This document shows positions 1 to 64,000 of a stretch of 64,000 nucleotides of DNA, piece by piece. The translations under genes were made by a program, and so were the position numbers. This stretch comes from an uncultured Clostridia bacterium (GTDB taxonomy: Bacteria > Bacillota > Clostridia > Christensenellales > UBA1242): contig CAKVNK010000001.1 of the NCBI GenBank assembly GCA_934777435.1, forward strand, positions 247,203-311,202, in the 5' to 3' direction. The notes beneath the pieces were generated by a model that did not search any database, was not told where the DNA came from, and saw only the letters and a list, made by a program, of their open reading frames with translations. Each line of letters opens with the position of its first letter. Position 1 is the first letter of the stretch.

Positions 1-543
1 ATCATCTGGCAAAAAGCGAACATATGTGCCTTTAAGTGTTGTGTTGCCAATTTCTTTAAGTGGTTCAACACAAACGCCAGAGTGTATTTTGCCGTTCTTT
101 TCAACTGATTCAAAGCGGGCAAAGTATTTTTTACCATCTTTACATACTGTAACTTCCAAATAACGGCTGAGTGCGTTTGTTACAGATGCACCAACACCAT
201 GCAAACCACCAGAGTATTTATAGTTACTATCGCCAAACTTACCACCAGCGTGAAGTTGTGTAAACACCACTTCAACACCACTGATTTTAAGTTTTGGGTG
301 TGGGCTTACAGGAATACCACGGCCATTATCCATAACTGATGCTGTGCCGTCCTTATGCAAGGTCACTTCAACCTTATTACCATATCCATTAGCCACTTCA
401 TCAATGGCGTTATCTATAATCTCCCAAAGTAGGTGATGTAAGCCTTTGACACCAGTTGTGCCAATATACATACCAGGACGCATACGCACTGCATCAAGAC
501 CTTCCAAAACTATCAAATCTTTACTATCATAACTAGTTGCCAC
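1..543 (-). CDS. Type IIA topoisomerase subunit B (GyrB/ParE family), N-terminal ATPase region; the C-terminal part lies outside the window
   Basis: I translated the minus strand from GTG at 541-543 (AAAGGGG RBS just upstream). It gives VATSYDSKDLIVLEGLDAVRMRPGMYIG..HHLLWEIIDNAIDE..DNGRGIP..LHAGGKFG..GGLHGVGASV, which are GHKL ATPase motifs. It is absent from the ORF track because it runs off the window edge. GyrB versus ParE cannot be decided from this fragment. Confidence 0.9.
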   Translation of the reverse strand, partial: MATSYDSKDLIVLEGLDAVRMRPGMYIGTTGVKGLHHLLWEIIDNAIDEVANGYGNKVEVTLHKDGTASVMDNGRGIPVSPHPKLKISGVEVVFTQLHAGGKFGDSNYKYSGGLHGVGASVTNALSRYLEVTVCKDGKKYFARFESVEKNGKIHSGVCVEPLKEIGNTTLKGTYVRFLPDD

Positions 544-604
544 AATTAACCCCTTTTGTTAAAATCTTGTTAAATTCTGAGTTAATTATACCATTTTTTT
601 TTAA

Positions 605-1678
605 TTAAAGCAATTTTTTTGTTAGTATCTTGGTATCAAAGTAAGAATATTTTTTAGGCTGTGTCGTATTTGCCATCAAGGCTTCTATTAAGCTGATATA
701 ATCAATGCCAATAGGCTCAAAAAGATAAAAAGCCAAACTGCCAGGCACAGTGTTCACTTCGTTAAAATAAAGCGTATTGGTGGCGGTGTTAAACATATAA
801 TCAATTCTCGCCACGCCGTTTAAATCAAGACGTTCATAAACCTGTTTTGTGGTGTTAGATATGAATTGTTCAAGTTCTTTATCAATCTTTGCAGGTATTT
901 CTCTATCTTTTGCCTTGCTTTTGCCATTGTGCATATATTTTTCGTCAAATGTTAAAAAATCTTTATGGCTAAAAGGTTGCTCTATTGCACTTAAAACCAA
1001 CTCATTACCCCGCCTAAAACAGGCTTGGTTTAACTCAACCATAGGCTCTATTTTTTCTTCCACCAAAGCAGAGTCACCAAGTTCAAATATTGCATCAATT
1101 TGCTGTTTAAAATTCGCCTTTATACAGGCTTTAACACCGATTGAAGAACCAAGAGCGTTAGGTTTAACAATCAAATGTTCATCAAAATCGGTTTCAATTT
1201 GTTCAACTGCGGCAGCATAGTTAGATTTTTTAACTTTAATGCCCTTTGCTGTTGGAACAATGCCTTCAACCATCAATTTTGTTAAGTCCTTATCCATTGT
1301 GATTGACGAAGAAAGTGAATTTGGGCTTGTAAAAGGTATATTTTGACTTTCAAAAAAGCCAGCCAAACAACCATTTTCACCAATACCACCATGGCAACAG
1401 TTCACAACACACTCAATATCACACACTTTGTGCCACCCTATGCCCTTTTTAAGCAAGCCATTGTAAAACAACACTGGCTTTAAGTTTAAGGCAGATTTAT
1501 TCGCAAATGCGGTCAAATCTTCAATTTGCGTAGCATAATAAAAATGATTATCAAGCCCTAAATATATTTTTTCAATATCATATTTTGCCTGCAAATATTT
1601 TGCACATTGCATACCGGTGATAATTGAAACATCGTGTTCAGGGCTAGCACCACCAAAAATAACAAGAATTTTTTTCAT
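605..1678 (-). CDS. ddl: D-alanine--D-alanine ligase
   Basis: 357 aa. N-terminus MKKILVIFGGASPEHDVSIITG and an ATP-grasp layout typical of Ddl. Confidence 0.92.
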   Translation of the reverse strand: MKKILVIFGGASPEHDVSIITGMQCAKYLQAKYDIEKIYLGLDNHFYYATQIEDLTAFANKSALNLKPVLFYNGLLKKGIGWHKVCDIECVVNCCHGGIGENGCLAGFFESQNIPFTSPNSLSSSITMDKDLTKLMVEGIVPTAKGIKVKKSNYAAAVEQIETDFDEHLIVKPNALGSSIGVKACIKANFKQQIDAIFELGDSALVEEKIEPMVELNQACFRRGNELVLSAIEQPFSHKDFLTFDEKYMHNGKSKAKDREIPAKIDKELEQFISNTTKQVYERLDLNGVARIDYMFNTATNTLYFNEVNTVPGSLAFYLFEPIGIDYISLIEALMANTTQPKKYSYFDTKILTKKLL

Positions 1679-1865
1679 AGCAATATATATTCTTTTTTTA
1701 TTTTGCTTGCCACTTTTTAATTAAACCAAATTTTAGATAAAGCAAAAATCACTCAACACACCAGTAACACAAAAGCTATGATCAGTTCAACAACTTAAAT
1801 TGTCAAAATCAAAGTCTTTGCTTTCACATGCGAACACGTGCAAACACACACGCATAAAAATTAAT

Positions 1866-2732
1866 ATGTTTATTTTTCATGGACAAAAAATTGATTACAC
1901 ATTTTTAAAAGTCCAAATCCACAATTTAACTTGTCACACTAAAAATGATTGCAACAAACCAAACACAACAAACAGCATAACACCAGCAATGGATAGTTGT
2001 GTATTATTTTTGCACGGCTGGGGTGGCAACAAAAATTCATTTTTAAGTTTGGTCAAATTGTTGAATGCAAAGCACAACTGCCTTATTGTCACCCTGCCAA
2101 CAACCAGCCCAGCGGCCTTAACTTGGACACTTGAAGATTATGCACAATGCATACTGAATTTGGTTAAAAGTTTAGGCATAAATTCAGTGCAAATTGTATG
2201 CCATAGTTTTGGTTTTAGAGTCGCCACTTTGCTTTACCATTTGGTTAAACATTCAAATCAAAATCAATCAACAGATAAAAACAAAAATCAATCGTCACAG
2301 CCACAAAATTTGAACACTCAAAACAACCAAAATTTTACAATTTTAAAGATGGTTGTAACAGGCGGTGCTGGCCCAAAAAAAATTAACATTTTTAAAAAGA
2401 TTGAACAAACCAACAATCTTTGTTTGCTTAAACAAAAAAAGAATAAATTTTTGTATCAAAGTATTGTCAGCCAGGATTATTTTGAACTTACAAACATTAA
2501 CAAAAAAACGTTTAAAAATGTTGTGAATTTTAACACAAAAAACTTGTTAAATTTTGATATTCCGCTTTTGCTTTTTTGGGGCAAATATGACCACGAAACT
2601 CCAGTATGGATTGCCAAAAAAATTTATAAATTAAACAAGCAAAACACTCAACTTTTTGTTGTAAATTCTGACCATTTTGCATACCTAAAACAAAGTGCAA
2701 TTTTTGATAATTTGGTGGTAAACTTTTTGTGA
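1866..2732 (+). CDS. Alpha/beta-fold hydrolase with an internal Q/N-rich low-complexity insert
   Basis: HGWGGNKNSF oxyanion-type motif and a CHSFG nucleophile elbow (G-x-S-x-G-like). The insert SNQNQSTDKNKNQSSQPQNLNTQNNQNF is encoded at about 2250-2336. The ORF track starts at TTG 1800. I prefer ATG 1866 (MFIFHGQKIDYTF..), but neither start has a clear RBS. Confidence 0.7.
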   Translation: MFIFHGQKIDYTFLKVQIHNLTCHTKNDCNKPNTTNSITPAMDSCVLFLHGWGGNKNSFLSLVKLLNAKHNCLIVTLPTTSPAALTWTLEDYAQCILNLVKSLGINSVQIVCHSFGFRVATLLYHLVKHSNQNQSTDKNKNQSSQPQNLNTQNNQNFTILKMVVTGGAGPKKINIFKKIEQTNNLCLLKQKKNKFLYQSIVSQDYFELTNINKKTFKNVVNFNTKNLLNFDIPLLLFWGKYDHETPVWIAKKIYKLNKQNTQLFVVNSDHFAYLKQSAIFDNLVVNFL

Positions 2733-4234
2733 TATATTTGTGTATTTATCTTAACATTATTTACGCATTTGTTTGTGTTGTTTTGGCACAAAAATTTTTG
2801 CATATTTTTCAATTACGTGATTATAATACAAAACGCTATTTATCATATTTTAATTTTTGGTTTTGGGGTTTTGAGGCAGTTTTGATAGCGATTTTTGTCG
2901 CACAAATTTTAATTTTTAATTTATTTTTAACATTTTTAATTAATTTAATTTTATTGCCTATTATTGCTATCGTTTTTAACAAAATAATTATCAATCAAAA
3001 AACGCCAATAATCTACACACCAAGATTAAAAAGAATTTATTATTTATCTGTAATTTTATTAATTTTACCGATATTTTTTAAAAAAATGGCTATTTTTAGC
3101 CCTATTTTAATGATTTTTACACCTATTTTTGCAAATTTTTTAAATTTTTTTGATAAAATTAAAAATAAAAAATTTATTCGTTCTGCACAAATAAAGACAC
3201 AAAACAGCCCTGCAAAAATTATTGCAATCACTGGAAGTAACGGAAAAACAACAGTAAAAAATATTTTATTAAATATGCTAAAAACCCAATTTAATGTTGT
3301 TGCTTCACCAAAAAGTTTTAACACACCTTTGGGGCTTGCAAAATTTTTAAATAATACTAATTTAAATGTTGATTATATTATTTTAGAATATGGTGCTAGG
3401 CACAAAAATGATGTTAAAAATTTGTGTAAAATTTATGGTGCAGATTTTGGCATTATCACACAAATTGCACCCCAACATTTGCAAACTTTTAAGACCATTA
3501 AAAACGTTGCAAAAGCCAAACACAAGTTGAGTGAATTTTTAAATTTTAAACCTTGCGTTTTCAATATTGACAACAATTTTATAAAGCAAATGTTTGAACA
3601 AAAAAATGGTGACAAAATTTCAGTTTCTATCAATAGCAAAAACGCAAATTTTGTTGCACAAAATATTGCTGTTAAAAACTTTAAAACTGAATTTGAAATT
3701 TGTTTTAAAAATCAAAAAATTTTGTGCCTCACAAAACTGCTTGGTAAGCACAATGTGACAGATATTTTGCTTGCGTTTGCTTTAGCATTTAGCCTTGGCA
3801 TAAGCACACAAAATTTACAGTCAGCGATTGAAAATTTACAATATATCCCGCACCGACTTGAACACATCAAAGCAGGTATAAATATTTTAGACGATAGTTA
3901 CAACTGTTCGCTTGCAAGTGCAAAAGAATCACTGTCTGTTTTATCTGTTTGCTGTGGCAAAAAAATGGTGGTTACACCTGGCATCATTGAAGCCGGAAAA
4001 AATCAATTTGACATCAATTTTAAACTTGGCAAAATGCTTGCAAAATTTGAAAATATTGTGCTGGTTGGTTTAACAAATAAGCAGGCTTTAACAAATGGAA
4101 TTTTAACTGTTGAGCCAACAAAAAAAATACTGTTTGCCAACAGTTTAGATGATGCAAAACAGTATTTTTCAATTTTAACAAATCAAGATGATACCCTACT
4201 TTTGTTAAACGATTTACCAGATGATTACAAGTAA
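2729..4234 (+). CDS. murF: MurF-like Mur ligase (UDP-MurNAc-tripeptide--D-Ala-D-Ala ligase family) with a polytopic membrane N-terminus
   Basis: P-loop ITGSNGKTT, then SFNTPLGLA, PQHL, GKHNV, HRLE, DDSYNCS and VTPGIIEAG, which track MurF motifs. The first ~160 aa are almost entirely hydrophobic helices. The GTG start overlaps the TGA stop of the upstream hydrolase. Confidence 0.8.
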   Translation: MIYLCIYLNIIYAFVCVVLAQKFLHIFQLRDYNTKRYLSYFNFWFWGFEAVLIAIFVAQILIFNLFLTFLINLILLPIIAIVFNKIIINQKTPIIYTPRLKRIYYLSVILLILPIFFKKMAIFSPILMIFTPIFANFLNFFDKIKNKKFIRSAQIKTQNSPAKIIAITGSNGKTTVKNILLNMLKTQFNVVASPKSFNTPLGLAKFLNNTNLNVDYIILEYGARHKNDVKNLCKIYGADFGIITQIAPQHLQTFKTIKNVAKAKHKLSEFLNFKPCVFNIDNNFIKQMFEQKNGDKISVSINSKNANFVAQNIAVKNFKTEFEICFKNQKILCLTKLLGKHNVTDILLAFALAFSLGISTQNLQSAIENLQYIPHRLEHIKAGINILDDSYNCSLASAKESLSVLSVCCGKKMVVTPGIIEAGKNQFDINFKLGKMLAKFENIVLVGLTNKQALTNGILTVEPTKKILFANSLDDAKQYFSILTNQDDTLLLLNDLPDDYK

Positions 4235-4241
4235 GCAACAA

Positions 4242-5291
4242 CTATTTTAAAATGTTATAGCACATTTCAAATGCGTCACTGCCATCTGAATAATAATTTT
4301 TGCGTGTACGACGTAAACTAAAACCAAATTTTTGGTAAAGCAAATATGCTGTTATGTTTGATTCACTTACTTCCAAACTCAATTTATCAAAGCCGTTTTC
4401 ATGTGCAAAATCAGCAACATATTCAAGCAATTTTGTGCCGATACCATAATTGCGGTAAGTTTTTTCAACAACCAAATTTTCTATGTTTGCTTCATCTGTT
4501 AATTCCAACATAACAAAACCAACAACCACACCGTCAAGCAAAGCAACAAACAATTTATGGTTTTTGCTTAAAATTGAATTTTCGAAGTCTGATTCTGCCA
4601 TTTTATTTGGCAAATTTGTGCCTTGTTCCAACTTGTTAACAGCAATCAAATCTTGCACTTCTGCTTCTCTTATTTCAAAATTGCCACGTTTGATTTTTTC
4701 ACTTTCTGCTTGTGAAAGTTGATAATATACTGGCACCAAAGTTTGGTCTGTTGATTTATTTAAACAATCAATCAAAACTTCAGCATCAAGTTTAACAGCA
4801 AAAGAATTCAAATTGCTATCCACTTTAAACATACCGATTGGGCTATCTTTTGCAAGTTGTTTCAACTCATTTAATGTTAAGTTGCGTTCATATCTATACA
4901 ATCTGCCATTCACAAGAGTTGCCACAAAATAACTATCTCTACTACCCAAAATTGCAACGGTTGAACAATTTTTGTTTTGTTTTGTTGCAAGTGCAAACAA
5001 ATAATCCAAGTTGTTTATACCCTTTGCTGAAACATTTAAGCAATCTCTAAACGCCTTGATGGTTGCAATGCCAACACGTATGCCAGTGAAAGAACCCGGA
5101 CCAACAATTACGCCAAGTTGGTTCAAATCGTTAACTGTTATATTATTTTCTTTAAGCAATTCATCAACTGCCGGCAACATTGTTTCGTTATGATGGCTGG
5201 CTGATGATAAAATTTTAGGCTTTATTTCACTGCCTTTTTGCAAAACAATCTCTAATTCAGCGTTTGCAGTGTTGATAATTAAAGTATTCAT
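4242..5291 (-). CDS. tsaB: TsaB (t6A biosynthesis) fused to a RimI-type GNAT acetyltransferase
   Basis: The N-terminal half has GPGSFTGIRVGIATIKA (TsaB/YeaZ). The C-terminal half has VVGFVMLE..NLVVEKTYRNYGIGTKLLEYV..LEVSESNITAYLLYQKFGF (GNAT/RimI). It is a single uninterrupted 349-aa frame. Confidence 0.85.
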   Translation of the reverse strand: MNTLIINTANAELEIVLQKGSEIKPKILSSASHHNETMLPAVDELLKENNITVNDLNQLGVIVGPGSFTGIRVGIATIKAFRDCLNVSAKGINNLDYLFALATKQNKNCSTVAILGSRDSYFVATLVNGRLYRYERNLTLNELKQLAKDSPIGMFKVDSNLNSFAVKLDAEVLIDCLNKSTDQTLVPVYYQLSQAESEKIKRGNFEIREAEVQDLIAVNKLEQGTNLPNKMAESDFENSILSKNHKLFVALLDGVVVGFVMLELTDEANIENLVVEKTYRNYGIGTKLLEYVADFAHENGFDKLSLEVSESNITAYLLYQKFGFSLRRTRKNYYSDGSDAFEMCYNILK

Positions 5292-5327
5292 AATGTCCTT
5301 TTAAAAATCTAATAAAATGTTTTTTAA

Positions 5328-5738
5328 TTAATCTATAATTTCAAAAACCCTTGTGTTTTCGTTTATATATTGAATATTAACCTTTTTAAGCACTGGTGGC
5401 AAAAGGTCCGCAACATTATCACTCCACTCCACAAATTTGATGCTATCAGGCTCATTTAAAATTTCATCAAAACCTGCTTCGATTGCTTCTTCTGTGGTTA
5501 TACGGTATGTGTCAAAATGGTGCAAAGTGTATTTACCATGATAAGTTTTTAAAATTGCAAATGTTGGGCTGGTTACCATTTCATCTACACCAAGATATTT
5601 AAACACAAATTGTGTGAAGGTTGTTTTACCAGCACCTAAATCACCATGCAAAACAACAACATCACCAGGTTTTAGTGATGTTGCGAATTTTTTTGCAAGT
5701 TGTGCAGTTTGACTTAAACTGTTAACTGTTTGTATCAT
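5328..5738 (-). CDS. tsaE: tRNA t6A biosynthesis ATPase TsaE
   Basis: GDLGAGKTTFTQ P-loop, SPTF and HFDTYRI motifs. The start overlaps the pdp stop by 1 nt. Confidence 0.9.
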   Translation of the reverse strand: MIQTVNSLSQTAQLAKKFATSLKPGDVVVLHGDLGAGKTTFTQFVFKYLGVDEMVTSPTFAILKTYHGKYTLHHFDTYRITTEEAIEAGFDEILNEPDSIKFVEWSDNVADLLPPVLKKVNIQYINENTRVFEIID

Positions 5739-7027
5739 TAGCCTAACCTTTTAATTGGATTGATACGTCTAACTTTGATTTGTGTTAAACGTACGCAACC
5801 TTTCATTGCTTCTAAATATTTTTCAACACTCTTTTTATTTTCACAGAAAAGAGATAAAATTGTGTCGCCTTTTTTAACATGGTCCCCAATTCTAACATTT
5901 AAATGCAAACCAATGTTACAATTATGTGTTTCTGCACACAAACGTCTGATAAGTTCGCCCATTAAAAGTGCGTTGATATTGCCAACATAACCATCACGGT
6001 CTGCCTTAAACACGATTGTTTCTTTAGGTGCAAAGAAAGTGCGATTTTTAACAGCAGCAACATCACCATGTTGTGTTTTTACAATATCCAAGAAATGCCT
6101 ATATGCCAAGCCACCATCAAGTGCTGTCACACACATATCATAAGCGTCTTTTTGATTTAAACGTTTATCGGCTTTAAGCATCATTTCAACTGCATATGCT
6201 ATTGAAACTTCACGCAATGTATTGTGTTTGCCATTGAGAACATCAAGTGCATCAACCACTTCAACAGCATTACCAACGCTTTCGCCTATAAGTTGATGAG
6301 TGTTTGTAAGTGCAATTATACACTCAACATTGCATGAAGCAAACATATATTTAAGCAAATCTGCCAATTTGCATGCTTGACTATATTTGCCGATTGCACT
6401 TGCTTCGCCATATTTAACATCAACCAACACAATGTGCGCGTCACTTGTTAACTTTTTGGCAACGATTGAAGCCGCCAAGAAATTGATATTGCTTTCAAGA
6501 TGGTATTTTTCAATAATACTATAAAGGATTGAATCTGCTGGGCAATATTCTTCACCATGTGCCAAAATGCAAGCATTGTTTTTTGCAAGTGCTTTATTGA
6601 TTTGGTTGTATTCCATTGGTTCAAAACCAGGAATTGCTTTAAACCTATCCGCACTGCCGTTTGCAAACACCAAAGATTTGCCAGTTGTTTTTACAATTTT
6701 ATACCCTAAACTGCTAAGCAAAGGAATAAGCACAATGCTAGTGCTATCGCCGATGCCACCTGTTGAGTGTTTTTCAAGCACAACTTCGTTAGCATGGAAA
6801 ACTTTGCCACTGTCACGAATTGCCAAAGCAAGATACAACACTTCTTCTTTTGTCATACCAAACTTATCAAGTGCCAAAAACATATTTTTTGTGTGTTTAT
6901 CCACGCCAAAAGCCATCATATGTTTAACAATAGCATTGTAATCAGCCTGACTGAGAGTTTCTGCCTTTGCTTTTTGCACAATAAATTTGCTCATATTCAA
7001 TGGCTTATTTTCTTTTTCAATCTTCAT
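5738..7027 (-). CDS. pdp: Pyrimidine-nucleoside (thymidine) phosphorylase
   Basis: 429 aa with the EKHSTGGIGDSTS motif and a glycosyl-transferase family 3 layout. AGGGGAAA RBS upstream of the ATG at 7027. Confidence 0.88.
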   Translation of the reverse strand: MKIEKENKPLNMSKFIVQKAKAETLSQADYNAIVKHMMAFGVDKHTKNMFLALDKFGMTKEEVLYLALAIRDSGKVFHANEVVLEKHSTGGIGDSTSIVLIPLLSSLGYKIVKTTGKSLVFANGSADRFKAIPGFEPMEYNQINKALAKNNACILAHGEEYCPADSILYSIIEKYHLESNINFLAASIVAKKLTSDAHIVLVDVKYGEASAIGKYSQACKLADLLKYMFASCNVECIIALTNTHQLIGESVGNAVEVVDALDVLNGKHNTLREVSIAYAVEMMLKADKRLNQKDAYDMCVTALDGGLAYRHFLDIVKTQHGDVAAVKNRTFFAPKETIVFKADRDGYVGNINALLMGELIRRLCAETHNCNIGLHLNVRIGDHVKKGDTILSLFCENKKSVEKYLEAMKGCVRLTQIKVRRINPIKRLG

Positions 7028-7142
7028 AATATTTCCCCTATGTAATAATTTTATATTTATTGTCAGGTTTTGTCAAATTAATTGTTAAATAAAATTATAT
7101 TTTAAGTTTGTTTAATTTTTAGGTTAATTTTTAATTAAAAAT

Positions 7143-7952
7143 ATGTTTATTTACCTTGTTTTGGGCAAAAATTCAGACATGTCAAAATATAAAATAGTAA
7201 ATATTGTAGACCGCATTTTTATTTCAACATGTGTGTTTTTACTTTTCTTTGCTTGGATAAATTTTTATGTTAGAGATTTACGTTTAACTTTTGTTTTCGC
7301 CCTGCTTGCCAGTTTTTCAGTTTGTTTTTTGTTGTTTTTATATTTCAGCAAAAAGCAGACTAAAGAAAACAAAACCAAAGCAAGAATCGGTCTAGTTGAA
7401 AAGCATTTTTTAGCCTTTATTTTGCAGTCAAGCCAAGAAAGATTAGACAGTATATCGCAAGTATATAATACCGAAAAATCTAGCACAAATGGGTTTTTAA
7501 AAAGCAAGAGCAATCTTTATTTTGTGTATACTGAAAATGAAAAATTAGATAAAACCGCCTATTCTAACATTATTGCACAGGCAAAAAATCTTAATTTTGA
7601 AACTCTGTATATAATTTGCGGTGATATTGGTGAGCCATTAAATTTGCAAATTTTTAAAGATAAAAAAGTTAAAATAATCAACAAAACACAACTTCTTGAC
7701 GATTTTGAAAACAAAAATGTGGATATTGTGTCAAATTCAAATTTAAACCTTGCTCCACCAAAAATTAAGTGGATTGACATTGCAAAAAATATATTTGCCC
7801 CACAAAAAGCAAAATCATATTTTGTTTGCGGTTTGGTTTTATTGTTTAGCAGTGTTGTGTTGCCTTACAACTTTTACTATATCATTTTTGGAAGTATGCT
7901 TATGCTGTTTGCTTTAATTTGCAAAATTTTGCCCAAATTTAGCGGTCGTTAG
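7143..7952 (+). CDS. Hypothetical membrane protein (TM helices at both ends, soluble middle)
   Basis: 269-aa ORF with hydrophobic N-terminal (FISTCVFLLFFAWINF, FVFALLASFSVCFLLFLYF) and C-terminal segments. No recognisable family. The start is uncertain (ATG 7143 or 7179). Its 3' end overlaps the convergent desulfurase gene by 14 nt. Confidence 0.55.
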   Translation: MFIYLVLGKNSDMSKYKIVNIVDRIFISTCVFLLFFAWINFYVRDLRLTFVFALLASFSVCFLLFLYFSKKQTKENKTKARIGLVEKHFLAFILQSSQERLDSISQVYNTEKSSTNGFLKSKSNLYFVYTENEKLDKTAYSNIIAQAKNLNFETLYIICGDIGEPLNLQIFKDKKVKIINKTQLLDDFENKNVDIVSNSNLNLAPPKIKWIDIAKNIFAPQKAKSYFVCGLVLLFSSVVLPYNFYYIIFGSMLMLFALICKILPKFSGR

Positions 7953-9060
7953 CAATCTCTTTAAGTGCATAAATCAGTTTATCAACTTGTTGAAAAGTGT
8001 TGTTAAAATCAATCGACACTCTCACTGCCCCAGTTTGCAAACTGCCAAGTTTTTTGTGAATAAGCGGCGCACAATGCAAGCCAGCACGCACACATATTTT
8101 ATATTTTTGGTTTAATATATCCGCCACCAACATAGAGTCCATATTGCGAATATTAAAACTGAAAACGTTTTTACTATCGGCTGTGGAATAAAGTTCAATT
8201 AAATCAAGCCCTGATAACTTTTTATATAAGTAATTACTCAGTGCAGATTCCTTTTCTTTTATTGCTTTAAAATTGGCAAGCAAAAACTCTACGCCAGCCT
8301 TCAAACTTGCAATAGGTATAGTTGGCAAAGTGCCCGCTTCAAGCCCTTCTGGCACATCATTTGGTTGAATCAAATTTTCACTTTCTGTGCCAGTTCCTCC
8401 ACACAATAAAGGCTTCAAAATTACACCATTTTTTATAAGCAAACCACCAACACCGGTGATTGCACAAAAACCTTTATGTCCAGCAAAAGCATATAAGTCA
8501 ATATTTATATTTTCAAGGTCAATATCAATATGCCCGCTTGATTGCGCACCGTCTACCAGCAACAAAATATTATGTTTTTTACATATCGTGCCTATTTCAT
8601 AAAGATTAGGTGATTGCCCTGTCACATTGCTCATACCAGTTACAACAACCAATTTAGTGTTTGGTTTTATTTGTGTGACTAAATTAGTGTGGAAATCTGC
8701 CAATTCACACTGCAAAATTGTCACATCGACACCGTGGTTTTTCAGTCTTTCAAGCGGACGCAATACTGAATTGTGTTCAAAGCAAGATGTTATAACATTA
8801 TCTCCCGCATTAAGCAAACCAAACAATGCTAAATTAAGGGCTTCCGTGCAGTTTTTTGTAAACACAACTTGATGATTTGGCGCATGTAAAAATTGTTTAA
8901 CCACTTCACGTGTTTCAAACACCATTTCTCCAGTTTTAACTGAAAGAAAATGCCCACTTCTACCTGGGTTTGCCGTTAACTCATTAACCGCTTTTTCCAC
9001 CATTAATTTAACAGAATTTGGCTTATATAAACTTGTGGCTGCATTGTCAAAATATATCAT
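7939..9060 (-). CDS. Class V aminotransferase / cysteine desulfurase
   Basis: MIYFDNAATS N-terminus and an AFAGHKGF PLP-lysine motif, 373 aa. Confidence 0.88.
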   Translation of the reverse strand: MIYFDNAATSLYKPNSVKLMVEKAVNELTANPGRSGHFLSVKTGEMVFETREVVKQFLHAPNHQVVFTKNCTEALNLALFGLLNAGDNVITSCFEHNSVLRPLERLKNHGVDVTILQCELADFHTNLVTQIKPNTKLVVVTGMSNVTGQSPNLYEIGTICKKHNILLLVDGAQSSGHIDIDLENINIDLYAFAGHKGFCAITGVGGLLIKNGVILKPLLCGGTGTESENLIQPNDVPEGLEAGTLPTIPIASLKAGVEFLLANFKAIKEKESALSNYLYKKLSGLDLIELYSTADSKNVFSFNIRNMDSMLVADILNQKYKICVRAGLHCAPLIHKKLGSLQTGAVRVSIDFNNTFQQVDKLIYALKEIANDR

Positions 9061-9159
9061 ATAACAGCATATGTGTTCAAATTGTGTTGTGTTAAATTAA
9101 TTTGCCTTAACAAATCGGCGTCAATTTAAATAAAATGTGTTAAACACACTAGGTGAAAT

Positions 9160-9420
9160 ATGAAATATTTAATTATATCTTACAAATCACGCAATTCACT
9201 TTATGCATTTGCACAAATTTTAAGGCAATATGGCATTGCTTCAACAATCATCAACACTCCACGCAACATTGCTTTGAGTTGTGGGCTTAGTTTAAAAGTT
9301 GATTTTGGAAATTTTAGCCGTGTTGCGGGTCTGATAAATAAAGTAAATCTATCAGGTTTTTGGGGTGTTTTTTTGCTTACAAGGACGTCCACTCATGACC
9401 AAATTGAACGTTTAATATAA
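9160..9420 (+). CDS. Small DUF3343-like putative S/Se carrier protein
   Basis: 86 aa with a GGTGA RBS. The pattern ..SRNSLYAFAQILRQYGI..INTPRNIALSCGLSLKV resembles the DUF3343 family, which is often found beside cysteine desulfurases (family assignment from memory). Confidence 0.6.
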   Translation: MKYLIISYKSRNSLYAFAQILRQYGIASTIINTPRNIALSCGLSLKVDFGNFSRVAGLINKVNLSGFWGVFLLTRTSTHDQIERLI

Positions 9421-9436
9421 ATTCAAATTTTAAAAT

Positions 9437-9465
9437 TTGACAAATCAACTTTTTTATGCTAAAAT
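9437..9465 (+). promoter_or_regulatory. Sigma-A-type promoter TTGACA-17-TAAAAT with an extended -10 (TGc)
   Basis: TTGACA at 9437-9442, a 17-nt spacer, and TGcTAAAAT ending at 9465. The predicted TSS is about 2 nt before the structured element at 9474. Confidence 0.55.
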
Positions 9466-9473
9466 ATATTTAT

Positions 9474-9541
9474 AATTCAACCAATACCAATGGTTTTATT
9501 CATTGAAAATGGTGGAAACGCCAATTAAGGTTGAATTTTTT
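9474..9541 (+). ncRNA. Candidate small structured RNA (three-way junction plus U-tract), unclassified
   Basis: A 9-bp outer stem AATTCAACC(9474-9482)/GGTTGAATT(9529-9537) encloses two hairpins. Hairpin 1 is CAATG-8nt-CATTG (9488-9505). Hairpin 2 is TGGTG-GAAA-CGCCA (9510-9523, GNRA-type loop). A T-run follows at 9536-9541. Confidence 0.4.
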
Positions 9542-9588
9542 AATGCAAAAACAACACAAAAACAATATGAATTGTTTGTTTAACATAA

Positions 9589-9617
9589 TTGACTATTTGC
9601 CATAAATTTGCTAGTAT
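9589..9617 (+). promoter_or_regulatory. Promoter TTGACT-17-TAGTAT placed 6 nt upstream of the nth ATG (leaderless geometry)
   Basis: TTGACT at 9589-9594 and TAGTAT at 9612-9617, then agacat and ATG 9624. There is no SD. Confidence 0.5.
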
Positions 9618-9623
9618 AGACAT

Positions 9624-11511
<1,888 letters not shown>

Positions 11512-11652
11512 ATCATTATTCAAACATACAAATTGTGTTAGATTAAAAAATATTAAAAATAGAAAAATTTAATAAAAATTTGCAAAAATTGTTAAAATTT
11601 AAGCAAATTTATGCAAAAAACATATAAATAATAAAAATTTTTAGGAGAAATT

Positions 11653-11946
11653 ATGTTAGATAAAAAACAAAGAATCGCATTACGTAGCCTTGCAAGTCAA
11701 TTAAAACCTGTTGTTTGGGTTGGTAAAGACGGTTTCACTCAAAACGTTTTGACGCAAATTGAACAACAACTTTTTGACCATGAATTGATTAAAATTGCAA
11801 TGCAAGAAAATACCATTCCACCAACAGAATTCGAATTGACCGAAATGGCTGTTAAACTCAATGCCGAAGTTGTTACAACCATTGGTAAAAAGATTGTGTT
11901 GTACCGTCACAGTGAAAAGAAAAACATTAAACACGTGTTAAATTAA
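11653..11946 (+). CDS. yhbY: YhbY-type CRM-domain RNA-binding protein (ribosome assembly)
   Basis: 97 aa. KKQRIALRSLASQLKPVVWVGKDGFTQNV matches the YhbY pattern. AGGAGA RBS. Confidence 0.85.
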   Translation: MLDKKQRIALRSLASQLKPVVWVGKDGFTQNVLTQIEQQLFDHELIKIAMQENTIPPTEFELTEMAVKLNAEVVTTIGKKIVLYRHSEKKNIKHVLN

Positions 11947-12106
11947 CGCGTGTTTTTTGATGCTAAACGATAATTATATTTATGAGAGTTATTGAAAAAT
12001 TGGTTTTTCCAACTTTTATTTTTCAAAACACTCATTTACTTATCAATTTATTGTTAGTTTTTAACAAAAACACAATAATTTTAATTACAATAATTAGTTA
12101 TCAATA

Positions 12107-12135
12107 TTGACAATCTCTCTCATTTATGCTATCAT
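12107..12135 (+). promoter_or_regulatory. Promoter TTGACA-17-TATCAT with an extended -10 (TGc)
   Basis: TTGACA at 12107-12112 and TGcTATCAT ending at 12135, about 30 nt upstream of the SD and ATG at 12166. Confidence 0.55.
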
Positions 12136-12165
12136 AAAAGCAGAATTATATAGGAGAATTTAGTT

Positions 12166-12813
12166 ATGTTTATGAAATTTACACACAATGAATTAACCCT
12201 TAGCGATGTATCCGCAACACTTTTTAAAGAATTTGAAAAAAGAACATCTGGTGATTTGCATTATAATTTTGATGGAGAATTAGCACAACCACTTGAAGTA
12301 ACAAAAGTATTTTTTGGTGCTGTTGGCTTAAAATTGTTCTTTGACAACAATTTAAAAAATGAAATTCCCGCTTGGCTTAAAGGTGATAAGGAATTAATCA
12401 ACGCATATTTTGAAGGTGCAAAAAAGATCTTCTTGAAAGATGCACTTAAAAAAGCAGAAGATGTTTTATACACTATCAACACTGAAGGCAAAGACAAAAC
12501 AACTGTAACTTTAGATTTCAGCAAATATAATTTTGATTACGCAACAATCTCTGTAATTCTCACTTATTTGATGACAAAGGGTTGGTATGTAAATTGGAAT
12601 GAACTTGACCACAGCTATCATGTTATTAATACTGACTGGGTGTGCAAATTTACTAAAGGCAAAGAAGTTAGTGCTGAAACATTGGTTGCAAGCACAATTT
12701 CAAGATTAGCAACAAGAGATTTCAAATTGGCTTATGTTGATATGTGGGAAGACCCAACAATCAATAGTTATGGCATTAAAAAACACTCTGATGACGACTC
12801 ACACTCAGTTTAA
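12166..12813 (+). CDS. Hypothetical protein (215 aa)
   Basis: AGGAGA RBS, its own promoter and a downstream terminator, and balanced composition. No family recognised. Confidence 0.7.
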   Translation: MFMKFTHNELTLSDVSATLFKEFEKRTSGDLHYNFDGELAQPLEVTKVFFGAVGLKLFFDNNLKNEIPAWLKGDKELINAYFEGAKKIFLKDALKKAEDVLYTINTEGKDKTTVTLDFSKYNFDYATISVILTYLMTKGWYVNWNELDHSYHVINTDWVCKFTKGKEVSAETLVASTISRLATRDFKLAYVDMWEDPTINSYGIKKHSDDDSHSV

Positions 12814-12860
12814 TACAATTTGATATTTTAAATTTGCATAATTATCATTAAAAAACAAAA

Positions 12861-12888
12861 ACAAGCAGAAACAACCTGCTTGTTTTTT
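12861..12888. terminator. Bidirectional rho-independent terminator
   Basis: ACAAGCAG-aaacaac-CTGCTTGT (8 bp) flanked by an A-run and a T-run. It lies between convergent genes. Confidence 0.8.
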
Positions 12889-12927
12889 ATTCTCACACTA
12901 ACAAGATTTTTGTAACTCAAAAATGCT

Positions 12928-13491
12928 CTATGTTTCAACACGAGTGTAATTTTTTATTATATGGTCAGTTTGTTTTGCTTGTTTATCGGTTTCTTGCAAG
13001 GTCGATTTTGATTTGCTTTTAAACAAATTTTTCAAACCACCAAATTTAAAAATTGACATAACAGATTCTAACATTTTTGGGTTTTGCATCACACCACTAA
13101 CCAACTGTTGAAAATCAAAACCAGAACTTGCACCGTTACCATTTTCACCCGATGTGGCATTTGCAAAGTTTGATGAAGTTAACCCAGAAAGCATTTTTGT
13201 CAAATCAGTGTTTCCATTTTTTGATAAGAGCCCCATTAAAATTGGCAACATGTTTTTAAAATCAAAATTAAAAGAAAATGGTGTGCATGGTGATGGTTTT
13301 GGTTGCTTTGGTGGTTTAGGCTTTGGCACACAATCACAATGATGTTTTTTAAAATCATTATCTATATAAAAAGATGGCAAACAATCATAAGGTTCAGCAA
13401 ACACCACTTTTTTAATTTGTTTTTTTTCAAAACCTTGAATAAAAGCATTTGGGTCACAAAAAATTGCATTTCGGCTATCTTCAAAATCCAT
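12928..13491 (-). CDS. Hypothetical protein (187 aa) with a Cys/Pro/Lys-rich segment
   Basis: The ORF contains HHCDCVPKPKPPKQPKPSPC followed by a G/S/N-rich region. No RBS is evident and the function is unknown. Confidence 0.5.
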   Translation of the reverse strand: MDFEDSRNAIFCDPNAFIQGFEKKQIKKVVFAEPYDCLPSFYIDNDFKKHHCDCVPKPKPPKQPKPSPCTPFSFNFDFKNMLPILMGLLSKNGNTDLTKMLSGLTSSNFANATSGENGNGASSGFDFQQLVSGVMQNPKMLESVMSIFKFGGLKNLFKSKSKSTLQETDKQAKQTDHIIKNYTRVET

Positions 13492-13845
13492 ATATTTATT
13501 TATGCAAAAATTAAAATTTTGTGAATATTAATATATAAAAAACAAACTGATAAATAATTAATTATATTTATTGAAAATCATTTTAAATTTTAAAAACAAA
13601 TAAAATAATAAAAAATTAAAAAAATAATAAAAAATGCTTAAAATACTATATTTTGGGTGTATTTTTGATATATTTTTAATTATTTAAATATTATTTTATT
13701 ATAATTATTAAAAATTTATGTTATTGCAAACCAAATCAGTTTATGAATTAATAAACAATTAATCAACTTTAAATGCTTATAATTTATTTAAAACAATTTG
13801 TCAAATTTTGGTGGATTTTCGCATATAAAATTTAAGCGAGGATTT

Positions 13846-14121
13846 ATGCCAAGAGATTTTAAATCATTTGTAAATGAAAACAAAAGCAAACTAAATGAGA
13901 ACCCTGAAAAGGTTAATGAATACCAAAACATAATCGACAAATATAAAGATATGGACAATGCCGAACTTATGCAAAATCTTATGCAAGAAGCCACCAAATT
14001 GAAACAACAAGGCAAGTTAGATAGTAGCCAATTAGATTCTCTTTCTTCCACCCTTTCACCATTTTTAAATAGTCAACAAAAAGAGATGTTGAATTCAATT
14101 ATAAAGGCAATAGATAGTTAA
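13846..14121 (+). CDS. Small helical hypothetical protein (91 aa) translationally coupled to the subtilase
   Basis: ATG 13846 has a GCGAGGA RBS (the ORF track starts earlier, at 13798). The stop TAA overlaps the next ATG (TAATG at 14119-14123). Confidence 0.6.
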   Translation: MPRDFKSFVNENKSKLNENPEKVNEYQNIIDKYKDMDNAELMQNLMQEATKLKQQGKLDSSQLDSLSSTLSPFLNSQQKEMLNSIIKAIDS

Positions 14122-15248
14122 TGCAAAATGAAAATTTAAAGCACAGTTTTAATCGTTCAAAAATAAACCCAGCCTTGTTTAAGCAAGTGACCGTGCAAGA
14201 TTTTAAGCAAAGCAAAACGGTGCTTGTTTCTTGCTTCAATTTTTGCAAAACACAGCAGGTTTTTGAAAGTTTAAATATCAAATATTGTGCCTACCCTTTT
14301 GCCAACTGTTTTTGCATAAATGTTACGCCAAGCGAATTACAAAAAATTTCACAAATAAAATGGGTGAAATACATTGACCCTTGTGTTAAAGTTTTTGCCG
14401 AACAAAAACAACAAGACAGCATAAATTTGGAAGGCCTAACACAAAGACAAAACATGGGCGATGGGCAAACAATTTGCTTTATTGACACTGGAATTTTTCC
14501 GCACTTTGACTTTGTTTTTCCACGTTATAGAATTAAAAAATTTGTTGATTTTGTAAACCATTATTCAACACCATATGACGACAATGGACATGGCACTTTT
14601 ATTGCTGGAATTGCTTGCGGAAATGGCACTTTAAATAAACAAAATCAAGGTTTTGCCCCCAATGCTGACATTGTTGCAATCAAAGCACTTGGCAACACCG
14701 GAACAAGTGATAGCAATGTGATTTTAGATGCAATGCAATGGGTTTACGAAAATTATAAGCAATATAAAATCTCGGTGGTCTGTATGAGTTTTGGTGCGGA
14801 TATTTTGAACTCTAACGACCCACTTTCTCGTGGAGCCGAAGCATTGTGGCGTAAAGGTTTAACAGTTGTGGCTGCCGCAGGAAACAGTGGTCCAGAATCT
14901 GGCACTATAAAATCACCCGGAAACAACCCCAATATTATAACTGTTGGTGGCGTTGACGAAAGCAGTATGCAAGTGGCAGATTTTTCTAGCCGAGGCCCTA
15001 CAATTTTTGGTTTTAAACCTGACCTTGTTGCCCCAGCAGTTGATGTTGTTGCGTGCGGAAATATTGAACCTTACACAACTATGTCTGGCACAAGTGTTGC
15101 AACCCCTATTGTTGCTGGAATTTGTGCTGATATTAAAGCAAAATATCCAAACATTAAAAACAATCAAATTAAACAATTTTTAATGATGAACTGCACACCA
15201 ATAACCGGAGATAAAAACCAAGAAGGTGCTGGTTTTTTAAAATTTTAG
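14121..15248 (+). CDS. Subtilisin-family (S8) serine peptidase with a propeptide-like N-terminus and no signal peptide
   Basis: Catalytic motifs are in order: CFIDTGI (Asp), DDNGHGTFIAG (His), AAAGNSG (oxyanion Asn), MSGTSVATPIVAG (Ser). The N-terminus is not hydrophobic. Confidence 0.88.
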   Translation: MQNENLKHSFNRSKINPALFKQVTVQDFKQSKTVLVSCFNFCKTQQVFESLNIKYCAYPFANCFCINVTPSELQKISQIKWVKYIDPCVKVFAEQKQQDSINLEGLTQRQNMGDGQTICFIDTGIFPHFDFVFPRYRIKKFVDFVNHYSTPYDDNGHGTFIAGIACGNGTLNKQNQGFAPNADIVAIKALGNTGTSDSNVILDAMQWVYENYKQYKISVVCMSFGADILNSNDPLSRGAEALWRKGLTVVAAAGNSGPESGTIKSPGNNPNIITVGGVDESSMQVADFSSRGPTIFGFKPDLVAPAVDVVACGNIEPYTTMSGTSVATPIVAGICADIKAKYPNIKNNQIKQFLMMNCTPITGDKNQEGAGFLKF

Positions 15249-15276
15249 TTACATTTTTTAAAAAAATATATAAAAG

Positions 15277-15305
15277 TTGCAATAAATTGCTGTTTTTGCT
15301 ATTAT
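15277..15305 (+). promoter_or_regulatory. Promoter TTGCAA-17-TATTAT (TGc extended) placed 6 nt upstream of the ATG (leaderless geometry)
   Basis: TTGCAA at 15277-15282, TATTAT at 15300-15305, ttttat, then ATG 15312. No SD. Confidence 0.5.
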
Positions 15306-15311
15306 TTTTAT

Positions 15312-15944
15312 ATGATTGAAATAAAAAATTTAAACATTAAGTATATTGAAAAGTTTTATTCAATATATAACTTAAATTTAAAAATTGAAAAAAATACACT
15401 GATTTTAGGTGACCAACTTTCAGGTGGTTACGCCTTATTGCGTGCCATTGCAAACATAAACAAAAACTATAAAGGTGAAATTTTGTTAGAAGGAAAACCG
15501 ATTAAAAAGGTTTCAGCAAAAAAACTTAACCTAGCATACCTGCCTGAAATGCCAACACTTTTCACCAACCTGTCAGCACGTAAAAATATTGAATATACTT
15601 TAAAAATCAGACATTATAAAAAAGCCGAACGCACACAACTTACTGACCAAATTATAGAAAAATATGGTATTGATTTTGAAAATGAAAAAGTAAAAAATTT
15701 AAGTGCAAGCAAGCAAAAAATTGTTGCTTTGTTACGTGCAGTTGTGCGTAAGCCAAGCATACTTTTAATTGAACATTTGTTTGCAAATTTGGAAAAGGAA
15801 TATATTGATTTAGCAAACAGAATAATTGATGATATTATGCAAGAAACTTTAATTATCGATTGCGAGATTGAACAACAAAACTGCCACAAAAATTTTGATA
15901 TTTATTCATTACAAAATGGCAGTTTAGTAAGCAACAAAGAATAA
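15312..15944 (+). CDS. ABC-ATPase-like protein with degenerate catalytic motifs
   Basis: It has the ABC fold order, but Walker A reads GDQLSGGYALL (no Lys), the signature reads LSASKQK, and Walker B reads ILLIEHLF. No permease gene is adjacent. Confidence 0.7.
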   Translation: MIEIKNLNIKYIEKFYSIYNLNLKIEKNTLILGDQLSGGYALLRAIANINKNYKGEILLEGKPIKKVSAKKLNLAYLPEMPTLFTNLSARKNIEYTLKIRHYKKAERTQLTDQIIEKYGIDFENEKVKNLSASKQKIVALLRAVVRKPSILLIEHLFANLEKEYIDLANRIIDDIMQETLIIDCEIEQQNCHKNFDIYSLQNGSLVSNKE

Positions 15945-16006
15945 TACTTAAAATTATTTTAAAAACATTTATAAAATATTTGCATTATTATATTTAAACC
16001 ACAAAC

Positions 16007-16036
16007 AAAAAAAACGCCTACAAATAGGCGTTTTTT
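16007..16036. terminator. Bidirectional rho-independent terminator
   Basis: CGCCTA-caaa-TAGGCG flanked by an A-run (16007-16014) and a T-run (16031-16036). It lies between the convergent ABC-like gene and clpC. Confidence 0.75.
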
Positions 16037-16166
16037 GTTTATCTATTTAGTCAATATTAAACCATACATAATCAGCCAATAAAACTAACAACTGACACAT
16101 TTTTAAATGGTTGTTTTGTTATTAATACTTATAAGCATTTAATGTTCAGTTAATATTGTTAACAAA

Positions 16167-18683
16167 TTATTTTTGTTGTGAATCTTCTTGTTCTGTTGAA
16201 GCATCGTCTGCTTTAACCAAGAAAACGAGTTTGTCGTCCTTATAATCAACAACAACTTTATCACCTGATTTGATTTCTCCTTTAAGCATTTTATCTGCCA
16301 AGTCGTCTTCAATTTTGCTGGTGATAAGACGTTTTAATGGACGTGCACCAAAATCGTCATTTGTGCCATTTTTAACAAGATAGTTTAAGGTTGAATTTGT
16401 GAATTTCAACTCTACACCACTTTGACGCAAGTTTTTGTTCAGTTCGGCAAGCATTTTCTTTGCTATTTCCTTCATAACAGGGGCTGACAATTTGTTAAAT
16501 ACAACAATGTTGTCAATACGGTTGATAAGTTCTGGGCGGAAATATTTTTTAAGTTCGGCAAGCATAACTGCTTGTTTATCTTCACTAGATGTTGCTTTGC
16601 CGTCTTTAAAGCCTAAATCAACGCTTGACTTATAAAGTTTATCGCTACCGATATTTGATGTTAAAATGATGATTGTGTTTTTGAAACTTACCACTTTACC
16701 ATGGCTATCAGTTAAACGACCATCGTCAAGAATTTGCAAAAGCATATTGAACACTTCTGGGTGTGCTTTTTCAATTTCATCAAATAAAACAACGCTATAA
16801 GGTTTACGGCGTACTTGTTCGGTTAATTGACCGCCATCATCAAAGCCAACATACCCTGGAGGGCTACCAATCAACTTGCTGACACTGTGGGCTTCCATAA
16901 ATTCACTCATGTCAAGACGTATGATTTTGTTTTCATCATCAAACAATGCTTCTGCAAGTGCTTTGCTGAGTTCAGTTTTACCAACACCAGTTGGGCCAAG
17001 GAACAAGAAACTGCCAATAGGACGTTTAGGGTCACGTATACCTATACGGCTACGGCGAATTGCTTTTGCAACTTTTTCAACTGCTTCGTCTTGCCCTTTA
17101 ACACGTTCACACAAAACTTTTTCGAGGTTAAGCAATTTTTCAGCTTCGCCTTCTGTAAGTTTTGTTAAAGGAATATGTGTCCATTTGCTTACAACTTCAG
17201 CAATATCTTGTTCACCAACCACAGCGGTTGCTGATTCTTTTGTTGCCGGAACATTGCTTGCTTGTTCAATTTCAGTTTTAAGTTTTGCAACTTGGTCACG
17301 AAGTTTTGAAGCACGCTCAAAGTTTTCTTGATTTACTGCATCGTCCTTTTCTGCTTCAAGTTTTTTAAGTTTTTCCTTCATTTCTTTAAGTTTAGGACTA
17401 TCGTAGTTTTGTTTAACTTTTGCCCTGCTTGATGCTTCGTCAATCAAGTCGATTGCTTTATCTGGTAAAGACCTATCTTGAATATAACGATCGCTTAAAT
17501 TTGCAGCCGCACTGATCGCTTCGTCAGTGATTTTAACATTATGGAAGGCCTCATAACTGTCACGCAAACCACGCAAAATTTCAATAGTTTGTTCAACAGT
17601 TGGCGGGTCGATTGTGATAGGTTGGAAACGGCGTTCCAAAGCCTTATCTTGTTCAATATATTTGCGGTATTCATCAGTTGTGGTTGCACCAATTGTTTGC
17701 ATTTCACCACGTGCAAGATATGGTTTTAACATATCTGCTGGGTTGGTTTCACCCTTTTCACTGCCGGCTTGTGCCAAAGTGTGGATTTCATCAATAAACA
17801 CAATAATATTTTTATTTTGAGTTATCATATCTATTGCATTTTTAAGTTTTTCTTCCATACTGCCACGATATTTTGTGCCAGCCATAAGCCCACCAATATC
17901 AAGGCTATAAATTGTTTTATTTTTAAGGAAAGCAGGCACATCACCAGCAACAATTCTGCGTGCCAAACCTTCAACAACTGCGGTTTTACCAACACCGGCT
18001 TCACCAATCAACACTGGGTTATTTTTGGTTTTACGGCACAAAATTTCAATCATACGCTCAATTTCGTTATCTCTGCCGATAATTGGGTCAATTTTACCAT
18101 TTTTTGCACGCAAAGTTAAATCTGAACCCATATCCAAAAGTTCTTGTGGCAATGGGCTTGTGTATTCTTGCTTTTGTGGTTTATTGCCTTTTGACATATT
18201 GCCAACTTGCACAAAACCATCTGTGTTAAAGCCTGTTGATTGTTGTGCATTATCATTGTCAACATTGTTTGCAATAAGCCCGATTGCTTTGTTACGCATT
18301 TCAAACACATTAAGTTTTAACACACCAGCCAAAATATTGATAGCATAACTATCATCTTGGCTAAGCAATGCAACCAAAAGGTGTTCAGTTGAAATGTACG
18401 CAGAGTTTGTGCGTTTTGCAACACTGCCAGCAATCATAAGCATTTCTTTGGTGCGTGGTGTTAATTCCACAACACTGCTTGGAATACTGTTTGGCATACT
18501 GTCTAACACTTGTTTGATAAGGTCAGCGTCAACATTATAGGCTTTAAGCAATCTGCTTGATTTACTTTCGATTTTAGTTAAAGCATACAAAATATGTTCA
18601 GTGCCAACTTCGTTGCCATATTCGCCTGCAATTTTGCTTGCAAGTTGAATACATCTGTTTGCTAAATCTGTAAGATTATACAT
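16167..18683 (-). CDS. clpC: ATP-dependent Clp protease ATPase subunit ClpC
   Basis: 838 aa with Clp_N repeats, two AAA+ modules (GEAGVGKT, GPTGVGKT) and a UVR motif (FERASKLRDQ). It is the last gene of the ctsR operon. Confidence 0.95.
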   Translation of the reverse strand: MYNLTDLANRCIQLASKIAGEYGNEVGTEHILYALTKIESKSSRLLKAYNVDADLIKQVLDSMPNSIPSSVVELTPRTKEMLMIAGSVAKRTNSAYISTEHLLVALLSQDDSYAINILAGVLKLNVFEMRNKAIGLIANNVDNDNAQQSTGFNTDGFVQVGNMSKGNKPQKQEYTSPLPQELLDMGSDLTLRAKNGKIDPIIGRDNEIERMIEILCRKTKNNPVLIGEAGVGKTAVVEGLARRIVAGDVPAFLKNKTIYSLDIGGLMAGTKYRGSMEEKLKNAIDMITQNKNIIVFIDEIHTLAQAGSEKGETNPADMLKPYLARGEMQTIGATTTDEYRKYIEQDKALERRFQPITIDPPTVEQTIEILRGLRDSYEAFHNVKITDEAISAAANLSDRYIQDRSLPDKAIDLIDEASSRAKVKQNYDSPKLKEMKEKLKKLEAEKDDAVNQENFERASKLRDQVAKLKTEIEQASNVPATKESATAVVGEQDIAEVVSKWTHIPLTKLTEGEAEKLLNLEKVLCERVKGQDEAVEKVAKAIRRSRIGIRDPKRPIGSFLFLGPTGVGKTELSKALAEALFDDENKIIRLDMSEFMEAHSVSKLIGSPPGYVGFDDGGQLTEQVRRKPYSVVLFDEIEKAHPEVFNMLLQILDDGRLTDSHGKVVSFKNTIIILTSNIGSDKLYKSSVDLGFKDGKATSSEDKQAVMLAELKKYFRPELINRIDNIVVFNKLSAPVMKEIAKKMLAELNKNLRQSGVELKFTNSTLNYLVKNGTNDDFGARPLKRLITSKIEDDLADKMLKGEIKSGDKVVVDYKDDKLVFLVKADDASTEQEDSQQK

Positions 18684-18702
18684 AATATCATCTCCTTTTA
18701 TT

Positions 18703-19611
18703 TTATTTGTTTGTTAATATTTTTTTAACTTTTTCAGCCAAATCAAGTTGTTCTTGTTTTGTTGTAAATTGGTCAAGTTTTGCATCTACCAATGATTGTA
18801 ATGCGTCAATTTGGGTTTGTTTAATATCTGTTAAACCAAGGTTTACACCCACACGCAATAAATCAAGGTTGGTTTTAAGTTCGTCATAATTAAGCATATA
18901 TGCACCATTAAGCAAACTTAAACTGCGGTAAACTTTATCGGTGATTTCTTCTTGATTTGTTGTGAAAAGCATTTTTTCAGTTTCGGTTTCAAGTTCAGCA
19001 AGTTTGTTGATTGTTCTGCCAAATTCAGCATATGTTTCGGTTGAAGTTAAACCAAGTGAACAAACAGTGCTTACCCTATAAGTTGTGCCAGCCACTTTTG
19101 AAATTTCATAGCCCAAATTTTTGATATTTTGACAAACTTGATTGATTTTGCCCATTTCAACAAGTGCGGTCAAATTGATTAAACCTTCCACTTGCACACC
19201 AGAACCAAGATTTTTAATATTACTCATAAGATAACCATATTGGTCGTTATAAGCCATATTCAATTTGCTTTCAAGTGCATGAATTGTTGTGGCAAGTTTT
19301 TGACCAAGATTTTCACTAAAACCAAGGCTAGACGCAACGATGCATAAGTGTTCTTCACCAAATAAATTAACTGCAACGTTATCTTTGGTTAAATAAACCA
19401 CTTTTGCACCATTAACAATCAAATCACTTTGCCTTAAAAAGTTGAGTGTTGCTTGGTTTGTGTTGCCTAAATTGAGTTTTGTTAAATCTTTAAGGGCTTC
19501 ATCAACTTTTTGTTCAATTTCGGCATACTTGTTTTGTTCAAGTTTTGGCATAAATTTATAATCTTTTAAATTACGGAAAACTGAAACTTTTGTGCGAATT
19601 ATATTAGTCAT
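18703..19611 (-). CDS. mcsB: McsB-like protein (arginine kinase family), short and divergent
   Basis: It sits between mcsA and clpC. VSVFRNLKDYKF and GEEHLCIV resemble guanidino-kinase motifs. At 302 aa, the usual Cys-containing signature is not recognisable (see findings). Confidence 0.7.
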   Translation of the reverse strand: MTNIIRTKVSVFRNLKDYKFMPKLEQNKYAEIEQKVDEALKDLTKLNLGNTNQATLNFLRQSDLIVNGAKVVYLTKDNVAVNLFGEEHLCIVASSLGFSENLGQKLATTIHALESKLNMAYNDQYGYLMSNIKNLGSGVQVEGLINLTALVEMGKINQVCQNIKNLGYEISKVAGTTYRVSTVCSLGLTSTETYAEFGRTINKLAELETETEKMLFTTNQEEITDKVYRSLSLLNGAYMLNYDELKTNLDLLRVGVNLGLTDIKQTQIDALQSLVDAKLDQFTTKQEQLDLAEKVKKILTNK

Positions 19612-20110
19612 TTTCTGCCTCCAACTTTTGAATTTTTTTCTTCAATTTGCCAGCATCTTCATATCTTTCTTCTGCAACGGCTTGTTTCATTTCAGCACGC
19701 AAGGCATCAATTTTTTCTTGCTTCGTGGCTGGTTTTGATTCCTTTTCTGCCTTTGCTGGTTTACCCGCTATTTCTGCCTTGTGGTGGTCTGTGCGAGAGA
19801 TACGTTTTATCATATCTTTTAATTGTTTGCTGAAAGTTTCATAGCAATTTGGACAACCCAAATGCAATGTAGATTTAAACTCTCTTAAACTTGTTTTGCA
19901 AACTGGACAAACCAAATTTTCAACTTTTTCAAATGGTAAGAAATCTGCAAACGGAGCAAAGAAATCGTCGAAAATGCTTGTTGGTTCGCTGTTAAAAACG
20001 CCTTCTTTTATTGCACAATCACGGCATAAATTTGTTGTTTGGCTTACGCCATTAACAATCAATGTTGAATGGTAAACAGCTGGTTTACCGCATCTATCAC
20101 AATTATTCAT
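19604..20110 (-). CDS. mcsA: McsA (zinc-finger / UVR-domain activator of McsB)
   Basis: CxxC pairs (CDRCGK..CRDCA, CPVCK..CPNC) and a C-terminal UVR-like EERYEDAGKLKKKIQKLE. Confidence 0.85.
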   Translation of the reverse strand: MNNCDRCGKPAVYHSTLIVNGVSQTTNLCRDCAIKEGVFNSEPTSIFDDFFAPFADFLPFEKVENLVCPVCKTSLREFKSTLHLGCPNCYETFSKQLKDMIKRISRTDHHKAEIAGKPAKAEKESKPATKQEKIDALRAEMKQAVAEERYEDAGKLKKKIQKLEAEND

Positions 20111-20175
20111 AATAAATCTCCTTTTTAACTAAAATTCTGGTTGAATTATCTAATTTTTTATTCTTTTTTTATTTT

Positions 20176-20637
20176 TTATTTACCCCTTTTCATCAATGCC
20201 ATAATAACACTGGCCATAATATTACCACGCAAGGTGTTATCAATATTGATCGGATTGTTAAGGGCTTTTGTGCTTGTGGCTGCTTTAATCAATTCAGCTT
20301 CACGTGAAGTTATGATTTGCTTATCAGTTAAATTTGCAACAATTTGGTTGGCTTGTATTGCAGTCACTGGTTGAGAACACATTGCCAAAGTGTTGTTCAA
20401 AAAGTTGTCAGCATTATCTTGCACACGTGTAACCTTAATGTATCCACTGCCACCACGTTGGCTTTCAACCACAAAACCGCGGTTTACAGTAAACCTTGTG
20501 TTAAGCACATAATTGATTTGGCTAGGCACGCAAGAAAAGAACTTTGCCAAGTCGTTACGTGATAACTCAATAAAATTATCATCGTCAAGGCTGGACATAA
20601 TAAATTCTTCAATCACATCACTTACACTTTTGTTCAC
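20176..20637 (-). CDS. ctsR: Class III stress-gene repressor CtsR
   Basis: SDVIEEFI..FSCVPSQINYVLNTRFTVNRGFVVESQRGGSGYIKV matches CtsR. GTG start with an AGGAGGG RBS. Confidence 0.92.
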   Translation of the reverse strand: MNKSVSDVIEEFIMSSLDDDNFIELSRNDLAKFFSCVPSQINYVLNTRFTVNRGFVVESQRGGSGYIKVTRVQDNADNFLNNTLAMCSQPVTAIQANQIVANLTDKQIITSREAELIKAATSTKALNNPINIDNTLRGNIMASVIMALMKRGK

Positions 20638-20743
20638 CTTACCCTCCTTTGATAAATCTTGTTATATTTGATTTTTTGTAAAAGTTATAAAAGCCTGACA
20701 TTGTTTGTTTTGGCTTGTTGATTTAAGAACGTCAAATTGATTG

Positions 20744-20760
20744 TTTGACTTTCTTTGACC
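20744..20760 (-). promoter_or_regulatory. CtsR operator (direct heptad repeat)
   Basis: The minus strand reads GGTCAAA-GAA-AGTCAAA, matching the (A/G)GTCAAA-NAN-(A/G)GTCAAA consensus. It lies just downstream of the -10. A further inverted TTTGAC half-site is at 20731-20736. Confidence 0.85.
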
Positions 20761-20771
20761 TTTACGCTTTT

Positions 20772-20800
20772 ATCATATCACTATTATATCCGTTTGTCAA
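20772..20800 (-). promoter_or_regulatory. ctsR operon promoter TTGACA-17-TATGAT
   Basis: Minus strand: TTGACA (20800-20795), a 17-nt spacer, TATGAT (20777-20772). Confidence 0.75.
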
Positions 20801-20820
20801 CAAAAATTGCAAACTTTTTT

Positions 20821-20854
20821 AAAAAAATTAGCAGATTTTTTGTTTGTCTGCTAA
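20821..20854 (-). terminator. uvrC terminator
   Basis: TTAGCAGA-11nt-TCTGCTAA (8 bp), with a U-run on the minus strand (A-run at 20821-20827). Confidence 0.75.
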
Positions 20855-20860
20855 TTTTTG

Positions 20861-22678
20861 CTATTTTTTTGTGTTTTTATTGAAATGTTGATAAATAAGT
20901 TTTGCGGTTGGCTTGGTTACACCTTGGGTTTGTTCAAGTTGTTCAAGTGTGGCATTTTTGATGTTTTCTATTGTTTTAAACTGACGCAAAAGTGCACGTC
21001 TTGTGGCTGGACCTACACCTGAAATGCTTTCAAGCCCACCACGGAACGCACCTTTACCACGAAGTTGACGGTTAAATGTGATTGCAAAACGGTGTGCCTC
21101 ATCACGTGCAAGTTGCAACAAACGCAAAGAATAACTGCCTTTTTGAAGAATAAATGGGCGTGATATGTTTGGCTTAAACACTTCTTCCTCACGTTTTGCA
21201 AGGCTGACAAGTTCATTTGGATAATTATAGTTTGTAAGCACTTCATATGCCGAGCTTAATTGCCCTTTACCGCCATCAATAACAATCAAATCTGGCATTG
21301 AACTGAAACTTATATCATCATCAGTTAAGTTTTGCATACGGCGGGTTAAAACCTCCTTCATTGAAGCAAAGTCATCTATAAAATCAACCGTTTCAATCTT
21401 AAATTTGCGATACATTTGTGGGGCTTTTTCACCGTTTATCACCACAACCATACTTGCAACTGTGTAAGTGCCATAGGTGTGTGAAATATCATAGCACTCT
21501 ATGCGTTTTGGTGCACGGCTCAAATTTAAGTCCTTTTGCAGTTGATTAACCGCACCTATGCTTGCGTTGTTGTGTTTTACTGCACGTTCCAAATTTTTTT
21601 CCATATGAATTTGGGCATTTTTAAGGGCAATATCAAGCAATTTATATTTCACGCTATCAATTTTTGGCTTTGTTATAGTTATCTTTTTACCCGCTTTATT
21701 GTTTAAAAATAATTCAATTTCTGCAGTGTCAATTTCTGGCATAATAATTTCGTCCACATTGATTGGGTGTGTGGAATAATACTGCATTATAAATTGAGTG
21801 TAGGCTTCTGCTTCATCCAAAAACGAAAGTATATCAAAAGTTTGTATACCCTGCAATTTACCGCCACGTACAGCAAGCACACACATCGCAGAAAAGTCGC
21901 CAGATGTGGCAAGTTTAAACACATCATAATCAACCAAACTGCCAAGGCTGGTAATTACTTTTGCTTTCATTTTTTCAAGCATTTTAAGCCTATCACGTAT
22001 CTGTAAAGCCACCTCATAGTTCTCGTTTGCACTGGCTGTTGACATCTTTTCAGTAAGCTCTTTTTCAACTTGCTTGGTGTCCCCTTTTAAAAACTCTATG
22101 GCTTGGTCAACAATTTTGCGATAATCTGCCTTTGAAACAATTTTGGCACAAGGGGCGGAACACAAATGCATTTCATAAAACAAACAAGGTTTTAATGGTT
22201 TGCCGTGTTCTGTTAATGGCAATTTGCATTTGCGTAACGGAAAGGCATAATCCATAATTCCTAACACATCACGTGCCGTAACACCTGCCAAATATGGACC
22301 AAAATATTTATCGTTTTTATTAAGTTTGCGACTCACAGAAAAGCGTGGGTAATCTTCTTTTAAATTCACCTTAATATAGGCGTATGTTTTGCTATCTTTA
22401 AGCAAAATGTTATAGTAAGGTTTGTGCTTTTTGATAAGGTTGTTTTCAAGGGCTAAGGCTTCCATTTCGTCATTTACAACAAAAAAGTCAAAATCACGCA
22501 CTTTTGCAACCATATTGCGAACCTTGATATGCTCTTGCTTGCGTAAAAAATACTGGCTGACACGTTTTTTAAGGTTTTTAGCCTTACCAACATAGATAAC
22601 GTTTTCGTCAGCATCTTTCATTATATAAACGCCCGGGCTGTTTGGTAGACGTTTAACTTTATCAAGCACTATGTCCAT
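20861..22678 (-). CDS. uvrC: Excinuclease ABC subunit C
   Basis: 605 aa with GIY-YIG (GVYIMKDADENVIYVGKAKNLKKRV), a UVR domain, an endonuclease V-like domain and a C-terminal HhH. Confidence 0.95.
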   Translation of the reverse strand: MDIVLDKVKRLPNSPGVYIMKDADENVIYVGKAKNLKKRVSQYFLRKQEHIKVRNMVAKVRDFDFFVVNDEMEALALENNLIKKHKPYYNILLKDSKTYAYIKVNLKEDYPRFSVSRKLNKNDKYFGPYLAGVTARDVLGIMDYAFPLRKCKLPLTEHGKPLKPCLFYEMHLCSAPCAKIVSKADYRKIVDQAIEFLKGDTKQVEKELTEKMSTASANENYEVALQIRDRLKMLEKMKAKVITSLGSLVDYDVFKLATSGDFSAMCVLAVRGGKLQGIQTFDILSFLDEAEAYTQFIMQYYSTHPINVDEIIMPEIDTAEIELFLNNKAGKKITITKPKIDSVKYKLLDIALKNAQIHMEKNLERAVKHNNASIGAVNQLQKDLNLSRAPKRIECYDISHTYGTYTVASMVVVINGEKAPQMYRKFKIETVDFIDDFASMKEVLTRRMQNLTDDDISFSSMPDLIVIDGGKGQLSSAYEVLTNYNYPNELVSLAKREEEVFKPNISRPFILQKGSYSLRLLQLARDEAHRFAITFNRQLRGKGAFRGGLESISGVGPATRRALLRQFKTIENIKNATLEQLEQTQGVTKPTAKLIYQHFNKNTKK

Positions 22679-22747
22679 ATAATTTTATTATACCACAATT
22701 ATTGCGGTTTTTAAAATATTTTGATTTGAATTTTCATAGATTGTTTT

Positions 22748-23689
22748 ATGAAAAAGTGGAATATTAATAAGCAAAAATTAAAAGCAACACAAAAAATTGC
22801 ACTTAAATTTTTTTTGGCAGTGTGTATCTGTGTTGTATGCGTTTATGTTTTTGCATTTGGTTTTAAAAAGGCCAAGCAGTTTGTGCTATACAGCAAAACT
22901 ACCGCCAACACTGTTGTTTATAATGTTTGGCATATTGAAACATTTGAAGGTGGCAGTGCCCCACGCATAAATTATCTTAAAAAAATTGCACGTGAAATTG
23001 AAAAACAAAACCCAGCCGTGCTGTTTCATATTCAACAAATTGACGCTACAAAATTGGCGGATAATTTAGAGGCTGGTTTGCCTGACATTATTTCTTTCGG
23101 CAGTGGTGTGGGCAAACTTGTGCTTGATAAACTTGAAACTTTTGAATCTGATTTTGGTGTTAGAAAAAGTTTGCTTGATTCAGGCAAATTTAACGGCAAA
23201 ATTTACGCTTTGGCATATATCGTAAGTGGATATGCTATGTTTTCTCACGGTGAAAAGGAAGAAAGCATTGAATACGGCACAACAGGGTTTGTTAACCCAC
23301 AAAAAGCAATAGATAATGCCAGATTGCCAGTTAAAAACTTTGGCACACCTTTTGAAACATACAAAAACTTTGTTTATCATCATAATCACGCCTTGCTTGG
23401 CAGTGCACGTGATGTGTTTAGAATTGACAACTTAAATAAAATTGGACGAACCAACGCCAGCATTACCCCAGTTGATAGTTTTACTGACCTTGTGCAATAT
23501 ATAGGACGCACAAAGACGGATAAAATCATAGACCTTTTTTGTAACAAAATGTTAAGCCAAACTGAACAGAACAAACTGGCATATTATCACCTATTTTCTG
23601 CCCTTAACACAAAACTTTATACTGACGGAATATATAGTGATATGGAAAATGCAATTTTTAACTGCAAAATCCAAAATGTGTTTAATTAA
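22748..23689 (+). CDS. Membrane-anchored extracytoplasmic protein, weakly resembling a solute-binding protein
   Basis: N-terminal TM helix (FFLAVCICVVCVYVFAFGF) followed by a soluble domain. The stop overlaps the murB start (TAATG). Confidence 0.6.
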   Translation: MKKWNINKQKLKATQKIALKFFLAVCICVVCVYVFAFGFKKAKQFVLYSKTTANTVVYNVWHIETFEGGSAPRINYLKKIAREIEKQNPAVLFHIQQIDATKLADNLEAGLPDIISFGSGVGKLVLDKLETFESDFGVRKSLLDSGKFNGKIYALAYIVSGYAMFSHGEKEESIEYGTTGFVNPQKAIDNARLPVKNFGTPFETYKNFVYHHNHALLGSARDVFRIDNLNKIGRTNASITPVDSFTDLVQYIGRTKTDKIIDLFCNKMLSQTEQNKLAYYHLFSALNTKLYTDGIYSDMENAIFNCKIQNVFN

Positions 23690-24615
23690 TGGGCAAAAAA
23701 CTTGAAAAGTATTTAGGCAAAAGTTTAAAAGAATTTTGCACTTTTAAAATTGGTGGAAATGCAAAATGGCTTTTTGTTACCCACTCCATACGTCAATTAA
23801 AACAAAGTGTGGCTTGGTGCATACAAAATAACACCAAATTTAAGGTTATTGGGCTTGGGGCTAATCTGCTGTTTGATGACGCAGGTTTTGATGGTGCAAT
23901 TATAGTTAACAAAGCAAAATCAACTTATATTTTTAATAAAAAACTTTTAGTTTCAACCGGCACAACCATTGCAGAATTGATTAACACAACAAAGCAAAAA
24001 GGTTTAACTGGCTTAGAATATTTTGCAGGCATACCTTCCACTCTTGGTGGTGCATTAACAAACAATTTAGGGGCTTGGGGGCAAGATATTGGTGGTTTAG
24101 TTTTGTGGGTTAAAGGTTTTTATGTTAATCAAAATAACACTTTTGAACAAGCACAATCTAACACAACAAAGGCACAAAAAATTAAATTTAAAATGGTTAA
24201 ATTAAACCAAAATAAGTGCAAATTTGAATATCGCAACTCTATATTTAAAGCAAACCCAAACTTTATAATCACCCAAGCCAAACTAAAATTAAATCGTAAA
24301 AACAAAGCAGAAATACAAAATAAAATCACTGAAACATTAAATAAAAAATCCGCCACCCAACCAGTTGATAAACCGAGTGCTGGCAGTGTTTTTAAACGCA
24401 CACACATTATCCCAGCCAAATTGATTGATGAGTGTGGGCTTAAAGGCAAAACAGTTGGCGATGCACAAGTATCCACTAAACACGCTGGTTTTATTGTAAA
24501 CCTTGGTGAATCTTCCAGTGCAGACGTAAAAACCCTAATTAAGCAGATTGAAAATGAAATATATATGAAATATTCAGTCGTGCTTGAAAAAGAAATAGAA
24601 TTTGTGGAAAAGTAA
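23689..24615 (+). CDS. murB: UDP-N-acetylenolpyruvoylglucosamine reductase
   Basis: FAD-binding FKIGGNAKWLF..GLGANLLFDDAGFDG and a C-terminal SAGSVFKR motif. Confidence 0.92.
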   Translation: MGKKLEKYLGKSLKEFCTFKIGGNAKWLFVTHSIRQLKQSVAWCIQNNTKFKVIGLGANLLFDDAGFDGAIIVNKAKSTYIFNKKLLVSTGTTIAELINTTKQKGLTGLEYFAGIPSTLGGALTNNLGAWGQDIGGLVLWVKGFYVNQNNTFEQAQSNTTKAQKIKFKMVKLNQNKCKFEYRNSIFKANPNFIITQAKLKLNRKNKAEIQNKITETLNKKSATQPVDKPSAGSVFKRTHIIPAKLIDECGLKGKTVGDAQVSTKHAGFIVNLGESSSADVKTLIKQIENEIYMKYSVVLEKEIEFVEK

Positions 24616-24970
24616 AAAACTTATATACTCTACTCTTTTTTCGGCAATTTAATAACTTTTTATTCGGTGATATAACCATTGTTGAAAGGCAAATATTTTC
24701 TAACAAAAACAAGTTTTGTTGTGATTAACAATAAACAGACTTACTTACTCTTATAAATATAGTTTGTTGTTAACTTAATAAAAATGTTGTTTTTTTTTGC
24801 CTTGAGTGTTATAATAAGTTGCAGATTAAATTAACTTAATTTTTATTATAGTTTAACAACGTGATTATTTTATTTTTAACTTTGTTAAATGGCATTAATA
24901 AACTTATCAATATAAAAGTTATTTAGTGAGTTTTAACCTAAACGGTTAGAATTGTTTAAAAGGAGAATTT

Positions 24971-25747
24971 ATGTCTATTTTAGCAGACTATCACACTCAC
25001 ACCAAATATTCACGCAATGGCCACGGTAAATCAACTGTGGAAGAAAATGTGCGTGTTGCATATGAAAAAGGTTTAAGGCAAATTGCCATAACCGACCACG
25101 GCTTTAATCAAAAGACCTATGGCGTAAGACGTAAAGATATACCACAAGTTAGGGCTGACATTGAAGACGCCAAAGAACGTTACCCTATTGACGTTTTGCT
25201 TGGCGTTGAAGCAAATTTGTTGGACAGCCAAGGTCATATTGATATCATTGATAGCGATTATGATGATTTAGATATTATCTTGTGTGGTTTTCATAAACTT
25301 GTTAAATCAACCAGTTCACGTGAACAATGGAAATTTATTATTAAAAACATTATGTGCACATTGTTCCACCACACCAGCCGCCGTCAAATAGAGAAAAACA
25401 CAAATGCTTATATCAACGCTATGCGTAAATATGATATTGACATTATCACCCACTTAAACCACGATTGCAAAGTTGATGTTGAAAAAGTTGCACGTGTTGC
25501 AAAAGAAACAAACACTTTAATTGAACTTAATGGCAAACGTTTGGGTATGTCTGATGAAGAAATTTTAACTTGTTACAATCTTGGTTGCAAGTTTGTGCTT
25601 GGCAGTGACGCTCACCATTGCAAACGTGTTGGTGATTGCCATTTAGGTTTACAGGCTGCTTTAAGATTAAGATTGCCTGATAGTTGCATTGTGAATATCA
25701 ACGACTTGCCAAAATTAAAAAAAGAAAAACGTAAGAAAAGGAGTTAA
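24971..25747 (+). CDS. PHP-domain metal-dependent phosphoesterase
   Basis: DYHTHTKYS..ITDHG..GSDAHH histidine motifs of the PHP family. AAGGAGA RBS. Confidence 0.85.
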   Translation: MSILADYHTHTKYSRNGHGKSTVEENVRVAYEKGLRQIAITDHGFNQKTYGVRRKDIPQVRADIEDAKERYPIDVLLGVEANLLDSQGHIDIIDSDYDDLDIILCGFHKLVKSTSSREQWKFIIKNIMCTLFHHTSRRQIEKNTNAYINAMRKYDIDIITHLNHDCKVDVEKVARVAKETNTLIELNGKRLGMSDEEILTCYNLGCKFVLGSDAHHCKRVGDCHLGLQAALRLRLPDSCIVNINDLPKLKKEKRKKRS

Positions 25748-25749
25748 TC

Positions 25750-26628
25750 ATGAAAGGTTGCAAACAGCAAATTCTAGCATCTATTCCATCAAACAACTGT
25801 TGCAGCCACGCTTTTCTTTCTGTTGTGATTGACCTTTGTGGTTTTGTTGATGTGCAAAATTCAAGACTGCTGATAAACGCCAGCAATGAAGTGTGTGAAA
25901 AAACAACAAAAATTGTTGCAAACTTTTATCCAAATGTGATTATCAACACTTGGAAGGAGTTTTTAATGCTCACTGGTGATATTCGCAGCATTTTGGTTGA
26001 TTGCAACCTTGATTCTGCCCCAAACTATGCTTTGTTTGACAGCGATTGTGACCAACTTACCCTGCTTAAAACATTGTTTGTTATCTGTGGCAATTTTTAT
26101 TGTGAATTGAACAGCAATCAAAACAGTAAGGGATATAATTTAGAGTTCTTTATGCGTCCTGAAAGGCAAGATTTATTAAAAACCTTGCTTACAAAATTTG
26201 GTTTTGATTTTAAATCAAAGCCAAGGCAAAACGGCATTGTATTTTACAACAAACATAGTGAAGTTGTGTGTGATTTTCTTGTTTTGTTGGGTGCACAATA
26301 CACCGCCCTTGAAGTTCAAAACAGCCTTGCTATGCGTGAAATGCGTAACAGTGCAAACCGTCAGAACAACTGTTTTGAATCAAACCTTGATAAAACACTC
26401 ACAGCCAGTGCCGAGCAAATGAAAGCAATAACCTATTTTATTGAAACCGACAATCTTGATTTGCTTGACGAAAACCTTAAAGAAGTTGCCTTATTAAGAT
26501 ATGCTAACCCTTATCTTCCACTCAGCGAACTTGCACCAATGCTTGGCAAAAATTTAAGCCGTGCTGGTGTTAAATACCGCTTGGATAAAATAATTGATAT
26601 TTACAACAAACATAAAGGAGAAAATTGA
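25750..26628 (+). CDS. whiA: DNA-binding protein WhiA
   Basis: Degenerate LAGLIDADG-type core followed by a C-terminal HTH (LSELAPMLGKNLSRAGVKYRLDKI). Confidence 0.88.
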   Translation: MKGCKQQILASIPSNNCCSHAFLSVVIDLCGFVDVQNSRLLINASNEVCEKTTKIVANFYPNVIINTWKEFLMLTGDIRSILVDCNLDSAPNYALFDSDCDQLTLLKTLFVICGNFYCELNSNQNSKGYNLEFFMRPERQDLLKTLLTKFGFDFKSKPRQNGIVFYNKHSEVVCDFLVLLGAQYTALEVQNSLAMREMRNSANRQNNCFESNLDKTLTASAEQMKAITYFIETDNLDLLDENLKEVALLRYANPYLPLSELAPMLGKNLSRAGVKYRLDKIIDIYNKHKGEN

Positions 26629-29600
26629 TGAAGCCATTTGTTCACTTGCATTTACACACTGAATTTTCACTGTTGGACGGTGCTGCACGCATTAAAAAAG
26701 TTGTTAAACTTGCCAAAGAATATGGTATGCCTGCCATTGCAATCACTGACCACGGCAATATGTATGGCGTTATCACTTTCTACGATGCCTGCAAAGACGC
26801 TGGAATAAAACCTATCATTGGTTGTGAATTTTATGTTGCGGAAGATTTAAACGTTAAAACTGGCAAACAAAAAAATTCTCACCTTATTATTCTTGCCAAA
26901 AATCAACAAGGCTACAAAAATTTAAGTATGCTTAACACCATTGCTTTCCGTGATGGTTTTTATTACAAACCACGTATTGACTACAAAACCCTTGAAAAAT
27001 ATAGCGAAGGTTTGGTTTGTCTTTCAGCCTGCCTTGCTGGTGATATTCCAAAACTTATTTTGCAAGAACAGTTTGAAAAAGCCGAACAATTAATAATGTG
27101 GTTTAAAAATCTTTTTAAAGACGATTTTTATTTGGAAATTCAACACAATGGCTTACCTGAACAAGAGATTGTTAACGCCAAATTGCGTGAATACAGCAAA
27201 AAATTTGGTATAAAACTTGTTGCAACAAATGACGTGCACTATCTTTTTAAAGAAGATGCTGAAATGCAAGACGTTTTGATGTGCGTTGCTATGCAAAAGT
27301 TTGTGGACGATCCAGATAGGCTTAAATTCCCTACTGACGAACTTTATTTTAAAACTTACGACCAAATGCTTGAAGGTTTGCCACAAGATGAAGAAGCCTT
27401 GGACACCACTGTTGAAATTGCTGAAAAATGCAATGTTGAGTTTGAGTTTGGTAAATACTTATTCCCTCACTATACCCCAGAAGGTGGCTATAACGAGAAA
27501 GTTGGCAACACTCCAAAAGAATATATAATGAACCTTATTGATAAAGGTATCAAACAAAAATATGGCGAATACACCGATGTGATACGTGACCGTATTGCAA
27601 CCGAAATGGGCGTTATTGAAAAACAAGGCTTTATTGAATACTTCCTTATCGTGTGGGATTATATTAATGCTGCACGCAATATGGGCATTTCTGTTGGTCC
27701 AGGGCGTGGCTCTGGTGCGGGCAGTTTGGTTGCTTACGCTATCGGTATCACTGATATTGACCCACTTAAGTTTGACCTATTCTTTGAGCGTTTCTTGAAC
27801 AGTGAACGTGTTACCGCACCCGACTTTGATATTGACTTCCAAGATAACCGCCGTGATGAAGTTATTGCATATGTTCGCCGTAAATATGGTGATGACCACA
27901 TCGCACGCATTGTAACTTTTGGCACAATGAAAGCAAAAAATGCCATTAAAGACGTTGGCCGTGTTTTGCGTGTACCTTACAATATTTGCGATAAAATAAC
28001 CAAAAATATACCTATGTATAAAAGTCCAATTTTACCAAAGGCATTCGGTTTTCATATTCCAAAAGAGGGCGATAAAGATTTTGGCACTGTTTACGCTGTG
28101 CCTGAACTTATTGAAATGTATAACACCGACCCACAAGTTAAAAAAGTGGTTGATATTGCAATGAAAGTGGAAGATTTCCCACGCCAAAGCAGTATGCACG
28201 CATGTGGTGTTATTATCGGTGCTGACGTGCTTGACAGACACGTTCCTTTGGCACGTAACCAAGAAGAAATAACCACACAATATCAAGGTGCGGACATGGA
28301 ACGCTTGGGGCACCTTAAAATGGACTTTTTAGGCTTGCGTAACTTAACCGATATCGTGGAAACTTTAAAATTAATTGAAAAGAACCACGGCGTTAAAATC
28401 GACTTCAAAAAGTCTAATTATGACGACCCTAATGTGTTTAAACTTATCTCTACAGGTAATACAGAAGGCATATTCCAAATTGAATCTGCCGGATTCCAAA
28501 AATTTATGAAGGAGTTGCAACCAACCTGTATAGAAGATATTGTGGCAGCAGTGTCACTTTACCGCCCTGGTCCTATGGATAGTATCCCTCAATATGTGCA
28601 TAACAAACACCACCCCGAAGATACAAAATATGAGCACCCTATTCTTGCCCCTATTTTGAACGTTACTTATGGCTGTATTGTTTACCAAGAACAAGTTATG
28701 AAAATCTGTCAAGAAATGGGCGGATTCACCCTTGGTCAAGCAGACGCAATTCGTAAAGCAATGGGTAAAAAGAAACTTGACCAAATGTTAAAATGGAAGG
28801 AAGCCTTCTTGCACGGTCGTGAAGCCATGACTGACGACCACGGCAAGTATAGTGCTGCCATTGACGGTGCGGTTAAACGTGGTGTGCCAGAAGAAGTTGC
28901 ATTAAGCATTTGGAATAAAATGGAAACATTTGCATCATATGCGTTTAATAAATCTCACGCTGCGGCTTATTCCCTTATCACCTATCAAACAGCGTATTTA
29001 AAAACTTATTATTTGCCTGAGTTTATCACAGCCACACTTAACAACCGCATAACAAATATTGATAAACTTAAATATTATATTGCCTATGCAAAGCGTGAAA
29101 AAATCCAAGTTTTGCCACCAGATATTAACCTTAGTGAAACATATTTCAGCACAAATGGCAAAACAATTCGATTTGGTCTTGCTGCCCTTAAAAATGTTGG
29201 CATCGGTGTTATTGATGAAATTATTGCAGAAAGAACTGAAAATGGACCATACAAAGATTTGGCAGACTTCATCTGGCGTAGCAATTCACAAGCACTTAAC
29301 AAACGTTGTATTGAATCACTTATCAAAACTGGTGCGTTTGATTGCTTTGGCAGACCAAGAAGCCAATTAATGGCAGTTTATAGCATTATGGTTGACCGTG
29401 CCATTGAACGTAAAAAGAAATCAATGAACGGTCAAATGGACTTGTTTGGTGATATCATTGAAGATACAAATTTGATTGAAGAAAATGAATATCCAAAAAT
29501 CAACGAGTATGTTAACACCGTTAAGTTGCAGTATGAACGTGAAATATCTGGCACTTACCTTTCAGGCCACCCACTTGACGGCTTTATGGATACAATCAAA

Positions 29601-30257
29601 ACCTTCACCTTTGATTCAAGCATGATACCAAGTGAATCACTTGAAGACGAAAACGATATGCAAACAAATGTTGAATCAGTTGAAGATTTCACCCCAGAAG
29701 AAGAACTTTATGGCGGACTTAAAAACGGCGATATTGTAACTTGTGGCGGTGTTATAACGGAAATTAAAACCATACAAACCAAAACTGGCAGCAAAATGGC
29801 ATTCTTAACCATTGAAGATTTAACTGGCAGTTTTGATGCAATCTTGTTCAACAAATCTTACGATAAGTTTAAAGACGATATTCAAAAAGATAGTTTGGTT
29901 GCAATCAAAGGCCGTTTCTCTGTGCGTGACGGCAAACGCCCTTCAATCACAGTTGACAACATTGAACCTTTAACTGAAACAACAGACGAGAAACAAGAAA
30001 CCACCCCAACCGAACAAGAAACCGAAGTGGAAATTATAAAGCCTAAAAAATTGTGTTTGCGCTATAATATTAATGATGGCGTTTTGCACCAAGCCGTTAA
30101 AAATATTTTAAAAAGTTATGCTGGCATTGATTCAGTGTTTATTAAAGATACTGGGTCAAATCAAGCCTTCAAACTTAAAGAAGGTGTTATGGTGCGTGAA
30201 AGTTTAATATTTGAACTTGAAACCATTTTGAACAAAGATGATATAGTTGTTATTTAA
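26625..30257 (+). CDS. dnaE: DNA polymerase III alpha subunit (DnaE type)
   Basis: 1210 aa. PHP N-terminus FVHLHLHTEFSLLDGA, palm/fingers motifs, and an OB fold. The start overlaps the whiA stop (ATGA). Confidence 0.95.
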   Translation: MMKPFVHLHLHTEFSLLDGAARIKKVVKLAKEYGMPAIAITDHGNMYGVITFYDACKDAGIKPIIGCEFYVAEDLNVKTGKQKNSHLIILAKNQQGYKNLSMLNTIAFRDGFYYKPRIDYKTLEKYSEGLVCLSACLAGDIPKLILQEQFEKAEQLIMWFKNLFKDDFYLEIQHNGLPEQEIVNAKLREYSKKFGIKLVATNDVHYLFKEDAEMQDVLMCVAMQKFVDDPDRLKFPTDELYFKTYDQMLEGLPQDEEALDTTVEIAEKCNVEFEFGKYLFPHYTPEGGYNEKVGNTPKEYIMNLIDKGIKQKYGEYTDVIRDRIATEMGVIEKQGFIEYFLIVWDYINAARNMGISVGPGRGSGAGSLVAYAIGITDIDPLKFDLFFERFLNSERVTAPDFDIDFQDNRRDEVIAYVRRKYGDDHIARIVTFGTMKAKNAIKDVGRVLRVPYNICDKITKNIPMYKSPILPKAFGFHIPKEGDKDFGTVYAVPELIEMYNTDPQVKKVVDIAMKVEDFPRQSSMHACGVIIGADVLDRHVPLARNQEEITTQYQGADMERLGHLKMDFLGLRNLTDIVETLKLIEKNHGVKIDFKKSNYDDPNVFKLISTGNTEGIFQIESAGFQKFMKELQPTCIEDIVAAVSLYRPGPMDSIPQYVHNKHHPEDTKYEHPILAPILNVTYGCIVYQEQVMKICQEMGGFTLGQADAIRKAMGKKKLDQMLKWKEAFLHGREAMTDDHGKYSAAIDGAVKRGVPEEVALSIWNKMETFASYAFNKSHAAAYSLITYQTAYLKTYYLPEFITATLNNRITNIDKLKYYIAYAKREKIQVLPPDINLSETYFSTNGKTIRFGLAALKNVGIGVIDEIIAERTENGPYKDLADFIWRSNSQALNKRCIESLIKTGAFDCFGRPRSQLMAVYSIMVDRAIERKKKSMNGQMDLFGDIIEDTNLIEENEYPKINEYVNTVKLQYEREISGTYLSGHPLDGFMDTIKTFTFDSSMIPSESLEDENDMQTNVESVEDFTPEEELYGGLKNGDIVTCGGVITEIKTIQTKTGSKMAFLTIEDLTGSFDAILFNKSYDKFKDDIQKDSLVAIKGRFSVRDGKRPSITVDNIEPLTETTDEKQETTPTEQETEVEIIKPKKLCLRYNINDGVLHQAVKNILKSYAGIDSVFIKDTGSNQAFKLKEGVMVRESLIFELETILNKDDIVVI

Positions 30258-30460
30258 CATTATTGTTGCTATTTAATTTATATTATTTAATTTTAATTTA
30301 AAATTTTAGTTTATTCTATATATTCTATATAAAAAAATAATTATATAAATATACTATTCAGTAAATATTAAATATTCAGTAAAATAAAATTGAAAGATAT
30401 AATTATAAGTTAAATTTAAAAAGCATCAAAAATAAATAAAAAAATAATTTAATATATTAA

Positions 30461-30488
30461 AAAACCGCTTAATTATGCGGTTTTTTTT
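30461..30488 (+). terminator. dnaE terminator
   Basis: AAAACCGC-ttaattat-GCGGTTTT followed by a T-run. Confidence 0.7.
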
Positions 30489-30680
30489 GTGTTTTTTACA
30501 ATAAATTGAAGTTTTAACGTATTAAATTTAATTTTTATTATAATTATTTATATTTTTTGTTAAATAAAATAATATTTTCAATAAAAACAACAACATTTAA
30601 ATACGTAAAATAATTTAATTTATATTTATTTAAAATATTTTGTTAATTTATTTATAATTTGTTTTTTAATATTTAAAATT

Positions 30681-30935
30681 TTAAAAATCTTCTTCTTGTT
30701 TTTGTTTTTGTTGTTTAGGTTTTTTATAACCAAACAATTTTAATCTGCCTTTATTAAAAATTGTAACAATCAAAATATAAATACTTGCAACACCAATAAC
30801 AACATAAATTATACGGCTGAAAATATTTGCTTGTGTGCCAAAAATGCCAGCAATAAAATCATATTGCAAACAGCCAATCATAAACCAGTTTACACCACCA
30901 ACGCAAGTTAAAATAAAAGCAATCAATCTTAACAT
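30681..30935 (-). CDS. DUF378-like small membrane protein
   Basis: 84 aa. CVGGVNWFMIGCLQYDFIAGIFG matches the DUF378 pattern (from memory). AGGAGA RBS. Confidence 0.75.
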   Translation of the reverse strand: MLRLIAFILTCVGGVNWFMIGCLQYDFIAGIFGTQANIFSRIIYVVIGVASIYILIVTIFNKGRLKLFGYKKPKQQKQKQEEDF

Positions 30936-30998
30936 AAAAGTTTTCTCCTGCCTTTAGTTTGCGTTTGCAAATCATTTTTATGCAATTTTATTTAGCAC

Positions 30999-31077
30999 AA
31001 AAAAAGACGTGATATTAAAGAATAAGTCATACGTATTGTTTCTTTATTGAGCAACATTAACTCAACATCACATCTTT
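30999..31077 (-). terminator. Branched (three-way-junction) terminator-like structure between the DUF362 and DUF378 genes
   Basis: Minus strand: an 11-bp outer stem AAAGATGTGAT/ATCACGTCTTT (one G-U pair) encloses TTGAG-9nt-CTCAA and AAGAA-17nt-TTCTT hairpins, followed by T7. Confidence 0.5.
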
Positions 31078-31170
31078 TATAAATAAATTAATTTAACACA
31101 ATTTTAAGATATAAATTCGATATTAAACTACTACATCAGTTTACAATTTTTTTAAAATTTCACTTTGGTT

Positions 31171-32340
31171 TTAATCTTCTTTATTGAATTTTGTTACGTT
31201 ATAATTCAAAATTTTAAAGCCAATCGGTGTTTTTAAATCTGCAAGTGAATATGGGCAAGCGGTGTAACATTTATTGCAGAAAATGCACTTTGAATAATCA
31301 ATTTTAGCATACAATTCGCCAGCCTTATCATATTTCATCGTAATTGCTCCGACTGGGCATATTTGTGCACATCTGCCACAACCTTTGCATTTATGAGAGT
31401 CAATAATAACTCGTTGTTGATTACGATTGAAAAATCTTTTTTGTTGACCTTTGTTTTTATGTATATGTGAAAGGTTTGTTTGTTCTCCAAAATCAAAATC
31501 AGTGAGTGCAAATTTTTGAATATCACCTTCAATAAGTTTATATGGGTGTTCCAACTCAACAAGCCCACGCTTTGAGGCAGTTTTTACAATAGTATCTGCC
31601 AAATCTCTGCCAATTATTTTTGAAACAACTGCATCAAGGCTAAACATATTCTCTGCAACAGCCAAACAAGAAAGCATACGTTGGCTTGAATTTGCTTCCA
31701 CAGCAACAACGCCGTCAAACACGTTAAGCACAATCTTTTTTTGCAATTTGGTAACAAGGTCTATCACATAATTGTTAAAATCTTCAACTGTGTTAAGGCG
31801 GTTTAAAACAAGTTGTTTAATATCCCCAGGCACAAGCCCAAACATACCAGAAGCAACACCAAGTGCACCAAGTTTTTCATCTACCTTAAGTTTGCCAATG
31901 TTCACAATTAAATCAACGTCTTTTGCAACTTCAAGCAAAGTTGCAGATTTAGTTTTAACGCCATTTGGTATTTCCATTTTGCAGGTGGCAAGGTTATGAT
32001 TAAGTTGACATTTTGTGTTGTTCGCAACTTCCAAAAGCCCAGTATCAAAATAGATTTTATCTAAACCGTTTAGTGAATATTGTTTTATAGGGCTATCTGC
32101 CACTATACACTTTGCACCATATCCGCTTATCAAATTCACAACCGCCTGCACAACTGATGGGTGTGTTGTGATTGCTAAATCAGGGTTTGCGTCCACCCCT
32201 GCGTCAACTTTTATCAAAACTTTTTGATTAGATTTAAAAAGTTGTTCAGCGTTGACTGATGCAAAAAGTTCAGACAATGTTTGTTGCACATTGTCTGTGT
32301 TATAGTTGTTTATTCTTTTAATAGCAACTTCGTTATTCAT
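31171..32340 (-). CDS. DUF362-domain protein with a C-terminal 2x[4Fe-4S] ferredoxin domain
   Basis: KVLIKVDAGV..TTHPSVVQAVV resembles DUF362. CKGCGRCAQICP and CIFCNKCYTACP are ferredoxin motifs. The start is moved to ATG 32340 because the ORF-track TTG at 32376 is the first codon of a consensus -35 box. Confidence 0.8.
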   Translation of the reverse strand: MNNEVAIKRINNYNTDNVQQTLSELFASVNAEQLFKSNQKVLIKVDAGVDANPDLAITTHPSVVQAVVNLISGYGAKCIVADSPIKQYSLNGLDKIYFDTGLLEVANNTKCQLNHNLATCKMEIPNGVKTKSATLLEVAKDVDLIVNIGKLKVDEKLGALGVASGMFGLVPGDIKQLVLNRLNTVEDFNNYVIDLVTKLQKKIVLNVFDGVVAVEANSSQRMLSCLAVAENMFSLDAVVSKIIGRDLADTIVKTASKRGLVELEHPYKLIEGDIQKFALTDFDFGEQTNLSHIHKNKGQQKRFFNRNQQRVIIDSHKCKGCGRCAQICPVGAITMKYDKAGELYAKIDYSKCIFCNKCYTACPYSLADLKTPIGFKILNYNVTKFNKED

Positions 32341-32346
32341 ATTTGT

Positions 32347-32376
32347 ATGATATATCTTTTGCGGTGTGTTTGTCAA
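32347..32376 (-). promoter_or_regulatory. Promoter TTGACA-18-TATCAT placed 6 nt upstream of the ATG (leaderless geometry)
   Basis: Minus strand: TTGACA (32376-32371), an 18-nt spacer, TATCAT (32352-32347), ACAAAT, then ATG (32340). Confidence 0.55.
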
Positions 32377-32551
32377 ACAAGTTTAGGTTTAAACAGCTAA
32401 ACCAAGGCAAATTGTTTAGCAATATATGGTTATATTTACACATAATTCAATTAACTTATATTAAAGTTTAAAATTCAATTTTATTTAAAAAAAACAATGC
32501 AACAATCAAAATATGTGCAATTAAATATCACCCAAATTATAACAAAATTAT

Positions 32552-32580
32552 TTGCTTTTTTTGTTGGTTTTGAATACAAT
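32552..32580 (+). promoter_or_regulatory. Promoter TTGCTT-17-TACAAT placed 6 nt upstream of the ATG (leaderless geometry)
   Basis: TTGCTT at 32552-32557, TACAAT at 32575-32580, agactt, then ATG 32587. Confidence 0.45.
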
Positions 32581-32586
32581 AGACTT

Positions 32587-32841
32587 ATGATTAAAATTTG
32601 GGGAAAATTAACATCTAACGATAAAATATTAAAGTCTACCACAATTGAAGTTGATGAAAAAACAACAAGTTTTTTTGATATGCTTAAAGATTTGTGTGAA
32701 AAACTTAATGTTCCTACCCCAGTTTTGCTTGATAAACACGTATACGATTTTAACCTTTTTAATATGTGTGTTTTCAAACCAGATGATTTTATTGAATCTG
32801 TTGTGTTTGAAAAATTGATATTGCAACACATTGCCAAATAA
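32587..32841 (+). CDS. Hypothetical protein (84 aa)
   Basis: MIKIWGKLTSNDKILKSTTIEVDEKTTSFFDML.. has balanced composition. The ORF track begins at 32497, but the leaderless promoter geometry favours ATG 32587. Two overlapping minus-strand ORFs look spurious. Confidence 0.5.
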   Translation: MIKIWGKLTSNDKILKSTTIEVDEKTTSFFDMLKDLCEKLNVPTPVLLDKHVYDFNLFNMCVFKPDDFIESVVFEKLILQHIAK

Positions 32842-32936
32842 TTTTGAATATTTAACACATTTTAAAAAATGTAAAAGCAAGTGGCTAATTTGATTTAATT
32901 TGCATATATTATCTTTAAATTTGCATTTAAAAAACC

Positions 32937-32966
32937 TTGACAATAGTTTTTTAAAAGTGGTATAAT
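32937..32966 (+). promoter_or_regulatory. greA promoter TTGACA-18-TATAAT with an extended -10 (TGg)
   Basis: TTGACA at 32937-32942 and TGgTATAAT ending at 32966. Confidence 0.7.
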
Positions 32967-33038
32967 CGTGCTGTTGTAATGAGAAATCATTGCAATTTTG
33001 TGTTTTATAGCAGGTTTTAATGTTTATAAACACACCAG

Positions 33039-33069
33039 CAAAGTGGAAAAAGTCGCACTTTGTTTTTTT
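33039..33069 (+). terminator. Intrinsic terminator inside the greA 5' leader (candidate attenuator)
   Basis: CAAAGTG-10nt-CACTTTG (7 bp) followed by T7 (33063-33069). It lies about 70 nt after the predicted TSS and 20 nt before the greA ATG. Confidence 0.5.
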
Positions 33070-33089
33070 AAAAATGTTAGGAGAATATT

Positions 33090-33566
33090 ATGGACGAAAA
33101 AGTATTTATGACAGCAGAAGGGCTTAAAAAAACCCAAGAAAGATTAGAATATTTAAAAACAACACGTCGCCAAGAAGTTGCTAAAAAACTTGCAGAAGCA
33201 CGCAGTTATGGTGACCTTAGCGAAAATAGTGAATATGACATTGCACGTGAAGAACAAATCAACGTTGAAGCAGAGATTTTTGATTTGGAAACAAAACTTA
33301 AATCAGCCGTTGTTATTGACCCTAAAAAGGTTAACACAAACAAAGTTGGTGTTGGTTGCACAGTTACCGCAACAAATATGAAAACAAATCAAGTTGTTGA
33401 ATATAAAATTGTTGGTGACACTGATAGTGACCCATTTAAAGGTCTTATCAGCAACGTATCCCCTATTGGTGCTGGTTTGATGAATAAAAAAGTTGGCGAT
33501 ATTGCCCAAATCAGAACCCCAGGCGGTTTGATGTCTTACAAAATCACAAAAATTAAGTTATCATAA
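33090..33566 (+). CDS. greA: Transcription elongation factor GreA
   Basis: 158 aa. LEYLKTTRRQEVAKKLAEARSYGDLSENSEYDIAREEQ is the classic GreA coiled-coil with the acidic tip. Confidence 0.95.
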   Translation: MDEKVFMTAEGLKKTQERLEYLKTTRRQEVAKKLAEARSYGDLSENSEYDIAREEQINVEAEIFDLETKLKSAVVIDPKKVNTNKVGVGCTVTATNMKTNQVVEYKIVGDTDSDPFKGLISNVSPIGAGLMNKKVGDIAQIRTPGGLMSYKITKIKLS

Positions 33567-33676
33567 GATAACTTGTTTTGTAATGCAATTTTACAATGGT
33601 ATTGTTGCAAGGTTTGATTCATTTAAATATGTTTTCAGTTGTTAAAAATTGCGTTTATTTGATGACTAATATGCAC

Positions 33677-33706
33677 AAAAAAACAGGGTTAATTGCCCTG
33701 TTTTTT
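33677..33706. terminator. Bidirectional rho-independent terminator
   Basis: A7-CAGGG-ttaattg-CCCTG-T6, between convergent greA and the 166-aa membrane protein gene. Confidence 0.7.
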
Positions 33707-33731
33707 ATTTTGTTTTGTTAAATATTTTTAA

Positions 33732-34232
33732 CTATGCAACTGTTGATTCAACTACATTTTCTTCAACTTTCTTATCTTTTAAACACAAAGCAGCAATCAT
33801 AAACGCAAATGTTAAAATGTTTGCTGTAAAGATGCTTAAAACAAGTTGTGTAATAATAAAACCAGTTTTTGCCTTTTCTTGACTGGTTGCAACAAGGTTG
33901 AATACACCAATAATAAGTGAAGCAATAGCCATTGCAATGCTGTATACCCCAATAGTTACTAAAATCATTTTTGTAACTTTAATAAGGTCGTCAACTTCAC
34001 GGCTTTCAAGTCTAGCCCCTGTTGTTGGATTTTTATATGAAATTGAACCATCCGCATTGTTAATAACTTCAACGTCTTCAATTTTCATTTCAAACACTGC
34101 TTCAACAACCATATCACGGTCAACCATTGTTCTACCAGCAATGAAAGTTAAACCAAACATAGCAATGATTGCTGCCATAACAATAGCAATAATAGAACCG
34201 GCTTTTAAAAATCCAGATTTAGTTTTTGTCAT
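33732..34232 (-). CDS. Hypothetical membrane protein (166 aa, about 4 TM)
   Basis: AGGAGGAAGGGA RBS. Hydrophobic helices flank a soluble loop. Confidence 0.7.
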   Translation of the reverse strand: MTKTKSGFLKAGSIIAIVMAAIIAMFGLTFIAGRTMVDRDMVVEAVFEMKIEDVEVINNADGSISYKNPTTGARLESREVDDLIKVTKMILVTIGVYSIAMAIASLIIGVFNLVATSQEKAKTGFIITQLVLSIFTANILTFAFMIAALCLKDKKVEENVVESTVA

Positions 34233-34379
34233 AATATTTCCCTTCCTCCTATTGTATTCAGCCTAGCACAAAATTATTTCAATGTCAAACAATGTAAAAA
34301 TAATGTTGATTTTAGATTTAAAACATGTTTAAAGTTTGTTGTGTTATCATAAAAACTTGTTGTAATAAATGGGGTTTTA

Positions 34380-34388
34380 TGCTATAAT
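34380..34388 (+). promoter_or_regulatory. Extended -10 element TGcTATAAT placed 6 nt upstream of the holB GTG (leaderless geometry)
   Basis: TGCTATAAT at 34380-34388, taaagt, then GTG 34395. The -35 is poor. Confidence 0.4.
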
Positions 34389-34394
34389 TAAAGT

Positions 34395-35315
34395 GTGTTA
34401 GAAGCGATTAAAAATACCAATGCTTATTCATCTTTAAGCCTGGATAAAAATTTAAGCCATGCTTATCTTTTTTACTCTAACGATTCAGTGCTTAACAATG
34501 AAGTTGCACTCACTTTTGCAAGATCCATCATATGTCAAAACCACAATTCATGCGGTAAATGTGATGCTTGTATGCAGTTTAAAAGCAAATCTCACCCAGA
34601 CTTTTTTGTGTTAAACAGCAAATCAGTTAAAGTGGAAGATATAAGCAAGATGTTGGATAAAATGTCCACCCTGCCAGTAAGTGCTCAATATAAGGTGTTT
34701 GTGATTTTAAACGCTGAAACAGTTAACGAACGTGCACAAAACAAAATGCTTAAATCGTTGGAAGAACCAAACCCTAAGAACATTTTTATTTTATCTTCTT
34801 CAAAACTTGATAAAATTTTGCCAACAATTTTAAGTAGAACAAATAAAATACGTGTGCCTAATCTTAATGCTAGTGATAAAATGTCCATTGTTGAAGAATT
34901 AAAATCTCAAAACATAGACATTTCTGCATACAAAAATTTTGAAACGTTAACTGAAATGCTCAATTTTGTTGAAGGTAAAATGCTTGATACAATGCATTGC
35001 ATAACCAAAATTTTTGATAATCTTAACACCACTGCGGATATTCCTTCTATTGTTAGTGGAATTGGCGATATTGATAAAGATGCCTTCTTCCCACTTATGC
35101 AAGAAATGTTTATGTGTGCACTCAAAGGCACAAATCAGTTTGATAAAAAGGATATTGCTTCAATCAGTTTAAGATTTTCACCAAACGTGTTGGTAAAATG
35201 CTTGCCACTTATTGATGACGCTTACAAAAAATTGCAAGCAAATGTTAACTTTTCATATATTTTGGACAATCTATTATTCAACATTTTAAAGGAGAAATTT
35301 TATGCTGTTAACTGA
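34395..35315 (+). CDS. holB: DNA polymerase III delta' subunit
   Basis: LSHAYLFYS.., zinc module CGKCDACMQF..HPDF, and clamp-loader AAA+ SRT(N) motifs (ILSRTN). Confidence 0.88.
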   Translation: MLEAIKNTNAYSSLSLDKNLSHAYLFYSNDSVLNNEVALTFARSIICQNHNSCGKCDACMQFKSKSHPDFFVLNSKSVKVEDISKMLDKMSTLPVSAQYKVFVILNAETVNERAQNKMLKSLEEPNPKNIFILSSSKLDKILPTILSRTNKIRVPNLNASDKMSIVEELKSQNIDISAYKNFETLTEMLNFVEGKMLDTMHCITKIFDNLNTTADIPSIVSGIGDIDKDAFFPLMQEMFMCALKGTNQFDKKDIASISLRFSPNVLVKCLPLIDDAYKKLQANVNFSYILDNLLFNILKEKFYAVN

Positions 35316-36108
35316 AATTCAGTTGATAAATAATTCAAATATTGTTTATGTAAAAACTTTTAATAACTGTGCCCCAAGGCAACAAGTTGTTGTATCTGTT
35401 TCAGGTGTTTTAGAACTCGGCATTGTTAAACGTGAAGCCGAAGCAGAAGCAGAAACTGCAGAATTTGTACGTTTTGCAACCAAAGATGATATACATGCCA
35501 AATGTGAAAATTGCCGTCTTGCACGCAAAACATTAACCGAAGTTAAACAAATTGCAGATAAACTTAAACTTGATATGAAAATAAGTTTTGTAACTTATAG
35601 TTTAGATAAAAGCAAATTGACAATTAACTACACCGCTGATGAGCGTGTTGATTTTAGAGAAATGCTTAAAATATTAACCAGCACTTATAAAACCAAAATT
35701 GAAATGAAACAAATAGGCAACAGGGACGAAAGCAAATTTGTTGGAGCCCTTGGTGTATGTGGACGTGAAACTTGTTGCAAAGCATATTTAAAAGATTTTG
35801 ACAAAGTGTCAATCAAAATGGCAAAAAATCAAGGTATAGCCCTTAACCCTAACCGCATAAACGGTATGTGTGGCAGATTGTTGTGTTGCTTAAAATATGA
35901 AGATGAATATTATGAACAAATGCAAAAGAAAATGCCACGTGTTGGCTTTAAAGTAACAACACCAGACGGCGTTGGCAGTGTCGCAAGCGTTGATATGTTA
36001 AGGGAAACTGTTACTATTTGCTTTAAAAAGGACGAAGACACAACCGAAAATAAGACTTACCCCTTAACTGATATTAAATTTAATTCAAAAGAAACAAAAG
36101 AAAAATAG
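35302..36108 (+). CDS. ricT: PSP1-domain protein YaaT/RicT
   Basis: CGRETCCKAYLKDF..NGMCGRLLCCLKYE is the PSP1 C-terminal cysteine motif. Conserved position after holB. Confidence 0.88.
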   Translation: MLLTEIQLINNSNIVYVKTFNNCAPRQQVVVSVSGVLELGIVKREAEAEAETAEFVRFATKDDIHAKCENCRLARKTLTEVKQIADKLKLDMKISFVTYSLDKSKLTINYTADERVDFREMLKILTSTYKTKIEMKQIGNRDESKFVGALGVCGRETCCKAYLKDFDKVSIKMAKNQGIALNPNRINGMCGRLLCCLKYEDEYYEQMQKKMPRVGFKVTTPDGVGSVASVDMLRETVTICFKKDEDTTENKTYPLTDIKFNSKETKEK

Positions 36109-36109
36109 T

Positions 36110-36781
36110 ATGAAAATTGAAAATTTAAAACTTGAACATTTTGCCAATGGCATTTCAATAATCCAAAGCGACAATTATTACAAGTTTACGCAAGATGCAA
36201 TTTTGCTTGCAAATTTTTGCAATATTAAGCATAGTGACAACGTGCTTGAACTTTGTGCAGGCAGTGGCGTTATCAGTTTTTACGCGTATTCTCTTTGCCC
36301 TTTTAATAAGTTGTATTTTAACGAAATTCAACCCGAAATGTGTGAAATCATAAAGGAAAATATTGATTTCAACAATTTTAAACGTAAAAGCAAAATTTTT
36401 AACTGTAATCTTAAAGATTTAAAGTTAACTGATTTTCCTAAAAATCTTGATGTTATAATTTGCAATCCACCATATCAAAAAGTTAATGCAAACAGCAAAA
36501 TTAATGAACGTCCAGAAATTGCACTTGCTCGCCATGAAATTGCTGCAAATCTTGAAGATATTATAAGCAAAACAAGCGAATTACTTAAAGATAAAGGACG
36601 TATGTATATGGTTCATTTAGCATCTAGAACCGCCGAAATAGCCGGTTTGTGTGCTAAATATAATATGCAAGTTAAACAGATGAAATTTATTTTCACCAAC
36701 GAAAAAGAAGCATATTTGGTGTTGATTGAAGCAGTAAAAGGTGCAAAACCTGGTGTTAGAATAACCAAAAATTGTGAATAA
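36110..36781 (+). CDS. SAM-dependent N6-adenine-type methyltransferase (YabB/TrmN6-like)
   Basis: LELCAGSGV SAM-binding motif and the NPPY motif (ICNPPYQK). Position equivalent to B. subtilis yabB. Confidence 0.8.
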   Translation: MKIENLKLEHFANGISIIQSDNYYKFTQDAILLANFCNIKHSDNVLELCAGSGVISFYAYSLCPFNKLYFNEIQPEMCEIIKENIDFNNFKRKSKIFNCNLKDLKLTDFPKNLDVIICNPPYQKVNANSKINERPEIALARHEIAANLEDIISKTSELLKDKGRMYMVHLASRTAEIAGLCAKYNMQVKQMKFIFTNEKEAYLVLIEAVKGAKPGVRITKNCE

Positions 36782-36900
36782 AATTAACGTTTAATAAAAT
36801 TAAATCGCTATAATTGAAGTATAAAAATCTTATATAAAAACAATTATTAACTATTTTATAATAGTAATTTGCTATCAAATAAATCTAAAAGGAGTGTTAT

Positions 36901-37701
36901 ATGTTATATTTTGTTGCCACCCCAATCGGCAATTTAGAAGATATAAGTTATCGTGCAGTTGAAGTGCTTAAAAATTGTGATGTTATTGCGTGTGAAGATA
37001 CAAGACACTCTAAAATTTTGTTAGACCATTACAATATAAAAGCAAAAACCATTGCTTACCACAAATTTAATGAGCAAAACAGTGCTGACGGCATAATCAA
37101 TCTTTTGCACGATGGCAAAAATGTTGCGGTTATAAGTGATGCTGGCATGCCAGTTATCAGCGACCCAGGCAATATTTTGGCTCAAAAACTTGTAGAAGCA
37201 AACATTAAGTTTACTGTTGTTCCAGGTGCAAACGCTGGCCTTTCTGCCCTTATCTTATCAGGCTTTGATGCGTCACACTTTGCATTTTTTGGCTTTTTAA
37301 GTGAAAAAAATAAAGAATTGAAACAACAACTTCAACAAATTAAAGTATTTAACGGAACTGTGGTGCTATATTCTTCTAAATACAATTTAAACAAAGATTT
37401 AGATAGTTTATATAATAGCCTTGGCAGCGTTCGTGTTGCCATTGTAAGTGAAATTACAAAGATGCACGAAAATACACAAATTGTAACTTTACCATACCAA
37501 ATTGAAGAACCTAAAGGTGAATTTGTTTTGGTTGTTCAAAACGTTGTGGCAGAGATGGAAAAGCCAACTGACGCACAGATTCTGGCAGAGATTAAACAAG
37601 CAATAAAACAAATTCCAAAAGCAGATGCCTTTAAGCAAATAAAAGAAAAATATGGTTTAACCAAATCATATATCTATAATCTTTATGAAAAAAATAAATA
37701 A
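36901..37701 (+). CDS. rsmI: 16S rRNA (cytidine1402-2'-O)-methyltransferase RsmI
   Basis: MLYFVATPIGNLEDISYRAVEVLKNCDVIACEDTRHS is the tetrapyrrole-methylase-fold RsmI signature. Confidence 0.92.
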   Translation: MLYFVATPIGNLEDISYRAVEVLKNCDVIACEDTRHSKILLDHYNIKAKTIAYHKFNEQNSADGIINLLHDGKNVAVISDAGMPVISDPGNILAQKLVEANIKFTVVPGANAGLSALILSGFDASHFAFFGFLSEKNKELKQQLQQIKVFNGTVVLYSSKYNLNKDLDSLYNSLGSVRVAIVSEITKMHENTQIVTLPYQIEEPKGEFVLVVQNVVAEMEKPTDAQILAEIKQAIKQIPKADAFKQIKEKYGLTKSYIYNLYEKNK

Positions 37702-37758
37702 GTGCTTTTGCACTTATTTTTTATGTATTACACACACCAATCGGAATATATTATAAAC

Positions 37759-37787
37759 AAAAAAAACGGATTAAATAATCCGTTTTT
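37759..37787. terminator. Bidirectional rho-independent terminator
   Basis: A-run, ACGGATT-aaat-AATCCGT, T-run. It lies between convergent rsmI and the surface-protein gene. Confidence 0.8.
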
Positions 37788-37808
37788 CTTTATTTTTTGA
37801 CTTATTGA

Positions 37809-40800
37809 TTATTCAACATCGCCAGATTTTGCTTCTGATTCTGCTTCTTCAGTTGTTGCTGTTGCTTCAACTTCTTCTACTTCTTCTTTAGCAACTTCTT
37901 TGTTTGCACCTTTTGTTGATTTTGCTTTAACTTGATTGTTGGCTTTTGTTTTGCCACCTTTGCCTTTACCTGTGAAGGCGAAGAACAAGATAACGCCAGC
38001 AAGAACAACTAATGACAATACGATAAGCACAACGCCAACTACTGTATCATTGCTCTTTTCAACATCAGATTCAGTTTTAACAGTAAACTTAATTTCTTTT
38101 GTTGCTGGGTTTGTGTTGCTGTCGGTTGCTTTGATCACCAATTTATATTCACCAGTTGCACTGATTGAATATGTTTTGGTGTTAGTACCTGTTGAACTTG
38201 TTGACATAACGCTGTCTCCATTGTAAAGTTCCACAGTTAAAGAATCCCAACTGATGTCTTTTAATTCACCATTTTTGTCCTTATCTTGTAAAACAAGGTT
38301 GGTGTTGTAAGTTTTAACATCTTTACCGTTTGTGATTGTGACCTCAAGTTTTCTACCACCATTTGTTGATGTTGAAGTTTTAACCAATTTGATTGTGTAT
38401 TCAATAGCGGTTTTGCCATCGTATACAATTTCTTTAGCCAAATCATCTTCATGGTCGATTGTGATTACTGGTGGAACATTGTCACCCACTTTGATTGTAA
38501 ATGACTTTGTGATTGTGCTGTAAGCAGTTATTGCAGTATATTCAACTTTATAGTCACCTGTCAATGTTTCATTTGTTGTAAATTGCCATACAGTTGTGCC
38601 ATTAACAATGTTCTTTTTTACTGTTTGAGTGTCACCTTTGAAAGTAACTTTCAATTCAACTTTTGCTTTAACATCACCTTGAGATGCACTTAAATCTGGA
38701 AGTGTTACAACGCTACCCAAAGGTGCGTATGAATAATCACTTTCGTTTAATGTTTCGTTCCATTTAAGTTCTGGACGAGTTACAGTGATTGTAAATATTT
38801 GAGGTTCTGCTGTGTATGTTACACCAGCTGACTCATAACTTGCTGTAAATGTGATTTTATATTCACCTTGCTCCTTGAAGATGAAACTTGTTACATCATC
38901 AGCGGATTGCCAATCTTTTCCACCATCTTCAACTGTGTAGTCGATTGTTGCTGATTCTGTTAAGTTTTGTGACAAATCATTTGACCACAAAACTGCATCA
39001 AAGTTAACACGCATACCTGTTTCGCCAGTGATTGTGCTTGCACTTGAAGATTTAATATCGTCACCAGTTGCTGACACTTTCAAAATAGGGTCGCTTGCTA
39101 AAGTTGATTCAAATGTGAAGTACATATAGGTTGTGTTACCAGCATCATCTGTGGCTGTGTAAATAACGTGATATGTGCCTACTTTATCTGCTTTGATTGA
39201 GCCACCATAAATATATGATAAGCCTGAAATATTGTTTTTAAAGTTTTTCCCTGTAGGAGATTGATAATCTAAACCTATAATATCGTTAACTGGGCTGTCA
39301 ACATAGTATAAAACGCTCATACTCAAAGATTTATCGTCATCTTCAAAACTTACGTCTGGTAAACGAACAGTTGTGCCTTGTTTAACTGTAAGTGCAGTTA
39401 AATCTACATCACCCAAATCGTGTGCGTTTACAACGTGTGCTGTAGGTGCTGCAACATCGGTCATATCTTTCAAGTTGAGTTTTTTAGTAGCAAGTGCGAT
39501 ATTGCTGTCGTCATCAATAGACATAGCAACAATGTGTGCTTCTCTAAGATAACTTGCTTCATAACCTTTTAATTCAACATTATAGTTATTTTTATTCTTT
39601 TGTTCAGCATAAGCAAAACCATTGTATCTATCTTTCATATAGTTAACGAAAGCGTCAGTTTCAATTAAGTTTTTGCTACCAAAGTAACTGCCTTCTGGCA
39701 ATGCTTCTTTTGCTGCTCTGTAAGCATTTTCAACATCTTGTGCCAAAGTTGTTGCAGTAGATTTTGCTGTGTAGTAATAGAACACTGCAGTTTTAAGGCG
39801 TTTATCAACATTAGTTGTTGATTCGCCACGTTTTGTTTCATTTGCATTGATGTTAACTGTGAATTTACCATCGCTTGCAACTGAATAATTATCTTTAATG
39901 TTGTTAATTTCAACTGTGTGTTCTACAGATGTAGTTGGGGTTCTCAAATCAGTTGACAAAATTTCAAAGGTGTACATTGTTGTGTTTGAAACATACAAGT
40001 AACCTGTTTGTTTTGTGATGTCTTTTGCATAAACTTGGTAACCCAATGTATATTCACCAGCCATTTCTGATTGGTTTTCTGTGTTAAATTTGAATTTAAC
40101 TGCTTTGTTTGGTTTGCCAATGTTTGCATCTCCTGACACATTCATTTGGCTTGAATATGCTTCATCTGAAGAAATATTATATGCTTCTTTATCTTTTAAC
40201 ATAATGTTATCAAGATAATAGATTGTGTTTGTACGTGAACTTTGAATATAACGAACAAAGATAAAATCTTTATAAGATGTTACGTTATCTTTAGCATAGA
40301 TTGCTGGGAAGTAAAGTTCATTATAACCAAGTTGTGATTTGAATTCTGATGCAACAGTTGTGTCAATTTTATCTTCATCAACTGGCAATTTTGTTTCAGC
40401 ATCAACTTCATAGTTATAAGCCATGAATACTTCTGGGTTTGTGTTATCTTTAACGCCGTCAATAGTAACTTTGATTGTTTTTGTGTTGCCGTAAGCATCT
40501 TCAATGGTATATTCAACATACCAGTCACCTAACATATCTGTTGTGTATGAAGCCAAATTAAATGTTGTTTTGGTCATATCAAATTTAAAAGTGTTGTTTG
40601 ATAAAGTTGTTGAAAGGTTGCCCTTGCTGATAACGATTGATTTAACATTGTGTTCAATGTTATCTTTTGTTTTGCTGTTAACAACAACATCTGGCAATTT
40701 AATATCTTTTTGACCCAATTCAACGCTTGGCATTGTAGGGATATTGATTGTTAAATCGCTACTTGTAGGTGCTACAAAGTCTTTTTTAACTTCAACTGTG

Positions 40801-41618
40801 AAAGACTTTTTAGGTGGATTGTTCCCATAAGCATATGTGTATTCAATGGTATATTTACCTTCTTTTGTTGGATACAAATAATACTTATTTGTTTCAGCAT
40901 CTTTTTTAACGATATTGCTTGTTGATAAGTCAAGTTCTGTGCCGTAAGCGTCAAAAACTTTAAGGGTTACACCTGTGCTTGAAACATATGCACCTGTATC
41001 CTTATTTTTAACGTTTGCTGTTGGCAATTCGATTTTATCAGCATCACTTGTTGACAATTTAACTGTTTCTGGTAAAAGAGTTTTTAAACCCGCCTTTGCT
41101 GAACCTTCACGTGCTGCAAAGTCAAGTTCATAACTAACATTTTCAACTGTTACAGAATAGGTGTTAGAATATAAAAGTTCGCCACCTTCTTCCATAATGT
41201 ACAAAATGTCGTATTTGCCGTTATTGAGTGTTTTGATTTCAAGAAATTCATCACTATCAACATTAATTTTTGCAAAATAATCAGCATCTCTTTCGTTTGT
41301 TTCTTGACCAGCTTCTGCCCCAACTTTATAGTCGTGTGAAGTGAAACTTGGGTCAACCACGCGGATTGTATATTTGGCAGTATCTTGCCATGAGTTGCCA
41401 GATTTAAGAAGTGGCACACGCAATGATTGGTTGCCATTAGCATCAACAAATGTTGCACGTGGCATCTTAACTGCTTTGATGGCCATATTGTAGTTAGTTT
41501 TGGCCTTGTTTAAAGCCGCATAAGTACGAACATTTGGTGCAAATGTGAACAATAAACTTGCAAACGCAAATGCCATAAAGCATAATATAACCTTAAAATA
41601 CTTCTTAATTGATTTCAT
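37809..41618 (-). CDS. Large surface protein (1269 aa) with a signal peptide, tandem Ig-like beta domains, and a C-terminal TM anchor plus charged tail
   Basis: Signal-like MKSIKKYFKVILCFMAFAFASLL..TYA. Recurrent domain-end motifs (DAYGNTKTIKVTI, TATDDAGNTTYMYFTF, KATDSNTNPATKEIKFTV). C-terminal VVGVVLIVLSLVVLAGVILFFAF followed by a K/E-rich tail. AGGAGA RBS. Confidence 0.85.
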   Translation of the reverse strand: MKSIKKYFKVILCFMAFAFASLLFTFAPNVRTYAALNKAKTNYNMAIKAVKMPRATFVDANGNQSLRVPLLKSGNSWQDTAKYTIRVVDPSFTSHDYKVGAEAGQETNERDADYFAKINVDSDEFLEIKTLNNGKYDILYIMEEGGELLYSNTYSVTVENVSYELDFAAREGSAKAGLKTLLPETVKLSTSDADKIELPTANVKNKDTGAYVSSTGVTLKVFDAYGTELDLSTSNIVKKDAETNKYYLYPTKEGKYTIEYTYAYGNNPPKKSFTVEVKKDFVAPTSSDLTINIPTMPSVELGQKDIKLPDVVVNSKTKDNIEHNVKSIVISKGNLSTTLSNNTFKFDMTKTTFNLASYTTDMLGDWYVEYTIEDAYGNTKTIKVTIDGVKDNTNPEVFMAYNYEVDAETKLPVDEDKIDTTVASEFKSQLGYNELYFPAIYAKDNVTSYKDFIFVRYIQSSRTNTIYYLDNIMLKDKEAYNISSDEAYSSQMNVSGDANIGKPNKAVKFKFNTENQSEMAGEYTLGYQVYAKDITKQTGYLYVSNTTMYTFEILSTDLRTPTTSVEHTVEINNIKDNYSVASDGKFTVNINANETKRGESTTNVDKRLKTAVFYYYTAKSTATTLAQDVENAYRAAKEALPEGSYFGSKNLIETDAFVNYMKDRYNGFAYAEQKNKNNYNVELKGYEASYLREAHIVAMSIDDDSNIALATKKLNLKDMTDVAAPTAHVVNAHDLGDVDLTALTVKQGTTVRLPDVSFEDDDKSLSMSVLYYVDSPVNDIIGLDYQSPTGKNFKNNISGLSYIYGGSIKADKVGTYHVIYTATDDAGNTTYMYFTFESTLASDPILKVSATGDDIKSSSASTITGETGMRVNFDAVLWSNDLSQNLTESATIDYTVEDGGKDWQSADDVTSFIFKEQGEYKITFTASYESAGVTYTAEPQIFTITVTRPELKWNETLNESDYSYAPLGSVVTLPDLSASQGDVKAKVELKVTFKGDTQTVKKNIVNGTTVWQFTTNETLTGDYKVEYTAITAYSTITKSFTIKVGDNVPPVITIDHEDDLAKEIVYDGKTAIEYTIKLVKTSTSTNGGRKLEVTITNGKDVKTYNTNLVLQDKDKNGELKDISWDSLTVELYNGDSVMSTSSTGTNTKTYSISATGEYKLVIKATDSNTNPATKEIKFTVKTESDVEKSNDTVVGVVLIVLSLVVLAGVILFFAFTGKGKGGKTKANNQVKAKSTKGANKEVAKEEVEEVEATATTEEAESEAKSGDVE

Positions 41619-41896
41619 TATGTTCTCCTATATTAGTAAATCTAAAAAATTATATAAAATATGGATAATTTTGTCAAACGAAAATACGCGTGTTTTTTAA
41701 TATTTACTGCAAATAGTTTAAGGGAAAATTTGATTTTTACACAAAGAAATTTAGCTAGTTATGTCGAATTAGTAAAAAAAAGGGAAATTGCCCTAACAAT
41801 TCCCCTAAAATATTAAAATTTTTTGCTATTTTTGTTTGATTTTAATTTAACTATTCTACAATTTTGCAATGTTTTTCACGCTAAACTTTTAAATGT

Positions 41897-42427
41897 TTAA
41901 AGCCTTGAAAGTTGGCTTGTTGCATATTCTTTTGTTACAAAGTTAAATTCATCACTGCTTGCCAAAAAATATTGTTTTTCGCGGTGCTTGTTAAGCATTG
42001 ATAAAAAATCACTATCAAGCATTTTATATCTTTCAATAAGAACATCATTTAAGCGTTTAAAATCAATAGTTTTTGCATCTGCAAGTGCTTTTGCTGTGGT
42101 TAACGCCCACTCGTTTGGTTCTTCGCCATTTGGATTATCAAAATCACAAAGAATATTCATATTTTCAGGCGAAACAACCAACTTGCAAATAACTTTTATC
42201 TTTTCTAATGTTGTGCGTTGTAATTCTTTAACTGCGTTTGCGTCCAAATAATAAAATTCATACAACCTATCAGTTTCACCAACAATAGATTTTGCATGAA
42301 GTGGACGTTTAAGCACCACTCTATCACCATATACGCCACGACCACGTTTATACTCAACAATTTCATAAAAATTGTTAATCAAAAAATCAAGTTGTGGCCA
42401 ATTTTGTTCGTTAACTTTTGTTGCCAT
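41897..42427 (-). CDS. Hypothetical protein (176 aa), 9 nt downstream of the HicB-like gene
   Basis: Same strand, with a 9-nt gap after the HicB-like stop. Balanced composition. No family recognised. Confidence 0.65.
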   Translation of the reverse strand: MATKVNEQNWPQLDFLINNFYEIVEYKRGRGVYGDRVVLKRPLHAKSIVGETDRLYEFYYLDANAVKELQRTTLEKIKVICKLVVSPENMNILCDFDNPNGEEPNEWALTTAKALADAKTIDFKRLNDVLIERYKMLDSDFLSMLNKHREKQYFLASSDEFNFVTKEYATSQLSRL

Positions 42428-42436
42428 AGGCCACCA

Positions 42437-42706
42437 CTATGTTAATGCGTCAACCAGCAAAACGATATGTTTTTTGTTTGCTTTGTAGATAGTTTCAAAG
42501 TCTGATGGAGATTCCAACTCACAATCAAACTTAACAGCACACTCTATGGTTGCACACAAATATTCTTTGGCTTTGATGAAAGCATCAACAACAGTTTCAC
42601 CTTCTGTAACAATGCCCAAATCTGGAATTGAAACAGTAAACCAACCTGTGTTTGTGCCTTTTTCATCGTCCTTATACATAATTACTGGGTAAACTAAATC
42701 CTTCAT
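42437..42706 (-). CDS. HicB-like (UPF0150) antitoxin-fold protein without a DNA-binding tail
   Basis: LVYPVIMYKDDE..WFTVSIPDLGIVTEGETVVDAFIKAKEYL...ESPS follows the HicB N-domain pattern (YPv...dg.y.v.vPDlpgc.t.G.t.eEA..na.eal). Confidence 0.6.
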   Translation of the reverse strand: MKDLVYPVIMYKDDEKGTNTGWFTVSIPDLGIVTEGETVVDAFIKAKEYLCATIECAVKFDCELESPSDFETIYKANKKHIVLLVDALT

Positions 42707-42886
42707 ACCTGCCCCTTGTTAAAAATTTTAATTTAAAATGTTTTTAAACGCAACAAAAACACTTCTCATTTATAATGATTATACAACATGATAACACAAA
42801 ATTTTATTTAAGTAAAACAAATTGCAACACATTTTTTGTTTGCTTAAAAATATGTTAACCACAAGATTTCACCCAACAATAGGCAG

Positions 42887-42913
42887 AAAAAAACCGCTTT
42901 TGATTAAGCGGTT
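42887..42913 (-). terminator. Rho-independent terminator overlapping the stop codon of the 82-aa gene
   Basis: AACCGCTT-ttgatt-AAGCGGTT (8 bp) with a U-run on the minus strand (A-run at 42887-42893). Confidence 0.7.
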
Positions 42914-43152
42914 ATTGTATCTTCTTTGGCTGTGCCAAGATAATTTAAATATTCGTTGTTTTGTGAAAATTTTTCTACAAGCTTTGCAACTGATTGGCGA
43001 AACTCATTTCTTTTTCCAGGGACTTCTGCTGGTTTTAACGGAGAACTGGGGGCGGCAGTTTTTTCTCTCTTTTTAGCAAGTTCATTAACAAGGTTTGTTG
43101 TTTCGTCTTTAAATTGCTTTTTTGCATTTTCAATAATGATTTTGTTAATCAT
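42904..43152 (-). CDS. Hypothetical small protein (82 aa)
   Basis: Strong AGGAGG RBS, its own terminator, and a predicted helical N- and C-terminus with a Pro-rich linker. Confidence 0.65.
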   Translation of the reverse strand: MINKIIIENAKKQFKDETTNLVNELAKKREKTAAPSSPLKPAEVPGKRNEFRQSVAKLVEKFSQNNEYLNYLGTAKEDTITA

Positions 43153-43425
43153 GATTAACGCCTCCTTTATTTAATGACCATATAATAGCACAATTTTTTT
43201 AGTTTGTAAATAGTTTTTGATAAAATTTTTTAATATTTTTTAACCCCTTCTAATTGCCTATAATATAGTATTTTATCGGGATTTTACACTTAATTTTTTA
43301 TTAAATTTTTTGTTGAAGATTATTTCACACTATTTTTTTAATTGTTATCAACAAAAATTATATTTTAACCTTACATCAAAATTATATCTGATTAATTAAA
43401 ATTATTTATGATTAAACACTGCAAA

Positions 43426-43451
43426 CAAAAAAGTGGCAATCATAAAGCCAC
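43426..43451 (-). terminator. Second (distal) terminator after rpoC
   Basis: Minus strand: GTGGC-tttatgatt-GCCAC followed by T6. Confidence 0.6.
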
Positions 43452-43504
43452 ATTTTTAATATTGTATTTTACTTCACATGAAATATCAACTCAGTTAAAT
43501 TAAC

Positions 43505-43529
43505 AAAAAGGTAACCCTTACGAGTTACC
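43505..43529 (-). terminator. rpoC terminator
   Basis: Minus strand: GGTAAC-tcgtaagg-GTTACC followed by T5, 23 nt after the rpoC stop. Confidence 0.75.
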
Positions 43530-43551
43530 TTTTGCATAAAATTTCTATGTT

Positions 43552-46500
43552 TTATTCTTCATCATCAATGTCGTCAAATTTCATGTCAACATTGTCGTTT
43601 GTGAAGTTCAAACTATCTTCTTTAACTTGTTTTGGAAGAACGTTGCGGTATGCTGGAGCACCAGTACCAGCTGGAATCATCTTACCGATGATAATGTTTT
43701 CTTTCAAACCTGTTAAGTGGTCTACTTTACCTTTCAAAGCGGCTTCGGTTAAAACGTTGCTTGATTCTTGGAAAGATGCAGCAGACAAGAAGCTTTCAGT
43801 TGTCAAACTTGCTTTTGTGATACCTTGAAGTTCACGTTTAGCAGTTGCAGGAACGCCACCTTCAGCCAAAGCTTTTTGGTTAGCTTGTTCGTAGATACGA
43901 ATATCAACAATATCGCCTGGCAATAAGTCTGTATCACCTGCATTTTCGATTTTAACTTTACGGAGCATTTGACGAATAATAATTTCCAAGTGTTTTGCGT
44001 TAATAGCAACAGATTGTGATTTATAAACTTCAAGCACTTCGTTAAGCAAATATTCTTGAACGGCTTTCACACCACGTGTACGGAGCACATCTTTAGGGTT
44101 CAATGGACCTTCTGTAAGTGCTGTACCTGGGGTGATTACATCGCCTTGTTTAACTTTGATTGTTGAACCAAATGGAAGAATATAACTTTCTTCTGTTTGA
44201 CCTTTAACAACAACTTCAAAGCGTTTGTCAATTTGATTGATGCTTACTTTACCACCGATATCGCTGATAACAGCAGCACCTTTAGGGTTACGTGCTTCGA
44301 AAATTTCTTCAACACGAGGCAAACCAGAAGTAATATCGTTAGATGCAGTACCACCGCTGTGGAAGGTACGAAGCACCAACTGTGTACCAGGTTCACCGAT
44401 TGATTGAGCAGCGATAACACCAACTGCTTCACCAACGTGAACAAGGTCGTTTGTAGACATATCACGGCCGTAGCATTTTGCACATACGCCGTTTTTTGCT
44501 TTACATGTAAGCAAACTGCGGATAGTAACTTTTTCAACACCAGCATTGACGATAACTTTTGCAAGTTCGTCACTGATGTAACAGTCAGCACCAACAATTT
44601 CTTTCTTTGTTTTAGGGTCGATAACTGGCGATGCTGTATAACGACCAACAATACGTGCTTCCAATGTTTCAACAACAGTGCCGTTTTGTTTGATTTCGGT
44701 AACGTCAATACCTTTAACTGTTTCACCAAGGTTGCCAAAGCAATCTTCTTCAGTGATTGTGGTATCTTGTGCAATATCAACCAAACGACGTGTTAAGTAA
44801 CCAGAGTCAGCAGTTTTAAGTGCGGTATCCATAAGTTGTTTACGGCTACCACGTGCTGCCATGTAATATTCAAGTGGGTTCAAGCCACGGCGGAAGTTAG
44901 ATTTAACTGGCACGTCACTAACTGCACCAGATGCAACCGCTGTGTTACCAATAACACCACAAAGTTGTTTCAAACTGTCTTCACCACCACGGGCTTTAGA
45001 TGTAATAATAACTTTGATTGAGTTAAATTTATCCAAATGACCAGATGTAACTTTAATAACATCGTTAACTGCTTTATCCCAAACAGCCATATTTTTGTTA
45101 TATTTATCAGCATAACTCATCAAACCTTGCATATACATATCGTCATTTGCTTGAACGATTTTGTCTGCTTCATCAATGATTTGTTGACGTTCTTCAGCTT
45201 CCTTCATATCAAAGATTGAAAGTGAAACACTTGAAAGTGTGCTGTATTTATAACCCATATTTTTAATATCATCAATCATGGTTACAGTTGTGTTTGTGCC
45301 ATGTTTACGATAACAAGTTTCAATCAACTTGCCATATGTGCCTTTTTTAACTTCATCTTCAATTTCAAGGCGAAGTGCATTTTCTTTTGTATCACGAGTA
45401 ACAAAACCAAGGTCTTGTGGAATAATACTGTTGAAAATGACTTTACCAAGGGTTGTTTCGATACGGCCTGTAACCTTTTCACCATTGAAATCAACGGTAC
45501 GGCGTAAATTAATTTTTGCTTGAAGGCTAAGTTTGCCGTTTTCATGTGCAAGTTGTGCTTCATCAGCACTTGCAAATGTCATACCTTCACCCAACGCACC
45601 ATCACGTACGGCTGTAAGGTAGTAGTTACCCAAAATCATATCTTGGCTAGGCACCATATTAGGGCTACCATCACTTGGTTTAAGCACGTTATTTGATGCT
45701 AACAAAAGCATACGGGCTTCTGTTCTTGCTTCAACTGAAAGTGGAACGTGCATACTCATTTGGTCACCGTCGAAGTCGGCGTTAAAGCCACCACACGCCA
45801 AAGGTGGAAGACGGATTGCCTTACCTTCTACAAGGATAGGTTCAAATGCTTGCACTGAAAGTTTGTGAAGTGTAGGCGCACGGTTCAAAAGAACTGGGTG
45901 ACCTTCAACAACTTCTTGCAAAATATCGTAAACGATTGGACGCTCTTGTTCAATCATACGTGTTGCTTTTTTAAGGTTGTTTGTTGCGTTCATTTCCAAC
46001 AAACGTTTAATAATAAATGGACGGAACAATTCAAGAGCCATCATTTTTGGCAAACCGCATTGATAAATTTTAAGTTCTGGGCCAACAACAATAACTGAAC
46101 GGCCAGAATAGTCAACACGTTTACCAAGCAAATTTTGACGGAAACGACCATGTTTACCCTTTAAACTTGCGGTTAACGATTTCAAATCTCTTTGACGGCT
46201 ACCTTGAACAGCACGACCACGTTTACCGTTATCAAACAAAGCGTCAACCGCTTCTTGTAACATACGTTTTTCGTTACGTACAATAATGTCAGGTGCACCA
46301 AGTTCAATCAATTTTTTCAAACGATTGTTACGGTTGATAACACGGCGGTATAAATCATTCAAGTCACTTGCAGCAAATTTGCCACCATCAATTTGAACTA
46401 ATGGACGCAAATCTGGTGGAATAACTGGAATAACATCCAAAATCATCCAACTTGGTTTGTTGCCTGATTTAATAAACGCTTCAATAACTTCCAACTTTTT

Positions 46501-47124
46501 GGTTGCTTTAAGTTTACGTTGACCTTTTGTTGTGTGCATGATTTCAGTAAGTTCATCACGCTCTTTTTCAAGGTCAATATTGTTCAACAATTCTTTAATT
46601 GCTTCAGCACCCATACCAGCACGGAAACCATTAGGACCATATTTTTCAATGGCTTCACGGTATTCTTTATCACGGATAACTTGTTTGTATGCAAATTCTG
46701 TATTTTTAGGGTCAAGAACAACATAACTTACATAATACAAAACTTCGTCCAAAAGTTTTGGGCTCATATCAAGTGTGATACCGATACGGCTTGGCACGCC
46801 TTTAAAGAACCAAATATGGCTTACTGGGCAAGCAAGTTCAATGTGACCCATACGTTCACGGCGAACTTTACTGCGTGTTACTTCAACGCCACATTTATCA
46901 CAAACAACGCCTTTATAACGCACACGTTTATACTTACCGCAATGACACTCCCAGTCCTTTTTAGGTCCAAAAATACGTTCACAGAAAAGGCCGTCTTTTT
47001 CAGGCTTCTGTGTACGATAATTGATTGTTTCAGGTTTTGTAACTTCGCCACGTGACCAAGACCTAATCATTTCTGGTGAAGCGATTGCCACTCTGATTGA
47101 GTCAAAATTGTTTAATTCAAACAT
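43552..47124 (-). CDS. rpoC: DNA-directed RNA polymerase subunit beta'
   Basis: 1190 aa with a zinc motif ([23 protein letters not shown]), NADFDGDQM at the catalytic centre, and trigger-loop regions. Confidence 0.97.
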
Positions 47125-47156
47125 CTAATTTTTTCTCCTATTCTATTCTCAACGGA

Positions 47157-47384
47157 TTAATCAACTGATACAATTTCAGTTTGCATTGCAATGTTTGCAA
47201 TACGATTGCTTCTTTTATCCTTTTTGCCTGACATTTTTTTTAAATAGTCCATAATTTCACACCAAGTGGCATATGTTACCATTTCGCCTTGCAAATCGGC
47301 ATAATGGCTATGCTTTTCGCAGAGCAACTTATAGTCGCCCCTTGAAAAGTTTACCATAACCAAAGTATCTTTTGTTTTATCCAT
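47157..47384 (-). CDS. Small hypothetical protein (75 aa) encoded between rpoB and rpoC
   Basis: AGGAG RBS 5 nt upstream of the ATG. The ORF ends 32 nt before the rpoC start. No family recognised. Confidence 0.6.
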   Translation of the reverse strand: MDKTKDTLVMVNFSRGDYKLLCEKHSHYADLQGEMVTYATWCEIMDYLKKMSGKKDKRSNRIANIAMQTEIVSVD

Positions 47385-47459
47385 TGTTACTCCTATATAT
47401 CTAAACTGTTAAATTTTGTTGTTAACCTATTTAATAATTAACTAAATTATTGTTATTGA

Positions 47460-47494
47460 TTATTCATCAAGGTCATCTAACAATTCAAACTGAC
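47460..47494 (-). repeat. Degenerate duplicate of the rpoB 3' terminus
   Basis: About 26 of 33 nt are identical to 47544-47578. It still encodes ..FELLDDLDE-stop, compared with the authentic ..SELFDDLDE-stop, and is displaced 84 nt downstream. Confidence 0.6.
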
Positions 47495-47543
47495 AGTATT
47501 TTATTTTCTAAAATCCTGAACTCGCTGAATTGTGTTAAGTTAA

Positions 47544-50500
47544 TTATTCGTCTAAGTCGTCAAACAATTCAGACTCGTCAAATGCGGTTGCATTGACATC
47601 ATTTTCATAATTCTTTTGAATATCGTCAAATTCAAGTGTAATGTCTTCAAGGGCTTGTTTATTAACAGGTTCAACTGTTGCAACTTCTTCCCCTTCTTCA
47701 CTCACTTCATTGATTGTAAGTTCGTGATTATCTGCTGTTAAAATCTTAACATCTAAACACAAACCTTGCATTTCTTTAACCAAAACTTTAAATGATTCAG
47801 GCATACCAGGTTCTGGGATAGGTTCGCCTTTAACAATCGCTTCATAAGTTTTGATACGTCCTTCAACGTCATCGGATTTAATTGTAAGCATTTCTTGCAA
47901 CAATCTTGATGCACCATATGCTTCCAATGCCCAAACTTCCATTTCACCAAAACGTTGACCACCAAGTTGGCTACGACCACCAAGAGGTTGTTGTGTGATA
48001 AGTGCATAAGTACCAATGCCACGTGCGTGGATTTTATCGTCAACCATGTGGTCAAGTTTTAACATATACATTACACCAACTGTTGTTTTGTTTTCAAATG
48101 GCAAGCCTGTACGGCCATCATAAAGTTGTGTTTTGCCGTCTTCTGGCAAATTGTTTTCTCTAAGCAATGCTTTAATATCTTCTTCTGTTGCACCATCAAA
48201 TGCTGGTGTTGCAACTTTCCAGTCAAGATGTTTTGCAGCCCAACCCAAGTGAACTTCCAATAATTGGCTCAAGTTCATACGTGAAGGGATACCCAATGGG
48301 TTAAGCAAAATATCAACTGTTTCGCCATTTGGCATATAAGGCATATCGCACTCTGGAAGAACAACTGATACAACACCTTTGTTACCATAACGACCAGCAA
48401 GTTTATCACCTACTTGGAGAACACGTTTTTGTGCGATATAAACTTTTACGCACATATTAACGCCAGCATCAAGTTCGTCTTTATTTTTACGTGATAAGAT
48501 TTCAACGCCAACAACAACGCCTTCTTCGCCGTGTTTAACTTTTAATGAAGTGTTTTTAACTTCTTTTGTCTTTTCACCAAAGATTGCTTTTAAAAGCCTT
48601 TCTTCAGGGGTTAAGTCAGTTTCACCCTTAGGGGTTACTTTACCAACCAATATATCGCCTGGGCGAACTTCTGTACCGATACGAACAATACCATTTTCGT
48701 CCAAATTCTTTAATGCATCTTCACCAACACCAGCAATATCACGTGTGATTTCTTCATCACCGAGTTTTGTTGTGCGGGCTTCTGTTTTAACTTGTTGAAT
48801 ACTGATAGATGTGTATGCATCTTCACGAACTATACGTTGGTTAATCAAAATCGCATCTTCAAAGTTGTAACCTTCCCAGTTCATAAATGCAACTGTCATA
48901 TTCTTACCAAGGGCAACTTCACCTTTATCAGTTGAAGCACCATCAGCAAGCACATCACCGGCTTTAACCTTTTCACCTTTCTTAACAATAGGTTTTTGGT
49001 TGAAGCATGCTTTTTCGTTTGTACGTTCAAACTTACGGAGTTTGTGGTTTACAATGCTACCATCTGCGTATTCCATTGTGATGTAATCAGCAGAAACATA
49101 TTTACATACACCATCTTGTTCAGCAAGGATAAGTGCGCCAGAGTCAACAGCAATTTTATGTTCAACACCAGTACCAACAATAGGGCTGTCACATTTGATA
49201 AGTGGAACAGCTTGACATTGCATGTTTGAACCCATCAATGCACGGTTACCTGGGCTGTGTTCAACAAACGGAATAAGGTTAGCGCCAATAGACAAACATT
49301 GTTTTGGGCTTAATTCGAACAAGTCCACCATTGAACTATCAACACGTTCTGCTTGTCCGTTATGACGGCACTCAATAATGCCAGCAGCGATTGTTTTATC
49401 TTCATTTAAGTCTACTGTTGCAGGTGCAATATAGTGTCCACGTTCTTCATCAGCCATTAAGAACACAATATCGTCAGTAACTTTTCTTGTTTTAGGGTCG
49501 ATCTTTTTAAATGGAGTTTCAATAAATCCATATTTATTTACGCGTGCGTACGCAGCGATAGATGTCATCAAACCGATAGGTTGACCTTCTGGTGTTTCAA
49601 CCAAACAGATACGACCATAATGGCTTGGGTTAATATCACGCACTTCAACTGTTGCACGTTCCTTCTTCACACCGCCTGGGCCAAATGAACTTAAACGGCG
49701 TTTATGCCTTAAACTTGCTGCTGGGTTGATTTGATCCATCAATGCTGAAAGTTGGCTTGTTGCCATAAATTCTTTAAACACTTTGTTGATATGACGAGCG
49801 TTTACAATTTGGCTTGGCGTGATGTCTGTTAAATCACGGCTTTGCAAACTTTCACGCACTTGTGCTTGAAGTTTTGTCATACCACGACGGAATTCGTCAC
49901 GGAGCAATTCACCACATGTTGCAACACGACGCATTGACAAGTTATCAATTTCGTCTGTTTCGCCTAAACCGTCAATAAGGTTCAAGTGATAACTGATTGT
50001 TGCAATCATATCGTCCAAAGTTACTTGGAAATCTTCAAGTTTGTGAGCATTTGCTTTGATTGCTGCTTTCAAACCTTCTTCATCACCTTTGTGTGCTTTC
50101 ATAATTTCTTGAAGCAATGGAAGGTAAACAAGTTCAGTGATACCAAATTCTGCTGGGTCAAGTTTTGCATATGCTTTAAGGTCAACACGTTGGTTACCAA
50201 CAACACGAACAACTTTATCTTCAACCAAAACATCAACTGAATTGATACCAGCGTTTTGAATTGCAACTGCTGTGTCATGGTCAATATATTCGCCTTGGCC
50301 TACAAACATTTTTTTGCCAAGCTTAACGTCTTTTGCTGCAATTTGGTCTGTAATACGGTTAGCAAGTGATAATTTTTTGTTAACTTTAAAACGACCAACT
50401 TTTTCAAGATTGTAGTGTTGTTGATTGAAGAAACGGTCGTTAATATAACTCAAAGTATTGTCTGGGTTAGGAATTTCACCTGGACGTGTACGTCTACCAA

Positions 50501-51218
50501 ATTCAATAAGTGCATCTTCTTGAGTGATTTGTGGTTCTTTTTCAAGAGTGTTAACAATGTATGGGTGATGACCATAAATCTCAAGCAATTCTTCGTTTGT
50601 GTAACCAAAACATTTAAGCAAAACACCTGCACTCATTTTAAACTTACGTTCAACAATAACACGCAATGTGTCGCCTGCAACCTGTTCGGTTTGAACCCAC
50701 ATACCATAACTTGGTTGAATTGCACCATTATAGTCCATACGTCCATATTTGTTGATTTCGCCACCAAACACAACGCCAGGAGATTTGATTAATTGGTTAA
50801 GAACAACCCTTTCAACGCCGTTGCAAATAAAGCCGGCATCTTTGCTCATGTAAGGGATGTCGCCCATAAACACTTCCTGATCCATAATTTGGCCAGTTTC
50901 TTTAACCAACAAACGAACGTTCACTTTAAGTGGCACTGTGTAACTCATTTGTTTGGTTTTGCACTCGTTCCAAGAATATTTAGGTGTGCGGTCGATTGAA
51001 TAACCTAAAAAAGACAACTCTGCTTTGTTAGAGTAGTCTATGATAGGGTTGTATTCGTTCAACACTTCACCAATGCCCTCATTTAAGAATCTTTCATAAC
51101 TCTCTTTTGCAATGCCAAGCAAATCAGGCATAACATAAGGGACTTCCTTTTTGGCAAAACTCATACGTTCAGCCTTGCCTTGTTTTAGTTTTTTGATGTT
51201 CAGTGTGTTTGAATTCAT
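47544..51218 (-). CDS. rpoB: DNA-directed RNA polymerase subunit beta
   Basis: 1224 aa. Conserved rifampicin-cluster region (..SQLSALMDQINPAASLRHKRRLS..GPGG) and the C-terminal flap/clamp. Confidence 0.97.
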   Translation of the reverse strand: MNSNTLNIKKLKQGKAERMSFAKKEVPYVMPDLLGIAKESYERFLNEGIGEVLNEYNPIIDYSNKAELSFLGYSIDRTPKYSWNECKTKQMSYTVPLKVNVRLLVKETGQIMDQEVFMGDIPYMSKDAGFICNGVERVVLNQLIKSPGVVFGGEINKYGRMDYNGAIQPSYGMWVQTEQVAGDTLRVIVERKFKMSAGVLLKCFGYTNEELLEIYGHHPYIVNTLEKEPQITQEDALIEFGRRTRPGEIPNPDNTLSYINDRFFNQQHYNLEKVGRFKVNKKLSLANRITDQIAAKDVKLGKKMFVGQGEYIDHDTAVAIQNAGINSVDVLVEDKVVRVVGNQRVDLKAYAKLDPAEFGITELVYLPLLQEIMKAHKGDEEGLKAAIKANAHKLEDFQVTLDDMIATISYHLNLIDGLGETDEIDNLSMRRVATCGELLRDEFRRGMTKLQAQVRESLQSRDLTDITPSQIVNARHINKVFKEFMATSQLSALMDQINPAASLRHKRRLSSFGPGGVKKERATVEVRDINPSHYGRICLVETPEGQPIGLMTSIAAYARVNKYGFIETPFKKIDPKTRKVTDDIVFLMADEERGHYIAPATVDLNEDKTIAAGIIECRHNGQAERVDSSMVDLFELSPKQCLSIGANLIPFVEHSPGNRALMGSNMQCQAVPLIKCDSPIVGTGVEHKIAVDSGALILAEQDGVCKYVSADYITMEYADGSIVNHKLRKFERTNEKACFNQKPIVKKGEKVKAGDVLADGASTDKGEVALGKNMTVAFMNWEGYNFEDAILINQRIVREDAYTSISIQQVKTEARTTKLGDEEITRDIAGVGEDALKNLDENGIVRIGTEVRPGDILVGKVTPKGETDLTPEERLLKAIFGEKTKEVKNTSLKVKHGEEGVVVGVEILSRKNKDELDAGVNMCVKVYIAQKRVLQVGDKLAGRYGNKGVVSVVLPECDMPYMPNGETVDILLNPLGIPSRMNLSQLLEVHLGWAAKHLDWKVATPAFDGATEEDIKALLRENNLPEDGKTQLYDGRTGLPFENKTTVGVMYMLKLDHMVDDKIHARGIGTYALITQQPLGGRSQLGGQRFGEMEVWALEAYGASRLLQEMLTIKSDDVEGRIKTYEAIVKGEPIPEPGMPESFKVLVKEMQGLCLDVKILTADNHELTINEVSEEGEEVATVEPVNKQALEDITLEFDDIQKNYENDVNATAFDESELFDDLDE

Positions 51219-51313
51219 CCATTAACTCCTTATTCAGTTGTATACTCGCAAAACCTTTATACAAAGTATAAATGGGCATAATCCACCCTAGCGAGATTTA
51301 TTCATACTGAGCG

Positions 51314-51342
51314 ATTTTATCATAATAAACAAGTTATGTCAA
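51314..51342 (-). promoter_or_regulatory. rpoB promoter TTGACA-17-TAAAAT
   Basis: Minus strand: TTGACA (51342-51337), 17 nt, TAAAAT (51319-51314). This gives a leader of about 90 nt before the AAGGAG RBS. Confidence 0.6.
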
Positions 51343-51439
51343 TAGATTTTAATTAAAATTTGCACAATTTTTAGATAAAATTATTGCCAATTTAGCAAAG
51401 TTTAAACATATGTTTATGATTATTTTTGTGTTTTTGCAA

Positions 51440-51467
51440 TAAAAAAGAGAGCCTTATTTAACTCTCT
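51440..51467 (-). terminator. Terminator of the Cys-rich micro-protein gene
   Basis: Minus strand: AGAGAG-10nt-CTCTCT followed by T6. Confidence 0.65.
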
Positions 51468-51544
51468 TTCATTAAACCACTGTAAATTTTTGCTTTTGTA
51501 TTATTGCCAATATTAGGCAAACTAACTTGTTGGTGTGCTAATTC

Positions 51545-51748
51545 CTAGCAACCTTGTGGGCCTTTGTTGCCACAACCGCAACCACAAAGCAACAACAAGA
51601 TGATAACAAGCAAGCAAGGGTCAATACGGCAACCACAGTTGCAAAGCAATAAGATAAGGATGATAAGCCAAGCAAAATCGCCACAACCGCCATGATTCAT
51701 CCCTTCGTTGCAACCGCAATCGTTGCCACCAAAGAATTTGTTGAACAT
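51545..51748 (-). CDS. Cys/Gly-rich small hydrophobic protein (67 aa)
   Basis: Perfect AGGAGG RBS. The sequence is MFNKFFGGNDCGCNEGMNHGGCGDFAWLIILILLLCNCGCRIDPCLLVIILLLLCGCGCGNKGPQGC, with two hydrophobic cores bracketed by CGC motifs. Confidence 0.7.
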   Translation of the reverse strand: MFNKFFGGNDCGCNEGMNHGGCGDFAWLIILILLLCNCGCRIDPCLLVIILLLLCGCGCGNKGPQGC

Positions 51749-51839
51749 AGTTCCTCCTAAAAGTGTTTTGTTATGTATTTACAAAGAATTTCATATGTGC
51801 CTTAATTTCCTTTGTATATCACATATTACGTTGACACGT

Positions 51840-51878
51840 AAAAAAAAGTTACAGATAATAAAATTTCCGTAACTTTTT
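51840..51878. terminator. Bidirectional terminator after the GLUG-repeat gene
   Basis: AGTTACAGA-10nt-TCCGTAACT (9 bp, one G-U pair) flanked by A8 and T5. Confidence 0.7.
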
Positions 51879-51957
51879 GCATCAAAATTTTTGTTAAATT
51901 CTATATCCACAACAATTTAAGCACATATTAACAAGTATCACGCTTTTCCTATAATAT

Positions 51958-53499
51958 TTACAATTGTGCTATTGTTGCACAATTTACATTAGAAAAGTTA
52001 AAACCAGTGTTTACGTAATAATTTTTAGTTAAATATGGATTTACAGAATCGTACCATGTCGATCCGCTACAATTAAAAATTGGATTAGAATACGATTTGC
52101 TTCCTGCCGATGAATTGTTTTTAATGCTAGAAGAAGAATCAACGACGCTTAAACATTTTTTAATATTTACACAGCCCTCACTATACTTGGCCACAACACC
52201 ATATTCTGCAGATCTGCCAAGTATTCCCCCTATATTTGCACCGAAAATTTGATCGCTTTTACGATAAGTTTGATCCACAACAACCATTTTTGATATAGAA
52301 ACACAATCACTGATTGTAACTTTTGGACTAACAGAATCATACAGTCTATAACCACCACCAATTAATGCCACATAAATCTCACAAACGGCTTCACCAACAA
52401 TACCCCCAGCGTTTGTGTAACACCCACCATTGCCTGTTATATTTATGGTGGAATGTGTTTCAACACAAGAGATGTTAACATCAGTTTGATTTTTAGATGC
52501 TGACAATAACGCATAAACACACCCTATCAAACCGCCAGCAGATGTATTATTTCCATATTCAAAACGTATTGAACCTGAACCATTTGATGTTATCTCGTTT
52601 GTATTTGTTACACTAATTGAAGCATTTGTTAATTTTATATTTGACACCGTACATACACCAGAAAGTGAACCGGCCAAACAGCCAATATCTTTCATTCCAT
52701 CTATTGCCGGATATGGTAGTGAAGTTGTGCTTGTTATTGACACTCCGTCCAACCACAGATTTTTTATATTTCCATCTACAACATTACCAAACAAACCCAA
52801 TGGTTTGTATAAATTTCTATATCCAGATATTGTGTTGCCTTGAAGAATTGCAACTGATGACACAAGAATTTCAGTTAATTTTAGATTCTTTATCACATGA
52901 TTATTGCCGTCAAATGTGCCTGAAAAAACCTTCTTCACAATCGGATTGGTATTTGTATGCATTGCCACAACATATGATCCTATCGGATCCCACGCAACCG
53001 ATTGCAAATCAATATCACTTGTTAATTTTACCGTTGAACCCGAATAAGAATCCCCTTTGTTAACATTATCTCTAAATGTTTCCAAATCTGATTTACTATT
53101 AATAGTCACAGTGCCGGCAGTTGCAGCATACACTACATCGTTAACTTTTGTCAAACTTTTACCTATTGCTGAAAAATAGCATGTTTGTCCGCCAACAGAA
53201 ATCTCAAACATAACCTTATTTGAAGTTGTTTTTACCAAATTGCCTAAACTATAATTATTGTTTGGAAATACAATTTTCAGTTTTTTATTTAATTTTTCAG
53301 CGGTGTTATCGTTTAGCGTTACATTATCAATCAACCCAACTTTAAGCACCTCACCTGATTCCATTTTTACAAATTGCACACAATTATATTTAGGAAACAC
53401 AAACAAGCCAAATCCCACTATGGCTAAGAACAACAAACAAAAAACCAGTAAGAACATGCTTACCAGTTTTTTATATTTTGCCCCATTTTGTGTTATCAT
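51958..53499 (-). CDS. Membrane-anchored surface protein with GLUG-type (beta-helix) repeats
   Basis: Recurrent GL.G motifs (LGLFGNV, IGCLAGSL, AGGLIGCV, AGGIVGEA, IGGILGRS). N-terminal TM anchor. The start is moved to ATG 53499 (MITQNGAKYKK..) from the ORF-track start at 53559, on the basis of a consensus leaderless promoter. Confidence 0.75.
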   Translation of the reverse strand: MITQNGAKYKKLVSMFLLVFCLLFLAIVGFGLFVFPKYNCVQFVKMESGEVLKVGLIDNVTLNDNTAEKLNKKLKIVFPNNNYSLGNLVKTTSNKVMFEISVGGQTCYFSAIGKSLTKVNDVVYAATAGTVTINSKSDLETFRDNVNKGDSYSGSTVKLTSDIDLQSVAWDPIGSYVVAMHTNTNPIVKKVFSGTFDGNNHVIKNLKLTEILVSSVAILQGNTISGYRNLYKPLGLFGNVVDGNIKNLWLDGVSITSTTSLPYPAIDGMKDIGCLAGSLSGVCTVSNIKLTNASISVTNTNEITSNGSGSIRFEYGNNTSAGGLIGCVYALLSASKNQTDVNISCVETHSTINITGNGGCYTNAGGIVGEAVCEIYVALIGGGYRLYDSVSPKVTISDCVSISKMVVVDQTYRKSDQIFGANIGGILGRSAEYGVVAKYSEGCVNIKKCLSVVDSSSSIKNNSSAGSKSYSNPIFNCSGSTWYDSVNPYLTKNYYVNTGFNFSNVNCATIAQL

Positions 53500-53505
53500 T
53501 AATAT

Positions 53506-53535
53506 ATTATAACTTTTCAACTTTTGATTTGTCAA
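53506..53535 (-). promoter_or_regulatory. Consensus promoter TTGACA-18-TATAAT placed 6 nt upstream of the ATG (leaderless geometry)
   Basis: Minus strand: TTGACA (53535-53530), 18 nt, TATAAT (53511-53506), ATATTA, then ATG (53499). Confidence 0.6.
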
Positions 53536-53586
53536 ACAATACAAAATCCTATGTTGCAATCTTTTTTGTTGTTTATTGTTATATTA

Positions 53587-54282
53587 TCAATCCAATCGGC
53601 TATCTTCCCTTAAATGTTTAGCATAATCTTGCCAAGCCTTAGACTTTTGTTGTTTAATGTTGACCACCTTACCATTAACTTCTTTAATGAAAGGGTTAAC
53701 ATAATTTGTGTTATCGTCTGGCTCCCAATAATCGTGTTTACGTTGCAAATAACCAGATAAAATTTTTTCGGTAAAAAGCCTAAAATGGTTTAAATCGGTT
53801 GAAACACAAAGCCCATATGGGTGATATAAGCCTGAACATAAATGGGTGTGACCAAAAAAGTTACACATATTCTTTTTGCCGTCTTTAATTTGATGAACCA
53901 AATTTACCTTTCTACCACAAGTTTCAACAATTAAACTGCGGTGCACTTCTTTGATACCTTTGCTTAAACAATATTGTTTAAATTTTTCAAAACTGTTGTC
54001 AAAAAAGTATTTAACCACCCTATCTTCATTATTGCCCATAATAAGCACTATGCCGGCTTTGATTTCTTTAACAAGTTCTAACCCATTTTGCCACTCATAT
54101 GTGTTTGGTCCGTCACAGTCCAGCAAATCGCCAACCACATAAATGGTGTCGCCCTTATGTGCGGTTTTGTTAAAATTGTTAACAATAAATTTGTCATACT
54201 GCTTTATGTTTTTAAACGGGCGATTATCCGTTTGCATTGTCAGTGTATCGCTAAAATGTATATCCGCAGTAAAGAATTTCAT
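53587..54282 (-). CDS. Calcineurin-like metallophosphoesterase
   Basis: FTADIHFSD, VVGDLLD, GNNEDR and GHTH motifs in canonical order. AGGGG RBS. Confidence 0.85.
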   Translation of the reverse strand: MKFFTADIHFSDTLTMQTDNRPFKNIKQYDKFIVNNFNKTAHKGDTIYVVGDLLDCDGPNTYEWQNGLELVKEIKAGIVLIMGNNEDRVVKYFFDNSFEKFKQYCLSKGIKEVHRSLIVETCGRKVNLVHQIKDGKKNMCNFFGHTHLCSGLYHPYGLCVSTDLNHFRLFTEKILSGYLQRKHDYWEPDDNTNYVNPFIKEVNGKVVNIKQQKSKAWQDYAKHLREDSRLD

Positions 54283-54370
54283 TTGTACCCCTATTTCTTT
54301 TATGATTTTGTGTTGCGTTGAATTTAACTATTTTATTACCTTTTAAACTTAAATGTTTGGCACGATTAAA

Positions 54371-55450
54371 TTAATAACTGAAAGATTGCAACTTATCCAC
54401 AATCATTTGTTTAAGTTGAACAATGTTTTTGCCTGTTTTTGCACCGATGTAGCATGTATCATATGGATATGGTTTAAGTGATTGAATTTCAGCATTTGTT
54501 AATTTATCTGCTTTGTTGTAAACCAAAATTACACGATGTGGGTCAATTTCAAGACGTTTAAATTCACGTTCTACAACTGCAATTTGGTCATAACGGTGTG
54601 GGTCGCTTGCATCAACAACCAGCAAAAGCACGTTAGCGTCCAATGTTTCTTCCAATGTTGCAGAGAAAGCATACATAAGCTCATGTGGAAGATTGCTTAC
54701 AAAACCAACAGTATCAATCAACACATATTCTGTGCCGTTATCCCAAACTTTTTTGGTAAGCACATCAAGAGTTGCAAAAAGCCTATCGTCCGCATATGTG
54801 CCAGCCTTTGCAATGGCATTCATCAATGTTGATTTACCAGCGTTTGTATACCCAACCAACGCAACACTTTTCATACGAGATAAACGTTGTTTACGTTGTG
54901 TTTGACGATTTTTTTGTATATCCTTAATTTCTTTTTCAAGGCGTAAAATGTCTTCTTGAATTTTGCGTTTGCTTAAATCTTTTAAACTTTCACCTGCACC
55001 ACGCCCTGCCATACGTTCTTGGTTAAGTTGCAAGCAACTTAATCTTGGCAAACTATATTTAAGTTGTGCCAATTCGACTTGCAATTTACCTTCGCCTGAT
55101 TTTGCACGACCAGCAAAAATATCCAAAATAAGCATTGTGCGGTCGATTGTTTTAGCATCAAAAATTTCACTCAAATTACGCAGTTGACTGCCTGAAAGTG
55201 GACAGTCCAAAATAATCACAGTAGCACCTAATTCTTTTGCCTCATCGCGAATCTCTTCTGCCTTACCAATACCAAAATATGTGCGTGCGTTCAATTCTTT
55301 TGGTTGAAAAATGTTGCATTTAACCACTTCGTACAATGCACTTTCAGTTAAAAGTTCCAACTCTTTTGCCCTATACCCGGTGTTGCTCATATCAACATAT
55401 GGGCAAACAAGATAGGCCTTTTCTTTTATAACTTCATTATTAACAAACAT
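54371..55450 (-). CDS. hflX: GTPase HflX (short form)
   Basis: HflX N-domain followed by G1 GYTNAGKST, ATLD, G3 DTVGF and G4 NKADK. AAGGAGA RBS. Confidence 0.9.
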   Translation of the reverse strand: MFVNNEVIKEKAYLVCPYVDMSNTGYRAKELELLTESALYEVVKCNIFQPKELNARTYFGIGKAEEIRDEAKELGATVIILDCPLSGSQLRNLSEIFDAKTIDRTMLILDIFAGRAKSGEGKLQVELAQLKYSLPRLSCLQLNQERMAGRGAGESLKDLSKRKIQEDILRLEKEIKDIQKNRQTQRKQRLSRMKSVALVGYTNAGKSTLMNAIAKAGTYADDRLFATLDVLTKKVWDNGTEYVLIDTVGFVSNLPHELMYAFSATLEETLDANVLLLVVDASDPHRYDQIAVVEREFKRLEIDPHRVILVYNKADKLTNAEIQSLKPYPYDTCYIGAKTGKNIVQLKQMIVDKLQSFSY

Positions 55451-55647
55451 AAATTTCTCCTTTAAACATAATATTTAGGCATTTTGCGTTGTTCCGCCAC
55501 CGTTTATACTCAAATATGTTTTCAACTGCTTAAACCAATCAAAATCAAAGTGGAAATTTATTCACTAATGGTTTTCGCTTTTACGTTTAAACATTAAAAC
55601 ACAACAAAATATCAAATTAAAACCTGCCTAAAATTTTAACTGTGAGT

Positions 55648-55665
55648 TTAAAGATTTATGCTCAT
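55648..55665 (-). promoter_or_regulatory. Candidate leader mini-ORF (MSINL-stop) in the hflX 5' leader
   Basis: Minus strand: GAGGTG, 7 nt, ATG AGC ATA AAT CTT TAA. It lies immediately after the predicted TSS. Confidence 0.3.
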
Positions 55666-55686
55666 TTTTTTTCACCTCTGAAATTT

Positions 55687-55715
55687 ATTTTACAATTCAG
55701 CAAAGTTATTGTCAA
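55687..55715 (-). promoter_or_regulatory. hflX promoter TTGACA-17-TAAAAT
   Basis: Minus strand: TTGACA (55715-55710), 17 nt, TAAAAT (55692-55687). This implies a 5' leader of about 230 nt. Confidence 0.6.
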
Positions 55716-55723
55716 TAAATTTA

Positions 55724-55750
55724 AACAAAAAAAGCACCGTTTTTGGTGCT
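55724..55750 (-). terminator. Terminator of the four-gene helical-protein array
   Basis: Minus strand: AGCACC-aaaaac-GGTGCT followed by a T-run (A-run at 55724-55733 on plus). Confidence 0.7.
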
Positions 55751-55852
55751 TCTTCGCATGTTTAAAATAAATTATTTTAGATAATTTTGGCCTTAAAATT
55801 TGCAATTTAATTTAAATCGGCCTTAATTAAACAAGTTTGTTTTTTGTTAGAT

Positions 55853-56320
55853 TTATTCATCTATTTGATTTTCTGTTTCGTTTAAGTCAGCACTCTTTAA
55901 TTCTTTAATGCTACCAGCAAGTGACTTATAAATTGTTGCCAATTTTTCTGTTTTAGAAGCAATCTTTTTAAGTTCAAGTTGTTGTATTTTTAACACACAT
56001 TTGCGAATCAAAAAATATTTACTCTTTTTGATTTCAGTGCCACGTCTTTTAATTCTGCCTTCGATTGTGTTTGCAAAGGCTTTGACTGAAACACCTAAAT
56101 CTTTAACCGCTTGCAATAAGTCGTCTTCTTCAGCAAAGTATGAATTTTTAACTTCATCTAAACTGATACGAACATCAATAACCATATATCTCAATGATTT
56201 ATTTTTAAGGTCGTTTCTTTCCATATCGGCAAGTACGGGTTCCATTGCAGATACATGTTTTGTAACAATGTGTGTTAGAGTGTTTTGTTCTTGCACAAAA
56301 CTGTCATTTTCGGTTTTCAT
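55853..56320 (-). CDS. Hypothetical helical protein P4 (155 aa)
   Basis: AAGGAGA RBS and its own consensus promoter. Composition is typical of alpha-helical proteins, rich in K, E and L. Confidence 0.7.
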   Translation of the reverse strand: MKTENDSFVQEQNTLTHIVTKHVSAMEPVLADMERNDLKNKSLRYMVIDVRISLDEVKNSYFAEEDDLLQAVKDLGVSVKAFANTIEGRIKRRGTEIKKSKYFLIRKCVLKIQQLELKKIASKTEKLATIYKSLAGSIKELKSADLNETENQIDE

Positions 56321-56341
56321 AATTCTCCTTTAACCGAATAT

Positions 56342-56369
56342 ATTATAGCACATATAACTTTTTTGTCAA
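56342..56369 (-). promoter_or_regulatory. Internal promoter TTGACA-16-TATAAT with an extended -10 (TGc) for P4
   Basis: Minus strand: TTGACA (56369-56364), 16 nt, TGcTATAAT (to 56342). Confidence 0.65.
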
Positions 56370-56414
56370 CACCCCACCTATCCTGTGTTGCTTTAAACCG
56401 CCATAAAAATAGGA

Positions 56415-56849
56415 TTATTCAACAACAATGCCTTTTGTGTATGGGGCAACAAATTCTTTCATATCTAGGCTTAAATCATAGGCTTCACGCAAGTCGAGAT
56501 GTATTTGTTCTTCCTTTCTCAATTTGATTTTTGAAATCAACTTTGTAAATGGATTTTCAGTTGATTTTATTCTCATATTCAAGGTGTTTACAATCCTTCT
56601 TTGATTGTTTAAAAGCCTTGCACACATGCTGTTGATATCAATGGCATATCCATGTATTTCAATGATTGAACCTGTCTTTTCAATATAACGCATGTAGTGT
56701 TGTATTTCATTAACAAGGTCGCAATCTAAAATTCTATTGTGGTCTGAAAAATATTTGTCATATTTAATCATTAAAACTGCAAGTGTATGTAACTTTTTTT
56801 CAATGTCACTCATCACATATATGTAGTTTTCATATTCACGTTCTGTCAT
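56415..56849 (-). CDS. Hypothetical helical protein P3 (144 aa), paralog of P2
   Basis: GGAGA RBS. It shares I-x-H-x(1,2)-R-Y, F-x-K-[IL]-I-[ST]-K-I-x-L, RE, and the C-terminal [IF]V-x-P-Y-[ST] with P2. Confidence 0.7.
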   Translation of the reverse strand: MTEREYENYIYVMSDIEKKLHTLAVLMIKYDKYFSDHNRILDCDLVNEIQHYMRYIEKTGSIIEIHGYAIDINSMCARLLNNQRRIVNTLNMRIKSTENPFTKLISKIKLRKEEQIHLDLREAYDLSLDMKEFVAPYTKGIVVE

Positions 56850-56875
56850 ATTTTATCTCCATTAAAAGGTTTTTC

Positions 56876-57379
56876 TTAATTATTTGGGGTTGGATTGCCA
56901 CCTTCGTCCATTTGGCAATCTTCTTGTATCGTTTCTTGTTTTGTTTCTGCGCTATAAGGTCTAACAATATCCCTTATTTCATCACATAAAAGGCTGATTG
57001 ATTCAATTTCTTCCCTCATGGATCTTTCTGCAACATATTTATTAAACAAAAGTATTTTTGTGATTATTTTTATAAAACTTTGTTTTGAATATTCTTTTAT
57101 AATTTCTTCAACTTGATTCATTTGCAATTCGTATAATTTAATAATCAAATTGTTTAAAACTTCTGGATACAAGCAAAATTTATTTATATCATTGGCATAT
57201 CTAAGATGATTTATATTTTCCATTATTTCTTCAATGATTTTGCAGGCTTCTGTTCTTTGCTTTTTTTCGTATTTATCTTTAAGCAAATAAATCCTTACTT
57301 CCATAGGATTCAATCTTTTTGAAATGTCTTTTCTTATATATTTAAACATTTCATACACTTTAATTCCACAATGTTTCAT
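56876..57379 (-). CDS. Hypothetical helical protein P2 (167 aa)
   Basis: GGAGGGG RBS, with motifs shared with P3. It has an acidic/Pro tail (QEDCQMDEGGNPTPNN). Confidence 0.7.
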   Translation of the reverse strand: MKHCGIKVYEMFKYIRKDISKRLNPMEVRIYLLKDKYEKKQRTEACKIIEEIMENINHLRYANDINKFCLYPEVLNNLIIKLYELQMNQVEEIIKEYSKQSFIKIITKILLFNKYVAERSMREEIESISLLCDEIRDIVRPYSAETKQETIQEDCQMDEGGNPTPNN

Positions 57380-57393
57380 ATAAGCCCCTCCAT

Positions 57394-57801
57394 TTAATCA
57401 ATTTTTAACACATTTACTTCCACATTATCTTCTTTACCAAAAATTTGTTTTATTATTTTTTTAATCCTTGGCAATGTATATGTAAGCCTAAGCAATCTTG
57501 AATATTCAAATTTGGTTAATATCCTTTCGTCACCAGTGTCTATATTTGAAAATTGAGATTTTATTTTAGCAAGTTTTTCAGTTTCTTGTGCGTAAAATTC
57601 ATCTAATTTTTCTTCTAACTTAATCAAATTATTATACCTAAATCCAGCATCGTCTGATATAGAAATATCAACAGCAAGCTGTTTCATGTCTGCAACTTGC
57701 TTAATTTCTTCATCAACACAACGTTTCTTAATACTGCCTAATGATCCCCTAAGCAATAAATAAAGTTGTTTAATATCTATATCTTTTTTAGTGTTTTCCA
57801 T
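57394..57801 (-). CDS. Hypothetical helical protein P1 (135 aa)
   Basis: First gene after a consensus promoter. GGGG-type RBS. It contains the F-R-Y motif at a position similar to the R-Y motif in P2-P4. Confidence 0.65.
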   Translation of the reverse strand: MENTKKDIDIKQLYLLLRGSLGSIKKRCVDEEIKQVADMKQLAVDISISDDAGFRYNNLIKLEEKLDEFYAQETEKLAKIKSQFSNIDTGDERILTKFEYSRLLRLTYTLPRIKKIIKQIFGKEDNVEVNVLKID

Positions 57802-57832
57802 AATACTACCCCGCTAAACTTTGTTTGGTGGT

Positions 57833-57860
57833 ATTATACCATCACACCAAATTTTGTCAA
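57833..57860 (-). promoter_or_regulatory. Promoter TTGACA-16-TATAAT with an extended -10 (TGg) for P1-P3
   Basis: Minus strand: TTGACA (57860-57855), 16 nt, TGgTATAAT (to 57833). Confidence 0.65.
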
Positions 57861-57893
57861 TACATAAATTACAGTTTTTTTAATGCTAACCTG

Positions 57894-57922
57894 TTGCAAA
57901 ATTTGACACGATTTGTTAATAT
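57894..57922 (+). promoter_or_regulatory. Promoter TTGCAA-17-TAATAT placed 6 nt upstream of the ATG (leaderless geometry)
   Basis: TTGCAA at 57894-57899, TAATAT at 57917-57922, actcgt, then ATG 57929. No SD. Confidence 0.5.
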
Positions 57923-57928
57923 ACTCGT

Positions 57929-58732
57929 ATGCGAATTTGTAATTTAGCAAGCGGTAGCAGTGGAAATTGCACATATATTGAAGGTGGGTCATCCAAAATT
58001 TTAATTGATAATGGCAAGCCTTTTTCATATATTTTTGACACCCTTAATCAGTTGCAAATCGCCCCAGATAGCATTGATGCTATACTTGTAACACATGAGC
58101 ATAGCGACCATATCAAAGGCATAGAAAAATTTGTTCGCACCTATAATACAAAGATTTACGCACACGTTCAAATTAAAGAAGTTTTGTTAAACCAGATTCA
58201 CGTTGACACTAATAATTTTGTGTTTTATGATAGCGACTTTGATATTGGCGACTTACATATTCAACCTTTCCCACTGCCACATGATAGTAAATTTTGTGTT
58301 GGCTACCGCATAAATCACGAAGATGCAATCGTCACCGTTTGCACTGACTTGGGCGAGTTTTCAGAAGAAACTTTTGAAGTTGTTAAAAACAGTGCAGTTG
58401 TATATTTAGAAGCAAATTATGACCCAGAAATGCTTATGTCCTATCCAGGTTATCCACCATTTTTAAAACGTAGGATAAGTAGTGGACACGGTCATTTAAG
58501 CAACTTGCAATGTGCAAAAGCCATTGAAAAATTGGTTAAAACTGGCACTCGCTTAATTGTTTTAAGTCATATCAGTGAGCACAGCAACACCGTTAACCTT
58601 GCAGTTGGCACAATAGCAAATTATTTAGAAAATAAAAATATAATTCCTAACCGTGATGTTCGCCTAGACATTGCCCATCACGAACAACGTGGAACTATAT
58701 TTAGAATTACACCAACCAGCCAAAAACAATAG
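57929..58732 (+). CDS. MBL-fold metallo-hydrolase (YycJ/WalJ-like)
   Basis: MRICNLASGSSGNCTYIE.. and the THEHSDH zinc motif, 267 aa. Confidence 0.88.
   Translation: MRICNLASGSSGNCTYIEGGSSKILIDNGKPFSYIFDTLNQLQIAPDSIDAILVTHEHSDHIKGIEKFVRTYNTKIYAHVQIKEVLLNQIHVDTNNFVFYDSDFDIGDLHIQPFPLPHDSKFCVGYRINHEDAIVTVCTDLGEFSEETFEVVKNSAVVYLEANYDPEMLMSYPGYPPFLKRRISSGHGHLSNLQCAKAIEKLVKTGTRLIVLSHISEHSNTVNLAVGTIANYLENKNIIPNRDVRLDIAHHEQRGTIFRITPTSQKQ
58676..58726 (+). repeat. Direct repeat copy 1 (authentic 3' end of the MBL-fold gene)
   Basis: 47 of 51 nt are identical to 58882-58932. Confidence 0.85.
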
Positions 58733-58863
58733 TGTTTTGATAACATGGGCAATGTCTGTTTGGGGTCCCCAGCAATGCATAACATAATGGATTTGTTGGG
58801 GTTAAGGAAAAACCGAACTTTAAGGCTTATAATTGCGTAGTTTACACGCAATTTAGCAAAAGT

Positions 58864-58938
58864 GAGCGTTTTGACGCTGCACATCACGAACAACGCGGGA
58901 CCATATTCAGAATTACACCAACCAGCCAAAAATTATAA
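58864..58938 (+). pseudogene. Displaced duplicate of the MBL-fold gene 3' terminus (direct repeat copy 2)
   Basis: It encodes SERFDAAHHEQRGTIFRITPTSQKL-stop, compared with the authentic DVRLDIAHHEQRGTIFRITPTSQKQ-stop. It is followed directly by a strong terminator. Confidence 0.7.
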
Positions 58939-58950
58939 TAACGACATAAC

Positions 58951-58979
58951 AAAAAGATAGGTTACACACCTATCTTTTT
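58951..58979. terminator. Bidirectional rho-independent terminator
   Basis: A5-AGATAGGT-tacac-ACCTATCT-T5, between the MBL-fold locus and the convergent GT80-like gene. Confidence 0.85.
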
Positions 58980-59002
58980 AATATCTACATAACATTATTT
59001 TT

Positions 59003-60790
59003 TTACGCACCTAATACAACTTCATCATATACAGAAGTTTCATTATTGAGTTTGTAATATTTCATTGTGTTTGCGATTGTATCATAAATAGCAATATCGC
59101 AATGTGTTGTATCGTTGTATTCAATCAAAACGCAAGTTTCTGATGCTTCAAAACCTGTTTTATCAGCATTCAAAGTGTTTGTTGACATAAACACTTCAAC
59201 ATTATCTTTATATGATTGGCTAAAACTATCTTTACGAACCTTGATAATAGCACACGTTTTCTCCGCTGTTACAGATAAGAAAGTTGATGATTGATAACCT
59301 GAACCAAATGCTTCTGGATTGAAGAAGAAAATAAGTTCTGCTGGAATTGTTGAATCAATATCAATCAAGCCCAAACTTTCAAGATGAGCACGCTTGCCTT
59401 CAACGGTATCAGTTGGATTCTTTGGGTGACCTTTATAGTAGAATACATAATTTTCTTCACCATAATAAGCCTTTATTGCTTTAACATAGTTATCAAAATA
59501 ATCTGCTTGTTCAGTTGCTGTCCAAGTACCTAAAATAACCATGACTTGTTTATGATCTGCTTCTGCCTTTTCAAACATAGTGTCGCTGAATTTATAAAGG
59601 GCTTTTAAATCGGCCTTTTTAAACCATCTATCAGCAACCATTGCTTCAATTTCCTCGTCAGTTTTGCTTGCGTTTGCTGTATTAACACGTGGGTCAATTT
59701 TAACAAGTAAAGATTTTAAATCTTTAACTTTAATTGCTGTACCTTCTGTTGGTTGAACAAAGTTTGAATATACAGTGCCACCAGCAGTCAATGTTTGTGT
59801 GCCAAGTGTACCATTAGCACGTGTTAACCACCAATCAACATTTGATTCTTCTTTTGCCATAACAAAAGCGTATTCACGTAATGTTCCTGCGTCAATTGTA
59901 AGACCTCTTGTTGATTCAGTTATTTTGCCCTTTTTGGCAACTTCTTTTTTAAGTTTAAAGTAATTTGCTTTCATTGTTTCATATTTTGTTGCATAATTTT
60001 CATTATTTAAATTTTTGTTAAAATAATTGAAAGATGCTGTACCATCTGAAAGCAAAGTAACTTTATAATTTTCTGCCGGAATTCCATTTGCAACAGTTGC
60101 ATCTAGCCAACCATACGCATAATAGTCATTGTAATAAAAGTTAAATTTTGAATTTCTATTTATTTCATACAATTCTTTAACCCAAGCTGATGTGCCTTTA
60201 TACATTTCACGTTGAGTGCTGTTTAAGAACGCGTCTGGTGTGGCAATAGGCATTTCATAAACATTTTTAGGAAGCTTACTCCAATCCCAAGCGCCACTAC
60301 GTTTAAACCACACAAATGTTGGTATTGTGCCTTTATTTGTAATTTCGTCCAATGATAATGTAAACAATGTTACAGGCATTGTCGCTGTGATAGGTGCAAT
60401 ATTGTATTCGTCAGCTGAAAGGTTAACTTTCATTGTTTTTGTTGTGCTGTAAATACCTCTTTTAAATTGCGCTTTAACGGTCATTTTACCATAAAAACCA
60501 TCAATTTCAGTTTTGTTTGCAGCCATTTGGCTTACCTTGTTAATGTATTTCACATTAACCAATTTATTGTTGTGATAAACTGATACTTTAATACTGTCAA
60601 GTTGTTTTGATGCGTTCCAATTAATGTTAATTGCTTGTGATTGGTCAATTTGTGCTGCGTTTGCTTTAATATCAACTTTAAGTGCACAAAAATAAACAAG
60701 CAAGAACACTAAAAGGCCTAAAATTAGTATACCCCCACCCAGTGTCAAAGGAAGCCATACTTTTTTAGGAACTTTTTTTGTTTTTTCCAT
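59003..60790 (-). CDS. Membrane-anchored GT80-like glycosyltransferase (putative sialyltransferase) with an N-terminal Ig-like domain
   Basis: N-terminal TM helix (WLPLTLGGGILILGLLVFLLVYF). Motifs parallel the Pasteurella PM0188/PmST1 sialyltransferase as I recall it: TLLSDGTASF vs LYDDGSMEY, ILGTWT vs FTGTTTW, YYKGHPKN vs YFKGHPRG, IPAELIFF..GSGYQSSTFLS vs SFEVLMM..GGVASSLYFS. Confidence 0.55.
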   Translation of the reverse strand: MEKTKKVPKKVWLPLTLGGGILILGLLVFLLVYFCALKVDIKANAAQIDQSQAININWNASKQLDSIKVSVYHNNKLVNVKYINKVSQMAANKTEIDGFYGKMTVKAQFKRGIYSTTKTMKVNLSADEYNIAPITATMPVTLFTLSLDEITNKGTIPTFVWFKRSGAWDWSKLPKNVYEMPIATPDAFLNSTQREMYKGTSAWVKELYEINRNSKFNFYYNDYYAYGWLDATVANGIPAENYKVTLLSDGTASFNYFNKNLNNENYATKYETMKANYFKLKKEVAKKGKITESTRGLTIDAGTLREYAFVMAKEESNVDWWLTRANGTLGTQTLTAGGTVYSNFVQPTEGTAIKVKDLKSLLVKIDPRVNTANASKTDEEIEAMVADRWFKKADLKALYKFSDTMFEKAEADHKQVMVILGTWTATEQADYFDNYVKAIKAYYGEENYVFYYKGHPKNPTDTVEGKRAHLESLGLIDIDSTIPAELIFFFNPEAFGSGYQSSTFLSVTAEKTCAIIKVRKDSFSQSYKDNVEVFMSTNTLNADKTGFEASETCVLIEYNDTTHCDIAIYDTIANTMKYYKLNNETSVYDEVVLGA

Positions 60791-60931
60791 TTATTCCTCC
60801 ATGTTTGTTATTACTAAGCTACAACATTGGGCAAATTAAGTCAACTAAAATAATTTTTTTTTTAATATTTGTGTATTTTCGACATAAGTTGACACAAAAT
60901 TCACATAACACAAATTTTTTTGTTTAAAATG

Positions 60932-60961
60932 AAAAATATGTGGTCAAAACTTACCACATAT
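60932..60961 (-). terminator. Rubrerythrin terminator
   Basis: ATATGTGGT-8nt-ACCACATAT (9 bp) flanked by A/T runs on both sides. Confidence 0.75.
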
Positions 60962-61041
60962 TTGTTTTTTACTATACACTGTTCATTGTCTGAACCTAAA
61001 AGTATATATTTTTATTGATTAAGAACTCTTTTTATATTAAT

Positions 61042-61668
61042 TTACTGATTAGGTTTTGTGCGATGTTTTCCATTACCTATTAAACTAAAATCTATGCGAT
61101 AATACCCCTGTTCCATATTACAAAGTGGACACTTTTTAGGTGCTTGTTTATCTTGTATGATTGTGCCACACTCATCACATTTGAAGCATGCGTCACCACA
61201 ATTACACTTGTAAAGGCAATTACATTTTAACCCTTCTGCCAACTTTTCAAGCGTACGTTGGTGCGTCTTTTCCACTTTTGCAACCATATCAAACACATCT
61301 GCCACATCTTTAAAGCCTTCATCACGCGCAATGTCTGCAAATGTTGGATAAATTGAATCTGAACTCATTTCTTCATTGTGTGCTTCTAATTTAAGAGTTT
61401 CGCAAATATCTGCCCCCTGTTTAAAAGGATATCCAGCAGTTATATCTATGTTTTGTGTGTCTTGACCGCCGTATTCATTAATTTTGTTAAAAAATTGTTG
61501 TGCGTGTGCCATTTCGTTATGAGCAATAGTTCGTATAAGATTACTTAAATACTCATAGCCTTGTTGTTGTGCCATTTTTGCTAAAAATTGATACCTTGCC
61601 CCTTCCATACACTCACTAGCAAACGAACGTGCCAAATTTTCTTTTGTTTTGCTTTGTTGAAAATCCAT
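61042..61668 (-). CDS. rbr: Rubrerythrin
   Basis: Ferritin-like di-iron motifs (E..EGARY, EMAHAQ, E..H) and a C-terminal rubredoxin-like CxxC..CxxC. The start is set to ATG 61668 (GGAGGG RBS) rather than the ORF-track TTG at 61686. Confidence 0.88.
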   Translation of the reverse strand: MDFQQSKTKENLARSFASECMEGARYQFLAKMAQQQGYEYLSNLIRTIAHNEMAHAQQFFNKINEYGGQDTQNIDITAGYPFKQGADICETLKLEAHNEEMSSDSIYPTFADIARDEGFKDVADVFDMVAKVEKTHQRTLEKLAEGLKCNCLYKCNCGDACFKCDECGTIIQDKQAPKKCPLCNMEQGYYRIDFSLIGNGKHRTKPNQ

Positions 61669-61815
61669 ATTTCCCTCCAATATCAATTTTTAACCTAGAT
61701 AGCGAATTTTAAAACACATAATCTAAATATATAACAAAACCTAAGCAAATGCTTGTGACAATACCAAAAAGATTTAAAAAACTAAAAATATTTTTGAAAA
61801 ATTTGTAAAAATTTA

Positions 61816-61844
61816 TTGACAAACATTTTTTAAATTGGTAATAT
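61816..61844 (+). promoter_or_regulatory. tRNA operon promoter TTGACA-17-TAATAT
   Basis: TTGACA at 61816-61821 and TAATAT at 61839-61844, about 37 nt upstream of tRNA-Ala. Confidence 0.6.
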
Positions 61845-61881
61845 AAACTTGCATTTGCTGTGAAATGCACATAAGAACTTT

Positions 61882-61958
61882 GGGGGATTAGCTCAGTTGG
61901 CTAGAGCACTTGCCTTGCAAGCAAGGGGTCATCGGTTCGAATCCGATATTCTCCACCA
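61882..61958 (+). tRNA. tRNA-Ala (anticodon UGC), CCA encoded
   Basis: Manual cloverleaf: acceptor GGGGGAT/ATTCTCC with the G3:U70 alanine identity pair, anticodon loop CTTGCAA, T-arm ATCGG-TTCGAAT-CCGAT, and ACCA at the 3' end. Confidence 0.92.
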
Positions 61959-62117
61959 AAAATATTTTGAGATGTGAAATTTCAAAATTCACCGCCCTTA
62001 ACAATAAAGGGTTTGCAAAGGGGAAACAATGTTGCCACTTTGTAGAGGAGCAAGCGCCTAACAAGCGGACGTTTGCGATAACAAGAAGCAAACTCGCCAA
62101 AAGGCGAATTGCGACGA

Positions 62118-62194
62118 AGAGATGTAGCTCAGCAGGTTAGAGCACCACCCTGATAAGGTGGGGGTCGGTGGTTCGAGTCCACTCATCTCTACCA
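62118..62194 (+). tRNA. tRNA-Ile (anticodon GAU), CCA encoded
   Basis: Manual cloverleaf: acceptor AGAGATG/CATCTCT, D-arm TAGCTCAGCAGGTTAGAGCA, anticodon stem CCACC/GGTGG with loop CTGATAA, T-arm GGTGG-TTCGAGT-CCACT, and ACCA. Confidence 0.9.
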
Positions 62195-62199
62195 GAAGC

Positions 62200-62228
62200 A
62201 AGTGTTTGACATCGTCAAGCACTTTTTT
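62200..62228 (+). terminator. tRNA operon terminator
   Basis: AAGTGTTTGAC-atc-GTCAAGCACTT (11 bp, one G-U pair) followed by T6. Confidence 0.8.
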
Positions 62229-62350
62229 CTTTTATGAAACAAGTGCTAAAAATTTATTGTTAAAAACAAGATTTTAGCAAAGCAAAATATGTCATCTTTC
62301 AAAATCACAAACTTCGTAAAAGACAAAATATTATTAAAAAATAATAAAAA

Positions 62351-62386
62351 AACACTAATTTTTTGATATTTTTAGTGTTTTTTTTG
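62351..62386. terminator. Additional bidirectional terminator-like hairpin
   Basis: A-run, AACACTAA-13nt-TTAGTGTT, T7. It lies between the tRNA operon and the convergent plsC. Confidence 0.55.
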
Positions 62387-62532
62387 ATTATTTTATTTTT
62401 TTGCTTGTTTTTATAAGGCTATTAATCTTCGTCATATTGAACTTGTAGCAATAGCACTGCCACAGCACTCACGTGTTCGTTTGCACGTGCGTACGTATTA
62501 CATGTATTAATTTAGATAACGTGGTTTGCAAT

Positions 62533-63381
62533 TTAGTTTTCATCACAAGTGTATTTTAAAGGCTTACCATAAACTGTTTCGTAAATATTTTTCCAAATTT
62601 CATAGTTTTGTTGCTTCATTTGTTCAATATTTTGTTTATCATCTAAATCTTCGTTGGCATAAATTGGCTTTTCAATATGAACAGTGTGAATTTGAATTGG
62701 GAAACCGTCTGGGCCGATTTGTTCGCTATCACGCATTGTTACAAACACAGGCACAACTGGAACATGATTTTTAACAGCAAGGTGAAATGCTCCATTTTTA
62801 AGTGGCCTTGGTTTACGATAATTCCACCACATAGATTCTTCAGCATATACCAGAACAAAATTGCCTTTTTGCAAAAGTTGTTTAGTTGCACTTAAAAACT
62901 TTTTCATAGTCTGTTTATTTTGGCTTAAAGGCAGTGTGTCACAATAACGCATAATAGGTGCAAAACCTGCTGGCGGATTAGTATAATTGCCTTCTCTTAT
63001 CACTTTATACATACGTCTATGTTTAAACTTTGCAGACCTAAAAGTTTGGTCGATAATAAAACTATCAATCACCCCAAAGTGGTTGCAAGTGATTATTGCA
63101 CCAGTTTTTACTGATTTTAAGTTTTCAAGCCCAACAATGCTTTCAAGCCTAAACATACCAGCTTTTTTCATTTTATTTAACATTTTGCCAGCAACTTTAT
63201 ATGTGAAAAACCTTTTGATTTTATTGCTGAGTTTGGTTCGCATATAATCAATTTCGTCTGGTTTAAGTTCTATGGTTGGTGGGTCATTTTCCACTTCTTT
63301 GTCAAACTGACCAGTTTGCTCAAATTTTTTTATTTTTCGCAAAACCTCCAACCTATCTGTGGCTTTTGGTGTTTCTTTCAT
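62533..63381 (-). CDS. plsC: 1-acyl-sn-glycerol-3-phosphate acyltransferase family protein
   Basis: The H(X)4D acyltransferase motif is within CNHFGVIDS, with a downstream PEG-like block (VYAEE). 282 aa. Confidence 0.8.
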   Translation of the reverse strand: MKETPKATDRLEVLRKIKKFEQTGQFDKEVENDPPTIELKPDEIDYMRTKLSNKIKRFFTYKVAGKMLNKMKKAGMFRLESIVGLENLKSVKTGAIITCNHFGVIDSFIIDQTFRSAKFKHRRMYKVIREGNYTNPPAGFAPIMRYCDTLPLSQNKQTMKKFLSATKQLLQKGNFVLVYAEESMWWNYRKPRPLKNGAFHLAVKNHVPVVPVFVTMRDSEQIGPDGFPIQIHTVHIEKPIYANEDLDDKQNIEQMKQQNYEIWKNIYETVYGKPLKYTCDEN

Positions 63382-63548
63382 ACTTTTCTCTTTTTATTTA
63401 GTTTAATTTAGAAAACACTAAATCAAATTGTTTAAGTGTTTGTTTTTTTATTACAATTTAACAAGATTTAACTTTAATATTTCAAATTTATAAAATGTGT
63501 TTTAATTTTTTGACGTTAAAAAGCCAATTTTGTTTAGTAATTTATTGA

Positions 63549-64000
63549 TTAAGCATTAACTTTCATTTCTGTGATAACTTTAAAGTTGGTTTTTGCTGTT
63601 TGTTTAAATAAATCCGCAACTTTTGGTGGGTTTTTCTCAATTGATTTTTTAAAGTTATTAGGGTCTGCAACCACAGTTACTGAATATGAAATCATATTTG
63701 CTGCTGCGGTATAATCCTTTTGACGTTGTTCTTCACTGTACATATCTCTTTGTTTTAAAATCAATGCATAGTATTCTGTTTTTCTTGCTGATTGCCAAAA
63801 ATATTTATCAAACATAACATCATAATATTTCCAAGGTTTTTTAAACATATTGTAGTGAACAATGTGCAAATTTTTTTCATCAAACTCGCCATCTTCAACA
63901 GTCATTTTATTCCACCCCTTTTCCATATACAAAACCTTGTTTTTACAAAGGAAGTTAAGATAATCTTGGTCTGGACACAATGAACTGAAAGGATAATTGT
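63549..64000 (-). CDS. Glycosyltransferase family 8 protein, C-terminal part; the N-terminus lies outside the window
   Basis: DQDYLNFL...IVHYNMFKKPW is the GT8 C-terminal pattern. The frame stays open past the ORF-track TTG (63980) to the window edge. Confidence 0.7.
   Translation of the reverse strand, partial: NYPFSSLCPDQDYLNFLCKNKVLYMEKGWNKMTVEDGEFDEKNLHIVHYNMFKKPWKYYDVMFDKYFWQSARKTEYYALILKQRDMYSEEQRQKDYTAAANMISYSVTVVADPNNFKKSIEKNPPKVADLFKQTAKTNFKVITEMKVNA

Follow-up and report, generated by a model that had tools for sequence, protein, structure and literature searches.

A small orphan reading frame kept between rpoB and rpoC in a clade of uncultured gut Clostridia

The stretch of DNA analyzed here (64,000 nucleotides, hereafter referred to as the window) carries the genes for the beta and beta' subunits of RNA polymerase on its minus strand, separated by a gap of 419 nt in which a small orphan open reading frame (ORF) is found. 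The features of this junction and of its two ends are as follows:

47157..47384, minus strand: orphan ORF of 75 codons plus TAA, with an ATG start (ORF list and translation)
47394..47390, minus strand: Shine-Dalgarno AGGAG of the ORF, 5 nt 5' of its ATG (sequence)
47544..51218, minus strand: rpoB, beta subunit, 1224 aa, the upstream gene (ORF list)
43552..47124, minus strand: rpoC, beta' subunit, 1190 aa, the downstream gene (ORF list)
47139..47135, minus strand: AGGAG belonging to rpoC itself (sequence)
51342..51314, minus strand: promoter-like TTGACA-17-TAAAAT with an extended TG (consensus scan, 11/12)
43533..43506, minus strand: terminator-like hairpin with a 12-bp stem, 19 nt past the rpoC stop (consensus scan)
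47460..47543, minus strand: 84-nt repeat unit, consisting of a hairpin and a copy of the rpoB end, present as one unit in the window (sequence)

An earlier reading of the same DNA, made from the sequence only, had already reported the 419-nt gap with its 75-aa ORF, and our translation is identical to the one given there. We likewise recovered the AGGAG at ideal spacing, which proved to be kept in all members of the family described below, the distance of 32 nt from the ORF stop to the rpoC ATG, and the duplicated rpoB 3' end beside the ORF, where the last 27-29 nt of rpoB (47572..47544), stop codon included, are repeated at 47488..47460. The rpoB orthologs contain the Pfam RNA_pol_Rpb2 domains.

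The promoter-like site lies ~95 nt 5' of rpoB and is likely the start of a transcript running through rpoB, the ORF and rpoC, and the terminator-like hairpin past rpoC is likely its end. In the 419-nt gap itself, the consensus scan detected no terminator-like sites and only weak promoter-like sites (9/12 at best), in agreement with the earlier view that nothing convincing of either kind surrounds the ORF and that it should be co-transcribed with the polymerase genes. With a promoter-like site before rpoB, a terminator-like site past rpoC and nothing convincing between them, the simplest reading of these consensus scans is that the three genes are very likely carried on one mRNA. An Rfam scan of the rpoB-rpoC spacer returned no match. 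The length of the ORF alone is only mildly improbable, as an ATG ORF of at least 75 aa was present in 3-5% of Markov-shuffled, composition-matched 419-nt sequences; its significance comes from its relatives, which have kept its position and its Shine-Dalgarno sequence, differ by in-frame indels and show dN/dS below 1. In composition and codon usage, the ORF looks like an average native gene (GC = 34.6%; CAI = 0.62 versus a window mean of 0.61), and it is without the codon bias of highly expressed genes. No paralog of the ORF was found elsewhere in the 64-kb window.

The wider neighborhood has several features of its own. In the window, rpoB is not preceded by rplJ-rplL (upstream positions 51219-53559 and 53587-55450, minus strand); upstream of it are hflX, a weak metallophosphoesterase-like gene and the gene for a 533-aa protein, then a 739-nt gap. 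This 533-aa protein has no Pfam match and was found by tblastn in L091 and not in L092, L095, L083 or L084 (L-numbers denote individual genomes or contigs). On the other side, an 89-aa HicB-like antitoxin is encoded at 42437-42706 on the minus strand (Pfam E = 3e-5, below the gathering score), with no obvious HicA partner called beside it, and this protein is 100% identical between the window and L091, where its neighbors are 82-93% identical. Two very large ORFs encode 1269 aa (37809-41618, minus strand) and 1210 aa (26625-30257, plus strand). The 1269-aa protein shows a sub-threshold match to an archaeal-type pilin N-terminal domain near its C-terminus only and is 62-84% identical among relatives, and an additional Flg_new-repeat protein is present at the large-ORF locus in L091 and L092. 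A tRNA-Ala(TGC) and tRNA-Ile(GAT) pair (61882-62194, plus strand) is of the kind typical of rRNA spacers, and no rRNA was detected in the window; an Rfam match to the antisense RNA HPnc0260 (62156-62298, minus strand; 60 bits versus a gathering score of 59) overlaps tRNA-Ile and is probably spurious.

We searched for relatives of the ORF in several collections. A word-indexed search of 5.8 billion proteins returned two of them, with 99% and 72% identity, both on short contigs that start with the rpoB 3' end and finish with the rpoC 5' end. When one genome per GTDB species was scanned with the lineage-specific beta C-terminus, the only close relative was L003, a MAG of an uncultured member of the Clostridia recovered from a Hadza gut sample, whose beta C-terminus is 97% identical; the genomes ranked after it reached 75% identity at most, in the conserved part of the beta query only. 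L003 has a 73-aa ORF in the same position, only 40% identical to that of the window. A profile search of 1.84 billion representative proteins yielded only six genuine clusters, with three longer matches (P0008-P0010) discarded as low-complexity repeat proteins, and a profile search of the 5.8 billion proteins yielded ten clusters at 90% identity, all of 71-79 aa and none named by any source. Genomic context was readable for nine of these ten clusters (17 loci), and the ORF was always located between rpoB and rpoC, flanked by a 1224-aa rpoB and a 1190-aa rpoC. Neither profile search placed the family at another locus or on a mobile element. The sequence-only reading had raised both outcomes, homologs that share the rpoB-rpoC position and related genomes with the ORF at unrelated loci; homologs exist, every readable context is the rpoB-rpoC junction, and the latter situation did not occur in any of the 17 loci. 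All members come from a single genus-level clade of uncultured gut Clostridia with a low GC content (~33%).

Among 68 other genomes with a readable junction, mainly Bacillota and Actinomycetota, rpoB and rpoC were direct neighbors separated by ~0-290 nt, and inspection of the 11 larger gaps (123-290 nt) in these other lineages revealed no convincing ORF. Literature searches for genes or ORFs at the rpoB-rpoC junction yielded nothing relevant. A protein-pattern scan of the JGI metagenomes, which used degenerate patterns and is a weak negative, confirmed no relative among the matches listed. Sampling of junctions on contigs with an identical HicB-like neighbor brought nothing new, as most of these contigs end inside rpoC. 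Many metagenome assemblies break 1-2 kb from the rpoB-ORF-rpoC junction or inside rpoC, including L001, L002, L087-L089, L093, L094 and most of the HicB-neighbor contigs. Such breaks fit a mixture of strains in which a hypervariable spacer lies between nearly identical flanks.

The gene has been lost at least once. A DNA-pattern scan of the JGI metagenomes for the clade-specific rpoB 3' end, unbiased as to the ORF, recovered one contig, L090 (JGI co-assembly SAMEA104315431__coassemble_390), in which the beta C-terminus is 99.5% and the beta' N-terminus 100% identical to the window proteins. Its spacer of 279 nt (8346-8626 of the reverse complement) contains two hairpin repeat units and no ORF, and the alignment shows that L090 keeps only a degenerate remnant of the ORF 3' tail together with the pre-rpoC spacer. 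Thus, as read over 9.3 kb of the L090 contig, the ORF is dispensable in at least one natural lineage, although a copy may lie elsewhere in that genome. On its rpoB side, L090 is the nearest relative of the window (97.5% nucleotide identity), whereas its rpoC side is 91.8% identical to the window and closest to L089, which suggests that the junction is a recombination mosaic or possibly a chimeric co-assembly.

The repeat next to the ORF varies in copy number among the same genomes. In the window, the unit is an imperfect hairpin (47532..47481) plus the rpoB-end copy, and in general it combines a hairpin of ~50-57 nt with the final 27 nt of rpoB, stop included. The copies were counted as follows, with a degenerate variant of the repeat in L089:

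0 copies: L002
1 copy: window, L001, L003, L086, L087, L088, L091, L095
2 copies: L083, L085, L090
4.4 copies: L084 (5599-5965)

The hairpin occurs once in the window and is therefore not a dispersed element there. Two of its stem positions show compensatory changes, and its 5' arm, CAATTCAG, can pair with CTGAATTG in either the real rpoB end or the downstream copy; the repeat could be an element of mRNA processing or stability, or an attenuator. In L003, the spacer (3540-3600) contains a further hairpin of 11-12 bp, TTGGTGGCTTGA...TCAAGCCATCAA, located 3' of the repeat unit and 5' of the ORF; the window has no such hairpin, and the terminator scan did not call it.

Comparison of the family members revealed the signature of a translated sequence. 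The dN/dS values were 0.13-0.44 in independent pairs (Nei-Gojobori), with a significant excess of synonymous changes (e.g., P = 2e-7 for L088/L095 and P = 1e-4 for window/L002 in Fisher's test). Constraint was stronger in the folded core than in the tail, and indels among members were in frame. Every member has AGGAG followed by 5-6 nt and ATG, while the remaining upstream spacer has diverged or changed in length. Coding-type conservation and a translation signal, both of which the sequence-only reading had singled out as informative, are thus present in the relatives. The rate of change is nevertheless far from that of the flanks: across the clade, the small protein is 29-72% identical, versus 97-100% for the beta C-terminus (last 200 aa), 97.5-100% for the beta' N-terminus and 95.5-99.3% for rpoB as a whole (amino acid identity). 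Identities to the window on two long contigs, L091 and L095, place the ORF among its neighbors:

ORF: 63% in L091, 36% in L095
rpoB: 99% in L091, 95.5% in L095
hflX: 95% in L091, 86% in L095
144-aa neighbor of unknown function: 53% in L091, 34% in L095

The ORF is among the fastest-evolving genes of the neighborhood and is not uniquely fast. We are highly confident that the ORF is a genuine protein-coding gene with a fixed place at the rpoB-rpoC locus. The substitution patterns indicate that it is selectively maintained, and its ribosome-binding site is conserved.

The protein was modeled with AlphaFold2 as a monomer from alignments of four and then eight sequences, and the same core was obtained both times, with residues ~10-50 at pLDDT above 90. 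The predicted core (residues 8-53) is compact, spans ~45 residues and consists of a strand (8-10), two short helices (15-23 and 27-31), a second strand (35-37) and a long helix from 38 to at least 53, with strand 35-37 pairing intramolecularly with the first strand. The last ~20 residues (54-75) are of low confidence and predicted to be disordered. Nine residues are invariant (M1, D17, Y18, L20, L21, G33, M45, L48, K50) and four are nearly so (V9, Y28, V36, W41). The core is not basic (pI about 6-9). In most members, the tail is rich in Lys/Arg; its final residues form a short acidic-hydrophobic motif such as E-x-V-x-x-D, with the variants TEIVSVD, EPVVALD, EEAVLLD and EPVLTD.

We scanned Pfam, PHROGs, NCBIfam and PADLOC with the window protein and all eight aligned members and obtained only scattered single-member noise (E ≥ 0.017), with nothing below E = 0.04 in PHROGs; hmmscan of the eight members against Pfam-A and NCBIfam, at E up to 10, gave no RNA polymerase subunit family. 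A scan of IMG/VR viral contigs with degenerate patterns confirmed no relative among the matches listed. Both AlphaFold2 models were compared with the PDB by Foldseek, and no match had E below 1 and none was an epsilon or Gp2 structure; the second model was also compared with the viral structures of BFVD, with nothing significant. The best Foldseek match, MDM2/SWIB (probability 0.23, TM 0.4), and a ZAD domain (probability 0.12) were taken as noise. The best matches of a PDB sequence profile search had E = 0.26-0.28 only, Arc among them. In the sense that nothing described matches it, the protein family is new.

We tentatively interpret the product as a dispensable accessory factor of RNA polymerase, an association that we infer from gene position only. 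Under this interpretation, it would be made together with beta and beta', maybe in comparable amounts, would bind the core enzyme or help beta and beta' assemble, and would resemble omega, delta and epsilon, the small non-essential subunits of other Firmicutes. The gene, which has a strong, conserved Shine-Dalgarno sequence of its own, lies between rpoB and rpoC, and the positional argument for such a role is reasonable because no gene occupies the rpoB-rpoC gap of the other genomes read. It is weakened, however, by the fast pace at which the protein evolves next to an invariant enzyme, and the loss in L090 weakens it further. An identity of 29-72% beside beta and beta' ends that are 97-100% identical would not be expected of a protein that binds an invariant surface, and the narrow clade, the absence of high-expression codon bias and the loss in L090 also count against an accessory role. 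Moreover, no likeness to delta, epsilon, omega or a known RNA polymerase-binding protein was found, either in sequence (Pfam, NCBIfam) or in fold (Foldseek, PDB). A more specific version, which we consider unlikely, makes the protein a candidate lineage-specific polymerase subunit or regulator that would dock where the beta C-terminus meets the beta' N-terminus, on the clamp and RNA-exit side; its fast evolution and loss would then reflect an arms race with phage polymerase inhibitors, and the hairpin repeat might adjust how strongly it is expressed compared with beta and beta'. Protection from phage polymerase inhibitors is a role once proposed for the epsilon subunit.

It is possible, if somewhat unlikely, that the gene has a function unrelated to transcription (e.g., immunity, anti-phage defense or another strain-level accessory function) and resides at a junction that would offer strong constitutive expression and conserved flanks easing allele exchange by recombination. 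Its rate, which is like that of the fastest unknown accessory genes nearby, would suit such a passenger, as would its loss in L090 and the mosaic junction left there. The same applies to the whole spacer as a hotspot of variation, in which the tandem repeat ranges from 0 to 4.4 copies, and to the many assemblies that break near the junction into short contigs. Against this, the family was never seen at another locus or on a mobile element, its members have no PADLOC or PHROGs match and none in viral contigs among the matches listed, and the relationships among the ORFs broadly track those of rpoB, suggesting vertical descent.

Quite unlikely, in our view, is an Arc-like ribbon-helix-helix DNA-binding protein, i.e., a small dimeric repressor or regulator that possibly autoregulates the rpoBC operon. 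The predicted order of strand, helix, a turn with the invariant Gly33 and helix may fit a ribbon-helix-helix domain of ~45 residues, and the region YAxxQGxxVxYxTWCxIMxxLKK aligns without gaps to VAEENGRSVNSEIYQRVMESFKK of Arc (the turn and last helix; Arc residues 25-47), where hydrophobic residues are spaced alike along the second helix. Arc was returned at E = 0.28 by the PDB sequence profile search and by hhalign with a probability of 21.5% and a pairwise E-value of 0.001 (with sequences of Arc, Mnt and CopG entered by hand), but the match covers 23 columns only and is not significant, and Mnt (0.2%) and CopG (0.1%) did not match. No Pfam ribbon-helix-helix family was hit by any member at E up to 10, and no ribbon-helix-helix structure was found by Foldseek. 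The would-be DNA-reading strand is variable and partly hydrophobic (M/Y/L/T/F at position 10, N/D/L/H at position 12), the core lacks a basic character, AlphaFold2 pairs the strand within the monomer, and no conserved operator-like repeat was seen. With a weak Arc match, nil for Mnt and CopG, no Pfam model, a variable and partly hydrophobic strand face and a core that is not basic, membership was not assigned. Compared with Arc and Mnt of phage P22, the protein is alike in the size of its core (~45-50 residues, here within a protein of 71-79 aa), in the invariant glycine of the turn and, in the predicted monomer, possibly in the strand-helix-turn-helix order; it differs in a first helix that is ~3-4 residues longer and kinked, and in a strand without conserved polar DNA-reading residues.

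The second option of the sequence-only reading was that one insertion event brought in the ORF as cargo and left the duplicated rpoB 3' end; such cargo, or a remnant of the event, is now very unlikely. The copy of the last 27-29 nt of rpoB does lie just upstream of the ORF, and degenerate rpoB-end-like sequence (TTTAGATA...) precedes the Shine-Dalgarno sequence in most members. The duplication, however, is part of a tandem repeat of in-register 84-nt units, of which close relatives have 0, 1, 2 or 4.4 copies, and repeat and ORF vary independently, since L002 has the ORF without the repeat and L090 has two repeats without the ORF; this independence largely refutes the cargo reading. In addition, the hairpin is not dispersed within the window, the ORF has a native composition and no similarity to proteins of phages or mobile elements in PHROGs or among the IMG/VR matches listed, and all 17 contexts are chromosomal rpoB-rpoC junctions. 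The earlier interpretation is partly supported: the homologs, their coding conservation, the Shine-Dalgarno sequence and the locus agree with it, the promoter and terminator scans are consistent with co-transcription, and the insertion cargo is not supported. Extremely unlikely is a non-functional protein, either a chance ORF or a translated spacer whose peptide sequence is unimportant, because, although such ORFs arise in 3-5% of random 419-nt sequences of the same composition and this one is dispensable in L090 and highly divergent, its 71-79 codons stay open in ten clusters despite up to 70% amino acid divergence, its dN/dS values fall significantly below 1 in more than one independent pair, and it has nine invariant and four nearly invariant residues and a confident predicted fold.

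A selectively maintained gene wedged between rpoB and rpoC, as the comparisons here indicate, is an unusual arrangement. If the putative binding to RNA polymerase is true, the protein would be a previously undescribed small subunit or regulator of the Clostridia, in which epsilon is absent. The gene would exemplify the recruitment of an orphan into the operon that is most conserved in the cell. If its function is unrelated to transcription, it would still be a clear case of an accessory gene for which an essential operon serves both as expression platform and as recombination hotspot. The narrow clade and the dispensability limit its general importance.

Among known systems, the closest in kind to the accessory factor that we tentatively favor are the small auxiliary subunits of Firmicute polymerases. 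Epsilon (RpoY/YkzG), at ~70 aa, is similar in size to the ORF product, and epsilon, delta (RpoE) and omega (RpoZ) are likewise small, lineage-restricted and dispensable, and are made at levels like those of the core enzyme. The ORF lies inside the operon of the core subunits; to our knowledge, the epsilon, delta and omega genes are not located between rpoB and rpoC. The ORF is also found in one genus-level clade rather than across a class or phylum, and binding to the polymerase is putative in its case. Neither an RpoY profile match nor a fold match to T7 Gp2 or solved epsilon (Foldseek, PDB) was obtained, and there was no match to RNA_pol_Rpb6 or HARE-HTH in Pfam or NCBIfam for omega and delta; delta carries an acidic tail, whereas that of the ORF product is basic and not poly-acidic. 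Clostridia are without the epsilon subunit of Bacilli, the function of epsilon is still called enigmatic, and the other small subunits of Firmicute RNA polymerase are described as auxiliary (bioRxiv 10.1101/2021.06.06.447298).

The rpoB-rpoC junction itself has been rearranged in other lineages. In Helicobacter and Wolbachia, rpoB and rpoC are fused genes, evidence that extra sequence can be accommodated where the beta C-terminus and the beta' N-terminus adjoin. The arrangement in the window is alike in being a lineage-specific rearrangement of this junction; unlike the fusion, it involves a separate gene with its own stop, Shine-Dalgarno sequence and start, and no translational fusion. The general kind is already known from omega, delta and epsilon, i.e., a small lineage-specific accessory protein encoded with the machine that it may serve.

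Follow-up and report, generated by a model that had tools for sequence, protein, structure and literature searches.

A variable slot between an MBL-fold hydrolase gene and hflX carries a cassette of small, predicted helical orphan proteins in 'Candidatus Onthoplasma'

Introduction

Variable gene slots between conserved core genes, described as integration or recombination hotspots or as 'genomic islets', are a known feature of bacterial pangenomes. Small helical proteins that act as immunity factors or antitoxins are also known to be encoded in arrays, such as the immunity arrays of polymorphic toxins and the epsilon antitoxin of zeta toxins. At the level of single proteins, Cthe_2751 of Clostridium thermocellum (PDB 3UT4 and 3UT7) has been described as an all-alpha 'non-Pfam singleton' (PMC3282739).

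The locus analysed here belongs to 'Candidatus Onthoplasma', a genus of gut Christensenellales with reduced genomes of 0.67-1.6 Mb and a lifestyle that is probably partner-dependent (PMC12306168). Within the window (the whole 64-kb stretch of DNA that was analysed), the original prediction singled out a self-contained array of four small genes, P1-P4, as the best candidate for an undescribed multi-component system, possibly a hetero-oligomeric helical-bundle complex.

Results

The array is a two-unit expression cassette

P1 (135 aa, 57394-57801), P2 (167 aa, 56876-57379), P3 (144 aa, 56415-56849) and P4 (155 aa, 55853-56320) follow one another on the minus strand exactly as originally described. 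They are separated by gaps of 14, 26 and 94 nt, and coding sequence takes up 93% of the array span. Only 7 of 1000 shuffles of the array region produced one ORF of 135 codons or more, so four consecutive ORFs of this kind on one strand are not a product of chance. The predicted Shine-Dalgarno sequences were found 6-10 nt upstream of every start (GGGG, GGAGG, GGAG and AGGAG). Two promoters that had been called near-perfect match the sigma-70 consensus at all 12 of 12 positions and carry the additional TG: promoter 1 (TTGACA-16-TGgTATAAT; 57833..57860, minus strand) drives P1-P2-P3, and promoter 2 (TTGACA-16-TGcTATAAT; 56342..56369, minus strand) drives P4. No other sequence in the whole 64 kb matches TTGACA-N13-TGN-TATAAT, for which the chance expectation is 0. 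The clean terminator proposed to close the array is likewise present, as an 11-bp stem followed by a T run (55755..55728, minus strand), and is the sole intrinsic terminator detected in 55300-58300. The array is a genuine expression cassette of two units, promoter 1 leading into P1-P2-P3 and promoter 2 leading through P4 to the terminator.

The cassette occupies a slot with fixed borders

The conserved left flank is the divergent MBL-fold hydrolase gene (57929..58732, plus strand; Pfam Lactamase_B_2, E=3.7e-21), which shares a divergent promoter region with the array, as had been proposed. The conserved right flank is hflX (54371..55450, minus strand; Pfam GTP-bdg_N, GTP-bdg_M and MMR_HSR1). 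Its promoter (55715..55687) and conserved leader, which includes a five-codon mini-ORF (55665..55648), form the right border of the slot (55451..55715, minus strand). The variable cassette between the flanks (55693..57832) has no counterpart in close relatives in which the flanks are conserved.

Through hflX, 47 related loci were recovered. The MBL hydrolase gene and hflX are adjacent in about 40 species, with a spacer of 66-2479 bp that is empty, ORF-less or filled with other, mostly orphan, small gene sets; the ORF-less spacers of sister species measure 270-650 bp and have 15-25% GC. In blastn comparisons of the window with loci L006-L010 and L037, homology ends at about 57833 and resumes at about 55729-55719. 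The flanks of L053 are 88-90% identical to those of the window at the nucleotide level, up to 55692 and again from 57817, with nothing alignable between. On the MBL side, where promoter 1 forms the conserved border, the homology to L007, L010 and L053 runs from the MBL gene to 57833 or 57817 and stops there, and a TTGACA promoter of the promoter 1 type is kept in species with other cargo. Over 51 related loci there are 13 perfect promoter matches, 11 of them inside the slot. In both L009 and L004 the last slot gene is preceded by a promoter that is just as perfect, at the same position as promoter 2, and L009 repeats the layout of the array: a perfect promoter with two genes, a second perfect promoter with one gene, then a terminator and the hflX promoter. 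L004 and L009 are 85-100% identical in the flank but only 60-75% identical in the cassette.

The borders of the slot are thus conserved across species, with a perfect extended -10 promoter directed outward on one side and the hflX promoter and leader on the opposite side. Conserved flanks, unrelated content in close relatives and abrupt loss of identity at fixed borders, the features by which a variable slot between core genes (a recombination hotspot) is recognised, are all present, and the slot belongs to this class. Inverted or direct repeats and att-like sites were not above background at the cassette ends, and no recombinase domain was detected in the scanned neighbours (ORFs of 231, 533 and 595 aa, and rubrerythrin). 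An integron-type gene cassette was rejected on these grounds, no attC-like boundary repeats being found.

Cargo families occur in different combinations between loci

All of P1-P4 are present in every copy of the cassette in L001 and L003, which is the cassette of the same species. Elsewhere the families part company. The P2/P3-type gene of L009 has other, unrelated partners on its flanks; in L004 the neighbours of the P2/P3 family are also of unrelated families, and P1 and P4 are missing. The family of the first L009 gene reappears in L053 (z=33), combined there with a family of L007 and L010. Most species of the genus have none of P1-P4, and in many sister species the slot is empty. No trace of cargo or of proto-ORF similarity was detected in the ORF-less spacers, and pseudogene remnants were therefore rejected.

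Co-occurrence therefore does not support a self-contained multi-component system. The expectation that homologs would be clustered in other genomes holds for P2/P3, which lie in the same slot in L002, L004 and L009, and is not supported for P1 and P4, which are known only from copies of 92-95% identity or closer in the collections searched with each. P1-P4 as a set are restricted to one or a few 'Candidatus Onthoplasma' species, and since the component families do not occur together across genomes, an obligate four-component complex is not supported.

P2 and P3 form a slot-restricted family

P2 and P3 arose by tandem duplication within a family of four-helix bundles that is restricted to the MBL/hflX slot. 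Their alignment scores 102, compared with 37.7 +/- 6.7 for shuffled sequences (z=9.6, 0/500), and BLASTP aligns them over 138 aa at 23% identity (E=3e-5), which bears out the proposed paralogy. As for the motifs that had been said to link them, more distant family members retain both F-x-K-[IL]-I-[ST]-K and V-x-P-Y at the C-terminus, whereas MAFFT does not bring I-x-H-x-R-Y of P2 and P3 into alignment.

In L002, a P3 ortholog of 55% identity lies beside a P2 ortholog of 53% identity; both are intact, and the latter contains zero histidines. In shuffle tests P3 is related to a 150-aa protein of L009 (z=16), a 148-aa protein of L004 (P0006; z=10) and a 151-aa protein of L037 (z=5.3). Relatives of P2/P3 were found solely in the MBL/hflX slot, beside other small helical ORFs (L002, L004 and L009). 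The protein search with P2 returned only P0001-P0004 as homologs; the family has three representatives among 1.84 billion cluster representatives and is found in just a handful of lineages among 5.8 billion proteins, and searches of GTDB genomes, JGI metagenomes and IMG/VR with its profile yielded no relatives.

P2 is confidently modelled by AF2 (pLDDT 82.1, pTM 0.73) as an up-down four-helix bundle, with helices at model residues 3-38, 42-59, 64-97 and 104-147 (the model omits Met1, so that protein numbering is one higher) and a predicted disordered acidic tail at about residues 146-167. P3 is placed in the same fold class by its homology to P2. A Foldseek search with the P2 model gave generic or designed bundles only, at E of 0.0035 or above. 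One Lys is the sole invariant residue other than Met across eight family members, and no conserved His, Cys or acidic motif was found among them; no enzyme motif was detected in any of P1-P4.

P1 and P4 have only near-identical relatives

P1, a predicted soluble and probably helical orphan, is known only from copies of 92-100% identity in the collections searched with it (the 5.8-billion-protein collection not among them). P4, a soluble orphan that is also predicted to be helical, has only copies of 95-100% identity in the 5.8-billion-protein collection. Its AF2 model has helices throughout, in a fold that is not reliable (pLDDT 60.5, pTM 0.36). The original view that all four proteins are all-alpha is borne out for P2 (pLDDT 82.1); for P4 it has low confidence, and for P1 and P3 it rests on amphipathic periodicity, in the case of P3 together with its homology to P2.

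The 'hydrophobic-R-Y' likeness (FRY and LRY) that had been seen between P1 and P4 proved not to be significant (z=2.1, 20/500; hhalign E=0.11). P1 is unrelated to the first-gene family of L009 and L053 (z below 1.6). Relationship of P4 to the last slot gene of L004 (L004c) is treated as not demonstrated, since z=2.9 for this pair is set against z=-0.2 for P4 and L009c. The likeness in promoter, ribosome binding site and N-terminus (MKTEN.. and MAKTKNN..) is suggestive only. Profile-profile comparison of 15 slot families linked neither P1 with P4 nor either of them with its positional counterpart in L009 and L004; the sole link was a weak one between P2/P3 and the 151-aa protein of L037 (E=7e-4, probability 26%).

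Known families, folds and mobile elements

Membership of a curated family was taken to require a score at or above the curated cut-off of that family. The best matches of P1-P4 in Pfam-A and NCBIfam (E=0.006-0.15) fall far under these cut-offs, and no curated family recurred when the eight P2/P3 family members were scanned one by one. In PADLOC-DB 2.0 the only hit for P1-P4 was Cmr3 (E=0.014, over 48 residues of P4), which is not a defence-model match; ten other slot proteins gave no match in PADLOC. PHROGs gave no phage family for P1-P4 (E of 0.007 or above). No match was found by tblastn of P1-P4 against 50,697 phage records or of P1, P2 and P4 against 72,556 plasmid records, and no relatives were present among IMG/VR viral contigs. 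Sequence searches of the PDB, with P1-P4 singly and with the P2/P3 family profile, matched no solved structure; SAKe matches to P3 were discarded, since SAKe is a repetitive designed protein and the matches contain zero qualifying stretches. The original statements that the proteins belong to no known family and are undescribed have thus stood up to searches of curated families, solved structures, phages, plasmids and defence models. The cargo of the slot is nearly all negative in Pfam, PADLOC and PHROGs, with P1-P4 and 20 other slot proteins lacking any match; an exception is found in L017 and L042, whose slot is occupied by an AAA_33 kinase that also matches Zeta_toxin, though more weakly (E=6.7e-6). 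Within the 64-kb window, several further ORFs are likewise without a Pfam match.

No signal peptide was found in P1-P4, nor, in agreement with the original prediction, was a transmembrane segment, the maximum Kyte-Doolittle mean over 19 residues being below 1.0. Three classes of small helical protein were considered and rejected. The R-x(4-6)-H motif of HEPN or DUF86-type RNases occurs solely in P3 (RKEEQIH, residue 111) and is absent from P1, P2, P4 and the other family members. WXG100 or type VII substrates are excluded by zero Trp in P1-P4, hence no W-x-G, and by lengths of 135-167 aa rather than about 100 aa. A ferritin-, DinB- or hemerythrin-like metal bundle does not fit proteins with no ExxH in P1, P2 or P4 and a single invariant polar column (the Lys).

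Selection and composition

Relative to L003, dN/dS is 0.49 for P1, 0.35 for P2, 0.11 for P3 and 0.16 for P4. This purifying selection, the ORFs, Shine-Dalgarno sequences, promoters and terminator, and the intact orthologs at 53-55% identity together establish the genes as real. Over pairs of species with slot cargo and comparable dS, dN/dS is 0.16-0.52 for cargo and 0.03-0.07 for the flanks. Purifying selection on the cargo genes is thus weak (dN/dS 0.1-0.5), a value that is an average and is compatible with a few positively selected sites. The divergence of cargo proteins is about 5-10 times as fast as that of flank proteins, which is put down to weak constraint, no positive selection being detectable. 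It was also considered whether old, divergent alleles had been imported; this was rejected, since dS is equally saturated in flanks and cargo for most pairs of species, and weak constraint is therefore sufficient to account for the divergence of the cargo. Between L009 and L004, dS is higher in the cassette (0.7-1.3) than in hflX (0.24, from only 75 available codons), so that in this small sample the cassette may be older than its flanks.

The codon composition of P1-P4 combines a host-like GC3 with low GC1 and GC2, and K, E, I, L and N make up 45-51% of residues. The GC content of the cargo is lower than that of the flanks.

Discussion

The reading preferred here, at a probability of roughly 0.6, is that P1-P4 are dispensable, non-enzymatic helical proteins, predicted to be highly expressed, in a hotspot of cassette exchange. 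Homologous recombination within the conserved flanks would be the means by which cassettes are exchanged, as is suggested by the identity breaks, at which neither repeats nor a recombinase were seen. The cassette products, which the expression signals predict to be made at a high level, may act by binding rather than catalysis, in helical bundles that are homo- or hetero-oligomers, P2/P3 being the likeliest pair. They would serve as dispensable accessory functions rather than as a fixed four-component machine. Useless genes are normally lost from a genome of less than about 1 Mb, and the retention in such a genome of four strongly promoted genes, with two perfect promoters, suggests a function more specific than that of 'generic binding proteins'. 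If the proteins are functional, P2/P3 constitute a new protein family, and P1 and P4 are two species-level orphans; if their function is only marginal, they are ordinary taxonomically restricted genes, which are common in this lineage. The slot is also a compact natural case in which cassettes turn over while the consensus promoter in front of them stays fixed, and could be used to study the origin, divergence and exchange of orphan genes in uncultured gut bacteria with reduced genomes.

The proteins could be immunity-, antitoxin-, anti-phage- or anti-defence-type binders, the slot being a small 'conflict islet' kept diverse by frequency-dependent selection, with a set of its own in each species. 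Replacement of the cassette at sharp borders between close relatives, the mixing and matching of slot families, the very strong promoters particular to the slot, the fast evolution and dispensability of the cargo, and the kinase with a Zeta_toxin match in L017 and L042 all fit this idea. However, P1-P4 and the 20 other slot proteins are negative in PADLOC, Pfam and PHROGs, there is no toxin or nuclease partner, no mobile-element gene and no relative on phage, plasmid or viral contigs, and dN/dS is well below 1; we consider a conflict role unlikely. A broader proposal is that the MBL/hflX spacer is a dedicated 'expression slot', in which the conserved maximal-strength promoter and the downstream border act as a landing pad, and lineage-specific helical-bundle cassettes are swapped, duplicated and possibly born de novo. 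Such a slot could be a diversity locus directed towards phages or partner cells, with P2/P3 as its first recognisable family. This is speculative, and we think it improbable.

The age and the interdependence of the genes bear on other explanations. An AT-rich spacer behind a strong promoter might repeatedly yield ORFs for amphipathic helices, so that P1 and P4 would be newborn at the species level and marginal in function. The lack of P4 relatives below 95% identity among 5.8 billion proteins, and of P1 relatives below 92% in the collections searched, is in keeping with youth, as are the AT-rich, ORF-less spacers of sister species, the biased residue and codon composition, the weak constraint, and the resemblance to designed, 'idealised' helical bundles as the closest structural and profile matches. 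Against this, P3 (0.11) and P4 (0.16) are clearly under purifying selection, the P2/P3 family has undergone duplication and is common to four or more diverged lineages, the ORF-less spacers hold no cargo remnant or proto-ORF similarity, and perfect promoters and Shine-Dalgarno sites are maintained in a streamlined genome; we consider recent birth doubtful. The obligate four-component complex of the original prediction draws on the tight spacing of P1-P2-P3 in one operon (14 and 26 nt) with P4 directly downstream, on the adjacency of the P2/P3 pair in two diverged lineages and on the presence of all four genes in the L001 and L003 copies. It appears more doubtful still, since the P2/P3 family is found in L009 and L004 without P1 or P4 and with unrelated neighbours, the L009 first-gene family has a different partner family in L053, and all four genes are missing from most species of the genus. 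Export by a signal-peptide-independent route (type VII-like, for example), with action on the partner or host cell, would suit small, helical, fast-evolving proteins that are predicted to be abundant, in a host that is probably partner-dependent (PMC12306168). This is very unlikely: P1-P4 have zero Trp and so no W-x-G, they lack signal peptides and transmembrane segments, the 10 kb to each side of the array contain no secretion genes, and nothing positive speaks for it.

The nearest structural likenesses are those of a fold class only. The P2 model has the same topology class as single-chain ROP (1yo7), Maquette-3 (6z0c), LemA (2etd) and the S23-family or Avd-like proteins 2rld and 2gsc, with TM-scores of 0.4-0.58, but at sequence identities of 6-15% and with no match at E of 0.001 or below, so that the likeness goes no further than this. 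Cthe_2751 resembles P2 in being a small clostridial helical orphan without an assigned function; the weak full-length phmmer match between its residues 5-119 and P2 residues 28-139 is not significant (E=0.59-0.65), and Foldseek does not place Cthe_2751 among the 50 best matches to the P2 model. The array is like those of immunity and antitoxin proteins in having tandem paralogous genes for small helical cytoplasmic proteins, strong predicted expression, rapid divergence and strain-specific content, and in the zeta-like kinase found in the slot of L017 and L042. It differs in having no nearby toxin gene and no match to an immunity or antitoxin family, and its average selection is purifying.

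The comparison with variable gene slots is closer. As in these, conserved core genes (for the MBL hydrolase and hflX) flank a content that differs between close relatives, identity breaks off sharply at the borders, and the GC content of the cargo is below that of the flanks. The MBL/hflX slot differs in its very small size (0-2.4 kb), in the absence of integrase, tRNA, repeats and mobile-element genes, and in a cargo consisting almost entirely of small orphan proteins rather than recognisable defence or metabolic genes. It is also distinguished from other variable slots by a conserved perfect promoter of its own.

Genes and expression signals of the array

Four minus-strand open reading frames, P1 (57394-57801, 135 aa), P2 (56876-57379, 167 aa), P3 (56415-56849, 144 aa) and P4 (55853-56320, 155 aa), lie exactly where the original prediction placed them, and each start has the Shine-Dalgarno (SD) site it described, a purine-rich sequence. 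The gaps between them are 14, 26 and 94 nt, so that coding sequence occupies 93% of the span. Of 1000 shuffles of the region, just 7 produced even one ORF of 135 codons or longer; thus, four same-strand ORFs in tandem are not due to chance. P1-P4 are real genes.

Both proposed promoters are present, upstream of P1 (promoter 1, 57860..57833) and upstream of P4 (promoter 2, 56369..56342), each on the minus strand with TTGACA-16-TATAAT and a TG extension (12/12 matches). They are the sole matches to TTGACA-N13-TGN-TATAAT in the 64 kb, where 0 are expected by chance. The single intrinsic terminator, also foreseen, is at 55755..55728 (minus strand). Since none was found between P3 and P4, the likely transcription units would be P1-P2-P3(-P4) from promoter 1 and P4 from promoter 2. 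The four genes are probably highly expressed.

Protein properties and homologs

Pfam, NCBIfam, PHROGs and PADLOC gave no match for P1-P4, in line with the prediction, and sequence searches of solved structures gave none for any of the four or for the P2/P3 family profile. By sequence comparison, P1-P4 fall outside every known family. Orphan status alone is unremarkable here, since ORFs with no or a marginal Pfam match are common in the window (59003-60790, 51958-53559, 53587-54282, 37809-41618, 12166-12813, 12928-13491, 33732-34232 and 41897-42427, including proteins of 1269, 595 and 533 aa).

All four proteins are soluble (maximum 19-residue hydropathy below 1.0) and near-neutral (pI 6.2-8.5). 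The reported compositional bias is borne out, with K+E+I+L+N at 45-51% compared with 34-40% in neighbouring genes. Amphipathic 100-degree periodicity exceeds that of shuffles (z=1.8-3.5), and a motif check found no conserved R-x(4-6)-H, W-x-G, CxxC or ExxH; P1-P4 appear to be helical, non-enzymatic proteins.

The paralogy of P2 and P3 holds (z=9.6 against shuffles; BLASTP E=3e-5). None of the five remaining pairs reaches significance in the shuffle test, and the supposed likeness of P1 to P4 falls away (z=2.1; hhalign E=0.11). Of the motifs proposed as shared, more distant relatives keep F-x-K-[IL]-I-[ST]-K and, at the C-terminus, V-x-P-Y, but not I-x-H-x-R-Y; the 53% ortholog of P2 contains no histidine, and across eight family members one lysine is the sole invariant residue beyond Met1. 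In the AlphaFold2 model, P2 folds into a four-helix bundle with an acidic, disordered tail (pLDDT 82.1, pTM 0.73); its Foldseek matches in PDB and BFVD are all generic or de novo designed bundles, none at E<=0.001. The P4 model is all-helical and unreliable (pLDDT 60.5, pTM 0.36). P2 and P3 belong to a new family, predicted to form four-helix bundles.

Against 5.8 billion proteins, P2 found four clusters (98, 96, 89 and 53% identity), and P3 and P4 one each. The P2/P3 profile found three proteins in total among 1.84 billion representatives, the one new member being P0006 (E=2e-4), and none in GTDB genomes, JGI metagenomes or IMG/VR. Each exact protein belongs to a cluster with 2-5 members, all of them unnamed. 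There was no tblastn match in phage records (all four proteins) or plasmid records (P1, P2 and P4); P1 and P4 also drew a blank in IMG/VR. Among the loci compared (L numbers denote related loci), the family is confined to the slot between the MBL-hydrolase gene and hflX: in the window, L001 and L003, in L002 with both paralogs side by side, in L009 (150 aa), in L004 directly upstream of hflX (148 aa, the protein P0006) and, weakly related, in L037 (151 aa).

A hypervariable slot

The window is chromosomal, carrying rpoB, rpoC, dnaE, clpC, uvrC and greA. An HflX probe yielded 47 related loci, mostly from 'Candidatus Onthoplasma' or uncultured Clostridia/Christensenella gut MAGs. The UBA1242 family, which includes 'Candidatus Onthoplasma', has reduced genomes of 0.67-1.6 Mb and a probable partner-dependent lifestyle (PMC12306168).

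The MBL-hydrolase gene (57929..58732, plus strand) and hflX (54371..55450, minus strand) are adjacent and divergent in about 40 species, with 66-2479 bp from start codon to start codon. The slot is empty in L011-L013, L039, L041 and L045, and AT-rich and ORF-less in L023-L026, L033-L036 and L050. It holds one gene of 146-161 aa in L007, L008 and L010, two genes in L006, three in L009 and L037, an AAA_33 kinase in L017 and L042, and proteins of 111 aa (L014, L020), 210 aa (L018, L021) and 313 or 431 aa (L015, L030). Kinase apart, 0/20 other slot proteins matched Pfam, and none of those tested matched PADLOC or PHROG.

The kinase, a 169-aa P-loop protein (L017 830-1339; L042 9446-9955), matches AAA_33 at E=3e-18 and, more weakly, Zeta_toxin at E=6.7e-6; its evolutionary rate is ordinary (89% identity where the flanks have 95-97%). 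Several Onthoplasma species at greater distance carry, directly upstream of hflX, a conserved 54-79-aa ORF that contains KKKKYQSVVLCKDLPKHMQETRTIRVPNY and has no Pfam match (L042 9044-9238; L018 9695-9859; L035 855-1019; L027 9625-9864). In the closest GTDB species (L005; HflX 96% identical), the 2808-bp contig CAKVCF010000121.1 stops 86 nt upstream of hflX, within its leader, so that the assembly of this MAG breaks at the slot. The presence of the 595-, 533- and 231-aa genes adjoining the slot also varies from relative to relative. Elsewhere in the window, an Rfam gathering-level match to the Helicobacter antisense RNA HPnc0260 (62156-62298, minus strand; score 60.0, threshold 59) overlaps a tRNA gene (62118-62191) on the opposite strand and probably reflects nothing more than antisense similarity to the tRNA.

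Slot borders and promoters

The window is homologous to L006-L010/L037 from the MBL gene as far as ~57833, the end of the promoter 1 -10 element, and again from ~55729-55719, where the terminator and hflX promoter lie. Species with differing cargo keep the outward TTGACA promoter. In L053, a metagenomic relative retrieved through the conserved hflX leader, the two flanks (up to 55692 and from 57817) match the window at 88-90% identity, and the cassette is a different one: a 135-aa homolog of the first L009 gene (z=33), next to a 148-aa member of the L007/L010 family. Thus, content has been replaced and recombined, beyond mere divergence. L004 and L009 are 60-75% identical in nucleotide sequence across the cassette, with an abrupt rise to 85-100% at the hflX promoter. 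The slot borders and neighbouring genes showed neither boundary repeats nor recombinase genes; cassettes may be exchanged through homologous recombination in the flanks.

Perfect promoters belong to the slot itself: 11 of the 13 perfect extended -10 consensus matches in 51 related loci fall inside it. L009 repeats the layout of the window (perfect promoter, two genes, perfect promoter, one gene, terminator, hflX promoter), and L037 has three near-perfect promoters, one for each gene.

On the hydrolase side (57887-57931, plus strand), TTGCAA-17-TAATAT stops 6 nt before the ATG and there is no SD, an arrangement kept in all aligned species; the gene is apparently leaderless. A copy of its final 65 nt (58667-58731) recurs 206 nt downstream (58873-58937, 86% identity), and tblastn finds the same extra C-terminal fragment in L006, L008, L009, L010, L014, L018 (twice), L022, L033 and L042. 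The repeat may be a scar left by insertions at the 3' end of the gene, in which case that end would be a second variable border.

On the other side, hflX is served by a promoter of its own (TTGACA-17-TAAAAT, 55715..55687, minus strand) and has a conserved leader of ~230 nt (within 55451-55715, minus strand). The leader carries a five-codon mini-ORF with an SD, ATGAGCATAAATCTTTAA (MSINL; 55665..55648, minus strand), conserved in L003, L006-L008, L010 and L037, and present as MSIKL in L009 and MSIEL in L004. The minimum-free-energy fold (z-score only -1.5) places the 3' end of the mini-ORF, CUUUAAAC, opposite the SD region of hflX, GUUUAAAGGAG, as paired strands; UUUUAGGCA, which is conserved, pairs with UGCCUAAA. 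Ribosome-stalling control has been reported for antibiotic-inducible HflXr (PMC6310831), and the hflX leader looks like a control element of this kind.

Selection and base composition

Between the window and L003, dN/dS is 0.49 for P1, 0.35 for P2, 0.11 for P3, 0.16 for P4 and 0.07 for the MBL hydrolase; for HflX (window and L005) it is 0.05. In seven other species pairs, cargo gives 0.16-0.52 and flanks 0.03-0.07 at comparable, often saturated, dS. The large gaps in protein identity, for example 33-48% for cargo where flanks are 94-96%, follow from this difference, and fast cargo divergence is thus explained by weak constraint. GC3 of P1-P4 is host-like, whilst GC1 and GC2 are low, which argues against recent foreign origin and fits proteins shaped by AT mutational bias.

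Interpretation

We infer that P1-P4 make up the present cargo of a cassette-exchange slot and would be dispensable within the genus. Read as an obligate four-part assembly, the complex originally suggested finds no support in co-occurrence, since L009, L004 and L053 have differing partner families. Most likely, the proteins would act by binding or scaffolding as helical-bundle oligomers, with P2/P3 the likeliest interacting pair.

A role in conflict or immunity is unlikely; the same dN/dS comparisons (window and L003, seven species pairs) gave no sign of gene-wide positive selection. Slightly less probable still is that P1-P4 are young or de novo genes. That they are exported effectors is very improbable.

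For the slot, the nearest known concept is the core-gene-flanked variable islet. The MBL/hflX slot differs in being very small, in lacking mobility genes, in its almost entirely orphan cargo and in having its own conserved maximal promoter.

Follow-up and report, generated by a model that had tools for sequence, protein, structure and literature searches.

A Small Structured Module and a Duplicated Gene End in Gut Clostridia and Their Phages: Evidence for an Apparently Undescribed Family of Mobile Elements

The MBL-Fold Gene and Its Duplicated End

The DNA we have analyzed (the window) is an AT-rich stretch of 64,000 nt, part of the core chromosome in a lineage of uncultured gut Clostridia. 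The genes present are housekeeping genes. The nearest assemblies bear the labels uncultured Clostridia, Christensenella sp. UBA4626 and Ca. Onthoplasma. One of the genes codes for a metallo-hydrolase with an MBL fold, a protein with more than 5000 homologues and a conserved C-terminus (RLDIAHHEQRGTIFRITPTSxK). The end of this gene is found twice, and the features around it are shown in Table 1.

Table 1. Features of the MBL locus, with positions in the window. The slash in the junction segment marks the insertion point.
Feature	Position	Strand	Basis
MBL-fold metallo-hydrolase gene (267 aa), target gene, ends in copy 1	57929..58732	+	ORF call; Pfam Lactamase_B_2, 3.7e-21
Junction segment a/b (AGACATT/GCCCAT), insertion junction, left arm of 13-bp stem	58666..58678	+	Inverted repeat; L218 compared with L216
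Copy 1 (b1) of the gene tail: last 18 codons and stop, now the translated end	58672..58731	+	Sequence
Linker x (GTGTTTTGATAAC), TTTGAT core, homologous among filled MBL loci	58732..58744	+	Window compared with L001 and with L218/L002
Segment a' (ATGGGCAATGTCT), perfect reverse complement of the junction segment, just 5' of M	58745..58757	+	Inverted-repeat search
M, conserved structured module of about 115 nt	58758..58877	+	Covariance model R1, 117.9 bits, E 4e-24
Copy 2 (b2): displaced original gene tail, untranslated	58878..58937	+	Sequence; comparison with empty alleles
Intrinsic-terminator-like hairpin and T-run (AAAAAGATAGG...CCTATCTTTTT), 3' of copy 2	58951..58979	+	Read from sequence

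A repeat search gives a direct repeat of 65 nt (58667–58731 and 58873–58937) with 86% identity and a spacing of 206, while anchored extension gives 58672–58726 and 58878–58932, with 50 of 55 positions identical. The duplication of 51 nt, the last 17 codons, described in a first-pass annotation of this DNA is found where it was placed, with its four differences (T/C, A/G, T/C and T/C). All of them are synonymous, and both copies code for HHEQRGTIFRITPTSQK. Four random substitutions would all be synonymous with a probability of 0.0014, or 0.007 if only transitions are considered. The frame of copy 2 contains no usable in-frame start codon, and a TAA is present in the same frame at 58780–58782. 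A hairpin orthologous to the one which follows copy 2 stands after the single gene end in the empty alleles described below. Judged from its sequence, it is the original, intrinsic-terminator-like terminator of the MBL gene; a simple terminator scan did not flag it.

The spacer between the two copies had been described as less AT-rich than its surroundings and as containing several stems. Its GC content is in fact 0.41–0.43, as compared to 0.26–0.28 in neighbouring intergenic DNA, and the stems are present. Another structure had been missed: copy 1 is enclosed by a perfect inverted repeat of 13 nt, with AGACATTGCCCAT in the coding region and ATGGGCAATGTCT before M. ARAGORN finds no tRNA or tmRNA in the spacer.

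Two other regions of the window should be mentioned. Directly upstream of the MBL gene, and divergent from it, there are four consecutive small ORFs (155, 144, 167 and 135 aa) in the minus strand, at 55853–57801. One of them has been tested and has no Pfam match; similar unannotated small ORFs are found at the corresponding position in the loci of relatives. At 62156–62298 (minus strand) there is a match to the Rfam family HPnc0260, a Helicobacter antisense RNA, with 60 bits for a gathering score of 59. It overlaps a tRNA-Ile gene in the other strand (62118–62194), and this borderline match is probably driven by the tRNA.

Filled and Empty Alleles

The tail duplication is also found downstream of the orthologous MBL gene in several relatives: L001, L092, L002, L218, L004, L083/84, L213 and L214/215, whose MBL proteins are 75–94% identical to that of the window. 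L005, L006, L081/82, L085/86, L087 and five contigs of the L218 species lack this arrangement. An assembly error, which had been considered as a possible source of the repeat, is excluded because the same architecture appears in at least nine independent assemblies.

Protein P0002, with 267 aa, allows a direct comparison. In L216, L217, L219, L220 and L221 its gene is followed by an intergenic region of 94 nt (the empty allele). In this allele CATTAACTA is directly followed by AAAAAATTTTTT. In L218 the identical protein is accompanied by an insertion of 206 nt, with a perfect repeat of 63/63 nt (the filled allele). The empty sequence is split here by TTTGATTGT, ATGTGCAATGTCT, GTTT, module M and a perfect second copy of the 63 nt tail. 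The sequence after copy 2 in L218 is the one found after the single gene end in L216 and the others. Since strains with an identical MBL protein carry either the empty site or the 206 nt insertion, the insertion has been gained or lost as a unit within one protein-identical population. Two proposals of the first-pass annotation agree with this comparison: copy 2 is the original gene end, since the empty alleles continue exactly as the sequence after copy 2 does, and the incoming DNA regenerates the end of the gene while the original one is displaced. The perfect repeat of L218 could also have its origin in gene conversion. With b1 taken as belonging to the element, the L216/L218 pair is seamless. 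We have observed no excised circle and no de novo insertion of M.

Many filled and empty pairs are also found between near-identical phages. In these pairs, which are not isogenic, 4–11 nt differ at the junction, so they are not seamless. Two of the “empty” alleles, L204 (1–105) and L137 (5950–6065), keep the last 20 nt or so of M (ending in GCGGACTTTGCGACGA and GGAGGTGGCTGCAACG, respectively), which act as the ribosome-binding region of the next gene. As these alleles keep the 3' end of M, the module can be lost by internal deletion, with its tail left in service.

The order of the two tails is not constant. L083 has the order a-bA-M-bB, while L213 and L214 have a-bB-M-bA, with flanks which otherwise match: The MBL tails on either side of M have been exchanged between strains. 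As the orders are swapped, both tail alleles must circulate as functional gene ends, and this exchange explains a divergence limited to synonymous changes with no need for translation of copy 2. Across nine loci, the tail copies have 54 synonymous nucleotide differences and only 8 nt in non-synonymous codons, all of these in the last few codons before the stop. Translation of copy 2 by tmRNA-like tagging, translational bypass or a separate small ORF has been rejected: There is no start codon, a stop codon lies upstream, and the synonymous pattern is accounted for by allele swapping. We have also rejected a TR/VR pair of a diversity-generating retroelement (DGR), since the differences are synonymous and not adenine-specific, and no reverse transcriptase is found in the window ORFs tested or in the clusters of ORFs neighbouring M.

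Structure of Module M

The window copy of M has 120 nt and a fold z-score of -2.6, and it is the only R1 match in the 64,000 nt. The module contains a GGGG-N-CCCC hairpin, followed by GGGG-ARAGGAR, a domain closed by a long-range helix and a GACG(C/A) 3' end; the consensus may be summarized as ..GGGGcCCCC...GGGGaaAGGAg...cGACGa. In an alignment of 46 sequences, 94.5% of the cells are paired, as compared to about 48% when the partners are slid. The same alignment has 222 compensatory cells, and none of 500 shuffles reaches the observed values: The fold is maintained by compensatory changes. It is also strand-specific, since the stems contain 34 GU/UG pairs and only 5 AC/CA pairs. The first-pass annotation took a conserved, covarying structure as a sign of a 3' UTR element rather than an insertion. 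The structure does covary, but the conclusion that there is no insertion does not stand, given the filled/empty polymorphism.

The 3' junction of M is precise, with b starting directly after GACG(A/C), while the 5' junction is imprecise, with 1–8 extra nucleotides or a linker. The two ends, GGGG... and ...GACGA, are not inverted repeats. A conserved micro-ORF inside M was also considered and rejected, as the reading frames vary in length and are missing in AT-rich copies.

A check against Rfam, which had been suggested for the window, has provided no family for the spacer. With Rfam 15 and the gathering score, no family matches M in the window or in five phage loci. Nothing relevant to M appears at E<=10 over 58400–59100, and there is no match to M at E<=1 in seven loci which carry it. 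BLAST of M gives three matches in annotated phages, all of them unannotated, and none in plasmids. In the literature on RNA-guided tyrosine recombinases, CIMEs and structured phage repeats we have found nothing which matches M, and the same result was obtained with the motif string.

The window contains a second duplicated gene end, which had been tentatively attributed to the same process. The 3' end of rpoB (..ESELFDDLDE and stop) is repeated about 90 nt downstream as ..QFELLDDLDE and stop, with mostly synonymous differences, at 47440–47600 (minus strand), between rpoB and a small ORF at 47157–47384. The repeat starts with a CTGAATTGTG-like sequence, whose reverse complement, CACAATTCAG, is found in the spacer. 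The duplication is real and similar in layout to that of the MBL gene, but model R1 finds no M there.

Distribution of M

Many copies of M are found elsewhere. The exact two-part pattern detects the motif in four other metagenome contexts, and R1 gives 17 matches among 90 chromosomal or metagenome sources, with further copies in L011, L028, L005, L003 (nested) and L088. With a looser pattern, at least 120 loci are found in a viral collection, some of them with only the 5' half of M; with R1, the first 80 of these phage-contig loci give 59 matches (E<0.01). M is a large family, present at many unrelated sites. A miniature non-autonomous element was among the possibilities first suggested for the spacer, and both the conserved fold and these further copies speak for it.

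Some copies of M are flanked by long repeats. In L089, M lies behind a tRNA-Arg gene, and the last 26–29 nt of the tRNA, up to CCA, are found again 3' of M. In L005 the target is an ORF rich in Cys and Gly, with a repeat of 44/44 nt. The repeat flanking M in L028 is 60/62, and a phage portal gene has a tail repeat of 111 nt. Tandem [b-M] arrays are found in L177 and L171, nested insertions in L003 and in L112/L128/L179. The array in the phage contig L177 (7043–8040) consists of four units, each with the 111 nt portal-gene tail and M, and a fifth tail. The units differ at synonymous sites, with a few non-synonymous changes in the downstream copies. The native sequence after the last tail starts like the 5' end of M, so an older decayed copy is possible.

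In phages, M usually fills the space from a stop codon to the next ribosome-binding site, and an SD-like GGAG in its 3' tail precedes the following ATG by about 13 nt. The orientation is the same as that of the flanking ORFs in a ratio of about 2:1; in L160, six copies run antisense to the capsid/portal operon. Of 124 phage copies, 10 have a repeat anchored at the end of M, as compared to 7 in the control, and the phage copies placed between stop codon and ribosome-binding site have no long repeat. Long repeats (13–111 nt) are found where M entered a gene, a tRNA or a spot close behind a stop codon, a pattern which selection for an intact gene would leave.

Several other observations were made in these genomes. 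A third copy of the 3' part of the tRNA-Arg of L089 (45 nt, from the anticodon loop) is found at 4190–4234 of the oriented sequence, 1.3 kb downstream of the M insertion, where it flanks a GNAT gene. It was probably left by a different island, of the integrase type, which had inserted at this tRNA. These genomes and phages are rich in REP-like palindromes (GTCATTCTGAGCG...CGAAGAATC and GTCATTGCGAGGC...GCCGTGGCAATCC), and M is found inside or beside them in L003 (4802–5500), L011, L090, L160 and L142; in L160 and L142 the inner loop of the palindrome is replaced by M.

Truncated copies lack either end of M: L204 and L137 have only the 3' tail, while L125 (minus strand, 3905–3945), L207 (minus strand, 920–970) and L129 (450–490) have the 5' half alone. 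This half, the GGGGNCCCC hairpin and GGGGAAAGGAG, is found immediately upstream of an ATG, which in L125 opens a major-capsid-like ORF, and it appears to serve as a leader hairpin with a ribosome-binding site.

A Guide-Like Segment at the Left Junction

Segment a' of the window forms a Watson–Crick run of 13 with the junction segment, and none of 300 control windows has a run as long. Seven of the ten repeat-bearing insertions of M contain a segment of this kind, with 7–13 nt which are the reverse complement of the left junction: The run has 13 nt in the window and L218, 11 in L004, 10 in L083, 9 in the portal gene and 7 in the tRNA. Where it is present, a' always ends 0–4 nt before M and always spans the junction. 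It also follows the synonymous variants of the gene, with GCCCAT/ATGGGC in the window, GCACAT/ATGTGC in L218 and ATCGC/GCGAT in L004. On the other hand, no a' is found in the repeat-bearing cases L028 and L185, and pairing between the 5' and 3' flanks of M in general is not above the control. Since a' is absent in these two cases and flank pairing is not general in the phage copies, we infer a guide role and do not take it as established. The geometry of a' would be that of an element-borne guide which pairs with a cleavage or target site.

Search for a Mobilizing Enzyme

The 150 clusters of ORFs found within 2.5 kb of M copies correspond to phage structural proteins; an IS110 transposase, a Mob_Pre and an integrase appear once each. 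No transposase, integrase or reverse transcriptase is consistently found near M in these clusters, and none is present among the 10 window ORFs tested. As to integrases, none is found in the tested window ORFs and one in the clusters neighbouring M. Y1_Tnp and OrfB_IS605 are not among the top families of the clusters. A role of M as scaffold of a TnpB or IscB guide RNA was rejected, as there is no such protein in the 150 clusters.

The integrase is that of L091, where M is found between a MobL relaxase and a tyrosine integrase in an integrative mobilizable element. It is the sole protein of the Phage_integrase family in the neighbour clusters, and it has not been typed as IntI. This copy of M is placed just after a stop codon, like others, and not at the boundary of the element. 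M has been discarded as an oriT for the MobL relaxase, since it is common in phage late operons and is usually found directly after any stop codon. Beside the integrase (6850–7340), L091 contains five copies of TTGATGTCAA-type repeats, which are likely arm-type sites, and a structured stretch of about 170 nt which ends in a tRNA-like GGGTCGGTTCAATCCTACCA and a terminator; ARAGORN makes no call there.

Proposed Explanation and Alternatives

We consider it rather probable that the segment 58732–58937 is an insertion of about 206 nt, due to a small non-autonomous mobile element with M as its core, which entered the MBL gene at AGACATT/GCCCAT. The moving unit would be formed by the gene tail b, a short linker, the 13 nt of a' and M. 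After its entry at this junction, copy 1, either brought in or duplicated, would form the end of the gene, and the former tail with its terminator (copy 2) would be pushed downstream, where it would be untranslated. Segment a' may pair across the target junction, as a guide which sets the left boundary and the target; comparable pairings would be those between guide and cleavage site in IS200/IS605 ends and between EBS and IBS in group II introns. An enzyme whose gene is located at another place may recognize M in the form of a folded single strand. The antisense copies of L160, together with the strand-specific fold, favour recognition as single-stranded DNA over an obligatory role in mRNA, although M may also function as RNA.

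A more specific proposal is that M, together with a', represents a new class of guide-bearing mobile elements. A folded strand of about 115 nt, either DNA or RNA, would carry a reprogrammable antisense segment of 7–13 nt which pairs across a junction near the 3' end of a gene; the 3' end of M would be joined there by a trans-acting enzyme of a type hitherto not associated with such elements or by its own catalysis, and the displaced tail would be resynthesized, so that the insertion would be phenotypically silent. We regard this proposal as doubtful, with a low probability of being correct.

Among the other explanations, the one with most weight, still an unlikely one, is that M is primarily a functional RNA whose mobility is secondary: a stabilization or processing element of 3' UTRs or intergenic regions, a self-cleaving ribozyme or a very small intron-like element. 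The strong covariation, the strand-specific fold with many G-U pairs, the preferred orientation of about 2:1 and the precise placement in phages between a stop codon and the next ribosome-binding site, with an SD-like GGAG in the 3' tail, are what such an RNA would have. The coding sense is also kept in both tail copies, and the pairing of a' extends to both sides of the junction, which would be expected of an internal guide. If M were intron-like, a' could act as a group I internal guide (P1/P10) which aligns the end of the 5' exon (a) with the start of copy 2. Splicing is not needed, as copy 1 has its own stop codon, and we know of no self-splicing core with a length anywhere near 105–120 nt: The known ones are far longer. 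The synonymous pattern is explained by allele swapping, some downstream copies of L177 have non-synonymous changes, the six copies of L160 are antisense to their operon, and a threshold as loose as E<=1 gives no match to a ribozyme or intron of Rfam. The precise 3' and imprecise 5' junctions, together with the RNA-like fold, would also suit a SINE-like retroelement, whose RNA is copied into the target by target-primed reverse transcription with a reverse transcriptase acting in trans. Staggered nicks would then account for lengths which range from a duplication of 13–111 nt to a replacement of 4–11 nt. We find this improbable: None of the 150 neighbouring clusters is a reverse transcriptase, M has neither a 3' tail nor a recognizable internal promoter, and truncated copies miss either end, so there is no bias towards 5' truncation. 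To our knowledge, such an element has no bacterial precedent.

A remnant att region was the other possibility put forward for the spacer, as the scar of a classical integrase acting at the 3' end of a gene: the attL and attR of a deleted island, similar to a CIME, with only the attP arms left. It is true that a gene end is restored and the old one moved away, that the insertion at the tRNA-Arg resembles an att site in the T-loop, at a tRNA which has an additional 45 nt repeat from another island, and that M is found between a relaxase and a tyrosine integrase in L091. Against this stand the presence of a module of about 115 nt at many unrelated sites, with some 120 copies in phage late operons and other places where no integrase recurs, the position of M in L091 away from the element boundary, the absence of a flanking repeat in most copies and the guide-like 13-mer, which it leaves unexplained. 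Covarying helices are not, as far as we know, a property of attP arms, and none of the nine filled MBL loci contains a larger element. An integrase scar is as improbable as a SINE-like origin. Local tandem duplication by replication slippage, or an artefact of assembly, with no element involved, might be thought of in view of a direct repeat 206 nt apart and the tandem [b-M] arrays of L177 and L171. It is effectively refuted: The spacer is not a local copy but matches a family found at about 100 other loci, and the architecture recurs in independent assemblies.

Comparison with Known Systems

M resembles the ends of IS200/IS605 elements, integrative elements which restore gene ends and attC-like sites, but it fails the defining tests of each of them. 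Like the ends of IS200/IS605 and of their non-autonomous derivatives (PATEs), which are handled as single-stranded DNA by Y1 HUH enzymes, M has a subterminal hairpin, specific to one strand, whose foot is formed by a C-run and a G-run. In seven of the ten repeat-bearing cases this hairpin is preceded on its 5' side by a short segment which would pair with the left cleavage or target site, with insertion after the paired sequence; the donor site would be restored precisely upon excision, and there is no short fixed target duplication of the DDE type. Instead of the 4 nt of IS200/IS605, the guide-like segment of M has 7–13 nt; it spans both sides of the junction and is separated from the cleavage site by 26–111 nt of host sequence, which gives the long repeat. 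M also differs in that there is no TnpA or TnpB nearby, its two structured domains are unlike each other, the filled and empty pairs of phages are not seamless and no conserved target motif is found. At the right end of M we have identified no counterpart of the hairpin and guide of the left.

In integrative elements at the 3' ends of genes and tRNAs (attL/attR, CIMEs), as in M, the incoming DNA supplies a 3' end, so that the gene stays intact, and the original one is displaced downstream; the tRNA case, which ends exactly at CCA, is also shared. M is different in its size (about 150 nt), the lack of an integrase, the dozens of sites, the covarying fold and the absence of the repeat in most cases. 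Integron cassettes with attC sites have, like M, a conserved structure with a variable sequence, strand specificity, a position right after an ORF, a closing helix which holds a conserved 3' site and arrays of [cargo-site] units. M contains no R''/R' boxes (RYYYAAC/GTTRRRY) and has no IntI or attI, it has an extra 5' hairpin and a G-tract, and what it carries as “cargo” is the end of the target itself, in a further copy.

REP/BIME sequences and REPINs, which depend on RAYTs, are also small, abundant structured repeats found just downstream of genes. They are palindromes of 20–40 nt, while M has a three-part fold of about 115 nt, is found in phage genomes and is associated with long duplications of target ends. 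Group I and group II introns share with M an element-borne segment which pairs with both sides of the junction (IGS P1/P10 and EBS/IBS, respectively), but M has no intron core and no Rfam match, is 4–5 times too small and is found in a gene which needs no splicing. Finally, M does not correspond to a classical MITE of the DDE type: There are no terminal inverted repeats, and direct repeats are either absent or of 13–111 nt, not of a fixed length.

Conclusions

In summary, M is apparently a large family of small mobile elements, undescribed up to now, found in gut Clostridia and their phages. If this is true, the gut Clostridia of humans and animals and their phages contain abundant small structured mobile elements which appear to be uncatalogued. 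They would spare their host either by landing in the few nucleotides between genes or by bringing a replacement gene end, and a single covariance model would recognize duplicated gene tails with spacers rich in GC and hairpins in these genomes. The complement of the junction suggests that a target may be chosen by base-pairing, without a linked protein gene. Several genome-editing systems which have recently come into use are based on this principle. M may also, with a modest probability, be an insertion system guided by base-pairing which is new in kind. If the guide-bearing class is real, it would provide a compact natural system for DNA insertion directed by base-pairing.
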